Part shown: one piece after another, positions 1 through 64,000 of the stretch | Numbering within the stretch: the stretch's first letter is position 1 | Layout of the letters: every line of letters starts with the position of its first letter | NCBI GenBank assembly: GCA_009692515.1 | Contig: SHZA01000003.1 | Coordinates: 11,966 to 75,965, forward strand | Source of the DNA: Bdellovibrionales bacterium | GTDB taxonomy: Bacteria > Bdellovibrionota > FAC87 > UBA2466 | Reading direction: 5' to 3' | Length of the DNA: 64,000 nucleotides | Made by a program: the position numbers and the translations under genes | Notes under the pieces: generated by a model | What the model was told of the DNA's origin: nothing | Databases searched by the model: none | What the model saw: only the letters and a program-made list of their open reading frames with translations

Positions 1-28
1 ACTAGCTAAAAGTTTTGAAAAGGCGGGC

Positions 29-637
29 ATGAGTGAAAAAATTGGAAGTATCGTCGTGGAAATTAAAAAGATAGCACAGGCTAATAAAAGAGTGGCTCCA
101 ACAGGACAAGCAGCGTTTTATTTGGGCGCAAGCTATTTTAAAGAGGTTGATAAAGAAAGAAAGAAATACGATGCCATCAAACTTAGATTTCCTGAAGCCG
201 ATCTTTTGGCTTTAATGAAGAAAAAGTTGAAGGTGCTAAGTAAGCTATCGAAAACTTATGATGACGAAATTGAAAGAGGGGTTCCCGAGTGGGGAATCGC
301 AGCACTATATGAAAAAAGTACCGCTTATGAAACCTATGTTTCACAGTTTCGTAGTCTAAAGATCCCATCTCGATATAAACCAGAGGAAAAAATAGAGGCA
401 GAGGCGGGATTAAAACAAATTAATACTACACAGATTGCTCCCTTAGAAAAGAAGGCCCAGGAAATTCTAACTGTGTGTGCCGAGAGAGCTTCTCAGTTTC
501 ATGTGATTACCGATTATGCGAAAAAATGTCGAGACAAAGCTAAGAAAATCGAAGGACAGTTTGAGCCGACTGGGATCAGTCCTCAACCTTCTTATTGGAG
601 TACTAAGGGTCCGAAGGAAGAGAGTGTTAACGAATGA
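29..637 (+). CDS. Hypothetical protein (possibly 5'-truncated by window edge; reading frame stays open back to base 2)
   Basis: ORF track; 4-bp ATGA overlap with downstream TPR lipoprotein gene suggests co-operonic; no recognisable catalytic motifs. Confidence 0.35.
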   Translation: MSEKIGSIVVEIKKIAQANKRVAPTGQAAFYLGASYFKEVDKERKKYDAIKLRFPEADLLALMKKKLKVLSKLSKTYDDEIERGVPEWGIAALYEKSTAYETYVSQFRSLKIPSRYKPEEKIEAEAGLKQINTTQIAPLEKKAQEILTVCAERASQFHVITDYAKKCRDKAKKIEGQFEPTGISPQPSYWSTKGPKEESVNE

Positions 638-1500
638 AGCAATTTATAACTATAGCAGCCACTGGGGTTATCGTTTCTTTTCTTGGATGTGCATCACTGA
701 ATCAAACGGAGGCCAAAAGCAAAACATATGAATACCTGGCTTGGTTTGATCATGGATCCGAGGGTGAGTTTGATCCCTATCGAAAAATACTATCCGAAAA
801 GATAGATGAAGTTGATGGCGAGGTTGTGGATCCTACAAAGCTAGATAAGTATCTAGACTATCTTACAGTTCTTGATAGCAATATTAAAAAGCCAGGAACA
901 GAACAAAAGATAAAAGATTTTGTAAGTAAAAATCCAGAAGAAAAGCGTGGCCTATTTGTTCTGGGAGTTCATTACATGAGGTATCAAAAGAAGGAGTTAG
1001 CGAACTATTTTTTTACTTTACTTGAAAAAGATCCCAATTTTAGGTGGAGGTCACTTCTATATAACAATTTGGGAATGTTGAGCTTACAGGAAAAAGATCG
1101 AGATAAAGCGATGAACTATTTTACAAAGGCTATCGCAGCAGAGCCCGCTATTGCGGCGCCTAGAGTGAATCTAGGGGCTCTTTATTTACAAAGTAAAAGT
1201 TATGCAGAGGCACAGCCCTTATTTAGAAAGGCCTTAGACATCGATGGCGATTTTGAGGATGCCGTTCTGGGACTCGGAGTCTGCTTGGAGTCGCAGGGTA
1301 AATTTGCTGAAGCGCATCAACTCTATTCTACGTTTATCGATAGCCACACCCAAAAGGTGGCGGTTCTTTATAATGATGCCTTAATTTTGGCCAAGCATCT
1401 TGGGAAACGTGAGGAGGCATCGGAAATAATGCTTCGTTACATTCAACGCGGTGGAAAAGAGGCATCAAAAGCTCATGAAATGATTCAGGGATGGCGATAA
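634..1500 (+). CDS. TPR-repeat lipoprotein (GltE/AgmO-like position in a Glt-like cluster)
   Basis: N-terminal signal peptide with lipobox-like 'FLGCAS'; C-terminal half has tandem TPR-like helices (…NNLGMLSLQEKDRDKAMNYFTKAIAAEP…NLGALYLQSKSYAEAQPLFRKALDIDGDFEDA…). Confidence 0.55.
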   Translation: MKQFITIAATGVIVSFLGCASLNQTEAKSKTYEYLAWFDHGSEGEFDPYRKILSEKIDEVDGEVVDPTKLDKYLDYLTVLDSNIKKPGTEQKIKDFVSKNPEEKRGLFVLGVHYMRYQKKELANYFFTLLEKDPNFRWRSLLYNNLGMLSLQEKDRDKAMNYFTKAIAAEPAIAAPRVNLGALYLQSKSYAEAQPLFRKALDIDGDFEDAVLGLGVCLESQGKFAEAHQLYSTFIDSHTQKVAVLYNDALILAKHLGKREEASEIMLRYIQRGGKEASKAHEMIQGWR

Positions 1501-1574
1501 AGATAATGCTGATCTCTAAGAATTTTTAGATGCTAAGTGTCTTTTTTAGGGATTGAACTTGAAAGTGAAAGGTT

Positions 1575-1934
1575 ATGAAAAATAGATTAACAAACTTCAT
1601 ATTAATAATTTTTGTTTTTTCGGTTTTTCAATTTACTGTTCACGCTAAAACTAAAAAATCAATTCCTCGAGTGCCTCCAAAGGAGACTGTGAGCTCTGCT
1701 CCTGGAAAACGTGACGAGGGTGATTTTGTGGTGGAAAAAAGATCCGATGGAACCACAGTGAAATATAAAAAGAAAACTAGCTATGATTTTGAAGGAGCCA
1801 ATATTGATGGTTTATATAACAAACCTTCTGGCTCTTATATTTCAAATATAAAAGATGTTAAAGGAAAAAGTATTATTAGGATCAGAGAAAATTTTGATGC
1901 TGAAGTCATAGACTCAGCAAGGCTCATAAAATAA
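1575..1934 (+). CDS. Small secreted protein (signal peptide; GltF-like position)
   Basis: Hydrophobic N-terminus MKNRLTNFILIIFVFSVFQFTVHA; stop 8 bp before start of FHA gene. Confidence 0.4.
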   Translation: MKNRLTNFILIIFVFSVFQFTVHAKTKKSIPRVPPKETVSSAPGKRDEGDFVVEKRSDGTTVKYKKKTSYDFEGANIDGLYNKPSGSYISNIKDVKGKSIIRIRENFDAEVIDSARLIK

Positions 1935-1942
1935 GAGGCAAC

Positions 1943-4153
1943 ATGGAATCAAAACAACAGAACTTAGCCGGTTCAGGAATTCGTCTCGACGTCTTAGGTA
2001 AAGATGGCGTAGTGATTCATACTGGGGAATTTATCAAAGATAAGATCGTGATGGGAAGAATCCTATCCGCTGATTTAAGAATTGATGATCCTAGGGTTTC
2101 GAGAATTCACGCATTGATCGAAATTAGAAATGAAGAGATCATTCTTACCGATCTAGCTTCAAGCCATGGCACATTTTTAAATAGCAAAAAAGTGGTCGAA
2201 TCCAAATTGAAGTTTGGAGACATTATTCGCTTGGGTTTTGTAGAATTGAAGGTAACGAAAGGCTCAGGACAAGCTAGCGCACCAACCGCTTCCAAATTTG
2301 ATGCTGAAGACGTGACTAATAATGATGCCACTCTGGTAGATATTGAAAGAGATGAGTTTGATACCAATCGAAGAGATAAGGACCGAAGAAAAAAGGATGC
2401 TTTTCCAACCGAAAAACGCCTTGAGGAAAGGCGTCAAGGAGATCGACGAATTGAGCAGCGAAAAGAGGATCGTCGAAAAGAGGGAACCAGTGAAGCCGAT
2501 AAAGTAATTTCGGAAAGAAGAGAGGATGACGATCGTAGAAAAGATTTGCCTAGAGAAAGAAGAGGCGGTGAACGTAGGCAAAGTGAGCGCCGAGTATTTG
2601 ATATTACGAGTTTAGAAAGACGCATCGATGATCGTAGAGATAGAAAGTCTGATGACGATATTTTACCCGAAGAATTAGAAAAAGCATTTGAATCTCCATC
2701 CCATGCGAGAGAAATTGAAGTGACTGCATTATGGGGAGATCACATCCTTGATATCTCTAATTATAATAACGAGTGTGTCCTAAACATTGGTGAAAGCCCT
2801 CGTAATGACTATATCATTCCCAGTGTAGGTATCCCCGATGAATTTCCCTTATTAACTATCCAAGAGGATGGGACTAGTCAGTTAGCTTTTACGGAAGAAA
2901 TGTCTGGAACCATACGTGCTCGTGACAAAATATATTCAATAAAGGATTTACGTAATGAAAAGTTTGTTCGTAAAGAGGGCGATCATTATGTGATGGGTTT
3001 AAAGCAGGACGATTTTGCAAAAATCGCTGTGGGCACGGTCAGTTTTTTTATTCTTTATGTAAAGCCAGCACCTCGAATTTTACGGCCACCTTTCTTTGAA
3101 CAAGATGCATTATTAATGAGAACAACTGTAGGATCGGTGCTTCTTTTCTTAGCCTTAATGATAGGGCTTTCTTTTGTTCCTAAGCCTATTCCAGTAACCA
3201 TCGAACAGGTGCCTGAGAGATTTGCTAAAATTGTAATTAAAAAGAGACCCGACATTTCAAAAATGGGTTTAATTGCAAAAGGAGAAGAGTCTAAAGAGGG
3301 GGGGTCGGTGGCGGGTGAAGGGGGGCCAGCGATCGGTCCTGAAGGAGAAGCGGGTAGAAAAGATCTTCCTAGAAAAGAGGAAAAGGCGCAAACTATTTTA
3401 CCTAAATCAAAACCGAAAGCAAATACGACGCCGTCACCTGTAGCAACTAAAACAGCGACTCCTGCAAAAACTAAAGTACCAGAGAAAAAATCGATTAAGA
3501 GCGTGGGATTATTAAAAGCAATGTCTAATGGAGCCATTCAAAAAGAGTTTAACAATCTTATCAATGCGGGTGAAGGACCTGAGGGCCCAGGTGGCTTTGA
3601 TGAATTTGGAAAAGCCATTCGCGGAGCCAGAGGAAAAAGTCTTGAAGAGACTGGTGGTGCAGGTGGAATGGGGTTGAAGGGTGTGGATGCTGGCGGTGGT
3701 GGAAAAACTGTGGGAATCGATGGGCCATCAACTAAAGGATTGGGTCGTGGATATCATGGCGACGGCATCGGCGAGGGCATTTCTGGTCCCGGAAGATTTG
3801 GTCTTAAAGGGGAACATGCTATTAGTATTGTGTCAGAAAATATTCAAGTTCTCTCAGGACTTTCTAAAGATCTTATCAATGCCGTCGTCCAACGTCACCG
3901 AGCTGAAATTAGAGCCTGTTATGATTCTGCATTACAAAGAAACCCCAAGCTTAGTGGAAAAGTGGTGATGTTTTTTAACATTCAATCCAATGGGATCGTT
4001 TCCACGGTGGGAATTAAAGAAAGTACAATCGGAGACGCGGGACTTGAAAGTTGTATTGGAAGTAGGATTAAGAGCTGGGTATTTCCCAAACCAGAAGCGC
4101 CTGTGGTTACAGAGGTTGCAGCGTATCCATTTTACTTAAATCCTGCGAACTAA
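1943..4153 (+). CDS. FHA-domain inner-membrane protein with C-terminal TonB-C/AgmX-PglI-like domain (GltG/PglI-like)
   Basis: N-terminal FHA signature (GR…RVSRIHALIE…ILTDLASSHGTFLN); Arg/Asp/Glu-rich repeat linker; one TM helix; Pro/Lys then Gly-rich periplasmic region; C-terminal …AEIRACYDSALQRNPKLSGKVVMFFNIQSNGIV…ESCIGSRIKSWVFPKP resembling TonB-C-like AgmX/PglI C-terminal domain. Confidence 0.7.
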   Translation: MESKQQNLAGSGIRLDVLGKDGVVIHTGEFIKDKIVMGRILSADLRIDDPRVSRIHALIEIRNEEIILTDLASSHGTFLNSKKVVESKLKFGDIIRLGFVELKVTKGSGQASAPTASKFDAEDVTNNDATLVDIERDEFDTNRRDKDRRKKDAFPTEKRLEERRQGDRRIEQRKEDRRKEGTSEADKVISERREDDDRRKDLPRERRGGERRQSERRVFDITSLERRIDDRRDRKSDDDILPEELEKAFESPSHAREIEVTALWGDHILDISNYNNECVLNIGESPRNDYIIPSVGIPDEFPLLTIQEDGTSQLAFTEEMSGTIRARDKIYSIKDLRNEKFVRKEGDHYVMGLKQDDFAKIAVGTVSFFILYVKPAPRILRPPFFEQDALLMRTTVGSVLLFLALMIGLSFVPKPIPVTIEQVPERFAKIVIKKRPDISKMGLIAKGEESKEGGSVAGEGGPAIGPEGEAGRKDLPRKEEKAQTILPKSKPKANTTPSPVATKTATPAKTKVPEKKSIKSVGLLKAMSNGAIQKEFNNLINAGEGPEGPGGFDEFGKAIRGARGKSLEETGGAGGMGLKGVDAGGGGKTVGIDGPSTKGLGRGYHGDGIGEGISGPGRFGLKGEHAISIVSENIQVLSGLSKDLINAVVQRHRAEIRACYDSALQRNPKLSGKVVMFFNIQSNGIVSTVGIKESTIGDAGLESCIGSRIKSWVFPKPEAPVVTEVAAYPFYLNPAN

Positions 4154-5886
4154 ATTCCAAGCCAGGTTACTAATCTATCAAATAGACTGGGTCCTCTAGA
4201 GTTAGGGTCCCGTTTTTTAGCTAGTGCTACCGAAGTCAAAGATTTTTTTGAATCTACTAGGGTGGTTTGCGCCACAAGAAGCTTCGGAATCTCTTCATTC
4301 GATAGACCCATCGGGTCGCTTGCTTCTCTTAGCTCCTCTAAAATTTTAGTAAGTTCGTCGGTTTTGACTGGAGCTTCTAAAGTAGGTACGGTTTTAAAAT
4401 CGTTTATCTCAATAGAGGCTATTTCTCTATCAGTATAAGGTTCTTCACGAGAAAAGGTTCCATCATTATTATAGTAATAAGCTATCGGTTTATTTGACAC
4501 CGAGTTTGATGAAGAGGGATCATAGTTTGATGGAGAGGAATCATAGCTAGTAGGTGGTGCAGTGCTGAATGAGTCACTCTTTAATGCGGAAGCACTCGTA
4601 TATTGAACTTGGACGTTAGGTGCGTTTGGATCTTGTTCTCGCATACTAAAACCGAGGTCAGAGTTAGCTCCCCATTTTTTATCAGGGGTAGCAGGCAAAG
4701 ATTGTTCAATGGCAGAGGGTTTAGCCGGGTTATCAATATTGGGGGCAGTAGCCGAAGGTGGTGCCAAACTATAAAAATTACTTGTGGAGCTACTTGAATT
4801 TGTTGCCTTAGCCTCAGCAGTACTTGCAATTTTAGGCAGGTTGTTACTGGTTACAGAGCTCGGTTTAAAACTTATATTATCTGAAGTTGCTGATCCAGAA
4901 GTATTGTTTTTACTATCGAAGTTACCTTTAGAATCACTGAAGTCATTTGAAGTCGAATCCAGATTTTCTTTATTGGCCAAATTATTAGGTGGAGTGTGGG
5001 AACTATTGTTTGTATCGGTGAGCGCCGCATAGTCATTTGTTTTAAATTTGTTATCAGGAGCTACTAAAGGTGTAGCATTTGTAACGGGGCCAGGATTTCC
5101 AATTAATTCCTCAGATAGATCCACAAAATTCTCAAGCGGAGCACTAGGTTTCTCAGATAGGGAATCTTGATTATAAGCAGAGGACGGAATGGAATTCAAA
5201 TTTGATTCGGATCCTTTTTGCTTTGAGTTCAGTTCTTTTTCTAATTTGGCTAATTGGCCTAATGTTTCTTTGTACTGTTCTGCCAATTTTATTCCGAAAG
5301 GATCACTCGACTCCACATGATTTAAAATAGAGTCTCTTAAGTTTCTAATTTGTTCATTTAATGCGGTTATTTCTTGAGAGGTATGGTTTCTAGTCCTAAC
5401 CCGCTTAGTAAGGGTAACGGTCTCCTTTTCGGTCTCTACTGTTTGGGTGTGTTCTGAAATAGCGGTTTCTATTTTTTCTTTCAATAATGTTTTCTCTTTT
5501 GATTTCCACTGGAATGGCTGTTGGTTGAGCTCTTCGAGTTGCTTCTTTAAGCTATCAATGACGACTTTTATTTTCGAATCAGACTCCTTTTTAGCGTTGT
5601 CATAGGTTGATTGTATTTCAGTAGACGGGTGAGAATCGTTGTTGGAATTAGGAACAGTCGGTTTCTGAGGATATGTATTATCAAGGCTTTTTAAATTCGT
5701 TAGGTTGTCTGTAATCGCTTTTAAAAGATTAGGATAAACTCTAATTGTGGAATCGGGCAAAGTCTGCTTTGGACTGCTACTTTGATTCCCCTCGTGACTA
5801 GCTAAACCGATGGTGGGTATTAATAATCTGCCACCTATTAAATAGAACAGTGTGGCCTTGCCGAATAGATGTTTGAGATTTCTCAT
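4150..5886 (-). CDS. Secreted Ser/Asn/Thr-rich low-complexity protein with N-terminal coiled-coil region
   Basis: Signal peptide-like N-terminus; coiled-coil heptads (…KKQLEELNQQPFQWKSKEKTLLKEKIETAI…); long S/N/T/P low-complexity tract; convergent with and abutting the FHA gene. Confidence 0.45.
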   Translation of the reverse strand: MRNLKHLFGKATLFYLIGGRLLIPTIGLASHEGNQSSSPKQTLPDSTIRVYPNLLKAITDNLTNLKSLDNTYPQKPTVPNSNNDSHPSTEIQSTYDNAKKESDSKIKVVIDSLKKQLEELNQQPFQWKSKEKTLLKEKIETAISEHTQTVETEKETVTLTKRVRTRNHTSQEITALNEQIRNLRDSILNHVESSDPFGIKLAEQYKETLGQLAKLEKELNSKQKGSESNLNSIPSSAYNQDSLSEKPSAPLENFVDLSEELIGNPGPVTNATPLVAPDNKFKTNDYAALTDTNNSSHTPPNNLANKENLDSTSNDFSDSKGNFDSKNNTSGSATSDNISFKPSSVTSNNLPKIASTAEAKATNSSSSTSNFYSLAPPSATAPNIDNPAKPSAIEQSLPATPDKKWGANSDLGFSMREQDPNAPNVQVQYTSASALKSDSFSTAPPTSYDSSPSNYDPSSSNSVSNKPIAYYYNNDGTFSREEPYTDREIASIEINDFKTVPTLEAPVKTDELTKILEELREASDPMGLSNEEIPKLLVAQTTLVDSKKSLTSVALAKKRDPNSRGPSLFDRLVTWLGI

Positions 5887-5896
5887 GATTTAATTA

Positions 5897-5977
5897 CCCC
5901 GTATTCTTTTATAAACTGCAAATAAAGGGCCCATAAAATAACTATGGGTTAACGCATTGTTTTATAAAAGAATAGGG
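5897..5977. promoter_or_regulatory. Perfect 14-bp inverted repeat (TATTCTTTTATAAA … TTTATAAAAGAATA) with 45-bp spacer containing a nested GCCCAT/ATGGGT hairpin, in the 5' region of the minus-strand gene 4150..5886
   Basis: Read directly from sequence: arms at 5902-5915 and 5961-5974, each flanked by CCC/GGG. Confidence 0.5.
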
Positions 5978-6265
5978 TGTATTCAGCCTGAGAGCGGTCG
6001 AATTTAAGTACTTAACGGCAGCTAACCCTTCCAATTATGTCAAAAAAAAAGCACTTTTTCTGTGGGTGATTACAAAAGCTATACACTCACTTCAAAAACA
6101 ATTAAGTATCTTAAATAACAAGTAATTTTAAGTTACCCACGTGTATTCTAATGGTGTACTCTCTAATGTTTTTTCATCTTAAGATCGAGTGACTTGCCAG
6201 AATAAAGAAAAACCATTAGGGTTGGCCGTCTTAAAGATATCGAAAGATAAGGTCTTTAAAAAGAT

Positions 6266-6342
6266 GCGGGACTAGCTCAGTTGGCTAGAGCGCAACCTTG
6301 CCAAGGTTGAGGTCGCGGGTTCGAGCCCCGTGTCCCGCTCCA
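6266..6342 (+). tRNA. tRNA-Gly (anticodon GCC)
   Basis: Cloverleaf readable by eye: acceptor GCGGGAC/GTCCCGC, D-arm AGCTCAGTTGGCTAGAGC, anticodon stem CAACC/GGTTG with loop TTGCCAA, T-arm GCGGGTTCGAGCCCCGT, 3' CCA encoded. Confidence 0.9.
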
Positions 6343-6360
6343 ATTTTAAAAAAACCAATC

Positions 6361-7077
6361 ATGTTAAAAGACCTTAAAAGCTCAGATCAAACTCACACTA
6401 AAGTGGTCATACGTGAAGTACTTGCGGGTCTGGGTTCTCTTCTTCTATTTCCCTTTGGCATAAAAAACTCAAAAAAAAGAACGGCTCGATTGGCAGAGCA
6501 ACGAAGTGTTGTGTTTGTTCATGGATATATTGGAAACAGGTCCTCTTTTCTTCCTCTTTTTGCCTATCTTCGAGTGGTGGGAGTGAAACAAATACTCTCC
6601 TTTAATTACCCTCCAAATAGTGGCGTAGATGAAGCCGCGATGGCCCTTCGAGACTTTTTAAAAGCAAAGGTACGTGGAGGGCGCATTGATCTTGTATGCC
6701 ATAGTTTAGGAGGGGTGATTGCTCGCGTTTATTTGCAGGAGCTAGGAGGCTCTAGGCGAGTTGATCGTTGCATTACTTTGGGCACTCCTCATCAGGGAAC
6801 CTACAATGCCTATTGGATTCCTTCTAGTGTAGGACGAGATCTACGGCCCGATTCTACGTTGATTGAAAGACTTGAAAGGTCTCGAAATAAAGCTGCAAAG
6901 GTAAAATTCACCTCAATCGTAGCCGATTCTGACAACATTATTCTCCCAAGGATATTTGCAGTGAATGGTGAGGATGTCATTCACATTCCAAATGTGGGTC
7001 ACCTAGGGATGCTTTTTTCCATAGAGGTATTTCGCGTAGTGGCTGAACGATTACTAAGTAAAGAAATTAAAAAATGA
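6361..7077 (+). CDS. Alpha/beta-hydrolase, lipase/esterase-like (GHSxG nucleophile elbow)
   Basis: Motif VCHSLGGVIARVY; later HIPNVGHLGM; ORF-track start at 6298 overlaps the tRNA, so the in-frame ATG at 6361 is the likelier start. Confidence 0.6.
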   Translation: MLKDLKSSDQTHTKVVIREVLAGLGSLLLFPFGIKNSKKRTARLAEQRSVVFVHGYIGNRSSFLPLFAYLRVVGVKQILSFNYPPNSGVDEAAMALRDFLKAKVRGGRIDLVCHSLGGVIARVYLQELGGSRRVDRCITLGTPHQGTYNAYWIPSSVGRDLRPDSTLIERLERSRNKAAKVKFTSIVADSDNIILPRIFAVNGEDVIHIPNVGHLGMLFSIEVFRVVAERLLSKEIKK

Positions 7078-7871
7078 AAAAACTAACTGAAACCCAAAAG
7101 TTTTTAAAGGTAGTTCACGAATTAAGAACCCAATGCCCCTGGGATAAAAAACAAACCCATCAGACTCTGGCTAAGCATCTCCTAGAAGAGTCTTACGAAA
7201 CTATCGAGGCGATTGAGTCAAAAAATAAAAAAGCTATTAAAGAGGAGCTTGGTGACGTCCTATTACAGGTGGCTCTTCACGCTGAAATCGCATCTGAAAA
7301 GAATGGTTTTGATTTTGAAGATGTGGCGAAATTTATTGCAGAAAAAATGGTCCGTAGGCACCCTCACATTTATAAAAACCAAAAGGTACTGAATTATAAA
7401 TCTCACATGCAGAATTGGACGGCGCTAAAACAAAAGGAAAAACCTAGTCGAAGTTTGCTAGAGGGAACTCCCAAGGGGTTACCTGCTTTGCAGCTATCTC
7501 AACGATATGGTGAAATTGCGAGTACCGTAGGTTTTGATTGGAAAAATGAAAAAAAGGTAATGTTAAAAGTAAGAGAAGAGTTAAGAGAACTTGAAACGGA
7601 AATACAGAAAAAATCTACCGATGGAATAGAAGAGGAATTAGGGGATCTTCTTTTTACTTTGGCTTCATTAGCGCGGCATTGCCAGATAGATGCTGAGGCT
7701 AGTCTTAGAAAAGCGGCTGGGAAATTTCAAATGCGTATTGAAAGAATGGAAAAAGAAAAAAGAAAACTGGGTAAAAACTTATCTGATTGTACGATAGTAG
7801 AACTTGAAGAGGCGTGGAATATGGCTAAAACTGCCACCAAGACCCCTCCCGTAGGGTCTAAACGTATTTGA
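7074..7871 (+). CDS. mazG: Nucleoside triphosphate pyrophosphohydrolase MazG
   Basis: Two MazG-type EExxE/EELGD motifs (…EELGDVLLQVALHAE… and …EELGDLLFTLASLARH…); ATGA overlap with upstream gene. Confidence 0.8.
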   Translation: MKKLTETQKFLKVVHELRTQCPWDKKQTHQTLAKHLLEESYETIEAIESKNKKAIKEELGDVLLQVALHAEIASEKNGFDFEDVAKFIAEKMVRRHPHIYKNQKVLNYKSHMQNWTALKQKEKPSRSLLEGTPKGLPALQLSQRYGEIASTVGFDWKNEKKVMLKVREELRELETEIQKKSTDGIEEELGDLLFTLASLARHCQIDAEASLRKAAGKFQMRIERMEKEKRKLGKNLSDCTIVELEEAWNMAKTATKTPPVGSKRI

Positions 7872-8005
7872 GAACTGAGTTTGTTGATACTAAAAAATAG
7901 GCATAACAATATATGATTTAGTGACCTTCTAAACGTTTGTGAATGAGTTAAAAACTAAAAACATTGTAAAGCTAAGCTGGAATGTTCTAAGTAAACTCAA
8001 GAAAA

Positions 8006-8932
8006 TCATCTCTTAGGTATCTTTTTACAAATTTGGTCCAAAGCTTCCTGTACCTTAGGATATTTAAAAACAAAACTACAATCGGTTATTTTTTTTGCTT
8101 CTACTTTTTGGCTAGCCAAAACTAGTTCCGACATTTCACCCAATGCTATTTTTAAGGCTATTGCCGGGGCTGGCATAAAAGCGGGTCGATTTAATGCCTT
8201 CCCGAGCGCTGAGGAAAACTCAGCATTGGTTGCGGGATTAGGGGCTACTGCATTAATAGGTCCTGAAATATTTTCGTTTAAGAGCGAAAAAAGAATCAGT
8301 TCAACAAGATCTTGTTTGTGAATCCAACTCATCCATTGTTTTCCAGACCCTACAGGACCGCCCGCCCCAATTTTAAAAAGAGGTATTAGTTTTGCAAGCG
8401 CACCACCCTCTTTTCCTAGTACAACTCCAATTCGTAGGGTTACGGTTCGTATCGATGGCAGCCCAGGTTGAGAGCCCTCTTTCTCCCATGCTCGACAGAC
8501 ATCGGCTAGAAATCCTATTCCCTGTGGAGAATTTTCTAAAAGAGTTTCATTTCCACGATTTCCATAAATTCCAATAGCAGAAGCTAATACTAAAACTTTC
8601 GGCTTAGCTCCAGATGCAATTAAGCCTGTTAAAAGATTACGAGTACTAAGAACTCGCGAGTCCATGATCCGATTTTTTTGTTTGTGATTCCATCGTCCTG
8701 CCGCAATGGATTCTCCAGCTAGGTGAACAATAGCATCAATGTTACTGTAAGCCTCTTTTGGCGGAGTAGAAGCTTCGGGATCCCACTTAAAAATTTGCAA
8801 TGGAAAGGGAAGAGCCTGTTTAGCAGCTTCAGAATTGCGTGTTAATAATATGACTTGATGATTATTTTCCACCAATTTTTTAACTAAGGAACGACCTACA
8901 AAGCCTGTACCGCCTGTGACTAATACTTTCAT
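8006..8932 (-). CDS. Epimerase-family NAD(P)-binding protein YfcH-like (TIGR01777/DUF1731 type)
   Basis: N-terminal Rossmann MKVLVTGGTGFVGRSL; C-terminal DUF1731-like tail. Confidence 0.7.
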   Translation of the reverse strand: MKVLVTGGTGFVGRSLVKKLVENNHQVILLTRNSEAAKQALPFPLQIFKWDPEASTPPKEAYSNIDAIVHLAGESIAAGRWNHKQKNRIMDSRVLSTRNLLTGLIASGAKPKVLVLASAIGIYGNRGNETLLENSPQGIGFLADVCRAWEKEGSQPGLPSIRTVTLRIGVVLGKEGGALAKLIPLFKIGAGGPVGSGKQWMSWIHKQDLVELILFSLLNENISGPINAVAPNPATNAEFSSALGKALNRPAFMPAPAIALKIALGEMSELVLASQKVEAKKITDCSFVFKYPKVQEALDQICKKIPKR

Positions 8933-9003
8933 AAAAACCCCTTCATTGATATTGTCTTCGGTTCCTATTATGTTCGAAACTCTGGATAAAAACAGCTAAA
9001 TAT

Positions 9004-10452
9004 ATGGAAATAAAAGATTACGGAATTCATTGGTTTCGGAGAGATTTAAAAATTTCTGGAAACCTTGCGCTATCAAATAATTTGAGAACGCACGAAGGTA
9101 GAGTATTAGGCCTATTCTGTTTTGATCATCTATTTTTGGGACGACCCGATTTCTCAATTAATCGATTTCAGTTTTTTTTAGAAACCCTATCCGATTTAAA
9201 GGCAGAGTTACAGAAACAGGGTGGAGATCTGCTCGTTTTGGATGTAGGGCCAAAAAGTGCATACGAAAATATATTGGGTCTATTGACAGAGCACCAAATA
9301 CCGCACCCTCATACCGTCTCATGGAATCGTGATTATGAACCGTTTGCCACAAAGCGGGATGCTGAAATGTTGAAATGGTTTCAAGAAAAAGGGGTGAGGG
9401 TAGTCACAGAAAGAGACCATTTACTTATTGAACCGCATGAGATTTTTAAGGGAGATGATCCCAATGCCCATTATCAGGTGTTTACCCCCTTTAAAAGGCG
9501 TTGGATTGAAAAATTTAAAACTGAAGAGATACAAAAACGATTGATAGTACCCCCAGCTATTCGATTTCAATTCAATTGGAGTACTTTATTCAGTGGAAAA
9601 ATTGTTTTAAAGGACCACCTCGAATTGTTTTTAGAAAGCAACAAGAAGAAGGTGACCATTCCAATTCCTCTAGCAGGTGAGTTAGAAGGAAAGAAACTGA
9701 TTGCTTTGTTTCTTCCCAAAGTAAAAGACTATGGGGTAAATCGTGATATTCCCTCGCTCGAGGGAACTAGTCGTTTTTCAATGTTTTATAAAAATGGATC
9801 ACTGACCACATCGCAGGTGATTCGAGAAATGAAATTAAGCCATACCGCGGAATGGAACGAAGGTGAAGAAAAATTTGTTTCTGAATTAATTTGGCGTGAA
9901 TTTTATTATTATATTTTGGAACGATTTCCTCGCGTTGAAAACGAGGCGTTTTTAGAAAAATATAAGAAAATTAAATGGGGCAATAACAAAAAATGGTTTC
10001 AGGCTTGGAAAGATGGACAAACAGGATTTCCAATTGTAGACGCTGGCATGAGACAGCTCAATGAGACGGGGTGGATGCATAACCGTGTCAGGATGATTGT
10101 CGCCTCTTTTCTTACTAAAGATCTTCATGTTGACTGGCGTTGGGGACAAAAATATTTCATGGAGAAATTACTTGATGGAGATTTAGCTCCGAATAATGGA
10201 GGGTGGCAGTGGGCTGCTTCAACGGGGTGTGATCCCCAACCTTACTTTAGAATTTTTAATCCTTATTTGCAGAGTAAGAGATTTGATCCTGAAGGAGTTT
10301 ACTTAAAAAAGTATTTACCTGAATTAAGAGATCTAACGAGCAAATGGATTCATGAACCTCCACAGAATCTCATGACCCATGGATATCCGGCTCCTATTGT
10401 AGATCACTCTATTCAGAGATTAGAGGCGATGGCCCTATATAAAGGAAATTAA
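9004..10452 (+). CDS. phr: Deoxyribodipyrimidine photolyase (cryptochrome/photolyase family)
   Basis: FAD-binding domain signature …WREFYYYI…GWMHNRVRMIVASFLTKDLHVDWRWGQKYFMEKLLDGDLAPNNGGWQW…. Confidence 0.85.
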   Translation: MEIKDYGIHWFRRDLKISGNLALSNNLRTHEGRVLGLFCFDHLFLGRPDFSINRFQFFLETLSDLKAELQKQGGDLLVLDVGPKSAYENILGLLTEHQIPHPHTVSWNRDYEPFATKRDAEMLKWFQEKGVRVVTERDHLLIEPHEIFKGDDPNAHYQVFTPFKRRWIEKFKTEEIQKRLIVPPAIRFQFNWSTLFSGKIVLKDHLELFLESNKKKVTIPIPLAGELEGKKLIALFLPKVKDYGVNRDIPSLEGTSRFSMFYKNGSLTTSQVIREMKLSHTAEWNEGEEKFVSELIWREFYYYILERFPRVENEAFLEKYKKIKWGNNKKWFQAWKDGQTGFPIVDAGMRQLNETGWMHNRVRMIVASFLTKDLHVDWRWGQKYFMEKLLDGDLAPNNGGWQWAASTGCDPQPYFRIFNPYLQSKRFDPEGVYLKKYLPELRDLTSKWIHEPPQNLMTHGYPAPIVDHSIQRLEAMALYKGN

Positions 10453-10483
10453 TTTTATTTTAGTATTGAGTTTTTATCAAAAC

Positions 10484-11368
10484 CTAGCTGGAACTAACTC
10501 CCCACCTACGTAGGCCCCAGCCGACAGAACCACACAGTAGATAAGCTACTACCTGTAGACCATGATGAACCGTAGCCACAGCCAGAGCGGTCTCCAATGG
10601 CATCCCTAATTTGCTCAATGCAAAGGCCATCGAAGCTTCAAACGGGCCAATATTGGCCACTGAAATGGGAATGGCGATGGCTATATTTAGCATGGTTAAT
10701 ACAAAAAAACATTCTGGTAAGGTAAGTGGATAGGTTTGATAAAAACTCAGTTGTTGTAATACTACCGCTTCCGCTATCCAAACCAAAACACCAAAACAGA
10801 GTGATAAGAAGAGTTGTCTGGGAGCGAGTAAAGAGCGAAGTCCATTAAAAAATTGAAAAAGCCACTGGGATAACTTTGCCCATCTTTTTTTTAAGAGAAA
10901 ATACCATAAAAAAGCAGATAGAAAAAAGATAGGCAGAACCCATTTCCATATTTCAAAATGAGAAAAAGTAAAGGTAGCCAGAGATTCTTTGTAGGAACCA
11001 AATGAAAAAATTAAAATCAAAAAACAGAAAAAATCGACCAATTTATCAGCCGCCATAATGCCGGTTAAAGTAAGCATAGTAAAATCGGCTCTAGCGGGTT
11101 TGGGGGAGAGAACAGCTAGTTTGTAAAAGTCACCGGCACGTGCAGGTAAAAATGAATTCATCGTTTGCCCTATCGACATCGCTGCAAAAACATTGCGAAG
11201 CTTAGTCCGATGTGCCATTGGAAATAAAAACCACAAACGGATCGCCATAAAAAGTATTTGAAGGCTATTTAACACCACGACTAAAATGAGGCAGGGCAAT
11301 GAAAACTTAGGAAGTAGCGATAGCACCTTTTCTGCTGCAGACCGTTGATTTTGAAATAACCAAAACAA
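10484..11368 (-). CDS. Polytopic membrane protein, UPF0104/lysyl-PG-synthase-TM-like (flippase-like) family; start uncertain (TTG)
   Basis: Six to eight hydrophobic helices; resembles LPG_synthase_TM-type proteins by eye; weak. Confidence 0.35.
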   Translation of the reverse strand: MFWLFQNQRSAAEKVLSLLPKFSLPCLILVVVLNSLQILFMAIRLWFLFPMAHRTKLRNVFAAMSIGQTMNSFLPARAGDFYKLAVLSPKPARADFTMLTLTGIMAADKLVDFFCFLILIFSFGSYKESLATFTFSHFEIWKWVLPIFFLSAFLWYFLLKKRWAKLSQWLFQFFNGLRSLLAPRQLFLSLCFGVLVWIAEAVVLQQLSFYQTYPLTLPECFFVLTMLNIAIAIPISVANIGPFEASMAFALSKLGMPLETALAVATVHHGLQVVAYLLCGSVGWGLRRWGVSSS

Positions 11369-11506
11369 TCCAATTCCTATGACGAATACACCTGCAAGAA
11401 AACGAAAATAAAATGGTTTTTTAGATTGAATAATAAACTCCAGTCAAGCATCCTACACCTGTTGCTTTGTGTCTGACAAATCAAGAAAAAAACTTGGGGC
11501 AAATTA

Positions 11507-12490
11507 ATGTTTAAGTTTGTAGGATATTTAATGGTTTGTGGCTTCTCTATTGTAGCCTTAGCCGTTCCGGGATTAGAGAAAAGCTGGAAAGCCATTCATC
11601 CCTCTTCTGTTATCAGTTGTAATTCTTGTCACAACTCCATTATGGGGACTCAACCCTCAAATAGTAATGTGAGTTCAGATGGAATGAGAAAATATCAAGA
11701 GATTTTAAAGACTAGAAAAGTGGGGTTACCTCTTTTTAACCAAATTGTTCCATTAGCCAAAATCGATTTTGCAGTGATGGGGGATTCAAGAAGCGATTTA
11801 GAAACCAATCGTGAAATTGTAAATCAAATTTGTAAGGACCAACCAGAAGTTCTGTTTCATACCGGTGATATGGTGGCAAACGGGGATAATATTGAGGAAT
11901 GGAAGGCCGTCATTCCTATTTATAAGTGTTTTCTAGAAAAAAAGAACCTGTATCACGTTTGTGGAAATCACGAAGCGAACCATTGCACGGAAAATGTGGT
12001 TAGAAAAGCTCTTGGAAATAATAGGAGTTTTTATACCCTAGAATATAAAGGATTCACCTTTATTGCTTTAGATTCTAATCAGATTAATGCTGAGCAAATA
12101 CGGTGGCTCGCTAGTCTTCCCATAGGCAAAAATTATATTCCATTCTTTCACCATCCAGCCTATCCGGTGCTTGCGGGTCATATTGGAAGTGTGTCTGTGA
12201 TAAAGAGTTTTGTTCCCCAGTTCAAAAGACTTGGAGTGAAAATAGTTTTTACAGGCCACAATCATGGCTACGATCGGAATGAGAAGGATGGAATTACCTA
12301 TGTGACTGCTGGAGGAGGGGGGGCTCCACTCTATCCTTGTGGATCTCTTTCTGGGGCCAAGCAGGCTTGTGTTTCTGATTATCACTATGTGCGATGTTCT
12401 ATTGAAAAAACTGCAATTACCTGTCAGGCAAAACTAATCGATGGCATGTTCGTGGATTCAGTCACGGTCACATACCCTCCAATTATTTGA
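11507..12490 (+). CDS. Calcineurin-like metallophosphoesterase (purple-acid-phosphatase-like) with N-terminal CxxCH motif
   Basis: Signal peptide; metallophosphatase motifs GDSRSD, GDMVANGD, GNHE, GHNHGYDR; CNSCH motif near N-terminus. Confidence 0.65.
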   Translation: MFKFVGYLMVCGFSIVALAVPGLEKSWKAIHPSSVISCNSCHNSIMGTQPSNSNVSSDGMRKYQEILKTRKVGLPLFNQIVPLAKIDFAVMGDSRSDLETNREIVNQICKDQPEVLFHTGDMVANGDNIEEWKAVIPIYKCFLEKKNLYHVCGNHEANHCTENVVRKALGNNRSFYTLEYKGFTFIALDSNQINAEQIRWLASLPIGKNYIPFFHHPAYPVLAGHIGSVSVIKSFVPQFKRLGVKIVFTGHNHGYDRNEKDGITYVTAGGGGAPLYPCGSLSGAKQACVSDYHYVRCSIEKTAITCQAKLIDGMFVDSVTVTYPPII

Positions 12491-12540
12491 GAGATTTCTA
12501 AAAATGTTGACACCGATTAAAAGCGTGTTAACTCCAAAAC

Positions 12541-13719
12541 ATGTTAGTTATTCAAAAGTATGGTGGAAGTAGTTTAGCGACTCCAAAACACATTCAAAAT
12601 GCGGCCCAACGGATAGCTGACCTTCGTAAGAGTGGAAGCCAAGTTGTGGTGGTAGCTTCGGCTATGGGCCGTATGACAGATCATCTTTTACGGCTTGCAG
12701 AAAAAACGGTAAAGGTTCCACCTCCTAGAGAAATTGACATGTTATTAACCGCTGGAGAGCGAATTTCCATGTCTCTTCTTTCAATGGCACTCCAAGAATT
12801 GGGAGTGGCTGCCATTTCCTTTACAGGATCTCAGAGTGGAATTATTACAACTAATGATCACACCGATGCAAAAATTATTGATATTCGTCCGTATCGAATT
12901 TGCGAAGAGTTGGCTCTTGGAAAGGTAGTGATCATTGGAGGTTTTCAGGGAGTCAGTGAGAAAAAAGAGATTACAACCTTGGGGCGAGGAGGGTCTGATA
13001 CAACAGCGGTGGCCTTAGCTGCCGTTTTACAAGCTGATCGCTGTGAGATTTTAACTGACGTTAATGGACTCTATTCTGCAGATCCTAGATTGGTTCCTGA
13101 AGCAAGAATTTTAACTTCCGTAGATTATGAGTCGGCTTTGGAACTAGCCAGTCTTGGAGCGAAGATGCAGGCTCGCAGCATTGAATTAGCTAAGAAATTT
13201 AATGTGAACATTAGGATTAGCTCAAGCTCGTCACAGACAACAGCGGGAACTCAGATTCCTTTAAGTTTAAAAAAATCGGGTACAGCCATCGAGCAAATTA
13301 AGGTAACTGGAGTTGCCACAAAAGATGGGTTTCATTTTTTTAAAACGCAATCCGAAATGGTAACGTTACTAAAGGCCTTAAAAAATATCCCCGTGCCATT
13401 ACGATTTTTGGCGCACCAAAAAACGGGGGTCTATTTTTTAATTGAAAAGGAGCAGGTAGTTTTAGTTCGTCAGATTTTAACCGAGCAAAACATAAACTTT
13501 GAAGAAACTCAAAATGCAGCAATCGTTTCTGTCTTAGGGGAGAGCTTAACTCATTCAATTGAGTTCTTTACTAGTGTCTTTTCTCAAATTGAAATGGAGA
13601 AAATAGATTTGTTGTTTTCAGCTAGTAATGCAATTTCAGTCACATTTGGGGTCGGAGCCAAACATCAGGAATTACTAGCGAGATTCATTCATAAGACCTT
13701 TATCACCTCAATAGATTAA
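12541..13719 (+). CDS. lysC: Aspartate kinase
   Basis: MLVIQKYGGSSL…VVVVASAMG kinase N-terminus; C-terminal ACT-like region. Confidence 0.85.
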   Translation: MLVIQKYGGSSLATPKHIQNAAQRIADLRKSGSQVVVVASAMGRMTDHLLRLAEKTVKVPPPREIDMLLTAGERISMSLLSMALQELGVAAISFTGSQSGIITTNDHTDAKIIDIRPYRICEELALGKVVIIGGFQGVSEKKEITTLGRGGSDTTAVALAAVLQADRCEILTDVNGLYSADPRLVPEARILTSVDYESALELASLGAKMQARSIELAKKFNVNIRISSSSSQTTAGTQIPLSLKKSGTAIEQIKVTGVATKDGFHFFKTQSEMVTLLKALKNIPVPLRFLAHQKTGVYFLIEKEQVVLVRQILTEQNINFEETQNAAIVSVLGESLTHSIEFFTSVFSQIEMEKIDLLFSASNAISVTFGVGAKHQELLARFIHKTFITSID

Positions 13720-14154
13720 TAAAAATGAAGGCCCGCCTGATTATTAAGTCAGTCGAGCCTTTGCTAAAAATGAGCTAAAGTCCATTTTTACCTAATCGGA
13801 CCTCACCTCGTGAATCGTTAAGTTTGTCATCACACCACCCCCTTTCAGTGGGCATGTAGCCCGAAGTCCTTTTGTGAAAAAGAACCTCTTAGGTTTACTA
13901 TAACAGCTTCGAAAAAAAAGCTCATCTCAGGAAAAAAACAAGGCGCCATAAACTATTGTATTTAATGAGCTAAAGCGATTAAGTAGAGTTTATTAATATC
14001 TTTGTCTGCGCGATAATGCGACGTGCTAAAATAGAACATTAATTGAGGTGTCGGTGCATGGCACCAAGTCATCAAGTTATTAAGGGTTTTTTCCGAAAAA
14101 GCTACTAGGAGGGACTCCTAAAAGTCACTCCGCATTATTTTTTGGGGGAGAGTC

Positions 14155-15039
14155 ATGATTATTGCTTTACTTAGTATTGGAGTCACAGGAGGGACTGCCT
14201 TCTACTTATCATGGAATCTATTCTCCGGGGCTCTAGAGGATGCGGCAGCGGGCCGATTGGAACAGGATCAGAAAACCGCTAGTACTGGATTACTAAAACT
14301 GACCCGCCCTTTATTTAAAGCGTTGGTAATGCCGTATTCTCAAAAACTAAAACTTGAAGATTGGAAAAAGAACAATAAACGCAGAATAGTTTCTGCTGGA
14401 TTAGAAGATGCTTTGGATGTGAATGAGCTTCTGGCCTTTAAAATTTTCATGGGAATTGTAGTTCCAATTTCGATTTATACCTATTTTTTGATTACAGGAA
14501 GCCCAATTCCAATTTGGCTTATGGGTGCCATGATGCTTATTGGTTTTGTATATCCAAGTCTGATGGTCTCAAGTGCTAGAAAAAACAGACACGAAGAAAT
14601 AAAATTACAGTTACCATTTGTTATTGATCTTTTAACTTTATCAACTGAGGCGGGACTAGATTTTATTGGAGCCCTACAGAAGGTGGTTGAAAAAACTCGC
14701 TCTGGTCCACTGGTACAAGAGATTGAAAGAATGCTTCAGGAAATTCGCTTGGGGACTACGAGAGCAGATTCGATGCGAGCCATGTCATGGCGAATTGATC
14801 TTCAAGAAACCTCTTCATTAATTGCGGTATTAGTCACAGCAGACCAAATGGGTGCTAGCTTAGGTGATGTTCTTAGAGTGCAATCGGACTTAATTCGAAC
14901 TCAACGATTTACCAGTGCAGAAAAAAAAGGAGCAGCGGCCACACAGAAACTCCTTTTCCCACTCATCTTTTTTATTATGCCTGCGGTGTTCATTATGATA
15001 TTTGGGCCGGTAATTTTAGGATTTTTTGGAGCTAAATAA
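14155..15039 (+). CDS. tadC: Tad/Flp pilus assembly protein TadC-like (type II secretion system F domain)
   Basis: T2SS-F domain signature …QLPFVIDLLTLSTEAGLDFIGALQKV…; three TM segments; RBS GGGGGAGAG upstream. Confidence 0.7.
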   Translation: MIIALLSIGVTGGTAFYLSWNLFSGALEDAAAGRLEQDQKTASTGLLKLTRPLFKALVMPYSQKLKLEDWKKNNKRRIVSAGLEDALDVNELLAFKIFMGIVVPISIYTYFLITGSPIPIWLMGAMMLIGFVYPSLMVSSARKNRHEEIKLQLPFVIDLLTLSTEAGLDFIGALQKVVEKTRSGPLVQEIERMLQEIRLGTTRADSMRAMSWRIDLQETSSLIAVLVTADQMGASLGDVLRVQSDLIRTQRFTSAEKKGAAATQKLLFPLIFFIMPAVFIMIFGPVILGFFGAK

Positions 15040-15392
15040 TGCATGGAAGTATATTGAAAAAAGGGGATCAAATTCTTGTGACAAAGGTGAGAATTGCTAA
15101 AACTTTTTTTGAAAGATTCTCAGGCTTGATGGGAAAAAAAGAAATAACTATTGAAGATGTTTTAATTTTTCCAAAATGCAACTCAGTCCACACTTTTTTC
15201 ATGCGAACAAGCATTGATGTGATTTTCGTATCAGCTCAAGGAGTCGTGACTCAGGTTTTTAGTAATCTTAACCCATGGAGACTATTGTTGCCTCAGAAAA
15301 AAGCTGCACATTGTATCGAGATGCCGTGTGAACTGGCCAGTAAACTGAGAATCTCTATTGGTGATTCCTTAAGTTGTGAAGGAGTTTTTTAG
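15039..15392 (+). CDS. DUF192 (COG1430) domain protein
   Basis: …ARTFFERFSGLMGKKEI…LIFPKCNSVHTFFMRTSIDVIFVS… DUF192 pattern; 1-nt TAATG overlap with tadC. Confidence 0.55.
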   Translation: MHGSILKKGDQILVTKVRIAKTFFERFSGLMGKKEITIEDVLIFPKCNSVHTFFMRTSIDVIFVSAQGVVTQVFSNLNPWRLLLPQKKAAHCIEMPCELASKLRISIGDSLSCEGVF

Positions 15393-17039
15393 TTGAAGTT
15401 TGAAATATCATATAACGGTAAAGTAGTGATCTCAAAAGATCTGCCCGATGGCTCTTATAAAATAGGAAGAGCCCAGGATTGCAGTATTGTTTTGAATTCA
15501 AATAAGGTTTCTAAATATCATGCCCTTCTTATCGTAAAAGGAAATCGGGCTGCGATTTTAGATACAGACTCTTCTAACGGAGTTTTTGTAAATGGAATTC
15601 TGATTAAGAAACAACTTTTAAATACATCCGATAAAATTGAAATGGGTGAACACACCTTTTCAATGGAATCTGGAGCTACTCCACGCAGGAAGATAGAATT
15701 ATTTTCCACAGATGGGTCTGCAGCATTTGCAGCAAAACCTGGCGAAACCCCAGAAAGCTCACCAGATTACTTATTGAATTCTTCATTTGAAGTAGCTCCC
15801 GAAATACCGGTGAACAAACTGGAACAACTTATGAATTTAGTGGATGGTAAAATATTATTTCCATTTTTTGAGTTGGTAAAAGTAATGGATTATCGTTTTT
15901 TAATGGCCATGATCTTAGTAACCACTATTGGGATCTCAGCCTTCTTTAGTGCCATTCCTGTTCTTAGTTGGGGGAGAAATATTACAAAACAGGAATCCTT
16001 AAAGAGAGGCCAAGCCATCCTTAAACAGGTAGTCCGCGAGAACTATAGAATTCTTAGTAAGACCAATGACACCTCATTATTAACTGTGGCTGCAGCTGAA
16101 AGTGATAAGGACATGTTAGAGGTTTATATCCTAGACGCAAAGACTAAGAGTGTACTAGCGCCCACTAAATACCTTGGTAAATCTATTAATGACCCTTATA
16201 TGTTGTTAGCCTTGGGCGATTTAATAGATGATGGAAAATTAGATGCCACCAAAGACAGAGGAAATGGAACCTTTGTTATTGCTCAAAGTATTCCCTATTA
16301 CGGTTCTAAAGACAGTGCTTTATTTTCCGCTGAAAATCCTGAGGACCCTGGGACTCCAACTACTATTGTAATGGCCTACTTTAAGATTCCACAAAGTATT
16401 AATGGCATTTATGAACCCCTTGCCGTTGCCGGATTAGTATCCTTTCTCCTAGCCCTGGTTTCTTTTTTCCTTTTACATAAAATGATTAGCCAGCCCATTA
16501 AAGAGTTACATGACCAGTTAGATGCCGCTCTTAAGGGTGAAAATATTCAGATGGTCTGCAATGCGAAATTTCCAGAACTTGAAGCATTAACTACGGTAAT
16601 TAATTTCTCAGTTACTAAAATGAAAAGTGTGAGTGGGGGCATGGCAGCTGTTCCTGCGGGAATTCCTGGTGGCATCGATGCCGACAATGAGGAGATGATC
16701 TATTTAAAATCTGTCGAAGAGTTCTGTCTAGGATCAACTGATGGCATTTTGGTTTTGGATAGTAGTAAAAAGGTAAAATATGTGGGCCCTATTTTAGGGG
16801 ATTTACTGGGACTCAGACCACAATATGCTCTAGGGCAAAATATAGGAGATGCGTGTCGAGATGGGTCATTCTCAGGCACTGTAATCGACATGTGCGAGCG
16901 GGTAGTTTCTTCTATAGGAGAAACACAGACCGCCTCATTAGATATTAATGGCGTGCCAAGAAATCTCACAGCAGTGAGCCATCGTTTATCAAACGGTGAA
17001 ATTTCCTTTATACTTATTACGGTGAAAATGAATGCCTAA
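15393..17039 (+). CDS. FHA-domain membrane protein with periplasmic domain and HAMP-like segment (TTG start)
   Basis: N-terminal FHA (YKIGRAQDCSIVLNSNKVSKYHALLIVKGNRAAILDTDSSNGVFVNG); two TM helices flanking a ~150-aa periplasmic region; HAMP-like amphipathic segment after TM2; no recognisable output domain. Confidence 0.6.
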   Translation: MKFEISYNGKVVISKDLPDGSYKIGRAQDCSIVLNSNKVSKYHALLIVKGNRAAILDTDSSNGVFVNGILIKKQLLNTSDKIEMGEHTFSMESGATPRRKIELFSTDGSAAFAAKPGETPESSPDYLLNSSFEVAPEIPVNKLEQLMNLVDGKILFPFFELVKVMDYRFLMAMILVTTIGISAFFSAIPVLSWGRNITKQESLKRGQAILKQVVRENYRILSKTNDTSLLTVAAAESDKDMLEVYILDAKTKSVLAPTKYLGKSINDPYMLLALGDLIDDGKLDATKDRGNGTFVIAQSIPYYGSKDSALFSAENPEDPGTPTTIVMAYFKIPQSINGIYEPLAVAGLVSFLLALVSFFLLHKMISQPIKELHDQLDAALKGENIQMVCNAKFPELEALTTVINFSVTKMKSVSGGMAAVPAGIPGGIDADNEEMIYLKSVEEFCLGSTDGILVLDSSKKVKYVGPILGDLLGLRPQYALGQNIGDACRDGSFSGTVIDMCERVVSSIGETQTASLDINGVPRNLTAVSHRLSNGEISFILITVKMNA

Positions 17040-18054
17040 TCCTTTAGACATAAGAGCCACTTCAGACGCCGCTCCCTTATTGGAGCAGATAGCAGGCGCC
17101 GGCAGAGGACGTGTCTTTGAATTAACGATCGATAAGGTAAGTCTTGGGCGAGAAGATAGTAATGATATTATAATTAGTGATGAGTCGGTATCCAGGGTCC
17201 ACGCGAAAATAGAACGAAATTCTCAGGGTACTTTTTTTATCTCTGATAACAATAGTAAAAATGGTGTGATTGTAAATGGTCTAAAGACTGAACATGTTTC
17301 TTTGAACCACGCTGATATTATTCAACTCGGGCATTTTGTGTTTAGATTCCGCATTCCAGGACAGAGTTCTTCTCAAATCAAAATACCTATCGGGGGCCAT
17401 TTAGACTTAGTGATGGAAAATTCTACTGGGTTGAAGCCTGAAGGAAATCGAAAACGGCTTTATCTGTGGTTGGGACTAATAGCTTTTATTGCAATTGCAA
17501 TAATTATTAATAATCAGGACTCGAGTCCCCCTGCAGAGATAGATACGCTTGAAAATTCACAGCAGGAAAAATTCAAGCCATCACCTATTCCTAACCTGGA
17601 GACAGAATCTGCAATTGGCATCATTGGTTTAGAGGATCCTTTAGCGGAAACAGAAAATGATTTGAAGAAAAAGGAAGGCACGGAAAACTCCTTGAAGGAG
17701 GCAGAAATTTCTTTTCGAAAAGGGCAGAGGGATTACTTTAACAAAAACTATCATCACGCAATTGACAATTTCGAAGCAGCCCTTTCAATTTCTAATCGCC
17801 ACCCTTTGGCCGGCTATTATAAGGGGCTTGCTATTCATGATTCAGAGGTTGAGGCAGAAAAAAATAGGGACATGGGTTTGAAGTATTATAATTCTTTGCA
17901 ATATAGTCGAGCCATCTATCATTTTAAAAATGCCATTGAGTTTCTTGCTCATACTACCGCAGATAATAAAACGGCAAATAAAATAATTCAAGAGTGTGAA
18001 AGGTATATTGGTTTCTCGAATCGTAAACAGCAAGCAGCAGAGGTGGTCCCATGA
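17032..18054 (+). CDS. FHA-domain membrane protein with C-terminal TPR-like region
   Basis: FHA (LGREDSNDIIISDESVSRVHAKIERNSQGTFFISDNNSKNGVIVNG); one TM; 8-bp overlap with upstream gene. Confidence 0.6.
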   Translation: MPNPLDIRATSDAAPLLEQIAGAGRGRVFELTIDKVSLGREDSNDIIISDESVSRVHAKIERNSQGTFFISDNNSKNGVIVNGLKTEHVSLNHADIIQLGHFVFRFRIPGQSSSQIKIPIGGHLDLVMENSTGLKPEGNRKRLYLWLGLIAFIAIAIIINNQDSSPPAEIDTLENSQQEKFKPSPIPNLETESAIGIIGLEDPLAETENDLKKKEGTENSLKEAEISFRKGQRDYFNKNYHHAIDNFEAALSISNRHPLAGYYKGLAIHDSEVEAEKNRDMGLKYYNSLQYSRAIYHFKNAIEFLAHTTADNKTANKIIQECERYIGFSNRKQQAAEVVP

Positions 18055-20249
18055 GGATCACCGTAAAACTTTTCGATAGTAATATTTTAGTTTTAACAAA
18101 GCTTTTCGATGTGGGAAGTTTTCGAGTAGGTAAGTCTGAGTTTTCTGACATTGTTTTGCCGGACGAAAGTGTGAGTCGAAGTGCTTTGGAAATAAGAGTT
18201 ACGGAGGAGAGTGTATATGTCACTAACATGGGCGGCTCTGGACTACTAAAAATTGATGGTAAAAAACGCGAAACGGGTCAGTTGAAAGATGGGTCTACTA
18301 TTGAGGTTTCAAAATTTAAATTAGTAATATTTCTAAGCGCAGAAGAGCTAGCATCTTCCAATTCGAAACAAATAAAACCCATAGACGCTGTGGAAAAAAA
18401 TCCAGAAAATATTGAAGAACCGCAACCGGAAGACTATCCAGCAGCCGGATTATTCCCAGCTCCTCCTGAGGCTGAAGGCAATGATGATCAGTCTAACGAG
18501 GAAAATAATGATTTTCAGGGGGATAAATACCAAAATCAGAATGACGAGGGAGAACAGGTTTTTGAATTTCCTGATCCAGCCATCGCAAAACAGCCACCGA
18601 GTAGTTCCTTTATTGAGGGGAATTTAGCACTTAAGGAGCGAACAGAAACTTTAGCGGAGTCAAAACCCTTAATCGCCAAAATTATGTTTATAGCGGGCCC
18701 TCGCGCCGGAGAAGAGATTTCACTTCAGTCTTTCGAGCTCAGTTTTGGAAGAAGTCGAAAAGCTGATGTCATGTTGAATGATGATAAATTATCACGAGTT
18801 CACGCCAAAATTATTCGTTTCGGAACGGGGTATCGAGTTCTTGACCTTAACAGTCGTAATGGAACCTGTGTCAACGGAGTCAGAATTCTTGAACATCCCC
18901 TAAGTAGTTATGATGTGATTGAATTTGGGAGTACTAAAATTAAATTCCTGATTCATGATCTGCTATTACATGAGGTAGGCAATGCCACTGGATTAATACC
19001 CGTGCAAACGGCGGGCAAAGAATCAACAAAATCGTTGTACTTGGATTCAGATGAACGATTGGAATTAAGTAAACTTAGAAAATCGAGCAGTGGATCTCCT
19101 CCTGTTGCTATCGAAGAGGAAAGGGATGACGAGTTTTTTGTTGAGCCAGAACCCAAGAAAAGGTCGATAGTAAGGCTTGTTCTTGTAATAGTAATAACCA
19201 TAGGGCTAGTCTTGTGGTGGATGAATTTATCCAATGGGAAGCCAAAAGAGGCAAACCCAATCGCAACAACCAAATCGGCTACAGCGATCACCGATAAAAA
19301 TAATGTGGTGCCAAGAATTCCCAAAGATTTTGCTGAACTCACCGACGAAATGAAGCGCAAGATTGAAGGGGCTTATATTAATGCAAGTAGCGTTTCTCAA
19401 AGAGCAGATTTAACACTAGAAGATATTGAAAAGACGCGAGAGGATTTAAGAAGAATTCATCAGTCTCTTCCCTATTATAAAAACTCAAGAGAATTGCTAG
19501 AACAATTAGATAAGAGGTATCGCGATAAATCTTCACAATTAGCCGCTGAGAAAGCAAAACAAGATGAGGTTCAGGATCTAAATATTTATCTAGAAGATGG
19601 AATCGAATATCTTAAACAAGGGGAATTTGAAAGAGCTGCCGAGTCGTTTCAGTTGGCTTTAAATTTAGACCCAAGAAATTTGGTAGCAGCAAAGGGCTTT
19701 AAAGCAGCTGAACTTAAAGTAAAAGATTTAGAAAACCTCCCACCGGATAGTGATCCTGAGGAGGAAAAAAAATATCTTATCAAGCAACTTTATGAAAAAG
19801 CGCTCACAGCTTTAGGTAATCGGGGGTATCAAGAGGCGATAGATTTAGCTGAGCAGATTCGGAAGATAAACTTGAAATCGGATCAAACCTATTTGAATGA
19901 GGCAAAACAAATAATTGATAGAGCCAAAATTGCTCAGAAAGAGGAGTTTGAACCCTTCCTAATTCAGGCCAAAGAGAAGTTTGCAGAGGGTGATTATAAT
20001 GCCACTCGTGATCTATGTGAAGAAATGCTAAAGCGAGATCCGGCCTATGAAGATGCCAAAGAGTTGCTATTAAAATCTAAGAAACAACTGAGTCGCCTTG
20101 CCAAAGAGGCTTATATCCATGGTTATATTTTAGAAAGTATTGGTCAGATTGAACAGGCGAAACAGTATTGGAATCGAGCTAAAAATTACGTTCGTTCGGG
20201 CGATGAATATTTTGATAAAGTGAATAAAAAACTAGATCAGTATCAATAG
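18051..20249 (+). CDS. Tandem-FHA membrane protein with acidic linker and C-terminal TPR/coiled-coil periplasmic region
   Basis: Degenerate N-terminal FHA-like region; second canonical FHA (FGRSRKADVMLNDDKLSRVHAKIIRFGTGYRVLDLNSRNGTCVNG); TM helix ~aa 370-392; ATGA overlap with upstream gene. Confidence 0.6.
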   Translation: MRITVKLFDSNILVLTKLFDVGSFRVGKSEFSDIVLPDESVSRSALEIRVTEESVYVTNMGGSGLLKIDGKKRETGQLKDGSTIEVSKFKLVIFLSAEELASSNSKQIKPIDAVEKNPENIEEPQPEDYPAAGLFPAPPEAEGNDDQSNEENNDFQGDKYQNQNDEGEQVFEFPDPAIAKQPPSSSFIEGNLALKERTETLAESKPLIAKIMFIAGPRAGEEISLQSFELSFGRSRKADVMLNDDKLSRVHAKIIRFGTGYRVLDLNSRNGTCVNGVRILEHPLSSYDVIEFGSTKIKFLIHDLLLHEVGNATGLIPVQTAGKESTKSLYLDSDERLELSKLRKSSSGSPPVAIEEERDDEFFVEPEPKKRSIVRLVLVIVITIGLVLWWMNLSNGKPKEANPIATTKSATAITDKNNVVPRIPKDFAELTDEMKRKIEGAYINASSVSQRADLTLEDIEKTREDLRRIHQSLPYYKNSRELLEQLDKRYRDKSSQLAAEKAKQDEVQDLNIYLEDGIEYLKQGEFERAAESFQLALNLDPRNLVAAKGFKAAELKVKDLENLPPDSDPEEEKKYLIKQLYEKALTALGNRGYQEAIDLAEQIRKINLKSDQTYLNEAKQIIDRAKIAQKEEFEPFLIQAKEKFAEGDYNATRDLCEEMLKRDPAYEDAKELLLKSKKQLSRLAKEAYIHGYILESIGQIEQAKQYWNRAKNYVRSGDEYFDKVNKKLDQYQ

Positions 20250-20300
20250 AGATTTCGGTCGGAAAATTCAAATCCTAGTGATTCTAGAAACAGAATAAAT

Positions 20301-20342
20301 AAAAAACGGGCACCTATAAAAAGGTGCCCGTTTTGATTTTTT
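20301..20342. terminator. Bidirectional rho-independent terminator between convergent genes
   Basis: AAAAAA-AACGGGCACC-tataaaaa-GGTGCCCGTT-TTTTGATTTTTT; perfect 10-bp stem flanked by A-run and T-run. Confidence 0.8.
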
Positions 20343-20348
20343 AGGAAA

Positions 20349-21800
20349 TTAGTCTAAAGAAACCCAAACACTCTTGACCTGTGTGTATAACTCAAGAGCA
20401 TACTTTCCAAGTTCTCTTCCGAAGCCACTTTGCTTAAATCCTCCGAAAGGAGACGCGGCATCAAAACAGTTGAAACAGTTAATCCAAACGGTTCCTGCTT
20501 TAATTTCCTTTGCGAGACGGTGAGCCTTTCCGATATCTCGAGTCCAGATTCCTGCAGAAAGGCCATAGATCGTATCATTGGCCTGTTTTCGAAGGTCATC
20601 TTGATTCTTAAAAGGAATCGCGCATACGACAGGTCCAAAGATCTCTTCTCTGGCGACCGTCATTTGATTATTCACCCCTTGTAAAATAGTGGGCTTCATA
20701 AAGTATCCTTGTTTGTGAGCAGGGGCTCCACCTGTTACGACTTTAGCGCCTTCCTGTTTTCCTTTTTCGATATAGTTCAAGATTTTATTGAACTGTTCTT
20801 TATTAACTTGGGCCCCCATTTGAGTTTTTGGGTCTAAAGGATTTCCCACGATCATTTTTTCTACACGAGTTTTTAGCATTGAAATAAATTCATCGTGAAT
20901 TTTTTCTTCAAGAAAAAGTCTTGAACCTGCACAACAAACCTCTCCTTGATTGAAGAAAATTCCACGCATGGCTCCATCGACTGCAGCACTTAAATCGGAA
21001 TCGGCAAATACGATGTTTGGTGCTTTGCCACCCAACTCCAGAGAGACTCGTTTTAAATTTGATTCAGCTGCCAATCGCATTACAAGCTTTCCGACCTCGG
21101 TGCTTCCGGTAAAAGCGACCTTATCGACGTCATTATGACTCGCAATCGCTGCTCCTGCAGTGGGCCCAAAGCCTGGAATAATATTAACCACACCCGGGGG
21201 TAATCCTGCCTCTATTAAAATCTCTCCAAGTTTGAGTGCTGTTAATGGAGTTTGTTCTGCTGGCTTTAACACTACGGTACAACCTGTAGCTAAAGCAGGA
21301 CCCAATTTCCAAGCGGCCATCAGAAGTGGAAAATTCCAAGGAATGATCTGCCCAACGACCCCAGTCGGTTCTCTCAAGGTGTAGTTGAAAAAATTTCCAT
21401 TTACGGGAATGGTATCTCCGTGAATTTTATCAGCCAAACCTGCGTAGTATTCAAAGGTCTCAATGGCTAAGGGTAGATCGGCATTGAGTGTTTCGCTGAT
21501 AGGCTTACCGTTATTTAGGGTCTCTAGTTCAGCAAATTCTGTTTTATGTTTTTGTAATAGTAGTGCGACTCGATTTAAAATTCTTCCACGTTCTCTGGCG
21601 GTCATGTTTTTCCAAGGGCCAGTTTCAAAGGCTTGACGAGCCGATTTTACTGCTCGGTCGATATCCTTCGCATCTCCTTCAGCTACATCGGTAAGCTTTT
21701 GTTCAGTAGCGGGATTAAAGACATCGAATCGTTTGCCACTTTCTGCTTCGCACCATTCGTTATTAATTAACAATTTTCCAGGTTTTACTAATTGCATCAT
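20349..21800 (-). CDS. NAD(P)+-dependent aldehyde dehydrogenase
   Basis: ALDH signatures ELGGKAPNIVF and FFNQGEVCCAGSR (catalytic Cys). Confidence 0.85.
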   Translation of the reverse strand: MMQLVKPGKLLINNEWCEAESGKRFDVFNPATEQKLTDVAEGDAKDIDRAVKSARQAFETGPWKNMTARERGRILNRVALLLQKHKTEFAELETLNNGKPISETLNADLPLAIETFEYYAGLADKIHGDTIPVNGNFFNYTLREPTGVVGQIIPWNFPLLMAAWKLGPALATGCTVVLKPAEQTPLTALKLGEILIEAGLPPGVVNIIPGFGPTAGAAIASHNDVDKVAFTGSTEVGKLVMRLAAESNLKRVSLELGGKAPNIVFADSDLSAAVDGAMRGIFFNQGEVCCAGSRLFLEEKIHDEFISMLKTRVEKMIVGNPLDPKTQMGAQVNKEQFNKILNYIEKGKQEGAKVVTGGAPAHKQGYFMKPTILQGVNNQMTVAREEIFGPVVCAIPFKNQDDLRKQANDTIYGLSAGIWTRDIGKAHRLAKEIKAGTVWINCFNCFDAASPFGGFKQSGFGRELGKYALELYTQVKSVWVSLD

Positions 21801-22002
21801 CGCCTCCCATTTATTAGTTATACTAGCCTATAAGTCTTGGCTGAGCTTGGCCTTTAAGTCAAATTGGAAACTTTAGTCTACAGCTGTTAAGATAAGTAAG
21901 ATCACTTTATCGTATCTCTATAAATTTGAGGTATTCTTAGATCATAGTCATCTCTAGATTCTCCAGTTACTACTGTTCCATCCATAAAAAACCGGGGTTA
22001 TT

Positions 22003-22503
22003 ATGCGAGGCATCATAAATTTAAGGCCGAGTATTTATTTTATATTGGTATTACTATTTATCTCAACTAGCTGTGGTCTAAAGCCGGCAGGGTCAAATGA
22101 AGCTGCTTCAGTTCCCACCACCTCACTTTCGGTCTATGTATTTTCGGCTCCTTGGTGTGCGGAATGTAATCGGGAACTGCCCCTATTGAAGGAAAAATAT
22201 TTTAAGGAACTTACCCTGGCCGAGCAATCTCAGGTTTCAGTTAGTGTATTTGTGGTGACTGGAAAAACACCAGGGCAAGTGGCGAGTCAAGAGGTGGCTG
22301 ATGAGTATGGAAATTCTTTGGCACTTCCCTTTACAATGCTTCCTGACAAATCTTACAAAATGTATCGCAAGTATTTTGAAGAGGGGAATGCTATTCCAGC
22401 AGCGGTATTACTAGATAATAATCAGCAGGCGATCCAATTGTATGAAGCAGGAAGTACAGATTTGAATGATCTATTTGCAAAAATAAAACAGAACTTAAAT
22501 TAA
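22003..22503 (+). CDS. TlpA-like thiol:disulfide oxidoreductase (redoxin), probable lipoprotein
   Basis: Signal peptide ending …STSCG; thioredoxin-fold CxxC motif WCAEC. Confidence 0.55.
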   Translation: MRGIINLRPSIYFILVLLFISTSCGLKPAGSNEAASVPTTSLSVYVFSAPWCAECNRELPLLKEKYFKELTLAEQSQVSVSVFVVTGKTPGQVASQEVADEYGNSLALPFTMLPDKSYKMYRKYFEEGNAIPAAVLLDNNQQAIQLYEAGSTDLNDLFAKIKQNLN

Positions 22504-22507
22504 TAGG

Positions 22508-22990
22508 GTGAATAAAATGAGAGTCTTAACTCTTATAGTGCTAATTTTTTCTAGCCTTTCTTTTGCTAAAATTGCCCCTAGTTTTCAAGGTGAGTTAATG
22601 GGCGGTGGGCGAGTTAATTTAGCCGATGAATTAGGTAAGGACCATTCAAAGGCTCTATTGTTGTGTTTTTGGGCCACATGGTGTGCTCCTTGTATGCAAG
22701 AGTTAAAACAGGTGACCGAGAAGCTAAAAAATGATCCGACCATTCCCTTGAAACTTCTAACTATAAATGTGGATACGGCTGAAACAGCAAGTGACGTTAG
22801 TCCCACATTAAAGCTGTATGATTTTAAAATACCTGTGATTAAAGATCAAAAACATGAAATATTTTCTAAGTATCAAGACGCAAAAACGTTACCTTTTTCT
22901 GTTTTAATAAAGCCCAATGGTGAAATAGCCGAAACTTTTAATGGCTTTCATGAAACGATGTTTACTAAAGTAAGAGAGGCCTTAAAATGA
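22508..22990 (+). CDS. TlpA-like thiol:disulfide oxidoreductase (redoxin)
   Basis: Signal peptide; WCAPC motif; alternative ATG start at 22517. Confidence 0.55.
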   Translation: MNKMRVLTLIVLIFSSLSFAKIAPSFQGELMGGGRVNLADELGKDHSKALLLCFWATWCAPCMQELKQVTEKLKNDPTIPLKLLTINVDTAETASDVSPTLKLYDFKIPVIKDQKHEIFSKYQDAKTLPFSVLIKPNGEIAETFNGFHETMFTKVREALK

Positions 22991-24486
22991 AAGGGGTCTT
23001 TACTTTATTGGCCATTCTCTCAGCGATGGCTTTTTCAGCAACTGAAATGGGCAGCACCTCAGATTCTCTTTCTAATAATTTCAGAGTTTCGGCGTCGAAC
23101 CATCTAATTTTTTCAAGTGCAAATAACGATGTTGATAAAACCTCTCCCCCAGTAAAAAGTTTTCTAAATGAAGGAAAGGCTAGGGTCGAATTTGGGTACT
23201 GGAGTGGGGGTCTTCATTTTACAAATAGTTATCTAGCTTCCAATAATCCTAAAACGAATCGATTAATCCACTTAGAAAAAAAATCATTGAGATATGAATC
23301 TAAAAACTGGCAGGTGATTGTCGGCGATAGTCATCAAGAATTGGGTAGGGGCATGGCACTATCCCTTTACAGTGAACCGGTATTTGGCATTGATAACAGT
23401 CTAGAAGGGGCCGTGGTTAAATATCGACCCGAAAACTTTGAAATGACCTTCTGGGGTGGAAGAGTAAATACTTTAGTGACTCCAGTAGCGATCAATCCCG
23501 TTGATATGAGAATGAAAGATCGTAATGTTATAATGGCAAGTGGATCCCTAGGATATAAATTAAATGGTAACAATCGCTTAGGAGGCCATTATTTAATCAC
23601 CGTCAATCAGCGAAAATTAGATTCGGATTTAGATAAAAGACTGCAAACGGTAGGCCTAACATTTTCGCAAGAAAATATTTTGAATTCGATAGATCTGTAT
23701 CTAGAATCGAATGCCATGGTGACCGATAAGGCCAACAAAGGACACTGGATTAGAAATCCTAATGCGAGTGCTAGTTTTGCTTCTCTATCCTGGTCAAAGT
23801 CTCCATGGACGTTAAAGGGCGAACTGAAAGATTATCGAAAGTTTGATTGTGATTTTAGAAGACCTCCCTCTTTGGAAGAGGACGTTCCTTTAGTTAATGT
23901 ACCTAATAATGTCAGTGATGTGACGGCAGCTAGAATTTATGCAGAGAACAGGTCCCTTGAAACCGGCACCAAAATTTATTCCTCTTTTCTTTATGGGCGA
24001 GACCGTTTGGAGAATGCAAATTTTTATCATGCCGTACTAGGTAATAAAATTCCACTGGGCCGAAAATCTGAGGTTGAATTTAAAACAGGTTATCGATGGT
24101 TGTTGAATCACAGTAATATTTCACATGGGTCTATCAAAGGGAAAATAAAAACTTTGCCTGGGCAGATGGTGGAACTTGAATTTAGAAAACAATATTCGCA
24201 GCTGCAATTAAATACTACCCCGACCCAAGAAGATAGAAATGCAGTTGCCATCACCTACTCATTTTCTGAATCATGGAACATGTCGGCCGGATTGGAATAT
24301 GTTCCTACAAATGATTTGGAATTAGGAAAAGAATTTTTTAATCTTGGAGCCTCTTATAAGAAAGGTTCACTCTCTTCTCGGGCGTTTATCGGCGAGACTA
24401 GTGGAGGAGCTCAATGTGCGGGGGGAGTTTGCCGCCAGGCACCAGCCTACTCTGGGGCCATGCTAGAGGCCTCCTATTTATTTTAA
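22987..24486 (+). CDS. Putative outer-membrane beta-barrel protein
   Basis: Signal peptide; alternating amphipathic beta-strand pattern; C-terminal aromatic …ASYLF; ATGA overlap with upstream redoxin. Confidence 0.45.
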   Translation: MKGVFTLLAILSAMAFSATEMGSTSDSLSNNFRVSASNHLIFSSANNDVDKTSPPVKSFLNEGKARVEFGYWSGGLHFTNSYLASNNPKTNRLIHLEKKSLRYESKNWQVIVGDSHQELGRGMALSLYSEPVFGIDNSLEGAVVKYRPENFEMTFWGGRVNTLVTPVAINPVDMRMKDRNVIMASGSLGYKLNGNNRLGGHYLITVNQRKLDSDLDKRLQTVGLTFSQENILNSIDLYLESNAMVTDKANKGHWIRNPNASASFASLSWSKSPWTLKGELKDYRKFDCDFRRPPSLEEDVPLVNVPNNVSDVTAARIYAENRSLETGTKIYSSFLYGRDRLENANFYHAVLGNKIPLGRKSEVEFKTGYRWLLNHSNISHGSIKGKIKTLPGQMVELEFRKQYSQLQLNTTPTQEDRNAVAITYSFSESWNMSAGLEYVPTNDLELGKEFFNLGASYKKGSLSSRAFIGETSGGAQCAGGVCRQAPAYSGAMLEASYLF

Positions 24487-24884
24487 AATTGAATCTGAGC
24501 TGCCCGTTTTTGCCAAAAAAGAAATAAACAGGCAAAACCCACTAAAACACTACTAATCACTGCAAGAAGAAACCACACCCCTGAATTCACACTTTGCACC
24601 ATAGGAGAATTAGGATCTCCGAAGCAAACCGCACAGGCCCATGCCTTTTGAGAACTCCCAAATAGACAATAGGCGATGGCTAAAAATCCAACTGCTTTAT
24701 ATTTTTTTAAGAACCAAATAAGGTAAAAAGCAAGTGAAGTCGCCGTTAGAAATGATCCAAAGGCCATTGCCAACATTTCCCAGCCTTCAGTGGCAACGTA
24801 TTGTGAAACACACCACCCACCAAAACAGGTTGAAAAGATAAAACAGACGACGATAAAAAAGGTGTGAAACGCTTTTAGAGACAT
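24483..24884 (-). CDS. Small 4-TM membrane protein with CxxC motif, downstream of cytochrome oxidase operon
   Basis: Four hydrophobic helices; CAVCFGD motif; function unknown. Confidence 0.35.
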   Translation of the reverse strand: MSLKAFHTFFIVVCFIFSTCFGGWCVSQYVATEGWEMLAMAFGSFLTATSLAFYLIWFLKKYKAVGFLAIAYCLFGSSQKAWACAVCFGDPNSPMVQSVNSGVWFLLAVISSVLVGFACLFLFWQKRAAQIQF

Positions 24885-24908
24885 AAACTACCATCCCTTT
24901 TATTGGAT

Positions 24909-25211
24909 CTATTTATACCCATGAAGAGTAAAAATAGGAATCAACATTAAGAATATAAACAGAATTAAGGTAAGCCACAACATGGAATAAATAATCTTTT
25001 TCTCAGAGATTAAGTGCATGAAGTAGGCTGCAACTAAGCCACCTTTGACACTTGCTACCGCCATCGCCAGTAAAATAGCTAAATGGATAGGAAGGTGCAG
25101 GTAGGAGATAGCAACTGTAATAATAGTCAAACAAAGAAGCGCTCCAAAAACAACGTAATAGCCCCTAAGGTGCTTCTTCACTTCTTCTACCGTCATTTCA
25201 CCGTGACTCAT
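24909..25211 (-). CDS. Cytochrome c oxidase subunit IV (prokaryotic CoxD-type)
   Basis: ~100 aa, three TM helices, operon position after subunit III. Confidence 0.55.
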   Translation of the reverse strand: MSHGEMTVEEVKKHLRGYYVVFGALLCLTIITVAISYLHLPIHLAILLAMAVASVKGGLVAAYFMHLISEKKIIYSMLWLTLILFIFLMLIPIFTLHGYK

Positions 25212-25238
25212 GTTGATTTCTCCTTCGGCTGTTTTAAA

Positions 25239-25841
25239 TTATAAAAGATATAAAGCTGGGAATAAAAAGATCCAAACTAAGTCGACAAAATGCCAGTAAA
25301 GGCCTGCACATTCAATGCGACCCGTAAATCTCTCTGGCTCTGTTTTCCACATCTTACTACCAGGCCCCATCAGATAAAGATTGGTGATGATGCCACCGAT
25401 CACATGAAGTCCGTGAAGCCCTGTCATCGTGAAGTAAACTGCATAAAAAGTACTAGTTGAAGGGTAATGCTCGTGGTGAAACTTACTACTGTACTCAAAG
25501 TATTTAATGATTAAGAAACCAAAGGAAAGCAGTACGGTTAAACCCATGTGGAGTTTAAACTTCATTAAATTTTTCATCTTTAATGATGCCCAAGAGAGAA
25601 CAATCGTTACGCTTGATGTGATTAGAAACACCGTATTTAGCGTAGCTAAAGGCACATTAAGAACATCTGAACCATGGGCTGGCCAATCTGTGGCTGAACT
25701 TCTGAGAATGATAAGTGTGGAGAATAACGCTCCAAACAACATTACTTCAGAGGCCAAAAATAACCAGATCCCAAGCTTTGCATTAGTAACACCGGTCACT
25801 GGATTGGGTTTATCGATATAAGGGATAATAACTGACATCAC
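25239..25841 (-). CDS. ctaE: Cytochrome c oxidase subunit III
   Basis: Polytopic; COX3-like sequence (…YWHFVDLVWIFLFPALYLL C-terminus typical of subunit III). Confidence 0.8.
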   Translation of the reverse strand: MMSVIIPYIDKPNPVTGVTNAKLGIWLFLASEVMLFGALFSTLIILRSSATDWPAHGSDVLNVPLATLNTVFLITSSVTIVLSWASLKMKNLMKFKLHMGLTVLLSFGFLIIKYFEYSSKFHHEHYPSTSTFYAVYFTMTGLHGLHVIGGIITNLYLMGPGSKMWKTEPERFTGRIECAGLYWHFVDLVWIFLFPALYLL

Positions 25842-27583
25842 GCCTCCTGAACAAACTGCGGTAAAGGTTTTTTATTTGAAGAATACTCATAAGGACCTCT
25901 AAAAACTTCCACAGGGGTGGTGAAGTTCTCGTGAGGCGGAGGAGAGGCTGTGGCCCATTCCAAAGTCGTACCCCCCCAAGGATTATTCGACTCAATTTTT
26001 TTGCCCCACTTCCAACTGGTCGCCATATTGTAAAGAAAAGGCAATTGAGCTACGGCTAAAGCCCAAGCACAATAGGACATAAAGACATTTAAAGGCTGCG
26101 CTGCAGCCCCGTGAGCATAGATTGTTTGGTCATAAAGACGACGAGACACTCCAGCCATTCCCATGAAAAACATCGGCATGAAGACTCCGTTAATTGCGAC
26201 TACAGATAACCAGAAATGAATTTTTCCAAGTGTATCGCTCATGAATCTGCCGGTGATTTTAGGGTACCAATGATAAACACCCGCCATCAAGGCAAACAAG
26301 CTTCCCGGAGCTACCACATAATGGAAATGGCCAATCACATAATAGGTATCATGTAGATGAATATCCGAAGCGGTTAATCCCAAGGGAAGACCGGTTAAGC
26401 CACCAATGGCAAACATCGGTAAAAATGCGATTGCAAATAACATTGGCACCGTGTAGCGAATTGAAGATCCCCATAAAGTTAACAGATAGGTTGTTAAAAT
26501 AATAATCGAAGGGACTGAAATAATCATCGTAGTGGCTTGGAAGAATGTGCTCATGGTCACTCCCATTCCAGTCATAAACATATGATGAGCCCAAACGATA
26601 AAGGACATGAATCCTAAAAATATAATTGAGTAAATTAAAGTCTTATAGCCATAAAGAGGTTTTTTCGTATTCACGGCAATAATCTCTCCTACAATTCCCA
26701 CTGCAGGTAAAATTAATACGTAAACTTCAGGGTGAGCTAAAAACCAGAAAAGATGTTGCCAGAGAATTGGATTTCCACCGCCACTTACTTTTAAGGCTTC
26801 ACCACTCACAACTAATCCAGAGGGTAGGAAGAAACTAGTTCCCGCTAAACGATCCATCAATTGTAGAACGCCAGCAGCTTCTAGTGGAGGAAAGGCCAAG
26901 AGAAGTAAAAAGGCGGTCACTACCTGAGCCCAGACCAATACTGGCCATCGCATAAAGGAAAGTCCCTTAACTCTTAACTGAATGGCGGTCACAATAGTAT
27001 TAACCGACCCCAATAACGAGGAGGTAATTAAAAAAACCATTCCAATCAACCAAAAAGTTTGGCCATTATCTGCTACTACAGAAAGAGGAGGATAGGAGGT
27101 CCAACCCGAAGCTGCAGCCCCATTAGGACTAAAAAAGCTAGCTAACATGATCACGCCACCGATAAAATAAACCCAGTAACTCAGCAGGTTCAATTTTGGA
27201 AAGGCCATATCCTGAGCGCCTACTTGCAAAGGCAATAGGTAGTTACCAAAAGCGCCAACCCCTAAAGGCACTACACCAAGAAATACCATGATAGTTCCAT
27301 GCATAGCTCCAAACTGATTATACAGTTCTGGGCTTAGCACTCCGTCTTCAGTAAACAGCTTTCCGATTAGAGGAATCGCCTGTTTTGGAAAGGCCAACTG
27401 CCATCGCATGAGCAACATCAAACCAAATCCAAACAGTAGGAAAAAAACAGCGGTGATTCCGTATTGAAGACCAATCACTTTGTGATCGGTGGAAAAAATA
27501 TATTTCCGCCAGAAGGGCAATTCATGACCGACAGAGTGACTGTGATCATGTCCATGTGAGTGGTTGTGTGTATCTTGTGACAT
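25838..27583 (-). CDS. ctaD: Cytochrome c oxidase subunit I (heme-copper oxidase)
   Basis: 12+ TM helices; His ligand motifs incl. WAHHMF; ATGA-type overlap with subunit III. Confidence 0.9.
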   Translation of the reverse strand: MSQDTHNHSHGHDHSHSVGHELPFWRKYIFSTDHKVIGLQYGITAVFFLLFGFGLMLLMRWQLAFPKQAIPLIGKLFTEDGVLSPELYNQFGAMHGTIMVFLGVVPLGVGAFGNYLLPLQVGAQDMAFPKLNLLSYWVYFIGGVIMLASFFSPNGAAASGWTSYPPLSVVADNGQTFWLIGMVFLITSSLLGSVNTIVTAIQLRVKGLSFMRWPVLVWAQVVTAFLLLLAFPPLEAAGVLQLMDRLAGTSFFLPSGLVVSGEALKVSGGGNPILWQHLFWFLAHPEVYVLILPAVGIVGEIIAVNTKKPLYGYKTLIYSIIFLGFMSFIVWAHHMFMTGMGVTMSTFFQATTMIISVPSIIILTTYLLTLWGSSIRYTVPMLFAIAFLPMFAIGGLTGLPLGLTASDIHLHDTYYVIGHFHYVVAPGSLFALMAGVYHWYPKITGRFMSDTLGKIHFWLSVVAINGVFMPMFFMGMAGVSRRLYDQTIYAHGAAAQPLNVFMSYCAWALAVAQLPFLYNMATSWKWGKKIESNNPWGGTTLEWATASPPPHENFTTPVEVFRGPYEYSSNKKPLPQFVQEA

Positions 27584-28408
27584 TTATTTACTCTCTTTAA
27601 TAGTTTGAATTTTTGCGATTTTCAAAGTTTTACCAGATATCGGTTCAGTAGAACTAGCTAACAAACTTTTTTCCTCTTCTTGGTACCAAGCTTCAAACTC
27701 TTCTTGAGACATGACGTTGAAGAATCCTCGCATTTGCGTGTGACCCACACCACAAAGTTGAGCACAGCCAATTTCAAATTTTCCTGTTTGAGTGGCCTGA
27801 AACCAAACGGGAACGGTCATTCCTGGAATAATGTCCTGCTTAACTCTCATAACCGGCAAAAAGAAATTATGAATCACATCTTTAGAAGCAAGTTTAGCAA
27901 TAATGGGTTTATTAACAGGAATATTTAAGGTGTTTGGACTTAGGATATCGTCTTTACCATTAGGATCTTCTCGGTCAAGACCTACAGGATTGGTGCCATC
28001 AATAAGTTCGATCTTTAATTGTCCAAACTTTCCATCTTTTCCTGCATAATGAACGGTCCAGGCAAATTGTTCTGCTGTAACTCTAACTACCAACGCCTCT
28101 GCTTCATTTGGAAAATCTTTTTTGACCTTAGACCAAATAGGAAATGAGAAAAAGATCAGTGAAATGGCTTCGAAAATAATAATCCCAATTTCAACGTATT
28201 TAGGGAGGGAAAAATGGGCCGATCCAGAAATATCCGCTTCGTGCCCAGGTCGTTCTCTAAATCGAACTAAGCAATAAACCAAATAAACGGCCCATCCGAC
28301 AAAAAGCACAGCCATAAACCAATGTAAAACCGAAATAAGATTATCGATTTCAGCCCCATTCGTAGAAATATTGGGGGGTAGCCAGAATCCGTAATGAGGG
28401 TGTTCCAT
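27584..28408 (-). CDS. ctaC: Cytochrome c oxidase subunit II (CuA)
   Basis: CuA-binding motif CAQLCGVGHTQM; two N-terminal TM helices. Confidence 0.85.
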   Translation of the reverse strand: MEHPHYGFWLPPNISTNGAEIDNLISVLHWFMAVLFVGWAVYLVYCLVRFRERPGHEADISGSAHFSLPKYVEIGIIIFEAISLIFFSFPIWSKVKKDFPNEAEALVVRVTAEQFAWTVHYAGKDGKFGQLKIELIDGTNPVGLDREDPNGKDDILSPNTLNIPVNKPIIAKLASKDVIHNFFLPVMRVKQDIIPGMTVPVWFQATQTGKFEIGCAQLCGVGHTQMRGFFNVMSQEEFEAWYQEEEKSLLASSTEPISGKTLKIAKIQTIKESK

Positions 28409-28626
28409 TCTAATGTCTTCCTCTTAGTTGAAATTATTTGGAGAATTCAAACAACGTGAACCTCAAATAAGCCCACTGTTTATTTTAAACATACCAATAT
28501 CTTCACCGTATTTAAGTCTTAAAAAATAAACTTCTCGATGTGGGCTGTCAACGAGACAATCTATATTTTTTAAACACTTCCAAATCAGATGACAAAATTG
28601 AGAAGTGGTTTAATAATGTATTAAAT

Positions 28627-29928
28627 ATGTCTGTGGAATTCAAATATCAAAGTGGGTTAGGTAACTGTTTTGACACCGAAGCCTTGACCGATGCCTTACC
28701 TAGAGGTCAAAACTCTCCGCAAAAACCCCCGTATGGTTTGTATGCGGAGCAGCTAAGTGGCTCCTCATTTACAGCGCCGCGCCATGAAAATCAAAAAACT
28801 TGGTTATACCGAATTCGTCCCTCTGTTTTACACGAAGCTTTCGAGCCCTTAAAACATGGTTTGTTAAAAAGTGGTCCTTTTGAAGAAGAAAACCCATCGC
28901 CTAATCAAATGAGATGGGATCCGATGATCTGCCCTACCGAGCCCACCGATTTTATAGACGGTTTAATTACGATAGCAGGCAATGGAAATGTATCTCAAAA
29001 CTCCGGGTGTGCAGCTCATTTGTATTTTACCAATAAACCCATGACAGATCGGTTTTTTTATAATGCAGACGGTGAGTTATTATTTATTCCAAGTTTTGGC
29101 GAAGTTAAAATTAATACAGAATGTGGCATTCTTTCGATTAAGCCGGGAGACATTGCAGTTATTCCCCGTGGAATGCGATTTCAAGTCTCTCCTTTAGGAG
29201 TTTCAGCTCAAGGTTATTTATGTGAAAATTATGGAGCTAATTTCCGATTGCCTTCGTTAGGCGCCATCGGAGCTAATGGGCTTGCCAATCCACGCCATTT
29301 TTTAACGCCAATAGCGGCTTACGAAGATCGAACTGGAAATTTTAAATTGGTCACTAAGTTTCAAGGAATCCTTTGGGAGGCCAAAATCGCTCACTCACCC
29401 TTAGATGTGGTGGCTTGGAGTGGAAATTATGCCCCCTATAAATATGATTTAAGTTTATTTAACACGATCAATACTGTGAGTTTTGATCATCCGGATCCCT
29501 CTATTTTTACCGTACTCACATCGCCCAGTTTTGTGCCGGGAATCGCTAATGTAGATTTTGTTATTTTCCCTTCTCGTTGGATGGTGGCTGAAAATACGTT
29601 TCGCCCTCCCTATTATCATAGAAATTATATGAGTGAGTTTATGGGACTCATTTTTGGTAAGTATGAGGCTAAGGGTGAGGGGTTTAATCCCGGTGGAATG
29701 AGTATTCACAATATGATGTCGGGTCATGGCCCCGATACCGAAGCCTTTAAAATGGGAACGGAATCGCCTCTGACTCCTCAGTATTTAGGGCAGACGCTAG
29801 CTTTTATGTTTGAAACTAACCAGGTATTGAGACCCACCCCGTTTGCGCTGTCGACTCCTCGTCGACAGAAGGACTATTTAGGTTCTTGGCGTGGATTAAC
29901 AAGCCATTTTGATTCGAAGAAGAGGTAA
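28627..29928 (+). CDS. hmgA: Homogentisate 1,2-dioxygenase
   Basis: N-terminus MSVEFKYQSGLGNCF…; HGD cupin core; ORF-track GTG start at 28540 is probably an over-extension; ATG at 28627 gives ~433 aa. Confidence 0.85.
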   Translation: MSVEFKYQSGLGNCFDTEALTDALPRGQNSPQKPPYGLYAEQLSGSSFTAPRHENQKTWLYRIRPSVLHEAFEPLKHGLLKSGPFEEENPSPNQMRWDPMICPTEPTDFIDGLITIAGNGNVSQNSGCAAHLYFTNKPMTDRFFYNADGELLFIPSFGEVKINTECGILSIKPGDIAVIPRGMRFQVSPLGVSAQGYLCENYGANFRLPSLGAIGANGLANPRHFLTPIAAYEDRTGNFKLVTKFQGILWEAKIAHSPLDVVAWSGNYAPYKYDLSLFNTINTVSFDHPDPSIFTVLTSPSFVPGIANVDFVIFPSRWMVAENTFRPPYYHRNYMSEFMGLIFGKYEAKGEGFNPGGMSIHNMMSGHGPDTEAFKMGTESPLTPQYLGQTLAFMFETNQVLRPTPFALSTPRRQKDYLGSWRGLTSHFDSKKR

Positions 29929-29929
29929 T

Positions 29930-30826
29930 ATGCAACCCCCAAAGACCGTTTCAGAAGAGATTTTAAAAAAGGTAAAAAGTGGAGAGATCTCTCAAAGTAA
30001 AGTGGACCAATATCACAAGCTTTTAGAGCGAATTAAGCGAGAAATTCTTCCCCACGAGGTCATTACGAGTAATCAGTTTTGTCAGTGGTTTGAAAAGGGA
30101 CGGATAGATAAAGAGGATGTGTGTCACTTTTTGGTTCAATTTTCAGTGTTTTCAAATCTTTTTATAGAAGCTCAATTGAAAAAAACTATTAATGCACCAA
30201 GCCTAGAGGCGATGCATACCTCAAAACAAATTTTAATGAATGAGTTAGGTGTTGTTTTTAAGCCCACAAAAAAACAGTCTGACCCTAATTCTTCCTCAGA
30301 TCTTGAGGAAGATATTGTTCAAGAAGAGGGCACTGTAGATGGCGGCGCCTTTTATTTTAGAGCGGCCCATTTTGAGTGGATGCTTAGAATGATTTCTCAT
30401 GTGGGTTTAACTTTTAATGATGTAGGTAAACGTCGTCACGGTACCGAATCAACCTTATTTTTCTGTGATGAGCTTTGTAGACTTTATGGTTCTGAAGATA
30501 CTCAAGTGGGATTAGGTGCTAGTTTTGCTGTCGAAAATTGGGCCGCTGCAGGATTTTGGAAAGAGTTGATCAAAGGGCTTCATGCTTTCAAAGAAAGAGA
30601 ATGTCCCAAATTGCCCTTAGCCTTTTTCAATTGGCACGACAAGGTAGAAGACCAGCATGCCGCTCATACTTGGGATGAACTAGAAGAGGAGTTTTTCTCA
30701 ATTGAATTGAATGAGGACAAATTTTTTCATGGAGCGAAAGAAATGCTTGATGGCGTCAACTCCTTCTGGAAGGGCCTTAATCAAGACCGTAAAAACCGTG
30801 AAGGGGTGCGAAGATTTCAGGGGTAG
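29930..30826 (+). CDS. Heme-oxygenase-like / iron-containing redox enzyme family protein (putative di-iron HDO-like)
   Basis: Helical protein with spaced carboxylate/His positions (…NELG…, …AAHFEWM…, …FAVENW…, …HDKVEDQHAAH…) reminiscent of HDO/PqqC-like E-(H), E, ExxH pattern; ATG at 29930 follows hmgA stop by 1 nt with GAGGT RBS. Confidence 0.4.
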   Translation: MQPPKTVSEEILKKVKSGEISQSKVDQYHKLLERIKREILPHEVITSNQFCQWFEKGRIDKEDVCHFLVQFSVFSNLFIEAQLKKTINAPSLEAMHTSKQILMNELGVVFKPTKKQSDPNSSSDLEEDIVQEEGTVDGGAFYFRAAHFEWMLRMISHVGLTFNDVGKRRHGTESTLFFCDELCRLYGSEDTQVGLGASFAVENWAAAGFWKELIKGLHAFKERECPKLPLAFFNWHDKVEDQHAAHTWDELEEEFFSIELNEDKFFHGAKEMLDGVNSFWKGLNQDRKNREGVRRFQG

Positions 30827-30872
30827 TTTAGTCCCAATAGAAAAAGTAAAGAGATCTCCCACAAGCGATCCT

Positions 30873-32735
30873 CTATTCTTCACTTTTACGGGATGATATT
30901 TCATCTTTGTAGGAGGTTTCATGCAGTTTTTCTAAAAGCGATAGCGCTACCGAAGGTTTGACTCCTAGTTTTTCTAAGGTTTCAACGGTAGCCTCTTTTA
31001 AGGCCTCAATACTTCCAAAATGTTTAAGTAGTTTTTCTCGCGTTTTGGGTCCAATTCCCTTGGCTTCTGTAAGAGGGGAGTCATTCATCATTTTATTTTT
31101 TCTTCTAGTCTGATGGCTTCTGACGGAAAATCGATGAGCTTCGTCTCTTACCTGTTGAAGTAACCGCAGAGCGGGATGGCCCTCTTTTAAAAGGATAGGA
31201 TTCTTTCGATTAGGAACGAATATTCTTTCCTCGGACTTAGTAATCTCTTTTCGAGTGAAAGCACTTTCTGTTCGAGATTTGGCAAGTGAACAAACTGGAA
31301 TTGTTAATCTCAATTCATCCATAGCCTTTAAAGCCGATTGTAATTGTCCTTTTCCGCCATCGATTAGAAAAAGATCGGGAGGAGGATGATCTGGTTTAGA
31401 TAGGCGTCGCAAAACGGCTTCATAAATCATGGCATAATCATTGGGCCCCTCGACCGTTTTAGGGTAGTAAATACGGTAAGAACTTTTTAGCGGTTTCTCG
31501 TCGGAGAAATGTACTAAGGCGACGGCAGGATTAGTTCCCTGAATGTTTGAACAGTCTACCCCTTCAATGGTATGCGGTATTTCAGCTAAACCTAAAATCT
31601 CCTGAAGTTGTTGGCTCGCTGAAGTTTTATTTTTGTGACTGTCAGCATGGTAAATTAGTTTAGCATTTTCATAAGCCATTCCTAATAATCGAAGCGATGG
31701 TTCCGTTTTAGGAACCCGAATTTTCACAGGGTGTTCCGCTCGGTGCGCTAAAAAACATTCAACGGTGATTCGATCTGGAAAATCTTGAGCAAGCCATACT
31801 TCATTAGGAATTAAAGATACCGTATAGAATTGTTCTAAAAAAGTCCGCATGGTTTCTTCAATGGAATCTAAGGTAAGTGCCACCTTTTCTACTCTTCGCC
31901 CTATCAAAAATCCTGAGCGAATAAAAAGAACCGCAATCGAGAGGTCCTCTGCGCCGGGATAAATACCGATGATATCAATATCCTGCTGTTTTTCAGTAAG
32001 AACAGCTCCTTGTTTTGCAGTAATTTTTTCTACAGCAAGTATTTTATCTCTCAAAGTTTTGGCTCTTTCATATTCAAGCTTATCTGAGGCCTCTTGCATC
32101 TGTGTTTTTAGGTCGGCCACCAGTTCCCGTTTTTTTCCTTTAAGAAAGAGAATGGCCTCTTGAACCTGTTTTCCATAGGTCTCTTGATCGACGTAATCCA
32201 CACAAGGCGCCGTACAAATTCCAATTTCATAATTTAGACAGGGACGAGTTCTGTTTTTAAATTTACTGTCTGAGCAATCGCGAATTTGAAAGGTTTTTAA
32301 TAGAAATCTTCCTATTTCATGAACCCCACCACTAAAAGGGCCAAAATATCTCAGATGCGGTTCATTAGAGATTTTTCGGGTGGTACGAAATAAAGGAAAG
32401 GGATGGCTGAAATCTAAGACTACATAAGGGTAACTTTTATCGTCCTTAAGCCGAATATTATACCGAGGGCGATATTTTTTGATGAGATTGCACTCTAAAA
32501 GGAGGGCCTCTAATTCTGTTTGAGTTACCTGGAATTCGATCGAAGCAATTCGTTTAACCAAAACCCGCGTTTTTTTAGATAGAGTTTCAGCTTTCTGAAA
32601 GTAGGATCGAATTCGATTCTTTAGATTTTTAGCTTTGCCTACGTATAGAATTCGCTGAGAGTCATCTCTCATCAAATAAACACCCGGATCCTTCGGCCAG
32701 TCCTTAATTTGAGCATGAAAATCGGGTTGCAACAT
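30873..32735 (-). CDS. uvrC: Excinuclease ABC subunit C
   Basis: GIY-YIG N-terminus (GVYLMRDDSQRILYVGKAKNLKNRIRSYF); UvrBC-interaction and C-terminal HhH. Confidence 0.9.
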   Translation of the reverse strand: MLQPDFHAQIKDWPKDPGVYLMRDDSQRILYVGKAKNLKNRIRSYFQKAETLSKKTRVLVKRIASIEFQVTQTELEALLLECNLIKKYRPRYNIRLKDDKSYPYVVLDFSHPFPLFRTTRKISNEPHLRYFGPFSGGVHEIGRFLLKTFQIRDCSDSKFKNRTRPCLNYEIGICTAPCVDYVDQETYGKQVQEAILFLKGKKRELVADLKTQMQEASDKLEYERAKTLRDKILAVEKITAKQGAVLTEKQQDIDIIGIYPGAEDLSIAVLFIRSGFLIGRRVEKVALTLDSIEETMRTFLEQFYTVSLIPNEVWLAQDFPDRITVECFLAHRAEHPVKIRVPKTEPSLRLLGMAYENAKLIYHADSHKNKTSASQQLQEILGLAEIPHTIEGVDCSNIQGTNPAVALVHFSDEKPLKSSYRIYYPKTVEGPNDYAMIYEAVLRRLSKPDHPPPDLFLIDGGKGQLQSALKAMDELRLTIPVCSLAKSRTESAFTRKEITKSEERIFVPNRKNPILLKEGHPALRLLQQVRDEAHRFSVRSHQTRRKNKMMNDSPLTEAKGIGPKTREKLLKHFGSIEALKEATVETLEKLGVKPSVALSLLEKLHETSYKDEISSRKSEE

Positions 32736-32965
32736 GAGAATCCAAGTTTACACCCATTTTTCATTCCCTGATAGCCTGGCCTTAGTCTTATAAAAAGAAC
32801 GTTATTTTCGGCTAAGTACTAAATTTCAAATATGTTTTCCCTTGCCCAACCTAGAAAAGCGTTGTAAACCAGCAAGCTAATACACACGCCCTTCCCATTA
32901 ACTCTGGTCTGTTGCGGTTGGTTCGCAATAGCCAAATAGGGGCGGAGGAAAAACCGGAGAAAAAA

Positions 32966-33904
32966 ATGCCTGAAATTTCTATGAAAAACATGTTGGAGGC
33001 TGGCGTCCATTTTGGTCATCAGACTCATCGGTGGAACCCTAAGATGAAACCCTTCATCTTTGCTCCCCGAAATGGGATCTATATTATCGATCTCGAAAAA
33101 ACTGTAAAACATGCTCGCGAAGCCTGTACTTACGTCAAAAACACAGTTGCTGAAGGTGGAAAGGTCCTTTTTGTTGCCACCAAAAAACAAGGAAAACAAA
33201 TTGTAAGAGACGCTGCCGATAAAGCAGGAATGCCTTGCGTGACAGAACGTTGGTTGGGCGGAACTTTAACTAATTTTCAAACCATTCGTCAGGGTGTCGA
33301 ACGTTTAGAGCAATTAGAACTTTGGAAAACCGATGGCACATACGAAGCTCTTCCTAAAAAAGAGGTCGTAGTTTTAGAGCGTAAGCGTAAAAAACTAGAA
33401 TTAAGTTTGGGTGGAGTTAGAAACATGCGCTCTTTACCTGCTGCTTTATTCGTTATTGATCCTGAAATGGAAAATATTTCGGTTTGTGAAGCTAATCGTT
33501 TAGGAATTCCAGTGGTAGCTGTTGTGGATACCAATTGTGATCCCGACCGAGTTGATTTTATTATTCCAGGAAATGATGATGCGATTAAATCGGTCACCCT
33601 TTTTGCTAACTTGATTGCAGATGCTTGCTTAGAAGGGGCGGTAGTTTTTGAACAAAAAATGCGTTCAATGACTCCAGCAACTATACAAGCAGCTCAGACT
33701 AATGTCGCGCCTACAGCGCAACCCAAAGCTCCTGCAGGTCCAGTGGTTGAAAGAGTTAAACGACCTGGAATAAAAAATATTCCTACAGAAATTGATTACC
33801 GCGCTGAAGGCATCCTTACTGAAGAGGAAGCAGAGGCCGCAGCTATCGTAGACGTAGAGGTGGAAACAGAAGTAGAGACCTCCACTGAAAAGTCTAAGAA
33901 ATAA
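32966..33904 (+). CDS. rpsB: 30S ribosomal protein S2
   Basis: MPEISMKNMLEAGVHFGHQTHRWNPKM… canonical S2 N-terminus; ORF-track start 32912 over-extended. Confidence 0.9.
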   Translation: MPEISMKNMLEAGVHFGHQTHRWNPKMKPFIFAPRNGIYIIDLEKTVKHAREACTYVKNTVAEGGKVLFVATKKQGKQIVRDAADKAGMPCVTERWLGGTLTNFQTIRQGVERLEQLELWKTDGTYEALPKKEVVVLERKRKKLELSLGGVRNMRSLPAALFVIDPEMENISVCEANRLGIPVVAVVDTNCDPDRVDFIIPGNDDAIKSVTLFANLIADACLEGAVVFEQKMRSMTPATIQAAQTNVAPTAQPKAPAGPVVERVKRPGIKNIPTEIDYRAEGILTEEEAEAAAIVDVEVETEVETSTEKSKK

Positions 33905-33928
33905 CTGGTAATTAAAAGGGAGTTTTTT

Positions 33929-34534
33929 GTGACAGAAGCAACTTTAGTAAAAGAGCTCCGGGATAAAACCGGAGCTGGTTTCATGGATTGCAAAAAGGCG
34001 TTAGCCAATTCAGACAATAACATAGAAAAAGCTATCATTTTTTTGCGTGAAAAAGGTTTAGCCTCAGCCTCTAAAAAAGCAGGTAGAGAGGCTAATGAAG
34101 GTCGCGTCCTTGCCTATATTCACGGTGAAGGTAAAATTGGCGTACTTATTGAGGTCAATTGTGAGACCGACTTCGTAGCTCGCACGGATGAATTCCAAGA
34201 ATTTGTTCGCAACGTGGCGATGCATATTGCTGCAGCCAATCCGCGCTATTTGAATAAAGAGGCGGTTCCAGCAAAGGATATCGAATCGGAGCAGTCCATT
34301 TTCCGAAAACAGGCAGAAGATTCTGGAAAAAAAGGACCTGTGATTGATAAAATAATCGAAGGTAAAATTAATAAATTCTTTGAGGAGAATTGTTTAGTTA
34401 ACCAACGGTACGTTCGTGATCCGGACCAAACCATTGAAAACTTAGTGAAGTCTCAGGTGGCTAAATTGGGTGAAAACATATCTATCAAACGATATGAACG
34501 CTACCAACTTGGAGAATCAACTAAAGCGGAGTGA
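33929..34534 (+). CDS. tsf: Elongation factor Ts
   Basis: …LVKELRDKTGAGFMDCKKAL… UBA-like N-terminus; GTG start with AAAAGGGAG RBS. Confidence 0.85.
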   Translation: MTEATLVKELRDKTGAGFMDCKKALANSDNNIEKAIIFLREKGLASASKKAGREANEGRVLAYIHGEGKIGVLIEVNCETDFVARTDEFQEFVRNVAMHIAAANPRYLNKEAVPAKDIESEQSIFRKQAEDSGKKGPVIDKIIEGKINKFFEENCLVNQRYVRDPDQTIENLVKSQVAKLGENISIKRYERYQLGESTKAE

Positions 34535-34537
34535 GTC

Positions 34538-35266
34538 GTGGTCAAGCAAGCACCTCATTATAAAAGAATCTTACTAAAACTCAGTGGCGAAGCACTTGCC
34601 GGTGATAAGGGTTTTGGTATTAATCACGATACTATTGAGCGGATTGCAGAAGAGATTAAATCGATTCATGGTTTAGGAACTGAAATTGCGATCGTTGTCG
34701 GTGGCGGTAATATCTTCAGAGGTATTGCGGGTACGGCTCAAGGCATGGACCGAACCTCCAGTGATTACATGGGAATGCTCGCGACGGTCATCAACAGCAT
34801 GGCTCTCCAAGATTGCCTTGAAAAAAGAAACGTCTACACACGAGTCATGTCTGCCATTGGTATGAGCCAAGTGGCTGAGCCCTATATTCGTCGAAGAGCG
34901 ATTCGTCATTTAGAGAAAAAGAGAGTGGTTATTTTTGCTGCAGGAACCGGGAATCCTTTCTTTACTACCGACACCGCAGCCTCCTTAAGGGCCATGGAAA
35001 TTGGCGCCGATATCTTAATGAAAGCAACTCGAGTCGATGGGGTTTATGATTCCGACCCCGAAATAAATCCAAATGCTGTTATGTTTAAAGAGTTAGACTA
35101 TATTGAAGTTTTAAAGAATAATCTAAAGGTAATGGATTCTACAGCGATCTCTTTATGTATGGATAACAACTTGGCTATTTTAGTTTTTAACTTGAATATT
35201 CCAGGAAACTTGAAACGAGTCGTTTCAGGGGAAGAACTTGGAACCTTTGTCAGGAGAGAAAAGTGA
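34538..35266 (+). CDS. pyrH: UMP kinase
   Basis: …[13 protein letters not shown]…[10 protein letters not shown]… signature. Confidence 0.9.
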
Positions 35267-35808
35267 GTAACTCTTTAGTCGATATTAAAAAGCAGATGGA
35301 AAAATCTGTCGAACATTTAAAAATTGAGTTTTCTAAAATGCGAGTGGGTCGAGCCTCCTCTGCGATGGTCGAAAGTGTTCGAGTTGAGGTTTATGGAAGT
35401 ACGATGGGCTTAAAAGAGGTGGCGGCTATTTCAATTCCAGATGCTAGAACTATTACCATTCAGCCTTGGGACCGAAGCCTATTTCAGGAAATTGAAAAGG
35501 GAATTTTAGCCGCAAATGTGGGACTGACCCCGATGAATGATGGAAAAATTATTCGTTTATCATTACCTGCTCTGACCGAAGAACGTCGGAAAGAGTTTGT
35601 AAAACAGATAAAAAAAGAGGGCGAAGATGCTAAGGTCTCAGTCAGAAATACCCGCCGAGATGCGATGGAAATCCTAAAAAAAGATTCAGGCCTTTCGGAA
35701 GATGAATTAAAGCGTCAACAAGATGAAGTTCAAAAAACTACCGACCACAATGTGGCAGAGGTAGACAAGTTAATTGATGCTAAAGCTAAAGAGGTCATGA
35801 CTCTCTGA
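35263..35808 (+). CDS. frr: Ribosome recycling factor
   Basis: RRF family sequence; GTGA overlap with pyrH. Confidence 0.9.
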
Positions 35809-36617
35809 TGAGCTGGCTTCGACAGAAGAAAGCCACTAGTACTCCAAAAGAGATAGGGACCTCTGTCTCAAAAATTCCAAAACACATTGCAATTATTATG
35901 GACGGTAATGGCCGATGGGCTCAGTCTCGAGGAGAGCTTCGGATTGCGGGACATCGAGAAGGGGCGAAACGGGTCGATGAAATTGTCACCGAGTGTGCAG
36001 AACTAGGTGTTGAATTTTTAACTCTTTACACCTTTTCCACGGAAAATTGGGAACGTCCCAAGAGTGAAGTTAACATGCTGATGAGGTTGCTAGTTCAAAA
36101 CCTCAAAATCATGGATAAGAAACTTTTAAAGAATGGAATTAAGCTAGAGTGTCAAGGGACCCTGGAGCGGCTACCGGCTTTTGTTAATAAAGAATTAGAT
36201 CGTGTTAAAAAATTTACAGATCGGCCCGACCCCAAAATGACCTTAAGTTTGGCCTTATCCTACGGCGGACGCCAAGAAATTTTAGATGCGACCAAAAAAA
36301 TGTTTTTAGATGTCCAATTAGGTAAAATCTCTTTAACTGAAATTAACGAAGATTTGTTTCGAACCTATCTTTATCATCCGCACTTTCCCGATCCAGATTT
36401 GATGATTCGAACAGGCGGAGATTCTAGAATTAGTAATTTTTTAATCTGGGAGGTCGCTTATAGTGAAATAGTGGTAATCGATAAATATTGGCCTGAATTT
36501 ACAATCCAGTGCCTTCATGAAGCGGTTAAAGAGTTTGGTACCAAACAAAGAAGATTTGGTAAAACTTCCGAGCAGGTGAGTGGCACCACACCCTCCTCTC
36601 AATTTGGGCTCTTATGA
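35808..36617 (+). CDS. uppS: Undecaprenyl diphosphate synthase
   Basis: HIAIIMDGNGRWA motif. Confidence 0.85.
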   Translation: MSWLRQKKATSTPKEIGTSVSKIPKHIAIIMDGNGRWAQSRGELRIAGHREGAKRVDEIVTECAELGVEFLTLYTFSTENWERPKSEVNMLMRLLVQNLKIMDKKLLKNGIKLECQGTLERLPAFVNKELDRVKKFTDRPDPKMTLSLALSYGGRQEILDATKKMFLDVQLGKISLTEINEDLFRTYLYHPHFPDPDLMIRTGGDSRISNFLIWEVAYSEIVVIDKYWPEFTIQCLHEAVKEFGTKQRRFGKTSEQVSGTTPSSQFGLL

Positions 36618-37438
36618 AAACAAGAATTATTACAGGTAGTATTGCTGCTGTTTTGTTAATTGCTCTTATTTATTGGGCCCCTATCGAGGCCGCAATATGC
36701 GCTATTGCGGTGTGTTCTGTCTTAAGTTATTTGGAGTTTGATAAACTATTTTTTGAAAAAGCATCTCTCTATCGCCAATCTGCTCTTTCTGCGATGATTC
36801 TTTTGATTCTGATGTCATTACGACAAAGCCTGGATTTTACCTTTGTCTTGTTTGGTAGCTTTTATGTCCTTCTTGCTATTGTTAACGTAGTAGGGTCCGC
36901 GGCTAATCAAACGATGAAGGAGGTGGTACAGCACTTTTCTGTCGAGTTGGTAGGCTGTATTTACATTTCTGGTTTATTTGGATTTTTAATTCCTATTTTA
37001 GAAATTCCAGGAAATGGAAAAGATTACCTATTTTTACTTTTCCTTTTGGTATTTATGGGAGACACCGCCGCCTATTTCGTAGGGAAAAAATGGGGAAAAA
37101 GACTTTTGGCTGCGAAGGTGAGTCCTAAAAAAACGGTCGAAGGTTCGATTGCGGCGATTGTAGTTTCGCTCATTGTTTCAATGGTATGGGTCAAGTGGTT
37201 TTATGGTGGAGTTATTGAAAGTCGTTTTGTATTAAGGTTACTAGCTATAACTCCTATCATTAGTATTCTTGCTCAGTTGGGAGATCTTTTTGAGTCTGTA
37301 TTAAAAAGAAGCCAAGGACAAAAAGACTCTGGCTCTTTTTTACCCGGGCATGGTGGCATCTTAGATAGAGTTGATGGTCTCGCCTTTTCAGCGCCTATTT
37401 TTTATTTTTATGTGACCAGAGTTTTGGAGAAAATATAA
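36614..37438 (+). CDS. cdsA: Phosphatidate cytidylyltransferase
   Basis: Polytopic; C-terminal CTP-transferase signature …GHGGILDRVDGL…. Confidence 0.8.
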   Translation: MKTRIITGSIAAVLLIALIYWAPIEAAICAIAVCSVLSYLEFDKLFFEKASLYRQSALSAMILLILMSLRQSLDFTFVLFGSFYVLLAIVNVVGSAANQTMKEVVQHFSVELVGCIYISGLFGFLIPILEIPGNGKDYLFLLFLLVFMGDTAAYFVGKKWGKRLLAAKVSPKKTVEGSIAAIVVSLIVSMVWVKWFYGGVIESRFVLRLLAITPIISILAQLGDLFESVLKRSQGQKDSGSFLPGHGGILDRVDGLAFSAPIFYFYVTRVLEKI

Positions 37439-37439
37439 A

Positions 37440-38576
37440 ATGATTAGTCGAACAGTAGCCGTGTTGGGTAGTACAGGAACTATAGGTAACTATACGTTAC
37501 AAATTGTAGATAAATATCCAGGGCAATTTAGGGTGGTCTCTTTATCCTGTGCAAAAAACATTGAAAAACTCATTCCTCAAATTGAAAAATATCGTCCCTC
37601 GGTAGTTTCTATCGAAGCTTATGAATCTATTCCCGAACTGAAAAAAAGATTTCCTGAAGTAAAGTTTTTCTCCGGAAGAGAAGGAATCTCAGCCTGTTTG
37701 CAGACTGAGTCTATTGACGTGGCTATTGTGGGCGTTGTCGGATTTGCAGGATTAGAGCCCACAGTGCAGGCTTTGCGTCATTGTAAAATTGTGGGACTTG
37801 CTAATAAAGAGTCTCTCGTAGTGGCGGGAACACTATTAAAAAAAGAGATTGCAAATTCAAAAGCGGTTTGTGTTCCTGTCGATAGTGAACACAATGCTGT
37901 TTATCAAGTTTTGATGGGAAGACGCCGTGAAGAGATTGGTTCTATTGTATTAACGGCTAGTGGAGGTCCCCTTCTCAAACATCCCGAAATGGCTCTAGAG
38001 GATGTGACCCCGGCCTTTGCTGTGGCTCATCCCAATTGGAAAATGGGGCCTAAAATTTCTGTGGATTCTGCAACCATGATGAATAAGGGCTTAGAGGTAA
38101 TTGAAGCTCATTTTCTTTTTGATTTTCCAGAAAAAGAGATCGAAGTTTGGGTTCATCCCCAAAGTATCGTGCATGGAGCTGTATGGTTTAAAGATGCCTC
38201 TTGTATTGCCCAGTTGACCAAACCCGACATGAAATCTTCGATTGGTTACGCCATGAAATACCCTGATCGATTAGACTCTGTAATTCCTAAGTTAACATTA
38301 AAAGAGATGGCAAACTTAGAGTTTTTCGAACCCGATTTGAAGCGTTTTCCATGCTTGCGTTTAGCTAGAGAGGCCCTACTGGCGGGCCCTAGTTACTTAG
38401 TCGTTCTGAATGCGGCTAATGAAATAGCTGTAGATGCTTTTTTAAATAAGAAAATCAGATTTTCTGAAATTCCTACATTCATTGAGAAACAACTTCGCGC
38501 TCATGAAAATACTTCACTTACAACTTTCGAAGAGGTCATCGCTTTAGACCAATTGACCCGAGACAAGGCCTTTTAA
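37440..38576 (+). CDS. dxr: 1-deoxy-D-xylulose 5-phosphate reductoisomerase
   Basis: N-terminal NADPH-binding VLGSTGTIG; DXR family length. Confidence 0.9.
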   Translation: MISRTVAVLGSTGTIGNYTLQIVDKYPGQFRVVSLSCAKNIEKLIPQIEKYRPSVVSIEAYESIPELKKRFPEVKFFSGREGISACLQTESIDVAIVGVVGFAGLEPTVQALRHCKIVGLANKESLVVAGTLLKKEIANSKAVCVPVDSEHNAVYQVLMGRRREEIGSIVLTASGGPLLKHPEMALEDVTPAFAVAHPNWKMGPKISVDSATMMNKGLEVIEAHFLFDFPEKEIEVWVHPQSIVHGAVWFKDASCIAQLTKPDMKSSIGYAMKYPDRLDSVIPKLTLKEMANLEFFEPDLKRFPCLRLAREALLAGPSYLVVLNAANEIAVDAFLNKKIRFSEIPTFIEKQLRAHENTSLTTFEEVIALDQLTRDKAF

Positions 38577-38716
38577 TATTGGCGAGGTCTTAGACGCGTT
38601 GCGATTGTTAGAGGTTGGTTAAACTTTGTTTTGTGCTGATGAAGTTTTGGCAAATCAAATTATTTATAATAAGATACCCTTCAGCTCTCTTTATTCCTTT
38701 TAGGAGGTACTCTTAA

Positions 38717-40378
38717 GTGCTCACATCTATCATCGGCGTCGTAATTCTTCTAGGCGGACTTATCTTTTTTCACGAACTTGGACATTATACGGTGGCTAAA
38801 TTGTTCGGAGTTAAGGTTGAAGTTTTTTCACTCGGATTTGGCAAAAAAATATTCAGTCGGCAAATGGGAGAGACCCAATACTGTCTTTCGATTATTCCTT
38901 TTGGTGGTTACGTTAAGTTAATGGGAGATGATCCTTACAAGGGAGTTCCGGCTAGTGAAGCAGAGCGAGCATTTTGCACACAACAATTATACAAACGCTT
39001 TTGCATTGTGGCGGCGGGTCCAACCGCTAATTTACTTTTAGCTTATGTTCTTTTTACGGTTGTGTTTTTTGCGGGTCAACCCATGGTGGCAACTCGAATT
39101 GGTAATGTGGCTATTCACAGTCCTTCATGGGAAGCTGGGCTACGCGCTAAAGATAATATAATCGAAATAAATGGGAAAAAAATATCTCATTGGATTGAAA
39201 TTGAAGACACGTTGAGACCTTTAGCAGGACAAAAGGTTGAGTTGAAACTTGAACGAGGTTCCCAAGAACTCAGAGTGCCTATTGAAGTTTCAAAGGTTCA
39301 TTTAAAAAATGCTTACGGAGAGGATGAAGAGACTGGTGGAATTAAAGGTATTACTCCTAATCCTTCGGAGCCCGTAGCGGGAATATCGGATCCCAACTCG
39401 GTGGCCTATATAGCTGGGCTTCGTACCGGAGATACCATTACTAAAATTGAAAACAAACCCATTTTAGTCTTTGAGGACATCGCTGATACGTTAAGTTCAA
39501 TATGGGCAGATAACAAACCCATTGTTATAAGTTATAAAAGAAAACCGAACTTAGAGATCAAAGAGGTTCCAGAACAAACGGTTTCTTTAAATCTTCCTAA
39601 GCAACCGAAAGTAGTTTCTGTTTTTGGTGTAGCTACTTTACTGGGAATTTATCCATCTGAACTTTTTGTGCGACAGTTGAGTGCCGGTTCTCCTGCAGAA
39701 AAAGGGGGCCTTAAAGTAGGTGATCGCATTGAAAAATTAGGTGACGTTACAGTTTATAATTTTGAGGGAATTGTAGATTATATACAATCTCAAGGTGGCC
39801 AAGGCCAGGACGCAAAATTAACCATTGAACGCGATGGAAAATTAGTGATCTTAAACTTAAAACCCTCAGAGACAAGCCAAGAGGATCCCATCTCTGGTAA
39901 AAAAATTAAAAAGTACATGATAGGTCTTTCCCCTTGGGCTATTTATCATGAACCCGATTACACGGTATTTAAAATTCGAGAGCCCATTGCGCTAGTAAAG
40001 CATGCTTTTCATGAGACAAATGAATTAGCGAGAAAAATGGTAATCAGTTTAGTAAAACTTGCGACTGGCAAAATTTCTGCAAAGAATTTAGGTGGGCCGG
40101 TTCTAATAGCTTCTGTAGCTGGAAAAAGTTTGGATGCCGGAATTATTCCATTTCTGCAAATGATGGCACTTATTAGTATTAATTTGTTTCTCTTAAACCT
40201 ATTTCCAATTCCTGTATTAGATGGTGGTCACCTTTTATTTTTTATTCTTGAGGCGATTAAGGGAAAACCGGTTTCAATCAGAACCATGGAAGTTGCCAAT
40301 CAAATTGGAATGGTTTTTATTTTAATGTTAGTAGGTCTCACATTATTTAACGACGTAACAAGGATAATTTTACATTGA
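38717..40378 (+). CDS. rseP: RIP zinc metalloprotease RseP (site-2 protease) with PDZ domains
   Basis: HELGHY zinc motif in TM1; two PDZ-like regions; C-terminal LDGG motif; GTG start with AGGAGG RBS. Confidence 0.85.
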   Translation: MLTSIIGVVILLGGLIFFHELGHYTVAKLFGVKVEVFSLGFGKKIFSRQMGETQYCLSIIPFGGYVKLMGDDPYKGVPASEAERAFCTQQLYKRFCIVAAGPTANLLLAYVLFTVVFFAGQPMVATRIGNVAIHSPSWEAGLRAKDNIIEINGKKISHWIEIEDTLRPLAGQKVELKLERGSQELRVPIEVSKVHLKNAYGEDEETGGIKGITPNPSEPVAGISDPNSVAYIAGLRTGDTITKIENKPILVFEDIADTLSSIWADNKPIVISYKRKPNLEIKEVPEQTVSLNLPKQPKVVSVFGVATLLGIYPSELFVRQLSAGSPAEKGGLKVGDRIEKLGDVTVYNFEGIVDYIQSQGGQGQDAKLTIERDGKLVILNLKPSETSQEDPISGKKIKKYMIGLSPWAIYHEPDYTVFKIREPIALVKHAFHETNELARKMVISLVKLATGKISAKNLGGPVLIASVAGKSLDAGIIPFLQMMALISINLFLLNLFPIPVLDGGHLLFFILEAIKGKPVSIRTMEVANQIGMVFILMLVGLTLFNDVTRIILH

Positions 40379-41703
40379 AAAAAACATTCGTTTTAGATAC
40401 GAGCGTTATTCTTTATGATCCGCAATGTATTTTTAAATTCGACGATAATATTGTCGTAGTCCCGATTACAACACTAGAAGAGATGGATCGTTTTAAGAAG
40501 GATCTTACCGAAACGGGACGAAATGCGAGACATTTCGCTCGTTACTTAGATGAAATTAGAAAACGAGGTTCTCTTGCCAACGGAGTTGAAGTTGGTAAAC
40601 GAGGAACTCTAATTATTGATCTCTTTAAAGAATCGGAAAAATGTCTTCCCGCAGATTTTAGTTCTGAGAAAAATGATCATAAAATTCTGTCTGTAGCTTT
40701 AAAAATTAAGCAAGATAAGCCCAATGCTGCTGTAGTTTTTGTAACCAAGGACGTGAATTTACGAGTTAAAGCAGATGCGCTTGGCGTGGTTTCGGTTGAT
40801 TACGAACCCTCTCGAGTGACTTTAGAGGAGTTATATACTGGGATTAGTACTTTTGATGTTCCAGCTGATGTCGTTGAAAATTTTTTATCGCAAAAGAGAT
40901 TTCCTTTTCATGAGAAGGGAATTTTACCCAATGCTTATGTAGTTTTAAGAGATCAGCATGATCCCAATCATTTTGCAGCGGGTCGATATGCGGCAACCGA
41001 ACAGGAGATCATTCCTTTAAAGGTTCCAGATCAAGGGGTCTGGGGAATAAAACCCAGAAATGTGGAGCAGGCTTTTGTATTGGATGCACTACTGGATGAC
41101 TCGATTAGTTTAGTCAGTTTGGTGGGTAAAGCCGGAACTGGAAAAACTCTTTTGGCATTAGCCTGTGGATTACAAAAAACGATCGATGAAGGAAAATATC
41201 AAAAACTATTAGTGTCTCGTCCTATTTTTCCTTTGGGAAAGGATATCGGTTATCTTCCAGGGGAGATTGCGGACAAGTTAAATCCATGGATGCAGCCTAT
41301 CTTTGATAACGTGGATTACATCGTTTCATTCTCTGGCGGTGAAAAAACACAAAAGAGACCTACAAGAAGAGCCTGGCAGGAACTTATCAATCAAGGGATG
41401 TTACAAATCGAGCCTCTCACCTATATTCGCGGTAGAAGTTTGGCATATCAATATTTAATAGTGGATGAGGCTCAAAATTTAACTCCCCATGAAATTAAAA
41501 CGATCATCACCAGAGCAGGTGAGGGAACTAAGGTCGTTCTTACCGGTGATTGTTATCAAATTGATAATCCCTATATTGATTCCTCCAATAATGGTCTGAC
41601 TTATGTGGTGGAAAGATTTAAAAACGAAGGAATTTCCAGCCACGTTACACTTTCTAAAGGGGAACGATCTCATTTGGCCGAGTTAGCTACGAACCTACTT
41701 TAA
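40375..41703 (+). CDS. PhoH-like ATPase with N-terminal PIN domain (YlaK/PhoH2-type)
   Basis: PIN N-terminus (TFVLDTSVIL…); Walker A GKAGTGKT; TTG start overlapping rseP stop. Confidence 0.8.
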   Translation: MKKTFVLDTSVILYDPQCIFKFDDNIVVVPITTLEEMDRFKKDLTETGRNARHFARYLDEIRKRGSLANGVEVGKRGTLIIDLFKESEKCLPADFSSEKNDHKILSVALKIKQDKPNAAVVFVTKDVNLRVKADALGVVSVDYEPSRVTLEELYTGISTFDVPADVVENFLSQKRFPFHEKGILPNAYVVLRDQHDPNHFAAGRYAATEQEIIPLKVPDQGVWGIKPRNVEQAFVLDALLDDSISLVSLVGKAGTGKTLLALACGLQKTIDEGKYQKLLVSRPIFPLGKDIGYLPGEIADKLNPWMQPIFDNVDYIVSFSGGEKTQKRPTRRAWQELINQGMLQIEPLTYIRGRSLAYQYLIVDEAQNLTPHEIKTIITRAGEGTKVVLTGDCYQIDNPYIDSSNNGLTYVVERFKNEGISSHVTLSKGERSHLAELATNLL

Positions 41704-41786
41704 ATAATGCGTCGTGCCATAAACAGATTTCTAGGGAATTTTGTTTTCCTGACCCGAGGTTTGACACCTATATAGGGTCATGTAGT

Positions 41787-42029
41787 GTGAACTTTCGTAA
41801 AGTAAAGGGGTGGAATATGGAAAGAAAAAAAATATCGACAACAGTTTATATTACACCGATGCAAAACGATAATTTGAAGCTTTTAAATCAAAAGACCAAG
41901 GTTCCGATTGCTGAATATATTAGAGAAGGAATCGATATGGTTTTAGAAAAATATCGTAATCAATTGCCTGGGCAATTATCTCTTCTTGGCGATGAAACAA
42001 ATGTTTTAACTCAACCTCATAACAATTGA
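41787..42029 (+). CDS. Small hypothetical protein, possibly ribbon-helix-helix fold
   Basis: 80-aa ORF between phoH-like and lepA; …[18 protein letters not shown]…[13 protein letters not shown] resembles RHH beta-strand plus two helices; weak. Confidence 0.25.
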
Positions 42030-42036
42030 TTTAACT

Positions 42037-43839
42037 TTGACTGATCCATCACGAATTCGCAACTTTAGTATTATTGCTCATATCGATCACGGCAAATCTA
42101 CGCTTGCCGATAGGCTTCTTGAAATAACTGGAGCATTAAGTAAGCGTGAAATGCGTGAGCAGTTCATGGATAAGCTTGATATTGAACGGGAGCGTGGAAT
42201 TACTATTAAAGCGCAAACCGCACGCCTTAATTTTACTGCACGAGATGGCAATAATTACATTTTAAATCTGATCGATACTCCTGGCCATGTCGATTTTGTT
42301 TATGAAGTATCTCGAAGTTTAGCGGCTTGTGAAGGTGCTATTCTAGTAGTTGATGCTTCTCAAGGGGTTGAAGCTCAGACCCTAGCCAATGTTTATTTGG
42401 CATTAGATAATCACTTAGAAATTTTTCCAGTTCTGAATAAAATTGATCTTCCTGGCAGTGATATTGAAAATGCTAAATCTGAGATTGAGGAGATTATTGG
42501 TCTCTCAACTGAAAACGCTGTTTCCATCAGTGCGAAAGAGGGAAAAAACGTAAGTGAAGTTTTAGAGGGAATCGTAAAGTATTTTCCACCTCCGAAAGGA
42601 AATCCAGAAGGTCCCTTACAGGCCTTAATTTTTGATGCGTGGTTTGATCCTTATCAGGGAGTCGTCATTCAAATTCGAATTATGCATGGAAGTCTAAAGA
42701 CCCATGATCGTATCCAAATGATGTATTCCAAAACGGAACATGAAGTTTTGAAGTTGGGAACCTTCACTCCCCATCCTGAAGAGGTCAGAGAGTTGGGTGT
42801 AGGAGAGGTCGGATTTTTAACGGCTAATATCAAAACCATTCGGGATGTTAAGGTGGGCGATACTGTCACTTTGGCTTCCCATCCTGCGAGTAAGCCTTTA
42901 GCAGGATTTAAAGAGGTAACTCCGATGGTTTTTAGTGGGATTTATCCGGTAGAAAGCTCGGAATATCCCAATCTAAAAGTAGCTATGGAGAAGCTTGGGT
43001 TAAATGACAGCTCCTTTACCTTTGAAACTGAAACTTCCGATGCGCTCGGTTTTGGTTTCCGTTGTGGATTTTTAGGATTGCTCCACATGGAGATCGTTCA
43101 AGAGCGATTGGAGCGAGAATTTAATATTTCTTTAGTGACGACGGCTCCGACAGTAAAATATCGAGTGTTTAATATTAAAGGCGGAATGGAGGAGATTGAA
43201 AATCCTTCAGATCTTCCTCCACTTCAAATGATTGATCACATTGAAGAGCCTATTGTTCATTGTACTATTCACACTCCTGAAGCTTTTTTAGGAAATTTAA
43301 TTAAATTATGTGAAGACAGACGTGGAACACAAACAAAACTTCACTATCACTCGCCTAAAAGAATTTTGTTGGAATACGATATTCCCTTTAATGAAGTCGT
43401 ATTGTCATTTTACGATAAATTAAAAAGTGTGAGCAAAGGATATGCGAGTTTAGATTATGAATTCGCTCGTTGGGAGACAAGTGATCTTGTAAAAATGGAC
43501 CTCCTAGTGAATGGCGATCCCGTAGATGCTCTAGGATGGATTATTCATAGAGAGAAGGCCTATCACCGTGGTCGAGAGCTCGTCATTAAAATGAAGAAAT
43601 TGATTGAACGACAAATGTTTGAAATTGTAATTCAAGCCGCCATTGCAAATAAAATTATCGCTAAGGAGCGCATTGCACCACTGCGCAAAAACGTATTAGC
43701 AAAATGTTATGGTGGTGATATTTCACGCAAGAGAAAACTTTTGGAAAAGCAAAAAGAGGGCAAAAAGAGAATGAAACAGGTGGGGAATGTTGAGATTCCA
43801 CAAGAGGCCTTCTTGGCAGCACTATCCATTGATGATTGA
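42037..43839 (+). CDS. lepA: Elongation factor 4 (LepA)
   Basis: G-domain [26 protein letters not shown]; LepA-specific C-terminus. Confidence 0.9.
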
Positions 43840-44433
43840 GGTTGGAATTGAAGGATCGTCGATTTCTTTTTAATTTATTTTTAGTGGCTACGGGTGCTGC
43901 CTTATTTGTTAGAGTTTTCATTGTTGAAGACTATCGTATTGCTTCTAACTCTATGTTTCCCAATCTTACTAGTGGAGAGGTCGTCTTTGTTTCAAAGAGT
44001 GCTTTTAATTTACGATTTCCATTTTCCGCTTTAGAAATAATTAAATTTTCCTACCCCAAACGATCCCAAATAGTAGCTTTTACTTTGCCAGATAGAAACA
44101 GTGCAACTTATGTGAAACGAGTCGTTGCAGTGGCGGGTGATAGATTAGAGGTTCGAGCAGGTGATCTCTATATCAATGGGCAACTATCTAACTATCAAGA
44201 ACCTTCTAAACCGCAGCGTCAATTAACTCAGAGCAAAGCTGTCATTAAGTTTGAGCAGATCAGTGGAAATAGGCCCTATCTCATTCAACAGGATCAAGAA
44301 CACATCCAAAACTATGGTCCCGTAGATATTCCAGCTGAGCATTTTTTTGTGATGGGAGATAATCGATTAGAGAGTGTGGATAGTAGAGTGTGGGGACCCG
44401 TTCCTTATTCTTGTCTCAAGGGGCTAGTTCTTA

Positions 44434-44444
<11 letters not shown>
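43836..44444 (+). CDS. lepB: Signal peptidase I
   Basis: S26 motifs SNSMFPNL (catalytic Ser), [22 protein letters not shown]; start codon uncertain (TTG overlapping lepA stop). Confidence 0.7.
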
Positions 44445-45898
<1,454 letters not shown>

Positions 45899-45918
<20 letters not shown>

Positions 45919-46405
45919 TCTTAGATATTTCTTTGAGAGTCACAATCACTTGAGAAGCCAACGCATTTCGTTCGCCTATCGGACCAAAACCTTCCATTGT
46001 TTTAGCTTTGACACTGACACTAGAAAGTTCGGTTCCAAGTAATTGAGCTATGTTAGTACGAATTGCATTACAATATGGAGCTATTTTAGGTTCTTCCAGA
46101 AAAATATTTGAGTCTACTTGGTTAACTTCATAACCCATGTCCTTTATTTTCAGAACGATTTCTTTGACAAACTCAGAGCTGTTTCTGTTTTGATTTTTCG
46201 GATCATTATCAGGAAACCATTGTCCGATATCACCTAAGGCAAGAGCCCCTAAGCAAGCATCAACTAAAGCATGTAAGAGCACATCTCCATCAGAGTGAGC
46301 TTGAACAGAAAAATAACAGGGAAGAGTGATTCCCCCCAATAAAATTCCTTTGGGTTTGATGGTTGGGATCAAACGATGAATGTCGTAGCCGATTCCGGTG
46401 CGCAT
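45899..46405 (-). CDS. ispF: 2-C-methyl-D-erythritol 2,4-cyclodiphosphate synthase
   Basis: MRTGIGYDIHRL N-terminus. Confidence 0.85.
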
Positions 46406-47148
46406 ACTTTAACCCTTTTTGCTTCTGCCAAGACTCCTTGGAGTGTTTCTAGTTCAAAATCGTAGGTTAATTTGATGTTTCTAACATCACCCTTAAAAAC
46501 ACCTACTGGAATTCCATAATACTCACAGAGAGAAGCATCATCTGTAAAGTTAAGTTCCGTAAGATCTTTAATTCGATCCATTAGAGATCGAATTAAACTA
46601 AATTCAAAAATTTGTGGAGTCTGAACTCGATGAACCAATGAGCGGTCGACCGTCTCGACTACCTGATGGTCTTTAATTCTTTTTAGTGTGTCCACTACAG
46701 GAATTGCCGGTACCCAAGCTCCGTAAGCTCTATCAAAAAGACAAAGCTTAATCTGAGTGGCTAATTCATCAGAAATATAAGGACGACAAGCATCATGAAT
46801 TAAAACTCGTGTGGGACTTGGCTGAAGTTCTTCCAGAGCTTGTAAAGCTAAACGAGAGGAGTCTTGTCTTCTTGCTCCCCCAGCAATCACTCTAATTTTG
46901 GTTAGATTGCGATTGCGGAGATACTTCTCAATTTGGCCCTCAGCAATTTGTATATAGGGCCTTGGAGAGGTAATCACCACCTGTCTAAAGATACCCATGT
47001 CCAGGTATGCCTGGAGACAATGAATAAAGACAGGGATTCCACCCAAAAGCTGAAATTGCTTAGGAAGATCCGAACTCAGCCCTTGAGAGGTTTCAGCAAA
47101 GCGACTGCCTAGCCCACCTCCCAATAAAATAGCATCAATAGTAACCAT
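46369..47148 (-). CDS. ispD: 2-C-methyl-D-erythritol 4-phosphate cytidylyltransferase
   Basis: IDAILLGGGLGSRF nucleotide-binding motif. Confidence 0.85.
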   Translation of the reverse strand: MVTIDAILLGGGLGSRFAETSQGLSSDLPKQFQLLGGIPVFIHCLQAYLDMGIFRQVVITSPRPYIQIAEGQIEKYLRNRNLTKIRVIAGGARRQDSSRLALQALEELQPSPTRVLIHDACRPYISDELATQIKLCLFDRAYGAWVPAIPVVDTLKRIKDHQVVETVDRSLVHRVQTPQIFEFSLIRSLMDRIKDLTELNFTDDASLCEYYGIPVGVFKGDVRNIKLTYDFELETLQGVLAEAKRVKVCAPESATTFIV

Positions 47149-47645
47149 TAAGTTCCAAAGATGACTTCAAGTTCTTTTTCTACGTCAGACTCTTGAATGT
47201 TTTGGGCTAAAGAAAGCTCTTTTACTAGTAGTGTTTTGGCTTGGTCTAATAGCTTTCTCTCACCAAAGGATAGATCCTTACCATGTTTTAAGATAAAGAG
47301 AGCTCTTAATACTTCAGCAATTTCATGTACTTGTCCAGTATGGATTTTCTCCATATATTCTCGATAGCGTCGATTCCATGTTTGGTGATCAATAACTGTA
47401 GTGTCTTTTCTTCGTAAAATTTCGTAAACTTTTTCGACCTCTTTTTTTCGAATGATAGGTCGTAATCGTTGAGCAGAGTTGTCGGTAGGGACAAACACCT
47501 TTTTAGGGGCTCCATTGTCCTGTATCTCAAGAATATAGAAAGATTGCTTTATTCCGGGACTGAATTCTCTTTCTTCAATCGCACGAACAACACCCACACC
47601 ATGCGACAAATGAACTGCGTTATCGCCCACTTTGAATTGATACAT
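47148..47645 (-). CDS. CarD-family transcriptional regulator (CdnL-like, RNAP-binding)
   Basis: N-terminal Tudor-like FKVGDNAVHLSHGVGVV; heads the carD-ispD-ispF-cysS operon. Confidence 0.8.
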   Translation of the reverse strand: MYQFKVGDNAVHLSHGVGVVRAIEEREFSPGIKQSFYILEIQDNGAPKKVFVPTDNSAQRLRPIIRKKEVEKVYEILRRKDTTVIDHQTWNRRYREYMEKIHTGQVHEIAEVLRALFILKHGKDLSFGERKLLDQAKTLLVKELSLAQNIQESDVEKELEVIFGT

Positions 47646-47892
47646 TTTTTATGATTCCTTATTACCCTGCTTTGGCAACACAGCTTATAACACAAAAGGG
47701 AACATATTACATCACAAAACCTGCGGCTCGAAGGTGGGCTGAACACCCCAAAATAACATAAGCATCCATATTATCAGCAACTTATATTTGGTATTCCAAT
47801 GACGTAATCTTCATTTGACCTTGGATTTCTCCTTACATATAGTCCGAGCGGGAACTTTAGTTACAAAAGTGGCAAACGAGCTTTAAAACACT

Positions 47893-48501
47893 ATGACTCT
47901 TCAACCCCTTCCTCATTTATTTTTAGCCTCTACGTCACCTCGTCGCCGACAAATTTTAGAGAGTTTAAATATTCCCTTCAGTCTGATTAATCCCGAGGTC
48001 ACCGAGGCTCTTGCTGAGGCCATCAATATTGAAGAGATAACGATGGCTAATTCTTTATTGAAAGCACGCAGTGGAATGGGGTTAGTTTCTAAGGAAACCG
48101 ATATTTTGATTGGCTCAGATACCTTAGTTGTTTTAGGGCAGCAGGTAATGGGCAAACCTAAAGGCAAACAAGATGCGATTAAGATGCTGACTCAACTTTC
48201 AGGAAATTGGCATACCGTAGTGACTGGGATTGCGTTTATCTCCAAGAAATATGGAGAAAAAAAAGTTTGTGATGTTTCAAAAATTAAATTCAAATCCTTA
48301 ACTATCGAACAAATTGCAGACTATGCAGATACTAAAGAACCTTATGACAAGGCTGGTAGTTATGCCGTCCAGGGATTGGGAAGTTTACTTATTGAAAAAC
48401 TAGAAGGGTCTTACACTAATGTAATGGGATTTCCTGTGGAAAAATTTTTAATAGAATTGAGTTTGTTTACTGGAATTCCACTTAAGAAATGGTTCTCTTA
48501 A
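47893..48501 (+). CDS. maf: Maf-like nucleotide pyrophosphatase
   Basis: LASTSPRRRQIL N-terminal motif. Confidence 0.8.
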   Translation: MTLQPLPHLFLASTSPRRRQILESLNIPFSLINPEVTEALAEAINIEEITMANSLLKARSGMGLVSKETDILIGSDTLVVLGQQVMGKPKGKQDAIKMLTQLSGNWHTVVTGIAFISKKYGEKKVCDVSKIKFKSLTIEQIADYADTKEPYDKAGSYAVQGLGSLLIEKLEGSYTNVMGFPVEKFLIELSLFTGIPLKKWFS

Positions 48502-49167
48502 ATGGCGTCGATTGCGGAAAACATTGCTTTGATTAAAGAGCAAATATCCTTGGTATCTAAAGGACGAAAGATTCAGATTGCTGCAGTTACAAAACATCAG
48601 CCTGTAGAGAAGGTGAAAGAGGCTATTGAAGCGGGGATTACAAAACTGGCTGTTAATTATGCTCAAGAGGGTGATGAGCTTAGACTGTTAATTGATAATG
48701 AAAATATAGAATGGCACTTTATCGGCCATATTCAGAGCCGAAAGGTAAAGTACTTAACTGAGTACCACTGTGTTCAAAGCATTGATCGAATGGAAGTTGC
48801 ACATGAACTCAATCTTCGTTTGGAAAAAAAACAACGAGCCGTTTACGTTTTGATAGAGGTAAATATTGGCCGAGAACCTCAAAAGAGTGGAGTTCTTCCT
48901 GAACGACTTAATGATTTTCTGGAACGGTTAGCGGCCATGCCCAATTTAAAGGTGATTGGCCTAATGGCCATTCCCCCCATGATACATCCCGTAGAGGACC
49001 GCAGGGTCTATTTTAAAGAGATGGGGCAACTATTTAAGCAATATCAGCCCTTATATAGTCTAGAGATTCTTTCTATGGGGACTAGTGAGGATTATCTTCT
49101 TGCGATTCAAGAGGGAGCTACCATGGTGCGTCTGGGAACTTGTCTTTTTGGCCATCGTTCTTTTTAA
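48502..49167 (+). CDS. yggS: YggS-family PLP-binding protein
   Basis: Alanine-racemase-N-like fold; IGHIQSRKVK motif. Confidence 0.8.
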   Translation: MASIAENIALIKEQISLVSKGRKIQIAAVTKHQPVEKVKEAIEAGITKLAVNYAQEGDELRLLIDNENIEWHFIGHIQSRKVKYLTEYHCVQSIDRMEVAHELNLRLEKKQRAVYVLIEVNIGREPQKSGVLPERLNDFLERLAAMPNLKVIGLMAIPPMIHPVEDRRVYFKEMGQLFKQYQPLYSLEILSMGTSEDYLLAIQEGATMVRLGTCLFGHRSF

Positions 49168-49225
49168 CTCGAGTTAGTCTGTGGTATATTTTGGTGTAAG
49201 TAATCTTTCTTTTAGGAGAACTATA

Positions 49226-49771
49226 ATGGAAAACAAAACAATAGACGCTTTATCTGAAAAAATTTCACCTATCGAATTAAAGAATAAAGAATTTAAAAAA
49301 GTAATGCTGGGATACTCTCCAGAAGAGGTAGTTTCTTTTCTAGATAAAACAGCAAAAGCTTGGACGCTAGTTCAAAAAAGAGAAAAAGAACTTTTACAGA
49401 AGATTGAGTCTCTCAATGCAGAAATTTCTCATTGGAGACAAAAGGAGACCGAGACCGCACGGATTCGACAAGAAGCGATAAAAGAATCTGAGCTGATTAA
49501 AGAGGCTGGAATCAAAGATGCTGAAAAGTTATTTAGACAAGTTGAAGAAAGAGCTCAAGACATTAGGGTGAGAACAGAAGAATGGTTAACTGAAGTCATT
49601 AATCAAGTTCAAGAGACGGAAAGACAGAAGGCGCATTTTATGACAGCATTTAAATCGGCTCTGGATAGCCATTATGATTTAATTAAAAATGACCAAGAGC
49701 TTTCGGAACCGTTGTCTCAACGATTAGATAATTTTTTGAAAACGGTAACTCAGAGTCCTAGCTCTCACTAA
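49226..49771 (+). CDS. DivIVA-domain protein
   Basis: N-terminal DivIVA pattern …IELKNKEFKKVMLGYSPEEVVSFLDK… followed by coiled coil; ATG 49226 with AGGAG RBS preferred over the ORF-track GTG start at 49181. Confidence 0.6.
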   Translation: MENKTIDALSEKISPIELKNKEFKKVMLGYSPEEVVSFLDKTAKAWTLVQKREKELLQKIESLNAEISHWRQKETETARIRQEAIKESELIKEAGIKDAEKLFRQVEERAQDIRVRTEEWLTEVINQVQETERQKAHFMTAFKSALDSHYDLIKNDQELSEPLSQRLDNFLKTVTQSPSSH

Positions 49772-49777
49772 CTTGAT

Positions 49778-50602
49778 TTAGGGAATTACAGTTTCAATAG
49801 ATTCTTTTTTTATCCATCCACCCATGGGTTGTAGAACCTGAACAAATTCGTTTTTATTGATGCCTAGCTCAATCATAGTTCCTGAAGGCAAAAGTGCTAA
49901 CTCTGCTGGGTTTCCTAATTTATCGAAGGCAAAAATAGGGACCTCTTTGTCTGCAGTGATTACCGCAATAGGGCCACCTAGTTGATGAATAACAATAAAG
50001 AAAATCATACCGATCCAACAAATAGAAATTCCAATAATAGAAAGTGGATGAATGGAGGTTTTATTTTTTCTGAATGTTAAAGTTCCAATGAGTATCCAGG
50101 CTCCTAAAAACCCCAAGAAAATTAAAAATCCTATAGGGGAAATCATTTTAAGAATGAAGGAGTTTCGGCTTGGAAGATTATCTCTAATACCTATCTCTTT
50201 TTGAAAGCTTTGTAGAAGCTTAATATCTGAATTCCTTTTTAGCGGAGAATTTCTTAGATTTAAACTAGTCAGTGCATAGACTACAGCTTGAGAGCGTTCC
50301 TTTAGCTGCCATGAGCAAAGAGATAGATTAAAGAAGGGCTCTGCAGATTGAATGCCTTCTTGGGATGTTAAATCCACCCAATGCTTAAGCAAGGCACAGG
50401 CCTCCTTCGGGGAATCTCTGTTAAGGGCATCTAGACTTTGAGACCAAGAATCATTTAAGGAGGGGCTACCTATGAGATTCTTGGTGAATAGAAAAAGGCA
50501 TACGACCGCGACAATCGTTAGCCCTCTGGCTAGAGCCAAAACAGGGTTAACCATGATTAAATTCCTTAGAACAGATTGTTCGGTGGTGAAATAACCGTGC
50601 AA
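49778..50602 (-). CDS. Hypothetical membrane protein (TM-anchored, C-terminal beta-rich domain)
   Basis: N-terminal and central hydrophobic helices; no clear family. Confidence 0.35.
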   Translation of the reverse strand: MHGYFTTEQSVLRNLIMVNPVLALARGLTIVAVVCLFLFTKNLIGSPSLNDSWSQSLDALNRDSPKEACALLKHWVDLTSQEGIQSAEPFFNLSLCSWQLKERSQAVVYALTSLNLRNSPLKRNSDIKLLQSFQKEIGIRDNLPSRNSFILKMISPIGFLIFLGFLGAWILIGTLTFRKNKTSIHPLSIIGISICWIGMIFFIVIHQLGGPIAVITADKEVPIFAFDKLGNPAELALLPSGTMIELGINKNEFVQVLQPMGGWIKKESIETVIP

Positions 50603-50632
50603 TTTTTTGATTATATTATTTAAAATAACTCG

Positions 50633-51133
50633 CTAGTAACGAATTTCGTATTTCTCTTCTAGCACCTGCACCAGCAATCTAAGCTCATTTAAGCGATCTT
50701 CAAGCTCATGATTGAGCTTTTGAAGTAACTTGATACGTTCGTCCTTTTCACTCAGTGCATGCTCAAAGGCATCTGACACCATGTGAATAGACTCTGCATC
50801 ATGTTCGAAGCGAATAATGTTTTCACGTTTTTCATGGTGAGTTGCATTCTTCGCTATCGCTGATTCATCGCTATATCTTCTAGTGGGAACCAAGGTAGGT
50901 ATTTTTATAGGTACCGGTTCCGCAGAAATAGTACTCATCTTTCTATTTTCAAAAAAGATGAAGTATTTTCCCTTTTCTAAACGATAAGCAATGGTGTTGC
51001 TTTTTATTTTTCGACGAATAGTGCTGAGAGAGATTCCACTTTTAACTGAATACTCAGTGAGTGGAAACCAATTTTCGCTACTCTCATTGCAAGTTTCTGG
51101 AACGTGCTGTGACATGAGAGCTCCTTCCGACAT
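50633..51133 (-). CDS. Hypothetical protein with putative helix-turn-helix and C-terminal coiled coil
   Basis: …LTEYSVKSGISLSTIRRKIKSNTIAY… HTH-like; C-terminal heptad repeats. Confidence 0.35.
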   Translation of the reverse strand: MSEGALMSQHVPETCNESSENWFPLTEYSVKSGISLSTIRRKIKSNTIAYRLEKGKYFIFFENRKMSTISAEPVPIKIPTLVPTRRYSDESAIAKNATHHEKRENIIRFEHDAESIHMVSDAFEHALSEKDERIKLLQKLNHELEDRLNELRLLVQVLEEKYEIRY

Positions 51134-51241
51134 GTTTTAATTATAGCCTAGAGTAGAGAACTTAGAAATATGGTAGAATTATTAAATAAGAGGTTTTCCC
51201 CTCTTCAATATCTCACACCGTACCAATTTTTATAGAGGCCT

Positions 51242-51616
51242 ATGTATAAAACAATATTTAAGTACGTTTTCATTGTGTGCGCCGTGTTGAGCTTTGGCCA
51301 ATTGAAAATTAGTGAGAAAGAAATAGGTAACTACTTTGTTTCTGGCGTGAAGGCTTTTGCAATTTGGAGTGCTGCAAAAATAGCAGAGAGTCCCTGGGTG
51401 GCAAAAGTGATTCAGCCCACAGGACTTACCGGTTGGTTCCCATTAGGCGAAATGAATAAGAAGCGAGTTCCCAGTATCAAAGAAATACGAGGTGGTGTTG
51501 GGGGCTCTCAGTTGGCACCTGATCTTGAAAGTGAAACCGAGAATGAATTTAGCGAAGAATTTTCTGAAGAAGAAATCGAATCGGAAGATGATGCCGTAAT
51601 GGCGATTCTTCCTTAG
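51242..51616 (+). CDS. Small secreted protein with highly acidic C-terminal tail
   Basis: Signal peptide; C-terminus ESETENEFSEEFSEEEIESEDD. Confidence 0.4.
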   Translation: MYKTIFKYVFIVCAVLSFGQLKISEKEIGNYFVSGVKAFAIWSAAKIAESPWVAKVIQPTGLTGWFPLGEMNKKRVPSIKEIRGGVGGSQLAPDLESETENEFSEEFSEEEIESEDDAVMAILP

Positions 51617-51624
51617 AGGTAATC

Positions 51625-52176
51625 ATGGAAAACACTGAAAAAACTGAATTTATTAATCGAAGAAGAGAACATCGCCTTCCTTATTTTGAAAAGATAATTT
51701 TTAGTAATGGAAAAAATCATCTCACAGCTCACCCGATTAATATTAGTCGCGGAGGACTATTTGTTACTACCCTAGATTCCATGCCGCTTGAAACGATGGG
51801 ATACTTAGTTTTTATGCTTACTAGCCACTCTAGAAGTATATCGATTAAAGCTAGAGTGGCTCATATTGTATATGACAAACAAAGGTGCGAAGTGGAATGT
51901 GGTATGGGGTTACAATTTTTAGATATCACCCAGACACAGTTAAACCTGTTAAATCTTCATATTTTAAATGATCAAAATAATTATCTGGAATTAAGAGAGG
52001 CTTTAAAAGATGAAAAGCCCAATTTTATGACGGTAAGTAGAATTAAAAGCAAATTACCAGGACTAGATAAGTATGATCTTCTGGGGCTTCGCTACCGCAT
52101 CAATCGTATTTGTACCCTATTTGATAATCCGCCTCTAGCCGAGACAACTCCGATCCCTCTAAGTCGAGTGGGTTAA
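51625..52176 (+). CDS. PilZ-domain protein (putative c-di-GMP receptor)
   Basis: RxxxR (RREHR) and N/DxSxxG (NISRGG) motifs at correct spacing. Confidence 0.65.
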   Translation: MENTEKTEFINRRREHRLPYFEKIIFSNGKNHLTAHPINISRGGLFVTTLDSMPLETMGYLVFMLTSHSRSISIKARVAHIVYDKQRCEVECGMGLQFLDITQTQLNLLNLHILNDQNNYLELREALKDEKPNFMTVSRIKSKLPGLDKYDLLGLRYRINRICTLFDNPPLAETTPIPLSRVG

Positions 52177-52190
52177 TATTCAACCCACTC
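52166..52190 (+). other. 9-bp perfect stem-loop (GAGTGGGTT-aatattc-AACCCACTC) spanning the PilZ stop codon
   Basis: Read directly from sequence; not followed by a U-tract. Confidence 0.45.
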
Positions 52191-52490
52191 CAATTCAAGA
52201 GAACACAAAGGGTGCGGTGGCTTTTTCACTGTACAATTTTTTGACAGCTGCACAGTAAAAAAAAAAGACAGGGCGACTAACTAACCTATTGAAATAAAGC
52301 TGGAATTTGAGGTGCCTGTTAAGCTGTTGTCTTGAAGTGTAAAACTGTCTGGTTTTTTTTCACTTAAGTTGATTCTCCCGACTACAAAAAGAACACGTCA
52401 TTTTTCTAAGGGGTTAATCCATTGTTATAAAGATGGACCTATCTTTGCAATATAAAACTATCGAGACGATTTATAGTTTGGGAGAGATTT

Positions 52491-52958
52491 ATGAAGGGAA
52501 AGTTAATAAATATAATGCGTAGATGGTGGTTGATGGCTTTAGTTTCGACTTTAGCTCTTTCTCTTACCAGTTGTGCCAAACGCAAAAATTATAATCTAAA
52601 TGGGGCCTATGGTTACGTTCAATGTGATGGGAATAACTGGAGCTTTGACGTTTATACTTTTCGTTCTCAGTCACAAAATGGCGCCTATGATTTAGTTATC
52701 ATACCAGTTTCTATAGATACTCCAGGGGATATTGCATCTATTACCATTGCTAATTCCAACCAAGCTTACAAGCAATTGGTATCTCAAATTGTTTTAAATC
52801 CAGACCAGGAGATTAGTGCTGGAACCTTGAGTTCGGCCGATTTTAATAACTATCCAATTTTAGCTATTACCCCTTATGATCCTAGTAGCAGCTTTGTATC
52901 TCAAAATTCTGTTAAGTCTACTTTCTGTCAAATTCCTGCTCCAGGAGATGGAATTTAA
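52491..52958 (+). CDS. Hypothetical lipoprotein
   Basis: Signal peptide with lipobox LTSCAK. Confidence 0.4.
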   Translation: MKGKLINIMRRWWLMALVSTLALSLTSCAKRKNYNLNGAYGYVQCDGNNWSFDVYTFRSQSQNGAYDLVIIPVSIDTPGDIASITIANSNQAYKQLVSQIVLNPDQEISAGTLSSADFNNYPILAITPYDPSSSFVSQNSVKSTFCQIPAPGDGI

Positions 52959-53021
52959 CAGAATCGGTTAGGGTAATAGACTTCACTATTTAAATCCCAC
53001 TGCGGGTTAACCCATTACCAC

Positions 53022-54830
53022 CTAGGTAGTTTTTGGTATTTCTTTCTGAATAATTTTTAGTCCTAATTCGGTGAGCTGAACAGGATCCACTACAGATGGC
53101 GCTTCACTCATCGAACAACTAGCCTTTTGAGTTTTGGGAAACGCAATTACATCTCTGATCGCATCAGTTCCAGCAAGTAACATTGCAATTCTATCAACGC
53201 CTAAAGCAATTCCTCCATGAGGAGGAGTTCCATATTGAAGTGCCTTTAGGAAAAATCCAAACTTTACCTTGGCTTCATCAGGACCAATACCTAAGACATC
53301 GAACATTCTTGACTGTACTTCGGGATTATAGATTCTTAAACTTCCCCCGCCAATTTCAAACCCATTCCAAACAAGATCGTAGGCACAGGCGCGAACGGCA
53401 GCTAAACTACTTTTGTCATTTTTTTCTAAAAATAGATGTAAATCTTCTGGATGAGGTCGAGTAAAGGGATGATGAGCTGCATAGAATCTTTTGTCTTCAT
53501 CATTGAATTCCAAAAGAGGAAAATCGGTGACCCATAAAAAAGCATTTCGACTTTCATCTGTGTAGCCGAATCGTTTTCCATAATCTAATCGTAAAGCACT
53601 AAGTGAATTATTCACCATCGTATCTTTTCCACACATCAGAAAAAGCATCGCGGGTTTATTAAATGACAGTTTTTCTTCAATCTCTTTTTTAAGTCCTTCA
53701 TCAAAAAACTTGGCCTGCGGGGATTGCCAATCACCAGGCCCTTTGATTCTGATCCAAGTGATTCCTCTTGCACCGAATGGGGCTACTTTTTTTAACAGGC
53801 CATCTAGTTCACTACGGGATAAAGACTCTTTTTCTTCAAAGCATAATCCTTTTAAAATTCCGCCTTCAGCTAAAGCCGTTTGGTAAACTTGAAAAGTACT
53901 TTTTTTCCCTAGTTCAGTTAGATCTACCAATTCGAGTGAGTTTCTTAAATCGGGTTTATCGCTTCCAAATCTATCCATAGCCTCTTGATATTTAAGCCTT
54001 TGAAAAGGAACAGAGATCTCCTTTTTTAATACTTCAAGCAGTACCTTTTGCATCATTGTTTCATGAAGAGTTTGAATGTCATTTTCATCAACAAATGACA
54101 TTTCTACGTCGATTTGAGTGAATTCTGGCTGGCGATCTGCTCGTAAATCTTCATCTCTAAAACAACGAGCAATTTGAACGTAACGATCTAATCCGCCAAT
54201 CATACAAAGTTGTTTTAGGGTCTGAGGTGACTGAGGAAGTGCATAGAAAAGCCCGGGGTGTACTCGACTAGGAACTAAATAATCCCTAGCTCCTTCTGGA
54301 GTACTCTTGTAAAGAATAGGAGTTTCTATTTCCCAGAAATTATTTTGAGCATAAAACTCTCTGGCTGAGCGTAAAAAATCATGACGTATTTTTAGGTTTT
54401 TCTGCAATCCTTTTTTTCTTAATTCTAAGTAACGATAGTTGAGCCTTAGGCTTTCATCGACCTCGCCTGCATTGGGACTATCCTCGTGTAGAGAGAATGG
54501 AAGTTGTGTCGCCTTATTTAAAAGCTCTAGGTGAGAGACTAGAACTTCAATTTCACCCGTGGGTAAATTTACATTTTTCATCCCCTCGGGCCGTGTTCTT
54601 ACTGTGCCTGAAATGGCAATTACATATTCTTGTCGAAGAGTACCTGCGATATCCATCGGAGAGGTTTCTGGATCGAAAACGATTTGAGTAATTCCCTCTC
54701 TATCTCTGATATCGATAAAGACAACCCCGCCATGATCTCTCCACCGATCTACCCAGCCACAAAGAGTAACCTCTTGACCTGCTAGAGAGCTATTTAAATG
54801 TCCACAGTAATGAGTACGTTTAAGGTTCAC
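53022..54830 (-). CDS. aspS: Aspartate--tRNA ligase
   Basis: Class II aaRS; OB-fold N-terminus, FIDIRDREG, bacterial insertion domain; ~600 aa. Confidence 0.9.
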   Translation of the reverse strand: MNLKRTHYCGHLNSSLAGQEVTLCGWVDRWRDHGGVVFIDIRDREGITQIVFDPETSPMDIAGTLRQEYVIAISGTVRTRPEGMKNVNLPTGEIEVLVSHLELLNKATQLPFSLHEDSPNAGEVDESLRLNYRYLELRKKGLQKNLKIRHDFLRSAREFYAQNNFWEIETPILYKSTPEGARDYLVPSRVHPGLFYALPQSPQTLKQLCMIGGLDRYVQIARCFRDEDLRADRQPEFTQIDVEMSFVDENDIQTLHETMMQKVLLEVLKKEISVPFQRLKYQEAMDRFGSDKPDLRNSLELVDLTELGKKSTFQVYQTALAEGGILKGLCFEEKESLSRSELDGLLKKVAPFGARGITWIRIKGPGDWQSPQAKFFDEGLKKEIEEKLSFNKPAMLFLMCGKDTMVNNSLSALRLDYGKRFGYTDESRNAFLWVTDFPLLEFNDEDKRFYAAHHPFTRPHPEDLHLFLEKNDKSSLAAVRACAYDLVWNGFEIGGGSLRIYNPEVQSRMFDVLGIGPDEAKVKFGFFLKALQYGTPPHGGIALGVDRIAMLLAGTDAIRDVIAFPKTQKASCSMSEAPSVVDPVQLTELGLKIIQKEIPKTT

Positions 54831-56091
54831 GGTGCGTCCTCCTTAAGAGTTCTGCTGAGAGTGATACTATTGGGATGTTTTCTTGAGTTCCCAATTTCAT
54901 ATCTTTCAAAATAGAAATTCCGGTTTTAAGTTCTTCATCGCCGAGCAGGAGACTGTAGTGGGCATTAACTCTATTGGCCTGTTTCAAAAGCCATTTAAGT
55001 CCTTTAGATTTATCATAGGAGATTTCACACCAGATACCCTGCCGTTTTAAATGTAAACTTAAGGGATAGAGAAATTCGAATGCTTTTTCGCCAAGAGGAG
55101 CCAAGAAAAAAGTGGGAGTCGATGTGGCCTTTGGCAGGTTTTGCTTTTCAGCTAAAGCAATCATTAAGCGTTCCATACCTAGACCAAATCCCACCGCTGG
55201 AAATGGGGTTTCTCCGAAACGTGCAGAGAGACCATCATACCTACCCCCACCCCCTAAAGCATCCTGGGCTCCTAGTAATTGTGAGGTAAACTCAAAAGCA
55301 CTGCGAGAGTAATAATCTAACCCTCTAACAATGTAAGGGTCCTCTTCGAAAGTGACCTTCGCCTGGGTTAAGCAGGTTTTAAATCTATCGTGATGAGTCT
55401 TGCATTCTATGCAAAGCGCATGAGTAATCAGTGGAGCTGCTTTAGCAATCTCACGACAGCCTTCTCTCTTACAGTCTAAGATGCGCATGGGCGACCTGTG
55501 AAATCGTTTTTGACATTGTTCACATAGATTAGTTAGGTGTGGTTGAAAAAAATCTTTAAGTTTGTCTTTGTAAGTAGGTCGACATTGTAAGCAACCCACA
55601 CTATTAATCCGCACGCGGTACTCGCTGATTCCGAGACTTTGGTAAATTTGATCTAGGAGACAAATTAATTCAGCATCCGCCTCTGGAGAAGGGTCGTTAA
55701 TGAGTTCAGCACCAAATTGATGAAATTGTCTGAGGCGGCCTTTTTGAGGGCGTTCATGACGAAACATCGGGAGATAATAATAGAATCTAGCTGGCTGTCC
55801 GGTAATGTGAAGTTTGTGTTCTAAAACAGCACGCATAAAAGAGGCGGTTCCTTCGGGCCGAAGGACATAGGTTTCAGAATCGGTGATTACCTGGTACATC
55901 TGTTTTTCTACGATGTCGGTTTCATCGCCTACAGTACCACTAAAGACCTCTAACTTTTCTAAAACGGGTGTTCTGATTTCCTGATAGCCAAAGGACTCAA
56001 ATACTTTGCGGATTTTATTTTCCACATGAACCCATTGGTGAATCTCTTCACCCAAAAGATCATTCATGCCTCTGACACTTCGAATTTCCAA
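54820..56091 (-). CDS. hisS: Histidine--tRNA ligase
   Basis: Class II motifs and HisRS architecture; ~420 aa. Confidence 0.9.
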   Translation of the reverse strand: MEIRSVRGMNDLLGEEIHQWVHVENKIRKVFESFGYQEIRTPVLEKLEVFSGTVGDETDIVEKQMYQVITDSETYVLRPEGTASFMRAVLEHKLHITGQPARFYYYLPMFRHERPQKGRLRQFHQFGAELINDPSPEADAELICLLDQIYQSLGISEYRVRINSVGCLQCRPTYKDKLKDFFQPHLTNLCEQCQKRFHRSPMRILDCKREGCREIAKAAPLITHALCIECKTHHDRFKTCLTQAKVTFEEDPYIVRGLDYYSRSAFEFTSQLLGAQDALGGGGRYDGLSARFGETPFPAVGFGLGMERLMIALAEKQNLPKATSTPTFFLAPLGEKAFEFLYPLSLHLKRQGIWCEISYDKSKGLKWLLKQANRVNAHYSLLLGDEELKTGISILKDMKLGTQENIPIVSLSAELLRRTHREP

Positions 56092-56375
56092 ATTTCCCCC
56101 TTAACGACATAGGAAACATAACATCGAAGCCATTATCTGAAAACTATTGAATCAAATTTATGACTAGTTGACAGACGAAATTGGCTAAAGATCTGACATC
56201 TCAGCAAAGAGGTGTTTCCCATATTAAAACCATGAATCGAAAGCTCTTCTGAATCCCTCTGTATACTGCCTAGTCAGCTGGGGAGAGTCCCAGAAAAGAA
56301 TTTAAGGCTAGATATCCCCCCTCTTTTTAGGCCCCATCCGTGCACTATTTAGGTCCATCAAGCTAAGTACGGCAA

Positions 56376-57929
56376 TTGGAATTTATCATTATGAGATTTA
56401 CAGTTTTTGACATGATAGTACGACTAGTAGGGGTGCTTTCTTTTTTGACCTTGATGAGTTGTGGGAGATTAGTCACCGAATGCGGTGGGACTCCACTTAA
56501 TATCTCTCATCTAACCCAAATTCAACGAGCCGCCTTTACTTCAAACACCAAAGCCTCTCTTGTTATTCCGAATCCTCTGGATGCTACAGGAAATATTGGT
56601 ATTCAGTCTATGGACTCTTCTTTAATAAATGCTTTGAGTGACCTTTTTCTTCCTAACCTATCTGCAGGAAGCCGTCTGGAGAATAATTTTTTAAAGGTTA
56701 GAATTAACTCGATTAATGATTCTCCTGAAATTTTAGCGACTCCAAATTCAAATGGGCAATATGCGTTTCCGATCACCGACATCCATTACGGAGAAACCAT
56801 GGCCTACCATAGTATGAATGCGATCCAGACCTATGTGGAGGCACTGGGATTTCAAACCAATAAAGCCCGTCCACTTTTTGTTATGGTAAATGCTACTGGC
56901 TCGACAAATAACCCTGAAGAGGTAAATGCTTTTTATAGTCATAATTACTTCGATACTACAGCGCCAAGAACGCTAAAAATATATGGAGACACCGCCTTTT
57001 CGCCCAGACAAGACCGAGATATCTACTGGCATGAGTTTGGCCATTATTTATTAGAGAGTTTAACTTCTGATAGAGGGGTTGATTTTGCGGGGGATTCGGG
57101 ATCAATATTTTCGGAAGGTGCGGCGATCCATGAGTGTATTGCTGATTATGGAGCTGAGAGTCTGTCGGGAAGGGGATATCTTGGCAGATGGATCGCTAGA
57201 AATTTTTCAGAATTTACAGCCGGATCACCTTTGAGATCTGCAGAAGATAAAAATGATGATTTTAACAACTTCAGTAAGGTGGCCACCTTTGATTCTACGA
57301 AAAAAAATCTTAATCGCTATAGAATTGGAGAATGGTGCACCCGGGTACTCTGGGATATTCGTCGTCAAATAGTGCAGGAAAATTCGAACGAGGGGAGATT
57401 CTATGCAGATCGGATGATCTTTGCAGCCGCTTCACTTCTTAAGAGAGATACCTCTGTTACCTCATTGAAAAGCGCCCTTCTTCAGGCGGATGAACAGCTC
57501 AACTGTGGAATTCATAGTCATTCGGTAAAAAATGCTTTCGAGTCGAGGGGATTTTCATCCGATATTCCCGCTCTTGCTTTACCCTTAAAACTTAAGGCCT
57601 CTATCGTTTGGCTACGAGATGAAAGGGGACAACTAACACGAGAGTTTTCAGTTAGTTTTATTCTCACAAATCCCAATTCAGATAGAGCACGAAATGTCAG
57701 ATTAATTCTGGAGTCTACCGATGCTAGAATTTCTCCGGTGGTGTATCAGCAGTCTTATGGGGATTTGGGTTCTGGAAAAACTGTCAGCGTGGGAGGCAAT
57801 AGCTCTCTACCCATCGATTACTCTGTGGTGGGATCGGTAGCGCCCAATCAGAACTATCAAGGCGCTCCATTTAATTTGAGAATAAAAAGTGAGAATGCTC
57901 CCGATGCAATCATCCCGGGGGTCTTATGA
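56376..57929 (+). CDS. Secreted/lipoprotein zinc metallopeptidase, thermolysin-like (M4-like) catalytic core
   Basis: Signal peptide with LMSC lipobox; HEFGH (HEXXH) followed ~30 aa later by GAAIHECIADYG resembling the M4 third-ligand NEAxSD segment. Confidence 0.55.
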   Translation: MEFIIMRFTVFDMIVRLVGVLSFLTLMSCGRLVTECGGTPLNISHLTQIQRAAFTSNTKASLVIPNPLDATGNIGIQSMDSSLINALSDLFLPNLSAGSRLENNFLKVRINSINDSPEILATPNSNGQYAFPITDIHYGETMAYHSMNAIQTYVEALGFQTNKARPLFVMVNATGSTNNPEEVNAFYSHNYFDTTAPRTLKIYGDTAFSPRQDRDIYWHEFGHYLLESLTSDRGVDFAGDSGSIFSEGAAIHECIADYGAESLSGRGYLGRWIARNFSEFTAGSPLRSAEDKNDDFNNFSKVATFDSTKKNLNRYRIGEWCTRVLWDIRRQIVQENSNEGRFYADRMIFAAASLLKRDTSVTSLKSALLQADEQLNCGIHSHSVKNAFESRGFSSDIPALALPLKLKASIVWLRDERGQLTREFSVSFILTNPNSDRARNVRLILESTDARISPVVYQQSYGDLGSGKTVSVGGNSSLPIDYSVVGSVAPNQNYQGAPFNLRIKSENAPDAIIPGVL

Positions 57930-58627
57930 ATCCTAAAATAAAGAGAATTAAAATCTTCTGGGGGATGATGATAGTATTTTGCGTATTGAGTCTCTCTTTT
58001 TTCTCAGATTCCAGGGCTATCGGCATTCCATTAAAGGCCAAGAGGGTTTTTGACGGCCTAACGGGGGGGCTTATCACAAAAACCAACCTCGAACTATTTA
58101 TAGACCCACCTTTGCAAACCGCAGTGAATTTCGATGCTTTGCAGCTGGCAAATCAATTTATTATTGATAACCCGGGTCTGTTTTCCATTAAATCTTACCA
58201 TCAACTTAAGGGTGAAACTTATGAAAATCCTTTGGGAACTAGAGTGAACTATCAAGTTTTTCAAAATGGGACTCCGATTTTAGGATTTACAATTCAACTG
58301 ACGGTAGGTGTGGATCACCAAGTTTCAATTGTCTCTAATGAATATCATCCCATTGAAAGAGTAGAGATGGATGAAAGGTATTTTTTGTCGGTAAATGAGA
58401 TTTTAGAAGAGCATAATCAAAGATTTAAACTTTCAGTAGCTGACGAAGATGAAGGGCGGGAATCACATATTATTATTGTTGGTCCTAGCTACGCTAAAGC
58501 TGAGATGGGTACTGTAGTTTCAGTAATTGAAGTTGGCTCTAAGCAAAAAGCTCCGATTGAGGCGGTTTTTAGTTCGAAGAGTGGACAACTTCTAGCTCGT
58601 CGTGTGGCAAAATCGGAATTTCATTAA
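57926..58627 (+). CDS. Secreted protein overlapping the metallopeptidase gene (possible propeptide/PepSY-like partner)
   Basis: Signal peptide; ATGA overlap with upstream protease gene; beta-rich ~200-aa domain; family assignment weak. Confidence 0.35.
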   Translation: MNPKIKRIKIFWGMMIVFCVLSLSFFSDSRAIGIPLKAKRVFDGLTGGLITKTNLELFIDPPLQTAVNFDALQLANQFIIDNPGLFSIKSYHQLKGETYENPLGTRVNYQVFQNGTPILGFTIQLTVGVDHQVSIVSNEYHPIERVEMDERYFLSVNEILEEHNQRFKLSVADEDEGRESHIIIVGPSYAKAEMGTVVSVIEVGSKQKAPIEAVFSSKSGQLLARRVAKSEFH

Positions 58628-58705
58628 GTTGAACCAATCGCATCTAGTTCATGAAAAATAACAACTGAGTAAAACTAAGAAGTGGTTTCACTCAGTTGTA
58701 ATTAT

Positions 58706-59278
58706 TTATTTATTTCTAAGAGCGATCGCATCTTTAGGGATCTCTCTTGGACTTGAATTTCTATCGGTAAATAATCTTACATAGACCGATTCCCTCACAA
58801 TTTTTTCTTGGGCTATACCTTGTTCTGCTTGAATACTGGCATCGGTATGACAAATATAACCTCTATTAAACTGAGAAAGTTGTTCGGCTGAGAACTCACA
58901 GGGTGAAATAGTGACTCCTGATCTTAAGATGGAAACTGTAAATTTAGTAGAGTCGCTCTGTACAAAGGCCCATGGGATTTCGAAGGTGCGATTAATTTCT
59001 TGGCTTTGTCCATTAGCGATGGGCCAACGGCGTCCTTCTTCTGGTAGAGTTATTTTATTTCCATCGGCGAACGAAATCTCAAGTCTTGCATTAAAGGTTT
59101 TGTCTAAGGCTCTTCCGGAGGTTTCTAAATTATATTTTTGAATGGTAATAAATGTTCTAAATGGTTTTATTTCGGTGATTACCCCTGTAATGGGCTCTGC
59201 GGATTGCGTCTCAGCGTGTGCTGTAATGTTGAGGCCAGTTGCGATGATTAGGCCCAATAAAAAACTAGCTAGTGACAT
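58706..59278 (-). CDS. Hypothetical secreted protein
   Basis: Signal peptide MSLASFLLGLIIATGLNITAHA; no family recognised. Confidence 0.4.
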   Translation of the reverse strand: MSLASFLLGLIIATGLNITAHAETQSAEPITGVITEIKPFRTFITIQKYNLETSGRALDKTFNARLEISFADGNKITLPEEGRRWPIANGQSQEINRTFEIPWAFVQSDSTKFTVSILRSGVTISPCEFSAEQLSQFNRGYICHTDASIQAEQGIAQEKIVRESVYVRLFTDRNSSPREIPKDAIALRNK

Positions 59279-59303
59279 GGTTTCTCCTCATAATAAACTA
59301 AAT

Positions 59304-60083
59304 TTATTTAGTGTTTTGAAAAGTGGTTGAAATTTTTTGACCGACCACATTTAGCCAGCCACTGCCCCATCTCGCCTGCGTAGTTTGGGGTAGAATTCCT
59401 GAAACTGGAAATGGACTTAAATTACTAATTCTAAATCTGTGAATAGTGGGATTTTTAGTAGTGTAGGTGACCTTTAAAATATCGGCCGCGTAAGGAGCAG
59501 GATTTATCGCCTTAAAAAGTGCGATCTGATCGGTGCTTGTTAAGACGATACCTGAAACGGTCACTTGATATTGAAATATAAAGGTTCGAGAGGGTTCAGG
59601 GATATTACTAGGCGCATTCATAGTAATACTAAGTCTTCCCCAAATATTATTAGGACCTGCCTGACCTCTATAATTAATAGGAACTGGGTTTTCTGGGCGT
59701 CCCTCCTGTCGAATCAAGGTAGGAACCTGGGATTGACCGCTAGGGGTCACCATATAGTCAAAAGATTTTTGTTCTGAAACGGTAAAGTTAATAGTTCCTG
59801 TTAAATTATTATTCATCGCAGTGAAGGCGGCCGTTGATGTATTGGCCTTTAAAAGTGAGTTACCAGGCAAAGAGTCTTCAAGAAAAGAAAGGGTGGCGAT
59901 AGGAGTTCCTACTGAGGGGGATATGGGTTGGGGGGCACCGGTAGTTAAGGGGATAGGATTGGTAGCGCTGTTCTTAGTTCCACAGGCAGAAACTAAGAGT
60001 AGGGAAAAGGCTGCAATCCCTATTGCTGAAAGTGTCTTCTTTAGAGTCATTCGAGTTTCTATATGTGTTAAATTAGTTTTCAC
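59304..60083 (-). CDS. Hypothetical lipoprotein
   Basis: Signal peptide with lipobox LVSACG; co-directional and adjacent to 58706..59278. Confidence 0.4.
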   Translation of the reverse strand: MKTNLTHIETRMTLKKTLSAIGIAAFSLLLVSACGTKNSATNPIPLTTGAPQPISPSVGTPIATLSFLEDSLPGNSLLKANTSTAAFTAMNNNLTGTINFTVSEQKSFDYMVTPSGQSQVPTLIRQEGRPENPVPINYRGQAGPNNIWGRLSITMNAPSNIPEPSRTFIFQYQVTVSGIVLTSTDQIALFKAINPAPYAADILKVTYTTKNPTIHRFRISNLSPFPVSGILPQTTQARWGSGWLNVVGQKISTTFQNTK

Positions 60084-60346
60084 TCAAATTCCTCCCCTGA
60101 AGTCACCAATTACAAAAAGCAAATGGCAATCGACCCTTAAGCAATCATCGTTCCAGCCTGTTTTGTGCTTGAGCAAGTGACAATCTACTAGTGAGAGAGA
60201 CAAATTACGTTACCGCTTTAGACAATTATTGTTAATCAGGTGTAAAAAAAAACTACAGATAAAGAAATTTAGCCTCATTTGAGTGTTGTTGATTTTGGTA
60301 CATGATTTGTAATAGGTCTGTTGTAGAAATTTAGGGAGAGGATTAC

Positions 60347-60925
60347 ATGAAACGTAGTTTGAGATACTTTAGAAGTTCAGTACTTGTTAATAAAAAAGAG
60401 ACTCACCCTGTATGGAGCTTCGTGCTTCGAAATGGAAGAACTTCATTGAAGATACTTCTATTGGGGACTGCTACCTTTTTATTGAGTACTGGCTCTGCCT
60501 ATGGTGGAGTTTCTTCATCTGTTTCTAGATTTGCATTGTCACGTAGTCCCTCTTCCTTAATTTTCCCACAGGTTGAAACTGAAAGAGATAGCAGTGATAT
60601 TTTGGCTTCTTATCCGGCCTATTTAAAATTTGTCGTTGAAGTAGGAAAAGATGTTGATCACTCGAGCACTGCTAGATTAGTCAAAATTTTTGAGTCATTA
60701 AAAAGAAGAAGTCCTAAAGGAGCCGCCCTTTTTTTAAAGGGATTAAGATTTGAATTGGTTCAAAAAGTAGAACTCATGGGAACAGACTCACGGGAAATTT
60801 CTACCAGCAATCCTATCTATAGAAGATGGATTCAAAAATATTTAAAAGAATGGGTAAGGGAAGCTGATGAACATTTATTTCGAAGTTATAGCGAATCAAA
60901 AAATGAGTTGGCTCTAGCCGAATAA
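60347..60925 (+). CDS. Hypothetical secreted protein
   Basis: Hydrophobic signal-like segment (…ILLLGTATFLLSTGSAYG); no family recognised. Confidence 0.35.
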   Translation: MKRSLRYFRSSVLVNKKETHPVWSFVLRNGRTSLKILLLGTATFLLSTGSAYGGVSSSVSRFALSRSPSSLIFPQVETERDSSDILASYPAYLKFVVEVGKDVDHSSTARLVKIFESLKRRSPKGAALFLKGLRFELVQKVELMGTDSREISTSNPIYRRWIQKYLKEWVREADEHLFRSYSESKNELALAE

Positions 60926-60941
60926 ATTTCTAAAGCTCAGG

Positions 60942-61313
60942 TTATTTCAATTCGGTATATTTTTTGGCGTTACCCTTTGCAAGTTTCACTGGATAACGTT
61001 TTGCATTTTGTTTCAACTTTTCAATTAAGGCCTTTTCCAGGTCTACATCGAGGCGATCTGCCAGTCGTAAAGTATAATAGAGAATATCGGCTAGTTCGTG
61101 CTGAATTTCCTGGCAAGTTTTAGGGCTTTTCATTACCTCAAATGACTCTTCAGGTGTGAGCCATTGAAAAATCTCAACTAATTCTCCAACTTCACCAGCT
61201 AAAGCCATAGTTAAGTTTTTCGGAGTGTGAAAAACATCCCACTCTCGGTCCTTTACAAATTTTCTTTGGAGCTTGAGAAGTTTATTGAGATTAAAAGGGT
61301 ATTGTTTAGCCAT
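60942..61313 (-). CDS. Small MazG-like nucleotide pyrophosphohydrolase (single-domain)
   Basis: …ALAGEVGELVEIFQW… and …ELADILYYTLRLADRL… EExxE-type metal-binding helices. Confidence 0.6.
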   Translation of the reverse strand: MAKQYPFNLNKLLKLQRKFVKDREWDVFHTPKNLTMALAGEVGELVEIFQWLTPEESFEVMKSPKTCQEIQHELADILYYTLRLADRLDVDLEKALIEKLKQNAKRYPVKLAKGNAKKYTELK

Positions 61314-61392
61314 TTCTATTTTTAGAAAGTCTTATGGCAATTGGCAATGACTCCTTGCTTGTTTTTACAAAGTTTATTAACGTCAATGAGCT

Positions 61393-62331
61393 TTGAAGAT
61401 CGCAATCATTCACAATGCTAGGTTTCCAGTTCGTGGCTATGGTGGAACTGAGCGCGTGGTTTGGTGGCTAGCGAAAGGGTTACATGATAGAGGGGTTCAG
61501 GTCACTTTAGTCTGTGCGCCCAATAGCGAATGCCCCTTTGCTACCGTAGTTCCCCATACCGAAAATCGAAACTCAAAAATATCTGCCGACCTCCTTCACT
61601 TTTTTAATACGCCGAGTGAAATTCCAGATCGACCTCATTTGGTGACCATCGGGGGCAATGGTAAGGTGGGCGAGAACTATTCAATTAATACCGTATTTGT
61701 GAGTCAAAACCATGCCTATCGTCATGGCTCTTCGGCTTTTGTGCATAATGGAGTCGATCCTGATGAATATCTTTTTGAGAAAACCCGAGATAGGTATCTT
61801 GTTTTTTTAGCCAAGGCCTCTTGGGCGGTAAAAAATGTGTCAGGAGCTATTAATATCGCTAGAGCGGCTCACCAAGAACTACATATTTTAGGTGGAAAAA
61901 GAATGCTTTTTAATCGTTGGCGGGGAGTCTTTTGGGAGGGAATGGTGGATGGTTCTACTAAGGCTCACTGGCTTTCTAAAACCGCGGGTCTTCTATTTCC
62001 AGTAATTTGGCATGAACCCTTTGGGATTGCGGTGGTTGAAGCCTTAGTTAGCGGGGCCCCCGTTTTAGGCTCCCCTTTTGGTTCACTACCTGAACTTATC
62101 ACCTCTGAAGTTGGACAAATTTGTTTTAACGAAAAGGAAATGGTGGAGGCGGTTGCTAGTTTGGGTAGTTTTTCTCCACAGGTTTGTAGAGATTGGGCTC
62201 TATCTAAATTTCATTACAAAATCATGACCGATAAATATATTTCCTATTATGAGAAAATACTAAATGGGCAAACCCTGAATAAGGTCTTGCCCCGGGTCAC
62301 AGCCCCCACCGGTAATTTACTAGATTTTTAA
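61393..62331 (+). CDS. Glycosyltransferase (GT4/group-1-like)
   Basis: N-terminus MKIAIIHNARFPVRGYGGTERVVWWLAKGL typical of GT-B glycosyltransferases; TTG start. Confidence 0.5.
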   Translation: MKIAIIHNARFPVRGYGGTERVVWWLAKGLHDRGVQVTLVCAPNSECPFATVVPHTENRNSKISADLLHFFNTPSEIPDRPHLVTIGGNGKVGENYSINTVFVSQNHAYRHGSSAFVHNGVDPDEYLFEKTRDRYLVFLAKASWAVKNVSGAINIARAAHQELHILGGKRMLFNRWRGVFWEGMVDGSTKAHWLSKTAGLLFPVIWHEPFGIAVVEALVSGAPVLGSPFGSLPELITSEVGQICFNEKEMVEAVASLGSFSPQVCRDWALSKFHYKIMTDKYISYYEKILNGQTLNKVLPRVTAPTGNLLDF

Positions 62332-62340
62332 TTAAAAATA

Positions 62341-62970
62341 TTATTGAAGCTGTTGAATGGTTTCGGTCCAGGTATTTCCAGAGAAGGTAAAATACTCTAA
62401 ATCGACCCAGCTAAAGTTTTTTAACGATTCATTATAAATGCGACATCTAGGGATGGGACTTGCATATAAATGAACGCTGATAGCGGGTTTTCTTGACGCA
62501 TTGGCTATCGAATGTAGACCAATACCATCGTCGATATAAACAGTATTAGTGCCGGCTTTTAAGGTTTCAGCCTTTCCGGTGGGTGTCAAAGAGAACTGTT
62601 TTCCTTCTGTGATAGGGCCCACGGCTTCATAGTTTTTAAAGGTTAAACTTCCCAGCTCCATTAACATCCAACATCGCTGATCGGCATGATCGTGAATAGC
62701 AGTTCGTTGCTCAGGAAGCCAAGTGAGAACTAAAAGTTCAAAAAACTCATTTTTTGCGACTAGATTTCTTCCATAGGTTTCTTCTCTAAAAAAGGTATAA
62801 GGAAGAAACTCTTCATGATCGATTGCGTGGGTGGCCAGGTAATTATGAACGGCATTAGTTTTAAAGCTCTTAGCCGTCTGTTTATTTAAGAACTCTAGAA
62901 ATTCATTAAGCGATGTTTGTTTCATGAGATAACAAAACGATATCACAGCAAGGTTTAAAAAAACAATCAT
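62341..62970 (-). CDS. Cysteine-dioxygenase-type cupin (thiol dioxygenase family)
   Basis: Cupin HxH motif (IHDHADQRCWMLMEL) plus downstream His (GLHSI) as in CDO/3-mercaptopropionate dioxygenases. Confidence 0.5.
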   Translation of the reverse strand: MIVFLNLAVISFCYLMKQTSLNEFLEFLNKQTAKSFKTNAVHNYLATHAIDHEEFLPYTFFREETYGRNLVAKNEFFELLVLTWLPEQRTAIHDHADQRCWMLMELGSLTFKNYEAVGPITEGKQFSLTPTGKAETLKAGTNTVYIDDGIGLHSIANASRKPAISVHLYASPIPRCRIYNESLKNFSWVDLEYFTFSGNTWTETIQQLQ

Positions 62971-63109
62971 CAGATTTTTAAAAAATCATTTTTTTGGGGT
63001 TGATGCGTTGAGTTGAAAGGGCTCTTTTCTATCTAGCTCGGTTGCTAAACTGAATAATTTAGACTAGCTTAATTGCATACAAAAACCTGTTTATTCAAGA
63101 GGGAAAAAA

Positions 63110-64000
63110 ATGGCTAATATTCAAAAAGAGCGGGGTTATAAAAAGCAACTTTTGGTCCTACCTTTTGATCATAGAGGTTCCTTTCAAAGTAAGATGTTTG
63201 GATTTAAGGCCCCCCTGACCCCAGAGCAACTTGCAGAGGTTTCTTCTTATAAAGATATTATTTTTGAGGGTTTTGAGAAGGCCGTTAAAAGTGGGCTTCC
63301 TAAAGAGATTATGGGTGTTTTAGTCGATGAGCAGTTTGGTGAAAATGTAATCAGACGAGCTAAAAGCGGCGGTTTTACCGTTTGTATTTGTGTTGAAAAA
63401 AGTGGTCAGGATGAATTCGATTTCGAATACCCAAACTATCAAGAGCATATTGAAAAGGTTCAACCCGATTTAATTAAAGTCTTGGTGAGATACAATCCTG
63501 AAGACGAGCCTGCATTAAATGAAAGACAGGCGACAAAGCTAGCAGAACTTTCTCGTTACTTAGAGAAGGTAAATAAAAAATACATGTTTGAATTGTTAGT
63601 TCCACCTACGGCGGACCAGCTAAAGAGATGTGGCGGAGATAAGGCCGTTTACGACGTCAAAATTCGGCCTACTTTGATGGTGAATGCGATAAAGGAATTA
63701 CAAAACCGTGGCATCGAAGCCGATGTTTGGAAGCTAGAGGGACTAGATAATCGTGAAGACTTTGAAAAGGTATGTGCAGCTGCAATAGCAGGAGGTCGTA
63801 CCGATGTTGGATGTATTGTATTGGGGCGTGGAGAAAATGAAGCCAAGGTACGTGAGTGGCTAAAGGTGGGGGCTAATGTTAAAGGTGTTATTGGATTTGC
63901 AGTAGGAAGAACTGTATTCTGGGAACCCTTAAAACTTTATCGTGAAAAGAAATGCACACGTGAAGAGGCCTCCCAAATGATGGCTACCACCTACGGAAAT
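63110..64000 (+). CDS. DUF2090-like / class-I-aldolase TIM-barrel family protein (3'-truncated by window edge)
   Basis: Hand-translated open frame from ATG 63110 to window end (MANIQKERGYKKQLLVLPFDHRGSF…VIGFAVGRTVFWEPL…) with AGAGGGA RBS; not in ORF track because no stop in window. Confidence 0.4.
   Translation, partial: MANIQKERGYKKQLLVLPFDHRGSFQSKMFGFKAPLTPEQLAEVSSYKDIIFEGFEKAVKSGLPKEIMGVLVDEQFGENVIRRAKSGGFTVCICVEKSGQDEFDFEYPNYQEHIEKVQPDLIKVLVRYNPEDEPALNERQATKLAELSRYLEKVNKKYMFELLVPPTADQLKRCGGDKAVYDVKIRPTLMVNAIKELQNRGIEADVWKLEGLDNREDFEKVCAAAIAGGRTDVGCIVLGRGENEAKVREWLKVGANVKGVIGFAVGRTVFWEPLKLYREKKCTREEASQMMATTYGN

Follow-up and report, generated by a model that had tools for sequence, protein, structure and literature searches.

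The stretch of DNA analysed here (hereafter, the window) comprises 64,000 nt of a Bdellovibrionales bacterium (assembly GCA_009692515.1, contig SHZA01000003.1, positions 11,966-75,965, forward strand). Four genes occupy positions 2..4153 on the + strand, namely the end of a gltD-like gene followed by gltE-like, gltF/cglF-like and gltG-like genes, and all four open reading frames (ORFs) were verified at the coordinates in Table 1. The gltD-like stop and the gltE-like start overlap as ATGA, 74 nt separate the gltE-like from the gltF-like gene, and 8 nt lie ahead of the gltG-like gene, with an AAGAGG ribosome-binding site; these junctions make the four genes compatible with one operon. The ORFs are all intact and translationally coupled. 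The gene order proposed in a first-pass annotation of this DNA, i.e. a TPR lipoprotein, a signal-peptide protein of about 120 aa and an FHA/TonB-C protein, was confirmed, with products of 288, 119 and 736 aa matching models NF033758, NF033764, NF033760 and NF033768.

Table 1. Position of the genes and of the GltG-like protein domains within the window.
Feature	Coordinates	Strand	Description or basis
gltD-like, 3' end	2..637	+	last 211 of the 1034 aa of a periplasmic TPR scaffold
gltE-like	634..1500	+	288-aa TPR lipoprotein, lipobox-like ...SFLG-C19
gltF/cglF-like	1575..1934	+	119-aa secreted or periplasmic protein, predicted signal peptide
gltG-like	1943..4153	+	736-aa bitopic inner-membrane protein, putative TolA/TonB-like force transducer
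GltG-like FHA domain, N-terminal, cytoplasmic (residues 31-105)	2033..2257	+	Pfam PF00498
GltG-like highly charged cytoplasmic linker (residues ~140-235)	2360..2647	+	composition and motif scan
GltG-like central domain, directly before the TM helix (residues ~258-385)	2714..3097	+	within GltG HMM alignment
GltG-like single transmembrane helix (residues 388-420)	3104..3202	+	hydropathy
GltG-like low-complexity periplasmic linker (residues 421-639)	3203..3859	+	composition in 50-aa blocks
GltG-like C-terminal AgmX/PglI (TonB-C-like) domain (residues 640-732)	3860..4138	+	NF033768 and AF2/Foldseek

The first reading frame continues without a stop upstream of its ATG at position 29, as far as base 2 at the window edge, so that this ATG is internal. 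As had been suspected, this frame is the tail of a larger GltD-like TPR protein. A Logan contig (L001) with 100% identity to window positions 1-700 lengthens the ORF to 932 aa or more, and on ENA contigs with identical proteins the gene is called as 1034 aa. A GltC-like gene precedes it, as described below for a close relative. Five to six TPR modules of the YbgF/CpoB type (TIGR02795, 103-108 bits) were found in this protein, its part within the window being a long-helix non-TPR C-terminal domain with a short disordered tail. The AF2 model of a near-identical protein (P0121, pLDDT 83.5) predicts a TPR solenoid at residues 163-880 and long non-TPR helices at 885-1033. This predicted layout matches the one published for M. 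xanthus GltD, a TPR core flanked by non-TPR helical ends (PMC11761067), and would thus count in favour of GltD identity. Profile matches were to generic YbgF/CpoB/BamD-type models only, so that the GltD-like assignment is supported by position, size, architecture and the GltD-GltE fusions described below, and not by a GltD-specific profile. Relatives of this protein carry the JGI label 'TolA-binding protein'.

At the N-terminus of the GltE-like protein, a hydrophobic segment (residues 3-23) runs into the SFLGC19 motif. Pfam TPR_1/2/8/19 models match the protein (TPR_2, E 3.4e-15), and the GltE model NF033758 aligns with residues 142-278 (model 224-360; 63.1 bits, E 2.3e-17, below the cutoff of 225) as the second-best NCBIfam match, the generic TPR model PrsT scoring slightly higher. 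[quoted passage not shown] The next product has a signal-peptide-like N-terminus (residues 1-24, ending in VHA before a K; hydrophobic segment 4-26) and matches the CglF model NF033764 over residues 55-115 (model 25-85 of 88; 51.5 bits, E 7.8e-14, below the cutoff of 90), CglF being GltF (PMC4488436). An ORF of 99-142 aa fills the same slot in contigs of relatives L002, L004, L007, L008 and L009.

The GltG-like protein, identical to NCBI entry P0001 ('MAG: FHA domain-containing protein [Bdellovibrionales bacterium]'), matches the GltG model NF033760 over residues 258-735 (model 204-648) with 271 bits and E 2.2e-80, below the cutoff of 650. Its FHA domain scores 60.3 bits against PF00498 (residues 35-98, E 2.5e-16, cutoff 20.7), and its sequence matches in the PDB are mycobacterial FHA domains. 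Eleven [D/E]RR motifs occur in the cytoplasmic linker, a pattern retained in the family consensus. Judging from the sequence alignment, the central domain may correspond to a region of M. xanthus GltG that was modelled as a second FHA domain docking on AglR (PMC11761067); comparison of the central domain with FHA1 by hhalign gave no match. Residues 388-420 form the sole hydrophobic 19-mer stretch (maximum Kyte-Doolittle 2.19), and the periplasmic linker that follows is Pro/Lys-rich, then Gly-rich, with pLDDT <50 at residues 600-623. The C-terminus had been likened to that of AgmX/PglI, and it does match the 'AgmX/PglI C-terminal domain' model NF033768, at 96.7 bits (curated cutoff 40). It contains an invariant Cys pair (C659, C704) and was modelled with a pLDDT of about 88-93. 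The best 20 Foldseek matches of this model in the PDB were all TonB-CTD, TolA-III or FusB, the lowest E being 2.2e-3 and the highest TMt 0.70 (2grx_C), i.e. the domain has a predicted TonB-C-like fold. The whole layout agrees with that of M. xanthus GltG (FHA, linker, central domain, TMH, disordered linker, TonB-C-like CTD; PMC11761067), which counts for the Glt reading.

The start of the operon, taken from the identical contig and close relatives, consists of one small OMP_myx_plus beta-barrel gene, then a GltC-like gene, then gltD. In the 97%-identical relative L002, the barrel gene scores 84.9 bits against OMP_myx_plus (above the cutoff of 60) and the GltC-like gene has a GltC match with E 3.5e-42 (145 bits, cutoff 450). 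The name of the OMP_myx_plus model refers to myxobacterial outer-membrane barrels, and we take M. xanthus GltA and GltB to be members; the operon has one such gene, not a GltA/GltB pair. The complete operon thus consists of six genes (OMP_myx_plus barrel, gltC-like, gltD-like, gltE-like, gltF/cglF-like and gltG-like), of which the window carries the 3' half to two-thirds, and this order is held in L002, L004, L007, L008 and L009, down to about 30% GltG identity. The relatives are uncultured MAGs only, one sample being labelled offshore 120-m. The operon contains no gltH, I, J or K, and no gltH-K-type genes follow gltG. Genes for aglRQS or MotA_ExbB/ExbD-type motors are absent from the 64-kb window, and in L007, L008 and L009 none lie within 10 kb of the operon. 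In M. xanthus, gltH, I, J and K are essential for gliding.

With E-values between 1e-14 and 1e-80, the HMM matches cannot plausibly be due to chance. All four Glt scores (GltG, GltE, CglF and GltC) fall below the NCBI curated equivalog cutoffs, so that these proteins are divergent family members rather than established orthologues of the M. xanthus motility proteins, and it is on this footing that we infer gliding. We give a probability of roughly 85% to the locus being a six-gene, envelope-spanning, Tol-like force-transducer operon of the Agl-Glt/Nfs family, with surface gliding as its most probable output, in an uncultured freshwater-type Bdellovibrionales lineage. The Glt interpretation advanced in the first-pass annotation is hence supported. 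Its likeness to the M. xanthus G1 cluster held for the gltD-E-F-G order (PMC3169522) but not as a G1-only arrangement: an OMP barrel and gltC, which are G2-type genes, are also present, and this makes the operon more like the contiguous nfsA-H cluster and the 'expanded core' of Bdellovibrio.

A Glt resemblance could also arise from generic domains in an unrelated Tol-Pal/TonB accessory or FHA signalling cluster, given that TPR and FHA domains are ubiquitous, that the large TPR protein matches only generic models and has relatives labelled as TolA-binding, and that the top NCBIfam match of the GltE-like protein is another TPR family. This reading is disfavoured and appears very improbable: models for GltC, GltE, CglF, GltG, the OMP and the AgmX/PglI tail match adjacent genes in canonical order, the GltG match covers 478 residues including a non-generic central domain and the TMH, and no tolQ, tolR, tolB, pal or TonB-dependent receptor gene adjoins the operon. 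That the set is smaller than in M. xanthus, with no motor nearby, would also fit a decaying remnant without function, but such decay is hardly credible with ORFs intact and coupled, GltG-like proteins conserved at 52-97% identity across >100 protein clusters, and a six-gene synteny that survives deep divergence.

Possible, if rather doubtful, is a member of the same Agl-Glt/Nfs family with an output other than motility, be it a polymer or cargo conveyor like Nfs, an ancestral core-complex role or some envelope function specific to predation. Like nfsA-H, the operon runs A/B-C-D-E-F-G in one piece, without a G1/G2 split, and paralogous Glt-like sets do serve otherwise, as Nfs does in spore-coat assembly (PMC3858216); the core complex also occurs in bacteria for which no gliding is known (PMC3169522). 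The missed equivalog cutoffs, the missing gltH-K, the single OMP and the lack of a motor nearby (window; 10 kb in relatives) point the same way, and surface gliding cannot be assumed because the relatives come solely from uncultured MAGs. Bdellovibrionota, however, are not known to make myxospores, which counts against an Nfs-like role. Moreover, gltF and the OMP_myx_plus barrel are additions tied to the step at which the core became a motility machine in the ancestor of Myxococcales and Bdellovibrionales, and Bdellovibrio glides, with an apparatus proposed as evolutionarily linked to Glt (PMC3169522). Homologous clusters in Bdellovibrio, also put forward in the first-pass annotation, are documented: gltA, gltB and gltF accompany the core gltC, D, E and G in four sets, without gltH-K (PMC3169522). 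The gliding machinery of Bdellovibrio is still described as unidentified (PMC13104615). By analogy with what was suggested for these 'expanded core' sets, surface gliding is the most probable output of the operon.

By homology with M. xanthus, a proton-driven TolQR-like motor of the AglRQS type, encoded elsewhere in the genome, would engage GltG at its single TM helix and at the cytoplasmic domain next to the membrane. The disordered Pro/Lys/Gly-rich linker would span the periplasm and peptidoglycan, allowing the TonB-C-like domain to dock on the CpoB/YbgF-like TPR scaffold GltD, whose C-terminal domain would carry GltE. GltF and GltC may connect these periplasmic parts with the outer-membrane barrel, and motor strokes would thereby reach the cell surface.

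Glt-type gene sets are already known from Myxococcus and Bdellovibrio, and in this sense the locus is fairly ordinary. With Tol-Pal (TolQ-TolR-TolA, CpoB/YbgF) it shares the logic of a bitopic inner-membrane protein whose periplasmic linker is long and whose C-terminal domain is of the TonB/TolA type, together with a TPR partner of YbgF/CpoB-like modules (TIGR02795, 100-108 bits), and the Agl motor is itself TolQR-like (PMC11761067). TolA, in contrast, lacks the cytoplasmic FHA domains of GltG, and the operon has a TPR partner of about 1000 aa, the extra components GltC, GltE, GltF and OMP barrel, and no tolB or pal.

The M. xanthus Nfs system (nfsA-H), paralogous to glt, is like the operon a single contiguous A-B-C-D-E-F-G(-H) cluster without I, J and K, but has two barrel genes and nfsH. 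Its job is spore-coat polymer transport in myxospore formation, a process not known in Bdellovibrionota. Nfs borrows the unlinked AglRQS motor through NfsG (PMC3858216).

M. xanthus Agl-Glt (G1 gltD-J, G2 gltK-B-A-C, M1 aglRQS) shares with the locus the gltD-gltE-gltF-gltG order, a similar GltG architecture, a TPR lipoprotein GltE, a small secreted GltF, a GltD scaffold of about 1000 aa or more flanked by non-TPR helices, genes of the GltC-like and OMP_myx_plus barrel types, and a motor unlinked to the transducer genes. Here, however, the OMP and gltC genes lie directly upstream of gltD in the same operon, without the G1/G2 split, and one barrel gene stands in place of gltA plus gltB. The locus also lacks gltH, I, J and K (in the published model, GltI pairs with the FHA domain of GltG), its equivalog scores are all far below cutoff, and its GltG-like protein has a cytoplasmic linker of roughly double the length, with the 11 [D/E]RR motifs.

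The 'expanded core complex' of B. bacteriovorus HD100 (four copies, e.g. Bd0828-0838; PMC3169522) belongs to the same phylum-level lineage. Both have a gltA/B-type barrel, gltC, D, E, F and G, both lack gltH, I, J and K, and in both the function is putative. Phylogeny of agl ties Bd0828-0838 to aglRQS-type genes (PMC3169522), whereas here no motor genes lie in the window, nor, in relatives, within 10 kb, and gltD and gltE are fused in many relatives of the lineage studied here.

The four plus-strand reading frames reported by the first-pass annotation at the start of the window were all found where it had placed them, and the first of them, already open at base 2, runs off the window edge, so that the ATG at position 29 is internal. 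The suspicion that this frame is the tail of a larger GltD-like TPR protein was borne out by public contigs, since a contig with 100% identity to window positions 1-700 (L001) lengthens the ORF on its upstream side to 932 aa or more, and in ENA contigs encoding proteins identical to those of the window the gltD-like gene is called at 1034 aa. Inspection of the upstream flank for a large TPR gene thus revealed a protein of 1034-1060 aa and, further upstream, genes for a GltC-like protein and an outer-membrane beta-barrel, which in a 97%-identical relative (L002) are preceded by a divergent aminotransferase gene. The GltC-like and barrel genes are also present on an ENA contig carrying the window's own proteins, where the barrel has 216 aa. 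The stop codon of gltD and the start codon of gltE share an ATGA overlap, gltE and gltF are 74 nt apart, and 8 nt containing an AAGAGG ribosome-binding site precede gltG, a spacing that indicates a single operon. Combining the flank with the window genes, the operon reads OMP-gltC-gltD-gltE-gltF-gltG, with one OMP_myx_plus gene. The six-gene order is retained in the related contig L004, in L007, a contig of 2.98 Mb whose GltG is 62% identical, and, at about 30% identity, in the distant loci L008 and L009. A promoter and terminator scan of window positions 1-6400 gave counts not above those of shuffled sequence. The observation was confirmed and its interpretation as a Glt cluster is supported, with refinements: the gltE-gltF-gltG order proposed by analogy with the M. 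xanthus G1 cluster stands, but a G1-only correspondence does not, since the barrel gene and gltC sit in the same operon.

Features of the locus and of the remaining window (window coordinates unless a contig or protein residues are indicated; P0121 is a GltD-like protein near-identical to that of the window)
Feature	Position	Strand	Size	Remarks
OMP_myx_plus beta-barrel gene	L002 1819-2517		232 aa	TIGR04565, 84.9 bits, above cutoff (60)
GltC-like gene	L002, upstream of gltD			NF033756, E 3.5e-42, 145 bits, below cutoff (450)
gltD, end	2-637	+		non-TPR C-terminal domain of the GltD-like protein
GltD-like P0121, layout	residues 24-1033 and tail			disordered 24-76; two long helices 78-151; TPR solenoid 163-880; non-TPR long helices 885-1033; disordered tail
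gltE-like	634-1500	+	288 aa	directly after gltD; many TPR Pfam matches
gltF/cglF-like	1575-1934	+	119 aa	between gltE and gltG; signal-peptide-like N-terminus
gltG-like	1943-4153	+	736 aa	NF033760, E 2.2e-80, residues 258-735 vs model 204-648
GltG FHA domain	residues 31-105
GltG charged linker	residues ~140-235 (2360-2647)			eleven [D/E]RR motifs
GltG central domain	residues ~258-385			aligned by the GltG model, positions 204 onward
GltG single TM helix	residues 388-420
GltG low-complexity linker	residues 421-639			Pro/Lys-rich, then Gly-rich
GltG C-terminal domain	residues 640-732			two invariant cysteines, C659 and C704
Convergent gene	4150-5886	-	578 aa	stop codon overlaps gltG stop; no Pfam or NCBIfam match
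tRNA-Gly(GCC) gene	6266-6342			overlaps the TTG listed mechanically as start of the following ORF
ORF after tRNA	6298-7077			238 aa on public contigs
Second FHA-rich cluster	14155-20249	+	294 aa; 117 aa; 537-548, 340 and 732 aa	T2SSF/TadC-like membrane protein; DUF192 protein; three consecutive FHA proteins, the last with two FHA domains and TPR
Five-gene run	56376-60925		about 512, 233, 190, 248 and 192 aa	adjoins hisS and aspS

The product of gltG is already in NCBI, where it is labelled simply 'FHA domain-containing protein' (P0001). Its score against the GltG equivalog model (271 bits) fell below the NCBI cutoff of 650, and judged by sequence it is a family homologue and not an equivalog by that criterion. 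The cytoplasmic FHA domain at the N-terminus was readily recognized by Pfam (PF00498, 60.3 bits vs a cutoff of 20.7, residues 35-98), and the AgmX/PglI (TonB-C-like) C-terminus attributed to this protein by the first-pass annotation held when checked against NF033768, positions 1-91 of that 92-position model aligning to residues 640-732 with 96.7 bits (cutoff 40) and E 6.4e-28. A search of the PDB with the GltG sequence returned FHA domains only, the tail having no sequence match. In an AF2 model of the last 137 residues, pLDDT was about 88-93 across the C-terminal domain, and the best 20 Foldseek matches in the PDB were all TonB-CTD, FusB or TolA-III structures (best E 2.2e-3, range 2e-3 to 0.15; TMt up to 0.70), values in the same E-value range as those reported for the tails of M. 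xanthus GltG and GltJ (PMC11761067). The modelled fold of the tail is thus TonB/TolA C-terminal-domain-like. The central domain, directly followed by the TM helix, lies where GltG proteins have a second, FHA-like domain; its alignment with the protein's own FHA profile (hhalign) gave no signal. The cytoplasmic linker between the FHA and central domains is extremely charged and approximately twice as long as that of M. xanthus, with the [D/E]RR pattern kept in the family consensus, and it might act as a stiff charged spacer or as a binding region.

The GltE-like protein has a hydrophobic N-terminus ending in a lipobox-like SFLG-C19, and its score against the GltE model NF033758 (E 2.3e-17, 63.1 bits) was under the cutoff of 225 and marginally exceeded by that of the generic TPR model PrsT (66.9 bits). 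For the GltF-like protein, the sole NCBIfam match was to CglF, which is GltF under another name (PMC4488436), with residues 55-115 aligned to positions 25-85 of the 88 in NF033764 (E 7.8e-14) and a score of 51.5 bits, under the equivalog cutoff of 90. As all equivalog cutoffs were missed, we have filed these genes as family members and stop short of calling them orthologues of the motility proteins of M. xanthus; the locus belongs, as a divergent member, to the Agl-Glt/Nfs family of transducers.

The GltD-like protein, encoded between the gltC-like and gltE-like genes, contains five to six YbgF/CpoB-like TPR modules (TIGR02795, 100-108 bits). Only generic YbgF/BamD/CpoB TPR families were found when 33 aligned GltD-like proteins were scanned with NCBIfam for a GltD/NfsD model, and no database homologue among the matches bore the name GltD or AgmU, the labels being 'tetratricopeptide repeat protein', 'TolA-binding protein' and 'cellulose synthase operon protein C'. 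The AF2 model of P0121 (pLDDT 83.5) predicts the same layout as that of M. xanthus GltD (AgmU), a central TPR region between non-TPR helical ends (PMC11761067). In the window, gltD and gltE are separate genes (2-1500) and GltE has its own lipoprotein signal, whereas in 27 of the 93 GltD-like relatives GltD carries the GltE moiety, devoid of that signal, as a fusion at its C-terminus, giving proteins of about 1245-1299 aa (P0143 and P0145, for instance). In P0143, residues 849-1055 correspond to the window gltD tail and residues 1051-1286 to GltE 55-288, with 46-47% identity. The distant loci have TPR genes of 1225-1226 aa (L008 6007-9684 and L009 5921-9601), each with a gltF-sized gene immediately downstream. 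These natural GltD-GltE fusions back a contact so far predicted by modelling only, and are useful for comparative and structural work.

No gltH, gltI, gltJ or gltK follows gltG, and the operon encodes no second AgmX protein of the GltJ type. The gltH-K-type and aglRQS genes that the first-pass annotation had proposed to look for did not turn up near the locus: neither these nor mglA or romR were detected elsewhere in the 64-kb window (Pfam lists, NCBIfam), the Pfam search including MotA_ExbB/ExbD-type motor genes (AglR/AglQ/AglS), and in L007, L008 and L009 the 10 kb around the operon contain no motor genes either. Immediately downstream, the convergent gene encodes a protein whose N-terminal third is coiled-coil-like and which has an extended stretch of low complexity rich in Ser, Asn and Pro. 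It was considered as a conserved part of the system and rejected because its counterparts are limited to close relatives (589 aa in L002 and 634 aa in L004), other genes taking its place in L007, L008 and L009.

Three further features of the window were recorded. The second FHA-rich cluster gave, beyond its FHA domains, only weak matches to pilus-related models; the cluster may form an FHA module linked to pili or to secretion, and it is unrelated to Glt apart from the FHA domain. The tRNA-Gly(GCC) gene overlaps the listed start of an ORF that public contigs call as a 238-aa alpha/beta-hydrolase with DUF7379, which places its true start downstream of the tRNA. Finally, the five-gene run beside hisS and aspS had no Pfam match, and its first two genes lacked NCBIfam matches as well.

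By homology with the M. xanthus machinery, a TolQR-like proton motor would engage the TM helix and membrane-proximal domain of GltG. In M. xanthus, binding to AglR of the AglRQS motor through the TM helix is known from two-hybrid assays for GltG (PMC3169522) and for NfsG (PMC3858216). The disordered linker of GltG would span the periplasm, and its TonB-C-like domain would dock on the CpoB-like TPR scaffold GltD, itself carrying GltE; GltF and GltC would join this periplasmic module to the outer-membrane barrel, and force would thereby reach the cell surface. Gliding would most likely be the output of the operon, in a phylum whose gliding machinery, according to a 2026 review (PMC13104615), still awaits formal identification. 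A non-motility conveyor role is a serious rival, and it has precedents both in Nfs, a paralogue of Glt in which transport of spore-coat polymer is likewise driven by AglRQS, and in the ancestral core, defined by Luciano et al. 2011 as gltC, D, E and G plus aglRQS (PMC3169522). The contiguous A-B-C-D-E-F-G(-H) arrangement of the M. xanthus nfs operon has the gene order found here (PMC3858216).

In a further proposal, a minimal, motor-unlinked, single-barrel transducer (OMP-C-D-E-F-G, with GltD and GltE separate or fused) could represent a distinct functional subtype in a widespread uncultured Bdellovibrionales lineage, serving a planktonic or predatory way of life either as a minimal gliding machine or as a Tol-like surface conveyor unconnected with motility. 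We give this proposal roughly one chance in five. The locus and its relatives come from MAGs of uncultured Bdellovibrionales or 'Deltaproteobacteria'. If the proposal is true, the natural D-E fusions would provide direct evolutionary support for the periplasmic GltD-GltE module predicted by AlphaFold. The Glt/Nfs family serves as the model of how directed movement at the bacterial surface can be driven by a proton motor of Tol-like type.

Compared with the M. xanthus Agl-Glt system, the window GltG has the same architecture as its counterpart (PMC11761067), and the motor, which here would be encoded elsewhere in the genome, is also unlinked in M. xanthus, where it lies in the M1 cluster. The two systems differ in that GltH, GltI, GltJ and GltK are essential in M. 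xanthus and missing from the operon described here, and in that the barrel pair gltA/gltB (plus gltH) is matched by one barrel gene, whose product may act alone or pair with a barrel encoded at another locus. Bdellovibrio resembles our locus in being also devoid of gltH, I, J and K (PMC3169522), and the homologous clusters that the first-pass annotation named as known there are documented as four 'expanded core' sets in B. bacteriovorus (PMC3169522). In the proposal of Luciano et al. 2011, the core gained gltA, B and F in the ancestor shared by Myxococcales and Bdellovibrionales (PMC3169522); the locus leaves their picture unchanged and adds to it a compact version of six genes, without gltH-K and with a single barrel gene, from a lineage that is uncultured.

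Follow-up and report, generated by a model that had tools for sequence, protein, structure and literature searches.

The tadC operon of a Bdellovibrionales genome as the counterpart of Bd0470-Bd0474 of Bdellovibrio bacteriovorus, with FHA proteins that may read phosphothreonine

The five-gene operon at positions 14155-20249 of the window (the whole 64-kb stretch of DNA analysed here, from an uncultured relative of Bdellovibrio) is the counterpart of Bd0470-Bd0474, the operon on which Bdellovibrio bacteriovorus depends for attaching to its prey and invading it. The best explanation is that it encodes one half of an inner-membrane platform together with its dedicated accessory set, and we place a probability of roughly 0.75 on the reading that it is the Bdellovibrionota 'tadC locus' of a dispersed, Kil-like Tad pilus, to which the FHA proteins would add a licensing mechanism. 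Earlier publications have covered the operon, the separate position of tadC, the FHA genes beside it and the requirement for them in predation (PMC6561027; PMC12034629; bioRxiv 10.64898/2026.07.08.737194), so the first-pass annotation overstated its case in presenting the block as novel and uncharacterised, and one of its two proposals, a novel FHA-based phosphothreonine signalling module built around a TadC-like protein, is not needed. Support for the other, in which the FHA platform encoded here serves a dispersed Kil/Tad-like predation apparatus, comes from the TadC identities, the Bd0470-Bd0474 gene order and the linkage of kilH to FHA genes in Myxococcota.

All five open reading frames lie on the + strand at the coordinates first annotated and form one coupled unit. 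A Pfam search gives their order as tadC, DUF192, FHA_A, FHA_B and FHA_C; together with predicted topology, these matches confirm the initial account of a TadC-like protein, a DUF192 protein and three membrane FHA proteins. The four junctions also agree with that account of overlapping or abutting stop and start codons (TAATG; TAG directly followed by TTG; an 8-bp overlap, ATGCCTAA; and ATGA), and the Shine-Dalgarno sequence for every downstream start sits within the gene before it. Directly upstream, as had been noted, is lysC (12541-13719), parted from the tadC transcription unit by a + strand terminator hairpin at 13728-13762 (GGCCCGCCTGA...TCAGTCGAGCC) whose stem, in an alignment with five relatives, is maintained through changes on both arms. 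Conservation in the lysC-tadC spacers points to a candidate tadC promoter on the + strand, an extended -10 element (TGCTAAAAT) at 14024-14032, with TGnTAnAAT kept in six spacers from loci of 78-96% TadC identity; it was not among the calls of a simple sigma-70 scan. It is followed on the same strand by a conserved alignment block in the 5' UTR (14053-14100), consisting of a hairpin (GGTGCATGGCACC), then CAAGTCATCAAGTT and T6CCGA5, for which an Rfam search returned no match, and by the tadC Shine-Dalgarno sequence GGGGGAGAG at 14144-14152. The operon ends at a bidirectional intrinsic terminator at 20303-20334 (13-bp stem, 7 GC pairs, T-runs on both strands), common to it and a convergent aldehyde dehydrogenase gene.

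The first gene (14155-15039, + strand; PF00482) encodes a 294-aa inner-membrane platform protein of the KilH/CpaH type, the ortholog of Bd0470, with a single T2SSF (GspF) domain at residues 157-283 and 3-4 hydrophobic segments. Its T2SSF score of 65.5 bits against a cut-off of 25.2 bears out the original TadC-like assignment. Identity is 45% to a fragment of Bd0470 and 46% to a fragment of Myxococcus xanthus KilH, each over ~157 aa. A profile built from Bdellovibrionota TadC scores 195-248 bits on KilH open reading frames vs 46-70 bits on the adjacent KilG/TadB ones, and by such sequence comparison the window protein is clearly of KilH/TadC type, nearer to TadC/KilH than to TadB/KilG.

Orthology to Bd0470-Bd0474 was established from a 160-aa Bd0470 fragment, two close proxies (loci L088 and L089) and published descriptions. 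The fragment, taken from an eLife supermatrix, is 89% identical to the TadC of L089, and both proxy loci carry T2SSF-DUF192-FHA-FHA-2xFHA. Their proteins align with those of the window, the FHA proteins of L088 near full length, so that sequence similarity to the B. bacteriovorus operon extends, through the proxies and the fragment, to every gene. Identities are 39-41% for DUF192 (41% to the L089 counterpart), 22-25% over 444-552 aa for FHA_A, 29% over 332 aa for FHA_B and 23% over 547 aa for FHA_C (the last two against L088). The window gene order is that of the published annotation of Bd0470-Bd0474, and in strains HD100/109J the Bd0470-Bd0475 region likewise has TadC and a DUF192-type small protein followed by three FHA proteins, of ~545 aa, ~340-370 aa and, with a 2xFHA-TM-TPR layout, ~660-730 aa, with tadC separated from tadB and from the main tad locus. 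The two operons differ in that protein identity is only 22-46%, in that maf-yggS-proC-divIVA lies upstream in B. bacteriovorus whereas lysC does so here, and in that Bd0471 is annotated with a signal sequence while the window DUF192 protein has no hydrophobic leader. A homolog of the sixth gene, Bd0475, was not found among the window open reading frames. Bd0475-like genes, whose product is weakly SpoIIE/PP2C-like, occur in only ~14 loci of one Bdellovibrio-proper subclade and are absent from most of the phylum, and this gene is therefore outside the conserved core of the operon.

What is known of the B. bacteriovorus operon ties it to predation. All of its genes are needed, with Tn-seq predation fitness values of 0.002-0.03 and class 1 and class 2 phenotypes from Bd0470 to Bd0475 (PMC6561027). 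Without TadC the cells do not attach to prey; a Bd0474 mutant attaches but fails at rounding and killing. The operon structure and the architecture of Bd0474 have been described, as has the binding of Bd0474 to the TPR protein Bd0075 via the extracytoplasmic domains of both (PMC12034629). The separate tadC locus is essential and TadC-mCherry is polar, and genes for TadA, TadB, the RcpA secretin and the Flp pilin are present but dispersed (bioRxiv 10.64898/2026.07.08.737194). TadC and the Tad secretin are found together at the invasive pole, and the cited analyses describe no tadC besides this one.

The arrangement is conserved across the phylum. TadC-DUF192-FHA_A-FHA_B-FHA_C order is kept in all 80 genome loci compared, from Bdellovibrionia, Bacteriovoracia and Oligoflexia at 39-96% TadC identity, and where Bdellovibrionota loci are sufficiently long the set is nearly always complete (DUF192 in 82/82, FHA_A in 76/76, FHA_B in 62/66 and FHA_C in 60/60). 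More than 80 independent loci were compared, and a recurrence shared by all the informative ones is far beyond chance. This synteny speaks against the possibility, raised at first pass, that this tadC is a generic paralog lacking conserved linkage to FHA genes.

The rest of the Tad machine would be encoded outside the window. T2SSF is found in one open reading frame of the window only, and open reading frame and profile searches of its 64 kb found no TadA/CpaF, secretin or CpaB, in agreement with the earlier statement that no other Tad gene is nearby. The closest parallel is Kil cluster 2 of M. xanthus, kilG-kilH-MXAN_4649-MXAN_4648 (PMC8460266, Supplementary file 1), where a TadC-type gene, with 46% identity between its product and the TadC of the window, is likewise directly followed by one FHA gene and then one encoding FHA+TPR; the FHA/TPR protein matches the profiles of FHA_B and FHA_C outside its FHA domain as well. 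FHA and FHA/TPR genes follow Myxococcota kilH in 21 of 24 loci, the TPR part of the profile being matched in 19, in keeping with the first-pass remark that myxobacterial Kil systems are reported to carry several FHA proteins. There are differences: a TadB-like kilG directly adjoins kilH upstream (50/54 loci) whereas the window tadC has no tadB beside it, DUF192 occurs in 0/80 Myxococcota loci, only the FHA part of FHA_A is matched there with no protein of its Cache-HAMP-PAS type detected, and the pilins and cpaB that are adjacent in Myxococcus are not found at the window operon.

The DUF192 protein (117 aa; 15039-15392, + strand; PF02643, 64.8 bits against a cut-off of 27), counterpart of Bd0471, follows tadC directly in 82/82 loci. 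It has no predicted signal peptide or transmembrane segment, a hydrophobic leader being likewise absent from 79/83 orthologs, and its profile matches PDB entries 3pjy and 3m7a, both structures of unknown function. New here is the occurrence of short DUF192 genes in Tad loci of unrelated phyla: they lie within Tad or type IV pilus loci in Moraxella, Streptomyces and Alkaliphilus plasmids, a link drawn from few independent lineages, and the longer DUF192 of Halomonas has no pilus context. The protein may be a small cytoplasmic Tad accessory, inherited along with tadC.

FHA_A (548 aa; 15393-17039, + strand), counterpart of Bd0472, consists of a cytoplasmic FHA domain (56.5 bits), a transmembrane segment (170-188), a periplasmic PDC/Cache sensor domain, a second transmembrane segment (343-361), HAMP-like helices and a cytoplasmic PAS domain; the periplasmic domain and HAMP-like segment described at first pass are both there by Pfam, topology and structure matches. 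Its TTG start at 15393, with AAGGAG 8 nt upstream, agrees with the N-termini of orthologs. Gene callers place the start at GTG 15426 instead. The AlphaFold model matches WalK, PDC and PAS structures, and residues 141-544 reproduce the input half of WalK-type sensor histidine kinases: transmembrane segment, extracellular PDC/Cache, transmembrane segment, HAMP and PAS. The protein differs from these kinases in terminating after PAS, with no DHp or catalytic domains, and in carrying an N-terminal FHA domain; no HisKA or HATPase_c match was found in 75 family members. On this modelling FHA_A is, as a new observation, a predicted WalK-like sensor in which an FHA domain replaces the kinase.

FHA_B (340 aa; 17032-18054, + strand), counterpart of Bd0473, has a cytoplasmic FHA domain (67.9 bits), one transmembrane segment (143-161) and a periplasmic TPR region with a weak Pfam match, consistent with its original description as TPR-like. 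FHA_C (732 aa; 18051-20249, + strand), counterpart of Bd0474, was rightly said to combine tandem FHA domains with a periplasmic TPR region: two FHA stretches (92 bits) precede a transmembrane segment (373-391) and a periplasmic TPR/helical domain, the architecture published for Bd0474 (PMC12034629). The cytoplasmic part comprises a degenerate FHA1, an acidic linker with a conserved threonine, Thr198, and a canonical FHA2.

Also new here is that the phosphothreonine-binding residues are intact in three of these four FHA domains. The window copies of FHA_A, FHA_B and FHA2 of FHA_C retain the GR...SxxH...NG residues, as do at least 80-95% of the 61-80 orthologs compared. FHA1 of FHA_C has no Asn-Gly loop family-wide, and in its window copy the Arg and His are replaced too (K28 and A45). 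The best NCBIfam and PDB sequence matches of the canonical domains are to GarA/OdhI, and the FHA domain of FHA_A superimposes on phosphothreonine-bound FhaA, GarA, OdhI and Bdellovibrio DgcB; the closest matches in sequence and structure are true phosphothreonine readers, not SctD. The linker threonine of FHA_C, a further new observation, is conserved in 98% of 61 orthologs, and this conservation makes it a candidate phospho-ligand. Lying in a T-x-V context upstream of FHA2, it recalls the ETTS motif of GarA that folds back on the FHA domain; GarA and OdhI differ in being small soluble metabolic regulators, and phosphorylation of Thr198 is only predicted. Thr198 could merely belong to an N-terminal extension of the FHA fold.

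These features suggest how the locus might work. TadC would pair with a TadB encoded elsewhere, and the three FHA proteins would build a membrane collar around the Tad platform. FHA_A, a WalK-like sensor without a kinase, would read a periplasmic or envelope cue, while the TPR arms of FHA_B and FHA_C would reach periplasmic partners. The three canonical cytoplasmic FHA domains could then dock on phosphothreonines placed by a Ser/Thr kinase encoded elsewhere, Thr198 of FHA_C itself being one possible target, and docking would license the pilus machine to pass from attachment to invasion. The working analogy is the type VI secretion switch (PpkA kinase, PppA phosphatase, Fha1, TagH), in which threonine phosphorylation after a contact or envelope signal is read by FHA proteins at the base of a trans-envelope machine, licensing assembly or firing; it differs in that the window operon has no kinase or phosphatase and the machine is a Tad pilus. 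Seef et al. proposed an analogy of this type for Kil too. Identification of the operon proteins as TagH/Fha was rejected on TIGR03354 (38.5 and 59.5 bits against a cut-off of 120.25). A bolder version, which we consider doubtful, makes the locus a self-contained, phylum-wide licensing switch: FHA_A would sense contact with the prey envelope, phosphothreonine-FHA docking, including a GarA-like fold-back of Thr198, would move the Tad platform from attachment to invasion, and DUF192 would be an unrecognised core accessory of Tad-type pili generally, inherited with tadC across Actinomycetota, Bacillota, Pseudomonadota and Bdellovibrionota.

The FHA proteins may instead be purely structural, a phospho-independent ring or alignment scaffold of the inner membrane like SctD/PrgH/YscD, with no kinase input. 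Each of the four FHA regions is also hit by PF16697 (Yop-YscD_cpl), a model of the YscD-type family of type III secretion, which is not known to read phosphothreonine; one of them, FHA1 of FHA_C, is degenerate, the FHA-TM-periplasmic layout with its single-TM members resembles SctD and GltG, and open reading frame and profile searches found no Ser/Thr kinase or PP2C in the operon or elsewhere in the 64-kb window. SctD FHA domains lack the phosphate-binding residues kept in three of four domains here; this retention across orthologs and the nearest matches to true readers argue against a passive scaffold, for which the Cache/PDC, HAMP and PAS modules of FHA_A would be needless. The operon proteins also have TPR or Cache domains in place of periplasmic ring-building motifs, and identification with SctD was rejected on TIGR02500 scores of 12.8, 20.9 and 24.9 bits, in the FHA region only, against a cut-off of 86. 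We regard a purely structural role as unlikely.

A pilus-independent function, in which a self-contained envelope-signalling module recruited a TadC-like paralog for secretion control or coupling to gliding, for example, is very improbable. The isolation of tadC in the window, the resemblance of FHA_A to a signalling protein and a fragment of a Glt gliding system (GltE-like and a GltG-like FHA protein) ~10 kb upstream would suit it, but in relatives tadC and the Glt fragment do not share synteny, and the TadC of the window is clearly a KilH/TadC-type protein. In Myxococcota the tadC-FHA linkage forms part of the Kil pilus cluster, with tadB as a neighbour, and in B. bacteriovorus the product of the essential tadC, the only one described in the cited analyses, co-localises with the Tad secretin. 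Chance adjacency or an annotation artefact is refuted by the codon overlaps, by an identical order in all informative loci down to 39% TadC identity and by the predation phenotypes of all B. bacteriovorus orthologs, and its likelihood is negligible.

Like GltG and GltJ, which have an FHA-TM-periplasmic-domain layout and belong to a trans-envelope machine in predatory bacteria, the operon proteins pair an FHA domain with a periplasmic part; they match GltG in the FHA domain only, and this identification was rejected (37-55 bits on NF033760, cut-off 650; no AgmX/PglI C-terminal domain). The window does hold a fourth FHA protein, missed at first pass, at 1943-4153, which is GltG-like, of gliding motility: it scores 271 bits on the same model, and its AgmX/PglI C-terminal domain scores 96.7 bits against a cut-off of 40.

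Sequence comparison identifies the five-gene operon at window positions 14155-20249 as the published tadC operon of Bdellovibrio bacteriovorus HD100 (Bd0470-Bd0475), represented here by an ortholog from an uncultured lineage. Bd0470 is the B. bacteriovorus ortholog of KilH, the TadC-type platform protein of the Myxococcus xanthus Kil system, and is encoded well away from the main tad locus, Bd0110-Bd0119 (Seef et al., PMC8460266). The Bd0470 and KilH comparisons use contiguous 160-aa stretches from the eLife supermatrix, against which the window TadC is 45% and 46% identical, respectively. The search with the Bd0470 fragment yielded only proteins of at most 280 aa and had a best match of 89% (the TadC of metagenome contig L089), and loci L087-L089 served as HD100 proxies; HD100 itself is compared directly through the Bd0470 fragment only, and its other genes through these proxies. 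L089 reads T2SSF-DUF192(115)-FHA(545)-FHA(369)-2xFHA(664)-ORF6, and L088, 68% identical to the Bd0470 fragment, has the same gene set. Relative to these positional counterparts, identity is 39-41% for the window DUF192 protein, 22-25% over 444-552 aa for FHA_A, 29% over 332 aa for FHA_B and 23% over 547 aa for FHA_C, the three membrane FHA proteins of the operon.

The first-pass annotation had called this an uncharacterised block, a description that the literature does not allow: earlier papers already describe the operon together with its FHA genes, its separation from the tad locus and its part in predation. Annotated as TadC, conserved or secreted protein, FHA, FHA, FHA and hypothetical (PMC6561027), Bd0470-Bd0475 form a single operon (PMC12034629) with Tn-seq predation fitness values of 0.033, 0.015, 0.002, 0.0025, 0.0036 and 0.023, in gene order (PMC6561027). 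Bd0470::tn shows no prey attachment, killing or rounding, and Bd0474::tn attaches to prey without killing or rounding it; both were complemented (Duncan et al., PMC6561027). Bd0474 combines two cytoplasmic FHA domains with a TPR domain outside the cytoplasm, and a two-hybrid assay showed it to bind Bd0075, a TPR protein essential for predation (PMC12034629). A July 2026 preprint (10.64898/2026.07.08.737194) describes tadC as separated from tadB, "unlike in other species", and adjoining FHA/TPR genes; the authors could not obtain a tadC deletion, saw TadC-mCherry and the secretin together at the invasive pole, and found the Tad machine to be required for prolonged attachment, prey remodelling and invasion. 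The suggestion of a dispersed Tad apparatus is thus upheld, the operon being the counterpart of Bd0470-Bd0474, which in B. bacteriovorus stand apart from tadB and the main tad locus.

An ORF check of the window returned exactly the five head-to-tail + strand genes first proposed, and Pfam matched T2SSF, DUF192, FHA and TPR among their products: tadC (14155-15039, T2SSF 65.5 bits), the DUF192 gene (15039-15392, DUF192 64.8 bits), FHA_A (15393-17039, FHA 56.5 bits), FHA_B (17032-18054, FHA 67.9 bits plus weak TPR) and FHA_C (18051-20249, two FHA stretches, 92 bits, plus TPR). The proposed translational coupling is seen at every junction, in turn TAATG, TAG|TTG, an 8-bp overlap (ATGCCTAA) and ATGA, with the Shine-Dalgarno sequence for each start lying within the preceding gene; tadC itself is preceded by a strong one, and a terminator with a 13-bp stem (20303-20334) ends the operon. 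For FHA_A, public and automatic gene calls begin at GTG 15426 (537 aa) instead of TTG 15393. The TTG start has the better Shine-Dalgarno sequence (AAGGAG, 8 nt upstream), abuts the DUF192 stop codon, agrees with ortholog N-termini and regains the first FHA beta-strand present in them. In a hydropathy scan FHA_A showed two transmembrane segments, FHA_B and FHA_C one apiece, and the DUF192 protein none. The isolation of tadC also holds: it is the only T2SSF ORF in the 64-kb window, within which we found no Tad ATPase, secretin or CpaB, nor any Ser/Thr kinase or PP2C phosphatase, and the 435-bp lysC-tadC spacer contains no Flp-like pilin or other plausible small ORF. The window's remaining genes have housekeeping roles (cytochrome oxidase, uvrC, rpsB-tsf-pyrH-frr, dxr, rseP, lepA, tRNA synthetases and the like).

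The window TadC is 100% identical to a protein of a "Bdellovibrionales bacterium" MAG, and in three relatives with long contigs (TadC ~70%) these five genes likewise follow lysC, with differing downstream flanks. To look more broadly, we scanned species-representative genomes with a TadC alignment and searched the ORFs of each locus with the window proteins, obtaining 80 loci from the classes Bdellovibrionia, Bacteriovoracia and Oligoflexia with TadC identities of 39-96%. The scan used the patterns TEAGLDFI and AEK[KR]GAAA[ST]; Bd0470 has VEAGLDFF and AEKAGAQAS, so HD100 lies outside the 80 loci. The order TadC-DUF192-FHA_A-FHA_B-FHA_C is kept in every locus with a long enough contig. Counted as loci with the gene over loci with enough sequence, DUF192 is present in 82/82, FHA_A in 76/76, FHA_B in 62/66 (in the other 4, the FHA_B gene was assigned to the paralogous FHA_C class) and FHA_C in 60/60. 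This invariance across Bdellovibrionota indicates that the five-gene core is a unit under strong selection. Variations are minor, and lysC as the upstream neighbour is limited to the close family. Bdellovibrio-proper loci (L087, L088) have maf, yggS, proC and divIVA on the opposite strand upstream of tadC, whereas the window has lysC there and its own maf-yggS-divIVA at 47893-49771, ~28 kb downstream of the operon; the operon was relocated as one block.

Three local departures from the five-gene arrangement were observed. In one subclade of the close family an extra FHA-TM-TPR gene (~400-455 aa) lies between FHA_A and FHA_B (L023 12879-14240; also L024, L025, L027, L033, L034, L037, L038, L041 and L042), and a C-terminal motif (AYLNEAKQxIDQAK) shared with FHA_C suggests that it arose by duplication. 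In the isolate 'Bdellovibrionota bacterium FG-2' (L086 4468-10897), tadC is divergent, on the opposite strand to DUF192-FHA_A-FHA_B-FHA_C, the sole locus of the 80 to break the co-directional order. The B. bacteriovorus operon has a sixth gene, Bd0475, of which the window has no homolog. Bd0475-like genes (~227-237 aa, no Pfam family above threshold) occur in only ~14 loci of the Bdellovibrio-proper subclade, directly after FHA_C (L089 5500-6210; L088 15716-16399; ~12 further loci). Bd0475 has been hinted in print to be a Ser phosphatase; family members gave weak matches to SpoIIE (2/12) and PP2C (1/12), and the family had no match in the PDB.

Linkage of tadC with FHA genes, on which the original proposal depended, extends to the Myxococcota. 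A metagenome-contig scan with the KilH fragment yielded 80 Myxococcota loci, to which we applied profiles derived from the Bdellovibrionota orthologs. In 50/54 loci the ORF immediately upstream of kilH is TadB-like. At least one FHA ORF follows kilH in 21/24 loci, and 19 of those 21 also match the FHA_B or FHA_C profile in its C-terminal TPR portion. Together these counts indicate that a tadC-FHA-FHA/TPR linkage is common to both predatory lineages, in agreement with how MXAN_4650, MXAN_4649 and MXAN_4648 are annotated in print. By contrast, it is the Bdellovibrionota that have DUF192, FHA_A and a tadC set apart from tadB: DUF192 was found in 0/80 Myxococcota loci, and matches to the FHA_A profile were confined to the FHA domain. 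The TadC family profile scores KilH ORFs at 195-248 bits versus 46-70 bits for neighbouring ORFs of KilG, the TadB-type platform protein, which places the window TadC with the KilH/CpaH type.

FHA_A belongs to a large and uniform family (>100 representative clusters, 510-580 aa, full-length matches). An AlphaFold model based on 75 family members (mean pLDDT 86.7) bears out the periplasmic domain and HAMP-like segment first read from the sequence: it predicts an FHA domain (residues 1-95), a disordered linker (97-138), a long helix through TM1 (141-223), a periplasmic alpha/beta domain (about 190-340), TM2 followed by two HAMP-like helices (341-414) and a PAS fold (430-544). Its best Foldseek match is a WalK model (414 columns, E = 7e-14). 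Pfam detects PAS in 34/75 family members and a kinase core in 0/75. Given the WalK match, the PAS fold and the missing kinase core, the model indicates that FHA_A corresponds to the input portion of a WalK-type sensor kinase, with an FHA domain where the kinase would be. FHA_B and FHA_C are paralogs with an FHA-TM-periplasmic-TPR layout; Pfam and hydropathy agree with the earlier reading of FHA_B as TPR-like and of FHA_C as tandem FHA domains with a periplasmic TPR region.

The Gly-Arg, Ser-x-x-His and Asn-Gly motifs are kept in at least 80-95% of orthologs (61-80 sequences) in FHA_A, FHA_B and the second FHA domain of FHA_C, and we read these three domains as built for phosphothreonine reading. 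The first FHA domain of FHA_C (residues 1-100, window 18051-18350) lacks the Asn-Gly loop across the whole family, and in the window Lys28 and Ala45 replace an Arg and a His kept in at least 80-95% of orthologs, indicating further degeneration in this lineage. The best PDB sequence matches of the FHA domains are Rv1747, GarA/OdhI, FhaA and EmbR, not SctD. Also among the matches is the FHA domain of B. bacteriovorus DgcB, solved with a phosphopeptide, and phosphothreonine-FHA signalling therefore already operates in Bdellovibrio. Scanning for conserved threonines outside folded domains gave one site only, Thr198 of FHA_C (consensus D-E-D-T-Q-V-E), present in 98% of 61 orthologs inside an otherwise highly variable acidic linker, ~35 residues ahead of the FHA2 GR motif. 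It resembles the threonine motif that in GarA/OdhI folds back onto the FHA domain, making Thr198 a candidate fold-back threonine; a structural role, as an extension of the FHA fold, is just as plausible.

That TadC is a component of a polar Tad machine, and that Bd0474 acts after attachment, is established in B. bacteriovorus only. From there we infer a mechanism in which TadC would pair with a TadB encoded elsewhere and the platform would be surrounded by the three FHA proteins. FHA_A would sense a cue in the periplasm or envelope, and FHA_B and FHA_C would use their TPR arms to contact periplasmic partners such as Bd0075. The canonical FHA domains would bind phosphothreonines made by a kinase whose gene lies elsewhere, licensing the machine for a post-attachment step. 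The chief competing model, a scaffold that works independently of phosphorylation like the T3SS protein SctD, is made less likely by the conserved phosphate-binding residues and the sensor modules. A 2025 review of contact-dependent predation lists the FHA proteins of kil clusters only as "promising candidates", and the comparative results sharpen the question of how prey contact leads to invasion in obligate predators. The window holds no new system and its locus will not surprise a specialist; beyond an ortholog from an uncultured lineage, its use lies in predictions and testable handles, namely the invariant core, a kinase-less, WalK-like FHA_A, three canonical, phosphothreonine-type FHA domains and one degenerate one, the linker Thr198 and the DUF192-Tad link; all but the last translate into point mutants for B. 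bacteriovorus, where genetics is in place.

The DUF192 profile matches only the structural-genomics entries 3pjy and 3m7a, which carry leaders, while the window protein is leaderless; a single-sequence structure model of it reached pLDDT 39. A tblastn search of a plasmid collection with the window DUF192 and two of its matches returned few homologs. All short copies (107-120 aa) with examined context have a pilus locus around them: CpaB-secretin-ATPase-T2SSF-T2SSF-DUF192-TadE in Moraxella, CpaF-T2SSF-T2SSF-...-TadE-TadE-TadG-LysM-DUF192 in two Streptomyces plasmid groups, and prepilin peptidase-DUF192 in Alkaliphilus. The short leaderless genes in plasmid Tad/T4P loci are at L092 6971-7294, L090 6935-7291, L173 7983-8342 and L091 6974-7300; a longer Halomonas copy (170 aa, L174) has no pilus context. 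From this small sample, tadC-DUF192 looks like an ancient Tad sub-module that did not originate in Bdellovibrio, and DUF192 may be an unrecognised Tad accessory. The literature we searched held no functional study of DUF192 and no paper tying it to pili. If the link holds, it provides a context for a family that has been functionally obscure since its structures were solved.

The lysC-tadC spacer has no Rfam match even at E<=1. It contains a ~75-nt near-invariant non-coding block (13797-13870; …GGACCTCACCTCGTGA…CATCACACCACCCCCTT…GGGCATGTAGCCCGAAG), single-copy, absent from relatives at ~70% identity and, among the six nearest genomes (TadC >=78%), better conserved than the genes on either side. 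We found no convincing covarying fold in the block, with one compensatory pair only. Further on, at 14024-14100, a conserved 5' UTR hairpin (GGTGCATGGCACC) and the motifs CAAGTCATCAAGTT and T6CCGA5 come after an extended -10 (TGCTAAAAT) that is likewise conserved; together these are probably the tadC promoter and leader.

Elsewhere in the window, a Glt gliding-motility fragment lies on the + strand at 634-1500 and 1943-4153. The first ORF encodes a GltE-like TPR lipoprotein (NF033758, 63 bits, below cut-off). The second encodes a GltG-like protein (NF033760, 271 bits; cut-off 650) that combines an FHA domain, a TM segment and a Gly-rich stretch with an AgmX/PglI tail (NF033768, 96.7 bits, above the cut-off of 40). 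This fourth FHA protein of the window, omitted from the first-pass annotation, was considered as a member of the tadC module and rejected, having no synteny with tadC in relatives and matching Glt models. At 49778-52958, a PilZ-domain gene (51625-52176) is accompanied by four ORFs that Pfam does not match (49778-50602, 50633-51133, 51242-51616 and 52491-52958); PilZ proteins are reported near tad genes in B. bacteriovorus (2026 preprint, 10.64898/2026.07.08.737194).

Follow-up and report, generated by a model that had tools for sequence, protein, structure and literature searches.

A heme-oxygenase-like putative dimetal enzyme coupled to homogentisate dioxygenase and recurrent in tyrosine-catabolism operons: a possible additional member of the homogentisate pathway

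The gene that directly follows hmgA in the window (the whole 64-kb stretch of DNA that was analysed) belongs to an unnamed protein family, and the best explanation of what we observed, to which we give a probability of roughly one half, is that its product is a cytosolic heme-oxygenase-like dimetal (HDO-type) enzyme, most likely di-iron, that performs an extra step in the homogentisate pathway. As to the nature of this step, we favour an accessory oxidation or hydroxylation by which the pathway would be fed or serviced. Tyrosine degradation via homogentisate is a textbook route and is held to be enzymatically complete. A family that retains 52–96% identity among its members across many phyla, is embedded in tyrosine operons and is coupled to HmgA or HPPD implies a missing activity, be it feed-in hydroxylation, cofactor maintenance or damage control. 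The features on which the local reading is based are the following.

28589..28617, forward strand: weak promoter-like site (ATGACA, 17 nt, AATAAT; 10/12 consensus matches)
28627..29928, forward strand: hmgA, homogentisate 1,2-dioxygenase, 433 aa (TIGR01015 equivalog; Pfam HgmA_N and HgmA_C)
29919..29926, forward strand: Shine-Dalgarno AAGAGGT for the HDO-like gene, read from the sequence, in the final codons of hmgA and running into its stop
29930..30826, forward strand: HDO-like gene, 298 aa, heme-oxygenase-like putative dimetal oxidase/oxygenase (homologs, fold, ligand alignment)

The upstream gene, with its start ATG at 28627 and its stop TAA at 29926–29928, had been read in the earlier note as a homogentisate dioxygenase, and this assignment holds, as the product passes the TIGR01015 equivalog cut-off (635 bits vs 510.75) and matches HgmA_N (E 2e-118) and HgmA_C (E 9e-73) in Pfam. 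Coordinates and sequence likewise agree with the claim that the next gene starts 1 nt after the hmgA stop and has a GAGGT ribosome-binding site of its own: its ATG at 29930 leaves a gap of 1 nt, and the last base of the GAGGT at 29922–29926 is at the same time the T of the hmgA stop TAA. As read from the nucleotides, the junction is one of translational coupling. The same arrangement of AAGAGGT, stop, 1–4 nt and ATG is present in loci L003–L006, and the two genes overlap by 4 nt in the relative L001. hmgA lies directly 5' of the HDO-like gene in 9/9 Bdellovibrionota-type genome loci (L003–L011) and in seven metagenome contigs. A 218-nt divergent region separates hmgA from coxB on the minus strand and contains the promoter-like site; the number of such sites in this region (8 vs 5.8 ± 2.7 in shuffled controls) is not above the controls.

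The downstream ORF, which runs from the ATG to a TAG at 30824–30826 and matches the predicted size of about 300 aa, is confirmed by comparative sequence evidence as a real gene and not a chance ORF, because it has 5026 homologs at E<=1e-3, hits in 522 species among GTDB genomes and 75 positions at which at least 98% of 200 sequences agree. Nearly all family members come from metagenome-assembled genomes, and the family scores under every curated cut-off. Among the Pfam families proposed earlier for a check, PF14518 (Haem_oxygenas_2) gave a match below threshold (20.9 bits, E 3.4e-4, vs a gathering score of 28.9 bits), and PqqC and TenA gave none; a few homologs bear a precomputed PF14518 match. 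The sole NCBIfam match, to the CADD model TIGR04305, covers the C-terminal half only and reaches 24.4 bits vs a cut-off of 200. A terminator-like hairpin at 30290–30312 was set aside, as its position is internal to the ORF and sites of this kind are no more numerous than in shuffled controls.

The AlphaFold model of the protein (pLDDT 79, pTM 0.77) is mostly helical and has the seven-helix heme-oxygenase-like bundle of the HDO superfamily, as the earlier note had anticipated; Foldseek searches with the model return CADD at E 4e-5, and CADD and CADD-like proteins top the list. The description as all-helical fits the bundle, though not the low-confidence insert at residues 110–145 (pLDDT < 50), where the model places short strands at 109–112, 134–136 and 139–142. 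All of the motifs quoted in advance are present, namely NELG (E105), AAHFEWM (H147), FAVENW (E202) and HDKVEDQHAAH (H236, E240, H243), and they map to the following positions.

30242..30244, forward strand: codon of E105, candidate sixth ligand at the end of helix 92–105 (200/200 conserved; putative ligand role)
30245..30367, forward strand: family-specific insert, residues 106–146, variable, with a short hairpin (model; alignments A1 and A2)
30368..30376, forward strand: codons of H147-F148-E149 (H147 aligned to the ligand His of BesC and the CADD-like protein; E149 an extra carboxylate)
30533..30535, forward strand: codon of E202 in AVENW (aligned to the core-helix-2 Glu of BesC and 9pj4; 200/200 conserved)
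30635..30658, forward strand: codons of H236-x3-E240-x2-H243, core-helix-3 motif (matches H-x3-(D/E)-x2-H of CADD-type enzymes and BesC)

PDB searches with the single sequence and with the closely related profile A1 gave nothing useful, and only the broader family profile A2 reached BesC and CADD-type structures; it aligns H147, E202, H236, E240 and H243 with ligand positions of BesC, of the CADD-like 3b5o and of the 4-aminobenzoate synthase 9pj4. In these alignments HFEWL of the family pairs with HSTLF of BesC, and HDKVEDQH with HIDVEVGH of BesC and HQKADIYH of 9pj4. Each of the five residues is invariant in 200/200 sequences, so are E105 and E149, and either of the latter two is a candidate for the sixth metal ligand; E105 falls outside the profile alignments to solved HDOs. 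About 40 inserted residues part E105 from H147; in other HDOs a single unbroken core helix occupies this place. Alignment and invariance together place a 3-His/3-carboxylate set on three core helices, which matches the ligand set that defines HDOs (PMC13108848), and we consider it very likely that the protein is an HDO-fold dimetal protein. The earlier di-iron HDO-type reading is thereby supported on the side of the conserved His/carboxylate set, with PF14518 and TIGR04305 adding weak, sub-threshold matches; the relationship to PqqC and TenA that it also entertained is one of fold only.

Similarity to characterised members of the superfamily is distant. CtCADD and NePabS, which are self-sacrificing 4-aminobenzoate synthases, show 16–17% identity to the HDO-like protein but are about 215–230 aa long as opposed to 298 aa; the first ligand helix of the HDO-like protein is split by its 40-residue insert, and its gene context is tyrosine catabolism, not folate as for these synthases. 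The likeness to the substrate-oxidising HDOs UndA, HrmI and BesC, which act on free acids or amino acids, and also to SznF, AetD, FlcD, RohS, PolF and HamA, is confined to the ligand motifs (10–15% identity). All validated HDOs serve natural-product, hydrocarbon or cofactor biosynthesis, and none acts in primary catabolism or is linked to homogentisate (PMC13108848). Our literature search found no paper that connects HDOs, whether termed 'heme oxygenase-like' or 'iron-containing redox enzyme', to HPPD or homogentisate.

The operon context was examined by scoring the neighbours in the fetched loci with conservation-ranked ORFs and direct tblastn tables. A core tyrosine-catabolism gene occurs within the flanks examined in 30/80 genome loci (22/48 where at least 3 kb were available on both sides) and in 32/80 metagenome loci (11/18 by the same measure), and the direct flankers of the HDO gene are HPPD in 20 loci, HmgA in 17 and MaiA in 13. 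Same-strand clustering with HPPD, HmgA, FAH and MaiA recurs in independent lineages, with gene orders that vary among Bdellovibrionota, Acidobacteriota, Actinomycetota/Acidimicrobiia, Gemmataceae, Planctomycetales, Fibrobacteraceae and Chromatiales. Some lineages carry full HPPD-HmgA-FAH-MaiA-HDO operons, sometimes with an acetoacetate-CoA-ligase-like gene and sometimes with an aminotransferase. The neighbours in other phyla are bona fide HPPD (TIGR01263, 457 bits vs a cut-off of 277) and fumarylacetoacetase (TIGR01266, 517 bits vs 375), and the MaiA ORFs carry GST domains. HPPD overlaps the HDO gene by 4 nt in L068, L081 and L085. Linkage to tyrosine genes in at least six lineages, in varied orders and with starts and stops that overlap, would be difficult to account for if no function were shared, and a functional link of the HDO-like gene to the homogentisate pathway is therefore likely. 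The largest sequence cluster (Krumholzibacteria and related/FCB, 44 loci) shows such linkage in only 2/44 loci, and its neighbours are YceI or DUF1579 genes or a nearby acetoacetate-CoA-ligase-like gene. The neighbours c3, c36, c50, c59 and X have no homology to one another, so that no universal partner emerges. Apparent tandem HDO paralogs in L059, L061 and L062 proved to be a single-linkage artefact.

The earlier note had taken the HDO gene to stand in place of fahA/maiA and had seen in this a possible non-canonical fate of homogentisate or maleylacetoacetate. Within the 64-kb window there is no homolog of HPPD, FAH, MaiA, the acetoacetate-CoA-ligase-like protein, an aminotransferase or a flavin reductase. 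Neither idea is supported by the comparison with other genomes, where orthologs share operons with the canonical HPPD, HmgA, FAH and MaiA. MaiA, a GST-zeta protein whose fold differs from that of the HDO-like protein, is placed after hmgA/fahA in classical operons, the equivalent of the HDO gene's position; the ortholog comes after HPPD, HmgA, FAH and MaiA, in this order, in at least 14 metagenome contigs and in the Chromatiales loci L077 and L082, with MaiA directly upstream of it in the same operon (L077, L082, L110, L112–114, L117, L118, L129, L134, L159 and others adjoin MaiA). The two genes are not mutually exclusive in operons, and their coexistence in complete ones indicates an addition to the canonical route, not a MaiA substitute. 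As such operons already encode HPPD, HmgA, MaiA and FAH, the HDO step lies outside the four canonical ones. The pigment or quinone role that had also been suggested finds no support in any locus analysed.

Two kinds of putative redox partner were found. P0126 is a fusion to cytochrome b5 in which every family motif is kept, a naturally b5-fused and possibly self-sufficient member for study, and such fusion is confined to one cluster. A Flavin_Reduct-type gene occurs in three operons only (L023, L047 and L071, from three phyla), confirmed by Pfam in L023, where the gene spans 14121–14735, and assigned in L047 and L071 by tblastn similarity to the L023 gene. Together, the b5 fusion and the flavin reductases point to a reaction that needs reductant and O2. 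We infer the metal identity, O2 chemistry, electron donor and substrate as follows. H147, E202, H236, E240 and H243, with E105 or E149, would build the 3-His/3-carboxylate site. By analogy with characterised HDOs, O2 would bind to the metal pair in its reduced state and yield a peroxo-type intermediate, the substrate that is oxidised would be a small acid or an amino acid, and the cluster would be reduced again by an external donor such as a flavin reductase or a cytochrome b5. In the window, the protein would be made from the hmgA transcript through translational coupling, and across phyla its gene would belong to the catabolic set that converts Phe/Tyr via homogentisate to fumarate and acetoacetate.

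As to the reaction itself, we tentatively suggest that the enzyme may be a hydroxylase feeding the homogentisate pathway, and our committed guess is a reductant-dependent ring hydroxylation, either of Phe to Tyr without pterin or of hydroxyphenylacetate derived from phenylpyruvate to homogentisate. In its most specific and still more speculative form, the proposal is a fifth homogentisate-pathway enzyme, namely an aromatic hydroxylase with the HDO fold and a di-iron site that would work independently of pterin, take electrons from a donor of the flavin reductase/b5 type and channel Phe-derived carbon into the pathway; Phe (to Tyr) or 2-hydroxyphenylacetate (the HPPD product from phenylpyruvate, to homogentisate) could be its substrate. 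PhhA/PhhB, the pterin-dependent phenylalanine hydroxylase system, provide the one oxygenation with a need for reductant that feeds this pathway; the proposed likeness is one of functional analogy only, as their fold and cofactor are unrelated to those of the HDO-like protein. PhhA/PhhB are often clustered with hpd/hmgA genes in proteobacteria. A short-motif search limited to the loci found no PhhA or pterin-carbinolamine-dehydratase signature in about 165 loci or the window, and never PhhA/PhhB beside the HDO gene. None of the roughly dozen validated HDOs in a 2026 review hydroxylates an aromatic ring. If true, the proposal would make this protein the first of the HDOs to act in primary catabolism and the first to hydroxylate an arene, and would carry into central catabolism a superfamily whose known members belong almost exclusively to natural-product biosynthesis.

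Other roles for the protein have to be weighed against an accessory oxidation. A labile dimetal site could store Fe(II) for, or deliver it to, the oxidation-sensitive Fe(II) dioxygenases HPPD and HmgA, or re-reduce them, much as XylT serves catechol 2,3-dioxygenase and the di-iron RIC/YtfE proteins serve repair. Such iron maintenance would suit the coupling to either Fe(II) dioxygenase (HmgA in the window and in Bdellovibrionota, HPPD by the 4-nt overlaps), and the reduction of Fe(III) could fall to a flavin reductase or b5 partner. HDO clusters are described as labile (PMC13108848). However, the 75 near-invariant positions, of which many are aromatic, speak for a defined pocket for a substrate and not for a simple iron carrier, many operons place MaiA or the acetoacetate-CoA-ligase-like gene beside the HDO gene instead of a dioxygenase, and we know of no HDO that acts as an iron maintenance factor; we consider this role unlikely. 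Damage control, i.e. the oxidative removal of a reactive pathway by-product, appears somewhat more doubtful. Its targets could be benzoquinone acetate from homogentisate autoxidation or beta-diketones of the succinylacetoacetate/succinylacetone type from maleyl-/fumarylacetoacetate, by-products that are named from tyrosinaemia biochemistry and not from the loci. The HDO gene is accessory to an otherwise complete pathway and is often operon-distal, beside MaiA, FAH or the acetoacetate-CoA-ligase-like gene, to which it is linked even in loci without other tyrosine genes. It also speaks for this role that HDOs catalyse C–C cleavage (PMC13108848). The b5 and flavin reductase links suggest a reductant, whereas Dke1-type cleavage needs none, Dke1 being an acetylacetone dioxygenase that cleaves beta-diketones independently of cofactors.

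The protein might also be unrelated to tyrosine catabolism, for instance as a CADD-like self-sacrificing synthase or as an enzyme in some other biosynthesis of a cofactor or metabolite; its linkage to the operons would then be secondary. CADD and CADD-like proteins being the best Foldseek matches and TIGR04305 the only NCBIfam match would be in line with this, as would the FCB-group cluster that is seldom linked to tyrosine genes. A plasmid search returned only cyanobacterial homologs (46–47% identity), whose genes form a small biosynthesis-like cassette with those of a 2OG-Fe dioxygenase and a cysteine-desulfurase-like protein; this different gene context suggests that relatives may do other chemistry. 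Such an unrelated function is improbable nonetheless, given that TIGR04305 scores 24 bits vs a cut-off of 200 and that linkage to HPPD, HmgA, FAH and MaiA recurs in at least six lineages with differing orders and overlapping start and stop codons. Very unlikely, and largely refuted by MaiA coexistence, is a glutathione-independent maleylacetoacetate isomerase in the maiA slot, the alternative that comes nearest to the earlier note and a role suggested by the position after hmgA in the window, where maiA or fahA often sits, by the L047, L023 and L071 operons, which are without GST and in which the HDO gene is the only gene besides the flavin reductase without an assigned step, and by the possible lack of glutathione in many of the host lineages. 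GST-zeta/MaiA stands immediately 5' of the HDO gene in L077, L082 and at least 14 metagenome contigs, another gene without an assigned step (X, about 290 aa) stands between HmgA and FAH in Acidobacterial-type operons, and an isomerase has no obvious need for fusion to b5 or for a 3H/3C site that activates O2. Homology to PqqC (cofactor-less PQQ synthase) or TenA (thiaminase II), which occur among the fold matches and whose fold has no dimetal site or conserved 3H/3C set, we reject: both rank under the dimetal HDOs in the two fold searches, neither is matched in Pfam or NCBIfam, no pqq or thiamine gene is among the recurrent neighbours identified, the invariant metal-ligand set is not one of their features, and the JGI label 'PQQ biosynthesis protein C' on a few members appears to be an over-annotation.

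The tyrosine operons also expose a second gene without an assigned step. Our search of the literature on glutathione-independent maleylacetoacetate isomerase returned nothing relevant; gene X, which in Acidobacterial-type operons lies exactly between HmgA and FAH, may encode such an enzyme.

In the window, hmgA is followed after a single nucleotide by an ORF for a putative dimetal oxidase/oxygenase of heme-oxygenase-like type (HDO) with its own GAGGT, an arrangement proposed in the earlier note that is borne out by the coordinates and the TIGR01015 match:

28627-29928, + strand: hmgA, 433 aa (TIGR01015, 635 bits against a cut-off of 510.75; both Pfam HgmA domains)
29922-29926, + strand: GAGGT preceding the HDO-like ORF and overlapping the hmgA stop codon
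29926-29928, + strand: hmgA stop codon TAA, as read in the sequence
29930-30826, + strand: HDO-like gene, 298 aa, its ATG one base past the hmgA stop

Because a cytochrome oxidase operon lies upstream on the opposite strand and a convergent uvrC lies downstream, the two genes form an isolated bicistronic unit. A promoter-like site at 28589-28617 did not exceed shuffled background, and no homolog of HPPD, fumarylacetoacetase (FAH), maleylacetoacetate isomerase (MaiA), the acetoacetate-CoA-ligase-like (AACS-like) gene, an aromatic aminotransferase or flavin reductase was found elsewhere in the 64-kb window. Immediately upstream of the cytochrome oxidase operon (22003-24486) are two small adjoining ORFs, 166 and 160 aa long. 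Each has a CxxC motif and a hydrophobic N-terminus resembling a signal peptide, and both look thioredoxin-like by eye; a 499-aa ORF, also with a hydrophobic N-terminus, comes next.

The HDO-like ORF is a real gene, and its conservation is unusual. At E<=1e-3 it has 5026 homologs in the protein collection; the top 120 share 60-96% identity, measure about 297-302 aa and bear the name 'hypothetical' or, in JGI annotation, 'PqqC'. A PqqC/TenA identity was rejected. Relatives occur in 522 of 185,579 GTDB species, and the best 80 of these (52-96% identity), nearly all metagenome-assembled genomes, belong to Bdellovibrionota, Acidobacteriota, Krumholzibacteriota, Fibrobacterota, Actinomycetota/Acidimicrobiia, Planctomycetota, Marinimicrobia, Gemmatimonadota and Chromatiales. 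The family is compact, since only 415 clusters in a library of 50%-identity representatives match at E<=1e-3, and among 200 members invariance reaches at least 98% at 75 of the 298 positions.

By fold and ligand pattern the protein qualifies as an HDO, although it falls below both the PF14518 threshold (20.9 versus 28.9 bits) and the CADD-family cut-off (TIGR04305, 24.4 versus 200 bits); the Pfam family that the earlier note named for a check is matched only at a subthreshold score. The heme-oxygenase-type fold and His/carboxylate site suspected from the sequence are upheld by an AlphaFold helical bundle (pLDDT 79, pTM 0.77; residues 110-145 form an insert modelled at low confidence), a concurring Foldseek comparison and a profile with distant relatives that reaches the solved proteins BesC, 9pj4 (4-aminobenzoate synthase) and 3b5o (CADD-like). 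H147, E202 and H236-x3-E240-x2-H243 align onto the metal-ligand positions of these proteins, and these five residues, together with E105 and E149, are invariant across the 200 members. As aligned, this set fits the 3-His/3-carboxylate ligand definition of HDOs (2026 review, PMC13108848), with either E105 or E149 as the candidate sixth ligand. Between E105 and H147 lie some 40 variable residues, a family-specific trait; in other HDOs the core helix runs through this point without a break. Fold and presumed cofactor type were already known, while the clade, the split ligand helix and the physiological setting are new.

The main new result is the genomic context of the HDO gene in other genomes. 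Canonical hmgA lies directly 5' of it in all nine Bdellovibrionota-type genome loci and in seven metagenome contigs, and the four closest relatives (L003-L006) repeat the window's Shine-Dalgarno/stop/ATG junction. In phyla outside Bdellovibrionota, the gene resides in tyrosine-catabolic operons of varying order (L, loci with HDO-gene homologs; P, protein-collection homologs):

AACS-like-HPPD-HmgA-X-FAH-HDO: Acidobacteriota L014, L016; P0119
HDO-HPPD-HmgA-X-FAH: L085, with overlapping stops and starts
HDO-HPPD-FAH-HmgA-flavin reductase-AACS-like: Fibrobacteraceae L023
HDO-aminotransferase-HPPD-FAH-HmgA-flavin reductase: Acidimicrobiia L047
HDO-HPPD-FAH-HmgA: Gemmataceae L071
divergent AsnC-type regulator, then HDO-HPPD: nine actinobacterial genomes
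HPPD-HmgA-FAH-MaiA-HDO, often with the AACS-like gene next: Chromatiales L077, L082; at least 14 metagenome contigs

Genes in high-GC loci were called with hand-made scripts and cross-checked by tblastn. The neighbouring 4HPPD (457 bits, cut-off 277) and fumarylacetoacetase (517 bits, cut-off 375) are secure matches, the MaiA ORFs contain GST domains, and the neighbouring aminotransferase is HisC-type. Core tyrosine genes occur in the available flanks of 30/80 genome loci (22/48 where each flank spans 3 kb or more) and 32/80 metagenome loci (11/18 with such flanks). At L112, a tryptophan 2,3-dioxygenase gene (13178-14356) directly follows HPPD-HmgA-FAH-MaiA-HDO-AACS-like, forming a combined aromatic amino-acid catabolic cluster.

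The earlier note had placed the HDO gene 'instead of fahA/maiA', which does not hold, as the Chromatiales-type operons contain both. Because MaiA stands beside the HDO gene within a single operon, MaiA replacement is largely ruled out, the canonical route to fumarate and acetoacetate remains complete, and the HDO gene adds to it. A cytochrome b5 domain at the N-terminus of P0126 (L083 10001-11176; 391 aa, 47% identity, every family motif retained), together with a flavin reductase gene in three operons that contain the HDO gene and stem from three phyla (Pfam-confirmed as Flavin_Reduct in L023, assigned in L047 and L071 through tblastn similarity to the L023 gene), points to a redox reaction requiring an electron donor. 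Flavin reductase is not known to have a role in the canonical homogentisate pathway, and phenylalanine hydroxylation is the sole reductant-dependent oxygenation known to be associated with that pathway. A motif-based search found no PhhA or pterin-carbinolamine-dehydratase signature in any locus examined. As to substrate and reaction, we infer, tentatively (probability about 0.3), an accessory hydroxylation that would feed the homogentisate pathway, either from Phe to Tyr or from phenylpyruvate-derived hydroxyphenylacetate to homogentisate; the latter would also account for why the gene is so tightly coupled, be it to HPPD or to HmgA. Among the rival readings, a protein that supplies iron to the two Fe(II) dioxygenases or reactivates them is unlikely, destruction of reactive pathway by-products slightly more so, and an unrelated CADD-like role the least probable of the three. 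About a dozen validated HDOs are listed in PMC13108848, all in natural-product, hydrocarbon or cofactor biosynthesis, in contrast to the tyrosine-catabolic setting seen here. Full-text literature searches returned no paper linking HDOs with homogentisate or HPPD. A more distant family member (P0133, 555 aa, 38% identity) carries an N-terminal SAM-methyltransferase domain, and among the neighbours of P0126 are genes for myo-inositol oxygenase, trypsin and TIL-domain proteins.

In the non-Bdellovibrionota operons, the ring-cleavage gene encodes a divergent, short HmgA-like cupin of ~375-390 aa (12 genome loci), although the flanking HPPD and FAH genes are bona fide. It shares 24-29% identity with the HmgA of the window and matches TIGR01015 at only 58.7 bits and, in Pfam, HgmA_N only. 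Gene X, conserved and ~290-300 aa long, always separates this short HmgA from fumarylacetoacetase, and stop and start codons overlap:

short HmgA-like cupin, examples: L016 6527-7699; L077 7024-8148
gene X: L016 7696-8598; L014 2098-2964; L085 13153-14028
gene X, further occurrences: P0119 contig, L020 (fragment), L101, L131, L152

Gene X matches nothing in Pfam, NCBIfam or PDB sequences, and is a candidate for another missing pathway function, such as a glutathione-independent maleylacetoacetate isomerase.

Cyanobacteria are the only cultured carriers found, with megaplasmid homologs at 46-47% identity:

505683-506585: Gloeothece verrucosa PCC 7822 plasmid NC_014533.1 (L166)
803463-804350: Kovacikia minuta NZ_CP083583.1

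In Gloeothece the homolog heads a cassette with 2OG-Fe dioxygenase-family and cysteine-desulfurase-like genes, not tyrosine genes, so outside the core family the function may vary. In a Krumholzibacteria-dominated sequence cluster, tyrosine-gene linkage is confined to 2/44 loci, and the HDO gene is accompanied by YceI or DUF1579 genes, or by an AACS-like one. Loci of this type have a secreted YceI-like or DUF1579 protein encoded on the same strand 26-70 nt 3' of the HDO gene (for example L057 10933-11538, L025 10905-11534); the HDO gene itself comes after an opposite-strand gene for a 275-aa protein without family match. Nine loci (L029, L033, L045, L049, L059, L061, L063, L115, L156) share a fixed order without other tyrosine genes, namely an Acs/acetoacetate-CoA-ligase-like gene (-) ~2.8 kb upstream of HDO, a 280-aa protein without Pfam hit (-), and HDO (+).

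Follow-up and report, generated by a model that had tools for sequence, protein, structure and literature searches.

The locus lies within a window of 64,000 nt from a Bdellovibrionales bacterium (GCA_009692515.1, contig SHZA01000003.1, positions 11,966 to 75,965, forward strand), the window being the whole stretch of DNA that was analyzed. Two genes overlap there on the forward strand. The first, the protease gene (56376..57929, + strand), is an open reading frame of 517 aa from a TTG start. The second, the partner gene (57926..58627, + strand), begins at an ATG and encodes 233 aa, a free-standing homolog of the FTP-PepSY prodomain of M4/M36 proteases. An earlier note on this DNA had described ORFs of 517 and about 230 aa joined by an ATGA overlap, and both ORFs and their junction are seen in the sequence. 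Family members of the protease begin at the equivalent of M6 (MRF...) in the homolog alignment, so the ATG at 56391 is probably the true start, giving 512 aa; the nearest database homolog (91% identity) likewise has 512 aa.

At the junction, which reads ...GTCTTATGAAT, the partner ATG (57926-57928) overlaps the protease TGA (57927-57929). A Shine-Dalgarno-like GGGGG (57917-57921) lies within the last protease codons and is followed by the ATGA (57926-57929), which together form a putative translational-coupling junction (57917..57929, + strand). The overlap suggests that translation of the protease and its partner is coupled. Promoter and terminator scans returned nothing beyond chance level.

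Protease fold and zinc site

The protease is a prodomain-less lipoprotein zinc metalloprotease with a thermolysin fold, M36-like and closest to fungalysin. It carries the zinc-binding and catalytic motif HEFGH (H219, E220, H223; residues 219-223; 57030..57044, + strand) and, within residues 248-259 (GAAIHECIADYG), an ExxxD motif, E253-C-I-A-D257 (57132..57146, + strand), comprising the third zinc ligand Glu and a structural Asp. All five residues, H219, E220, H223, E253 and D257, are invariant in 29 homologs that are 41-91% identical. The zinc site of M36 enzymes has been described as HExxH plus ExxxD (PMC6117016), and both elements are present here. HEFGH pairs with HEYVH of P0172, a Pfam-confirmed M4 enzyme (hhalign), and with HEFGH of a fused Myxococcaceae enzyme; in the hhalign profile alignment, E253 pairs with the Glu of DEAYAD in P0172. 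The earlier note had read HEFGH together with a downstream M4 Glu-ligand region, a reading that stood when the third ligand was checked, E253 aligning with the M4 Glu. Counted from the sequences, 30 residues separate the second His from the Glu in the protease (H223 to E253), 28 in L033 and 20 in P0172. In thermolysin, the third-ligand Glu lies 20 residues after the second His (H146/E166). The M4-type spacing of 20 residues was thus not found in the protease, although its Glu aligns with the M4 third ligand.

The enzyme had been called a thermolysin-like (M4) protease; this holds for the fold and the zinc site but not for the family assignment, since M36 is nearer than M4 by both Pfam and fold. 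In Pfam, PF02128 (Peptidase_M36) scores 23.3 bits, equal to its gathering score of 23.3, and covers residues 213-393 only; a precomputed PF02128 match is present in some homologs and absent in most. Neither Peptidase_M4 nor M4_C (PF01447, PF02868) matched the protease at E <= 1, no FTP was detected in it by Pfam, and its single sequence matched nothing among the PDB sequences. The AF2 model (pLDDT 87.4) finds its best Foldseek matches in the M36 structures 4k90_A, 7qp3, 7z6t and 7qfy, and its next in the M4 structures 1bqb, 4ger and 3nqy_B; the match to 4k90_A has E = 4.3e-8 over 413 columns, and identity to the M36 top matches is only 14-15%. With no M4 Pfam match, yet a strong alignment of its profile (A1; window residues 37-395) to residues 222-519 of P0172 (E = 2.7e-14, probability 98%, hhalign), the protease is, as judged from sequence comparison, a relative of M4 and not a member.

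The region ahead of the catalytic core, which the earlier note had found unusual, proved to be a lipoprotein tether plus an ordinary N-terminal subdomain; it is the prodomain that is absent. The mature-type protease domain begins about 8 residues after the lipobox Cys, with no long FTP-containing prodomain as in M36 pre-pro-enzymes. In the lipobox, L-M-S-C (residues 26-29; 56451..56462, + strand), Cys29 is nearly invariant in the protease alignment (A1) and the +2 residue is Gly; from this motif, Cys29 is predicted to be the lipidated first residue of the mature protease. Of 43 distinct family proteases, 37 have a strict lipobox pattern 182-201 residues ahead of HExxH, and five of the remaining six have a near-match, the sixth being cut by a contig end. 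Across the family, the +2 residue is G, T, S, A or L and never D. The protein ends in an Ig-like beta-sandwich domain (approximately residues 400-517; 57573..57926, + strand), all-beta in the AF2 model with a pLDDT of 90-97, whose local Foldseek matches are Ig-like sandwiches such as TRAP-beta, PCuAC and a macroglobulin receptor-binding domain.

The partner and its relation to FTP-PepSY prodomains

At the N-terminus of the partner, a basic stretch leads into 18 uncharged residues, which form a hydrophobic segment (residues 10-27; 57953..58006, + strand); residues 3-26 are helical in the AF2 model. A basic n-region and then 13-18 uncharged residues are present in 38 of 41 partner members, usually with charged residues directly after and no A-x-A site, and the segment is predicted to act as a signal peptide or as a signal anchor. 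It is followed by a variable linker (approximately residues 28-69; 58007..58132, + strand) that is unalignable, differs in length across the partner alignment (A2), and is modeled with low confidence (pLDDT 29-46). Domain 1, of FTP type (approximately residues 70-143; 58133..58354, + strand), consists of one helix and a four-stranded sheet (pLDDT 82-88), with H92, P102, G104, Q113, G120 and Y140 conserved. Domain 2, PepSY-like (approximately residues 155-226; 58388..58603, + strand), ends in the family motif RASDGQ.L, SSKSGQLL in the window; model confidence is low in this domain, and its PepSY assignment comes from weak HMM matches and fold searches. The AF2 model, built on 6 sequences, thus contains two helix-plus-sheet domains, in agreement with the secreted, beta-rich protein that the earlier note had described.

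Beyond domain 2 lies a conserved C-terminal tail, K229-S-E231-F232-H (58610..58624, + strand), for which the alignments give the family consensus R-x-E-F. Position 229 is a nearly invariant R in 120 partner sequences, and E231 is nearly invariant in 29. The motif is located 9-10 residues past the last PepSY strand; 13 of 39 complete partners terminate exactly at EF, and E followed by F, I, L or V occurs within the last 14 residues in 33 of the 39. An acidic-Phe junction has been proposed for the M36 enzyme Mpr1 (PMC6117016), and by analogy the R-x-E-F tail is a candidate segment for occupying the active site.

The suggestion that the partner might be a separately encoded FTP/PepSY-type propeptide found support in both structure and sequence. 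In a Foldseek search of its model, the best three of 350,542 PDB chains were all prodomain chains: 3nqz_A (2.6e-4) and 3nqy_A, from the M4 vibriolysin MCP-02, and 4k90_B, from an M36 fungalysin. The partner therefore has the fold of an FTP-PepSY prodomain. Among PDB sequences, the partner profile A2 matched only the MCP-02 propeptide, and the deeper profile A5 also matches the propeptide region of pre-pro-thermolysin. When 1.84 billion proteins were searched, the partner profile matched residues 1-226 of P0172, the propeptide part of a fused pre-pro M4 enzyme, with E = 6.5e-8; Pfam FTP, M4 and M4_C all score above gathering in this protein. Further matches were obtained to P0177 (E = 8.9e-5, FTP plus PepSY) and to P0179 and P0180 (E = 4-5e-4). 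Pfam FTP is above the gathering score in all four proteins, whereas PepSY is above it in P0180 and just below it in P0177 and P0179. The partner also aligns with residues 65-139 in the fused N-terminal region of the Myxococcaceae enzyme (E = 5.7e-5, hhalign), overlapping the Pfam FTP match of that enzyme, in which HEFGH stands at residue 468 compared with 219 in the window protease. Alignment of the partner profile to the region after the FTP motif in two fused outgroup enzymes was not significant (E = 0.46 and 0.17, hhalign).

As a single sequence, the window partner has no match in Pfam (E <= 1), NCBIfam or the PDB sequences. Pfam detects FTP (PF07504) in 9 of 120 partner-family members (best E = 6e-5) and PepSY (PF03413) in 1; weak matches to DUF4901 occur in 11 of the 120. 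A word-indexed homolog search returned 3 partners (6 when a profile was the query), and the family was gathered from the loci and later by exhaustive search, now comprising at least 138 sequence clusters. The partner changes faster than the protease, mean identity to the window's copies being 30% versus 47%; prodomains typically evolve faster than their enzymes. Because the partner matches residues 1-226 of P0172 and the protease matches residues 222-519, the two genes, as far as profile alignment can tell, tile one zymogen with the order swapped.

Conservation of the gene pair and its neighborhood

The gene pair was followed in 46 related loci, namely those in which the protease gene is complete and DNA beyond it is present; 40 of them are distinct (47 and 41, respectively, with the window's own locus), and their carriers are Bdellovibrionota or unclassified MAGs. 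One carrier that can be cultivated is represented by contig L025, labeled Bdellovibrio sp. ZAP7. In 46 of 46, a homologous ORF of 195-240 aa begins with a 4-nt (ATGA/GTGA) or 1-nt (TAATG/TAGTG) overlap with the end of the protease gene, which answers the earlier note's call to check conservation of the pair in relatives. This overlapping arrangement is far beyond chance. The stop/start overlap is retained over 39-92% protease identity, an SD-like 4-mer is present within the last protease codons at 37 of 41 distinct loci, and the pair remains intact where flanking genes vary. At none of these 46 loci is the partner attached N-terminally to the enzyme; it is always encoded on its own downstream, from a separate start codon and with a separate export signal. 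A sequencing frameshift or a single fused gene was considered and ruled out, given the stop codon and overlap at every related locus and the partner's own N-terminal export segment.

The wider neighborhood is also conserved. The gene hisS lies upstream of the protease in 33 loci, and the whole neighborhood is syntenic in the clade. Downstream of the partner, a convergent gene encodes ORF190 (58706..59278, - strand), a secreted protein of 190 aa. Homologs with 39-74% identity directly follow the partner in 33 of the 37 distinct loci with enough downstream DNA; for ORF190, neither Pfam nor the PDB sequences gave a match. The protein could belong to the system as a third component, or its position may reflect only neighborhood conservation in a broadly syntenic region.

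Since the whole neighborhood is syntenic, adjacency alone is weak evidence of a functional link, and the partner could be read as a PepSY-type envelope protein unrelated to the protease and kept beside it only by conserved synteny. PepSY domains do occur in many non-protease settings (e.g., YpeB, FoxB and lanpepsy), and in the L058/L059 lineage the partner ORF is intact while the protease has shrunk to an 83-aa remnant, which could point to a role for the partner without the protease or to a recent deletion. Against this stand the overlap in 46 of 46 related loci, while neighbors other than the partner are missing in some loci, and the finding that the nearest relatives of the partner by fold and sequence are prodomains of the same protease superfamily. 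Simple synteny as the sole cause of adjacency was ruled out, because the overlap, unlike the neighbors, is universal and because a fused zymogen is exactly tiled by the two proteins; we regard an unrelated envelope protein as extremely improbable.

Proposed split zymogen and known systems

We propose, with a probability of roughly 70%, that the two genes constitute a naturally split zymogen, in which the FTP plus PepSY prodomain is made separately from the overlapping downstream gene. The protease would be equivalent to the mature portion of an M36/M4-type enzyme, with nothing ahead of it except the signal peptide of a lipoprotein and a short tether. Fused FTP-PepSY prodomains act as chaperone and inhibitor at once (PMC13556211; PMC6490944), and by homology the partner most likely serves as a trans-acting folding template and inhibitor. 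Co-transcription and translational coupling through the overlap seen in the sequence would yield roughly matched amounts of the two proteins. The protease would be exported by Sec and, judging from its motif, lipidated at Cys29, whereas the partner would be exported and probably stay attached to the inner membrane through its N-terminal helix and the flexible linker, about 40 residues long, that follows it. In the periplasm, FTP and PepSY may wrap around the catalytic domain in the manner of the fused prodomains of 3NQY and 4K90, acting there as folding template and inhibitor, with the R-x-E-F tail placed in the active-site cleft like a prodomain-enzyme junction. More speculatively, the protease could be activated by degradation of the partner or by the lipoprotein being pulled away to the outer membrane.

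Gene order deserves separate mention. The prodomain gene is downstream and the protease emerges first, an order that counts against a split zymogen and suits an inhibitor or a post-translocation foldase better than a co-translational template. The partner might accordingly be an inhibitor or immunity protein only, with a protease that folds by itself and has its active site masked at the producer's envelope until delivery. Both the downstream gene order and the conserved R-x-E-F tail would fit an active-site blocker, and parallels are available in emfourin and RhpC for protealysin-like M4 enzymes and in propeptide-like free inhibitors of other clans; operon-encoded specific inhibitors of propeptide-less M4 enzymes are known (PMC9505478; PMC6490944). 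At loci L055 and L056, moreover, free-standing FTP-PepSY genes adjoin M4 proteases that still have an FTP prodomain of their own, so the free copy cannot be needed there as the only folding template. In the window family, however, the prodomain is absent from every protease member, and prodomains of the thermolysin family have been described as needed for folding (PMC6490944; PMC13556211). Strict 1:1 coupling at every locus would also be less expected if the enzyme folded unaided, and a purely inhibitory partner seems unlikely to us.

A more specific form of the split-zymogen reading may be put forward tentatively. Prodomain-assisted folding is the standard example of an intramolecular chaperone that serves a single time and is then degraded, and thermolysin-family prodomains have long been shown experimentally to work in trans. 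The partner might be a reusable, inner-membrane-tethered steric foldase and inhibitor that folds each new lipoprotein protease and plugs its active site with the junction-mimicking R-x-E-F tail, release occurring only on extraction towards the outer membrane or surface. ORF190 would be a possible component, and loci of the L055/L056 type would be intermediates in the passage from a single-turnover prodomain to a multi-turnover chaperone. If true, this would amount to a natural experiment in that transition.

In a literature search covering a minority of subscription-journal papers, no description was found of a separately encoded FTP-PepSY prodomain for an M4/M36-type enzyme that lacks its own. 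An overlapping pair at every examined locus with an intact protease gene offers a ready-made system for asking whether a prodomain serves folding, inhibition or both, whether it turns over, and how it is released without autoprocessing. By homology, the finding would also give a function to proteins now labeled hypothetical in predatory Bdellovibrionota, and it points to a way in which a protease at the surface or in the envelope is kept from harming the bacteria that make it. For practical work, expressing these proteases would probably need co-expression of the partner.

The fused FTP-PepSY prodomains of MCP-02 (3NQY/3NQZ), Aspergillus fumigatus Mep (4K90), thermolysin and LasB share with the partner the two-domain fold and the order of FTP, PepSY and tail. 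They provide its best structural and sequence matches, and their cognate enzymes have the same fold and zinc site as the protease. In contrast, the window prodomain is a separate polypeptide, encoded downstream and equipped with a linker and an export signal or anchor; separation needs no autoprocessing, and the enzyme is a predicted lipoprotein. The cathepsin-L propeptide-like proteins of MEROPS I29 embody the same concept, a prodomain homolog acting as an independent protein on a mature enzyme (PMC6010012). These free inhibitors belong to other protease clans and folds, and their targets usually keep their own prodomain, more like L055/L056 than the window family. Further examples are the I9 subtilisin-propeptide-like inhibitors and Spi of SpeB.

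In two other systems, emfourin (M4in) with protealysin and RhpC with RhpP, the thermolysin-family enzyme has no classical FTP-PepSY propeptide, and the second gene of a two-gene operon, immediately downstream, encodes its specific inhibitor or chaperone (PMC9505478; PMC6490944). Emfourin, in such an operon position, forms a 1:1 complex with protealysin and binds at the active-site region (PMC9505478). RhpC is an acidic protein of 99 aa, predicted to be cytoplasmic and encoded 20 bp downstream without overlap, with no link to a propeptide reported (PMC6490944). Whereas proteins of this type are cytoplasmic, of about 100 aa and devoid of an export signal, the partner has 233 aa, begins with a segment for export or anchoring and folds differently. 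In SleB-YpeB of Bacillus spores, the client is described as degrading cortex peptidoglycan and is not a protease. YpeB carries three PepSY domains but lacks FTP.

Lif/LipH with lipase A and CpaB with CpaA each involve a dedicated partner encoded beside its enzyme, with an N-terminal membrane helix and a periplasmic domain, that is needed for folding or secretion of the client (PMC13381987; PMC4713064). An adjacent, co-regulated gene whose product has an N-terminal transmembrane helix and a periplasmic domain is also the published definition of a T2SS chaperone (PMC4713064; PMC13381987). Adjacency takes the form of an overlapping stop/start in the window pair, from which co-regulation may be expected, and the partner does have an N-terminal hydrophobic helix and a flexible linker. 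It could thus be thought a membrane-anchored sorting or secretion escort that neither folds nor inhibits its client. This we consider very unlikely: the N-terminal segment may be either a transmembrane anchor or a cleaved signal, and the protease is a predicted lipoprotein, a class that normally uses Lol and not T2SS. The fold of the partner is that of a prodomain and is unrelated to that of Lif, which is helical, or CpaB, which is SRPBCC, and neither of the two is homologous to the prodomain of its client's family. An escort role would moreover overlap with the split zymogen without excluding it. Lif and CpaB are the closest parallel to the way in which the window pair may work.

The overlapping gene pair and its protease

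The protease gene (window 56376..57929, + strand; 517 aa as the longest ORF, with a TTG start at 56376) and the partner gene (57926..58627, + strand; 233 aa, ATG start) lie at exactly the positions given in an earlier note. The junction sequence (...GGGGGTCTTATGAAT) shows the partner ATG and the protease TGA overlapping by 4 nt, confirming the ATGA overlap described there, and a G-run is found 5-9 nt upstream of the partner ATG. No clear Shine-Dalgarno element was detected upstream of either the TTG or the ATG candidate start of the protease. Homologues begin at the residue matching Met6, which makes the ATG at 56391 (MRF...) the probable true start and would put the TTG 15 nt too early. The partner is labeled only "hypothetical protein [Bdellovibrionales bacterium]" in the database, and those protease homologues that bear any name are likewise hypothetical.

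Pfam assigned the protease to Peptidase_M36 (fungalysin) alone, over residues 213-393 with a score exactly equal to the gathering score, and returned no M4 match for this protein. H219, E220 and H223 (HEFGH) as well as E253 and D257 (ExxxD) are invariant in 29 homologues (41-91% identical), among which the lipobox residue Cys29 is nearly invariant. The AF2 model is confident (pLDDT 87.4). In the PDB, the four M36 fungalysin structures match it best, ahead of the M4 enzymes aureolysin, ProA, gentlyase and vibriolysin MCP-02; in the model, residues 400-517 form an additional Ig-like beta-sandwich. Profile-profile alignment with P0172, a fused pre-pro M4 enzyme whose M4 and M4_C domains both exceed Pfam thresholds, gave a probability of 98% (E = 2.7e-14), with HEFGH paired to HEYVH and E253 to the Glu in DEAYAD. 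The third zinc ligand, which the earlier note had allowed might be missing, is thus present. The His-to-Glu spacing is 30 residues, compared with 20 in P0172, which is one reason against filing the protease as M4; it is distantly related to M36 and M4 enzymes, shares their zinc site and fold, and lacks the fused prodomain. Four cysteines other than the lipobox Cys are conserved, two of them invariant (C254, C321) and two nearly so (C36, C377), with C254 directly adjoining the zinc-ligand Glu253 (HECxAD). In this exported protein they probably form disulfides.

Under a strict pattern, 37 of the 43 distinct family proteases carry a lipobox 182-201 residues before HExxH; five of the remaining six have a near-match and one is truncated where its contig ends. 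Asp never occupies the +2 position of the lipobox. From this position the protease is predicted to be a lipoprotein whose mature chain opens almost directly with the catalytic domain, and the predicted architecture leaves no room for a prodomain. HEFGH is at residue 219, compared with 468 in a fused Myxococcaceae relative that has a built-in FTP region.

The partner as a prodomain homologue

Single-sequence searches with the partner found nothing. Downstream ORFs collected from 54 related loci yielded 40 other distinct sequences, all homologous to the window partner (BLAST E <= 6.5e-9) and built on one plan: a basic N-terminus ahead of an uncharged stretch (13-18 residues); a linker that varies; a conserved first block (H92, P102, G104, Q113, G120, Y140); a second block with RASDGQ.L at its end; and, 9-10 residues past it, an R-x-E-F tail, at which 13 of 39 complete sequences end exactly. 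In most members, charged residues follow the hydrophobic segment directly and an A-x-A site is lacking.

Several independent lines make it very probable that the partner is a homologue of FTP-PepSY, the two-domain prodomain normally fused N-terminally in M4/M36 proteases. Against PDB sequences, the sole match of the partner family profile was the cleaved vibriolysin MCP-02 propeptide (weak, E = 0.62), and a 120-sequence profile additionally matched the propeptide region of pre-pro-thermolysin (residues 53-218; weak, E = 0.24), both in register through the PepSY end motif. The AF2 model of the partner is confident in its first domain and weak in its second; a Foldseek search with it of 350,542 chains ranked 3nqz_A, 3nqy_A and 4k90_B highest, each of them the prodomain chain from an M4 or M36 complex that had undergone autoprocessing. 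In an hhalign comparison with the fused Myxococcaceae enzyme, the first block fell on its FTP motif (E = 5.7e-5). We regard as decisive an exhaustive HMMER search of 1.84 billion representatives, whose 138 matches were nearly all free-standing proteins of 170-260 aa. The search also picked up two fused pre-pro-enzymes in which Pfam FTP passes its threshold: P0172, through its first 226 residues (E = 6.5e-8), and P0177, through its FTP-PepSY region (E = 8.9e-5). Since the partner corresponds to P0172 residues 1-226 and the protease to residues 222-519, the two genes tile one conventional zymogen in swapped order. The suggestion of an FTP/PepSY-type downstream protein is therefore borne out by both the Foldseek prodomain chains and the matches to fused enzymes. 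By descent, the partner groups with FTP-PepSY prodomains, with their defining feature, covalent N-terminal attachment, missing.

Additionally, a 360-aa protein (P0173, at 1117..2199 of contig L057) combines a partner-like FTP-PepSY region (E = 1.2e-6) with a Cys-rich C-terminal extension; no protease gene lies beside it on its 2.9-kb contig.

Conservation of the pair and its neighborhood

The stop/start overlap, either 4-nt (ATGA/GTGA) or 1-nt (TAATG/TAGTG), is kept in all 46 related loci (40 distinct) that have a complete protease gene and downstream DNA, which answers the earlier question of whether the pair is conserved in relatives. All loci derive from MAGs labeled Bdellovibrionota, Bdellovibrionales, Pseudobdellovibrionaceae, or unresolved "Deltaproteobacteria"/"Proteobacteria". 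An SD-like G-rich 4-mer occurs within the last protease codons in 37 of 41 loci. At window 57911..57925 this element is provided for the partner by the nearly invariant protease Gly515, whose conservation may thus partly act at the RNA level.

The surroundings are also conserved: hisS is found upstream in 33 loci, and in 33 of 37 the convergent ORF190 has a homologue downstream. A predicted lipoprotein of 259 aa (59304..60083, - strand) is conserved in 13 related loci, and a 192-aa hypothetical protein (60347..60925, + strand) is conserved over its C-terminal 110 residues in 34. Together with upstream hisS and aspS, the latter two ORFs indicate that the whole neighborhood is syntenic across this Bdellovibrionota clade, so adjacency by itself proves little. 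The protease-partner pair is the most stable unit of the region, being intact without hisS at two loci (L003, L004) and without ORF190 at four (L001, L004, L011, L029). Mean identity to the window copies is 30% for the partner versus 47% for the protease, the partner being the faster-evolving; prodomains generally evolve faster than their enzymes.

ORF190 (58706..59278, - strand) encodes a 190-aa secreted protein without a recognizable family. Its homologues lie directly past the partner gene in those 33 distinct loci, with a gap of -13 to +189 nt, and are better conserved than the partner (39-74% identity); two Cys and many polar residues never vary among them (alignment A4). The protein could be a third system component or a syntenic neighbor only.

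The protease of one lineage (GCA_964603655.1 plus two sequencing-run assemblies) has shrunk to an 83-aa in-frame remnant (L058 3253..3504, with the same arrangement at L059) comprising residues 101-183 and a C-terminal stub. The 4-nt overlap with the partner start is retained, as are an intact partner (248 aa) and an intact ORF190 homologue. Either the decay is recent or the partner has a role without the protease.

Proposed mechanism and known systems

We estimate a probability of roughly 70% that the partner works in trans on the protease encoded next to it, by helping it fold, by inhibiting it or by doing both. At the sequence level, the genes overlap, the enzyme is prodomain-less with a complete zinc site, and the prodomain homologue has its own export segment. 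The partner's homology, the prodomain-less protease and the conserved overlap all favor the trans-acting propeptide, chaperone or inhibitor first envisaged for this pair. FTP-PepSY prodomains serve as both chaperone and inhibitor (PMC13556211; PMC6490944), and solved prodomain complexes suggest that the partner would clasp the newly exported catalytic domain, template its folding and block its cleft.

Alternatively, the partner may be an inhibitor only. This reading retains some plausibility from the position of its gene downstream of the protease gene and from L055 and L056, where free FTP-PepSY genes lie beside M4 proteases retaining their own prodomain. These loci (L055 359..4714 and L056 2523..7151), from two unrelated organisms, encode very large M4 proteases (1199 and 1269 aa), each with its own FTP prodomain, and free-standing Pfam FTP-plus-PepSY proteins of 237 and 249 aa located 43 nt downstream and 70 nt upstream of the protease, respectively. 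Such stand-alone prodomain paralogues beside M4 genes may represent a wider, undescribed pattern, possibly an evolutionary intermediate.

The proposed prodomain junction of the M36 enzyme Mpr1 is D353|F354 (PMC6117016), which the conserved acidic-Phe tail of the partner resembles. Measured from the last PepSY strand, this tail and the cleavage site of fused enzymes lie at about equal distances. Given this likeness and matching distance, we propose that the tail fills the active site by mimicking a junction or product. The charged residues usually found right after the hydrophobic segment, and the usual lack of an A-x-A site, suggest more speculatively that this segment could hold the partner in the inner membrane. 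Release might then follow lipoprotein transfer to the outer membrane or partner degradation.

Our full-text literature search, which left subscription journals mostly outside its scope, turned up no account of an M36/M4-type enzyme that lacks a prodomain and has its FTP-PepSY partner encoded separately. The split is unlikely to overturn anything; it offers a clean, conserved natural system for testing the change from intramolecular to intermolecular chaperone, and a family of hypothetical proteins of predatory bacteria gains a proposed function. Among known systems, YpeB-SleB applies PepSY logic in trans as here, although with a different enzyme. The membrane-anchored foldases Lif/LipH and CpaB share the partner's predicted architecture, whereas their folds are unrelated. 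Emfourin/RhpC resemble the window pair as operon-encoded inhibitors or chaperones of propeptide-less M4 enzymes; however, they are small, cytoplasmic (by prediction for RhpC) and unrelated to the partner. Propeptide-like free inhibitors of other clans, such as MEROPS I29, are also among the closest in how they work. Both parts and principle are familiar; what is unfamiliar is the split, the swapped order and the proposed membrane tethering.
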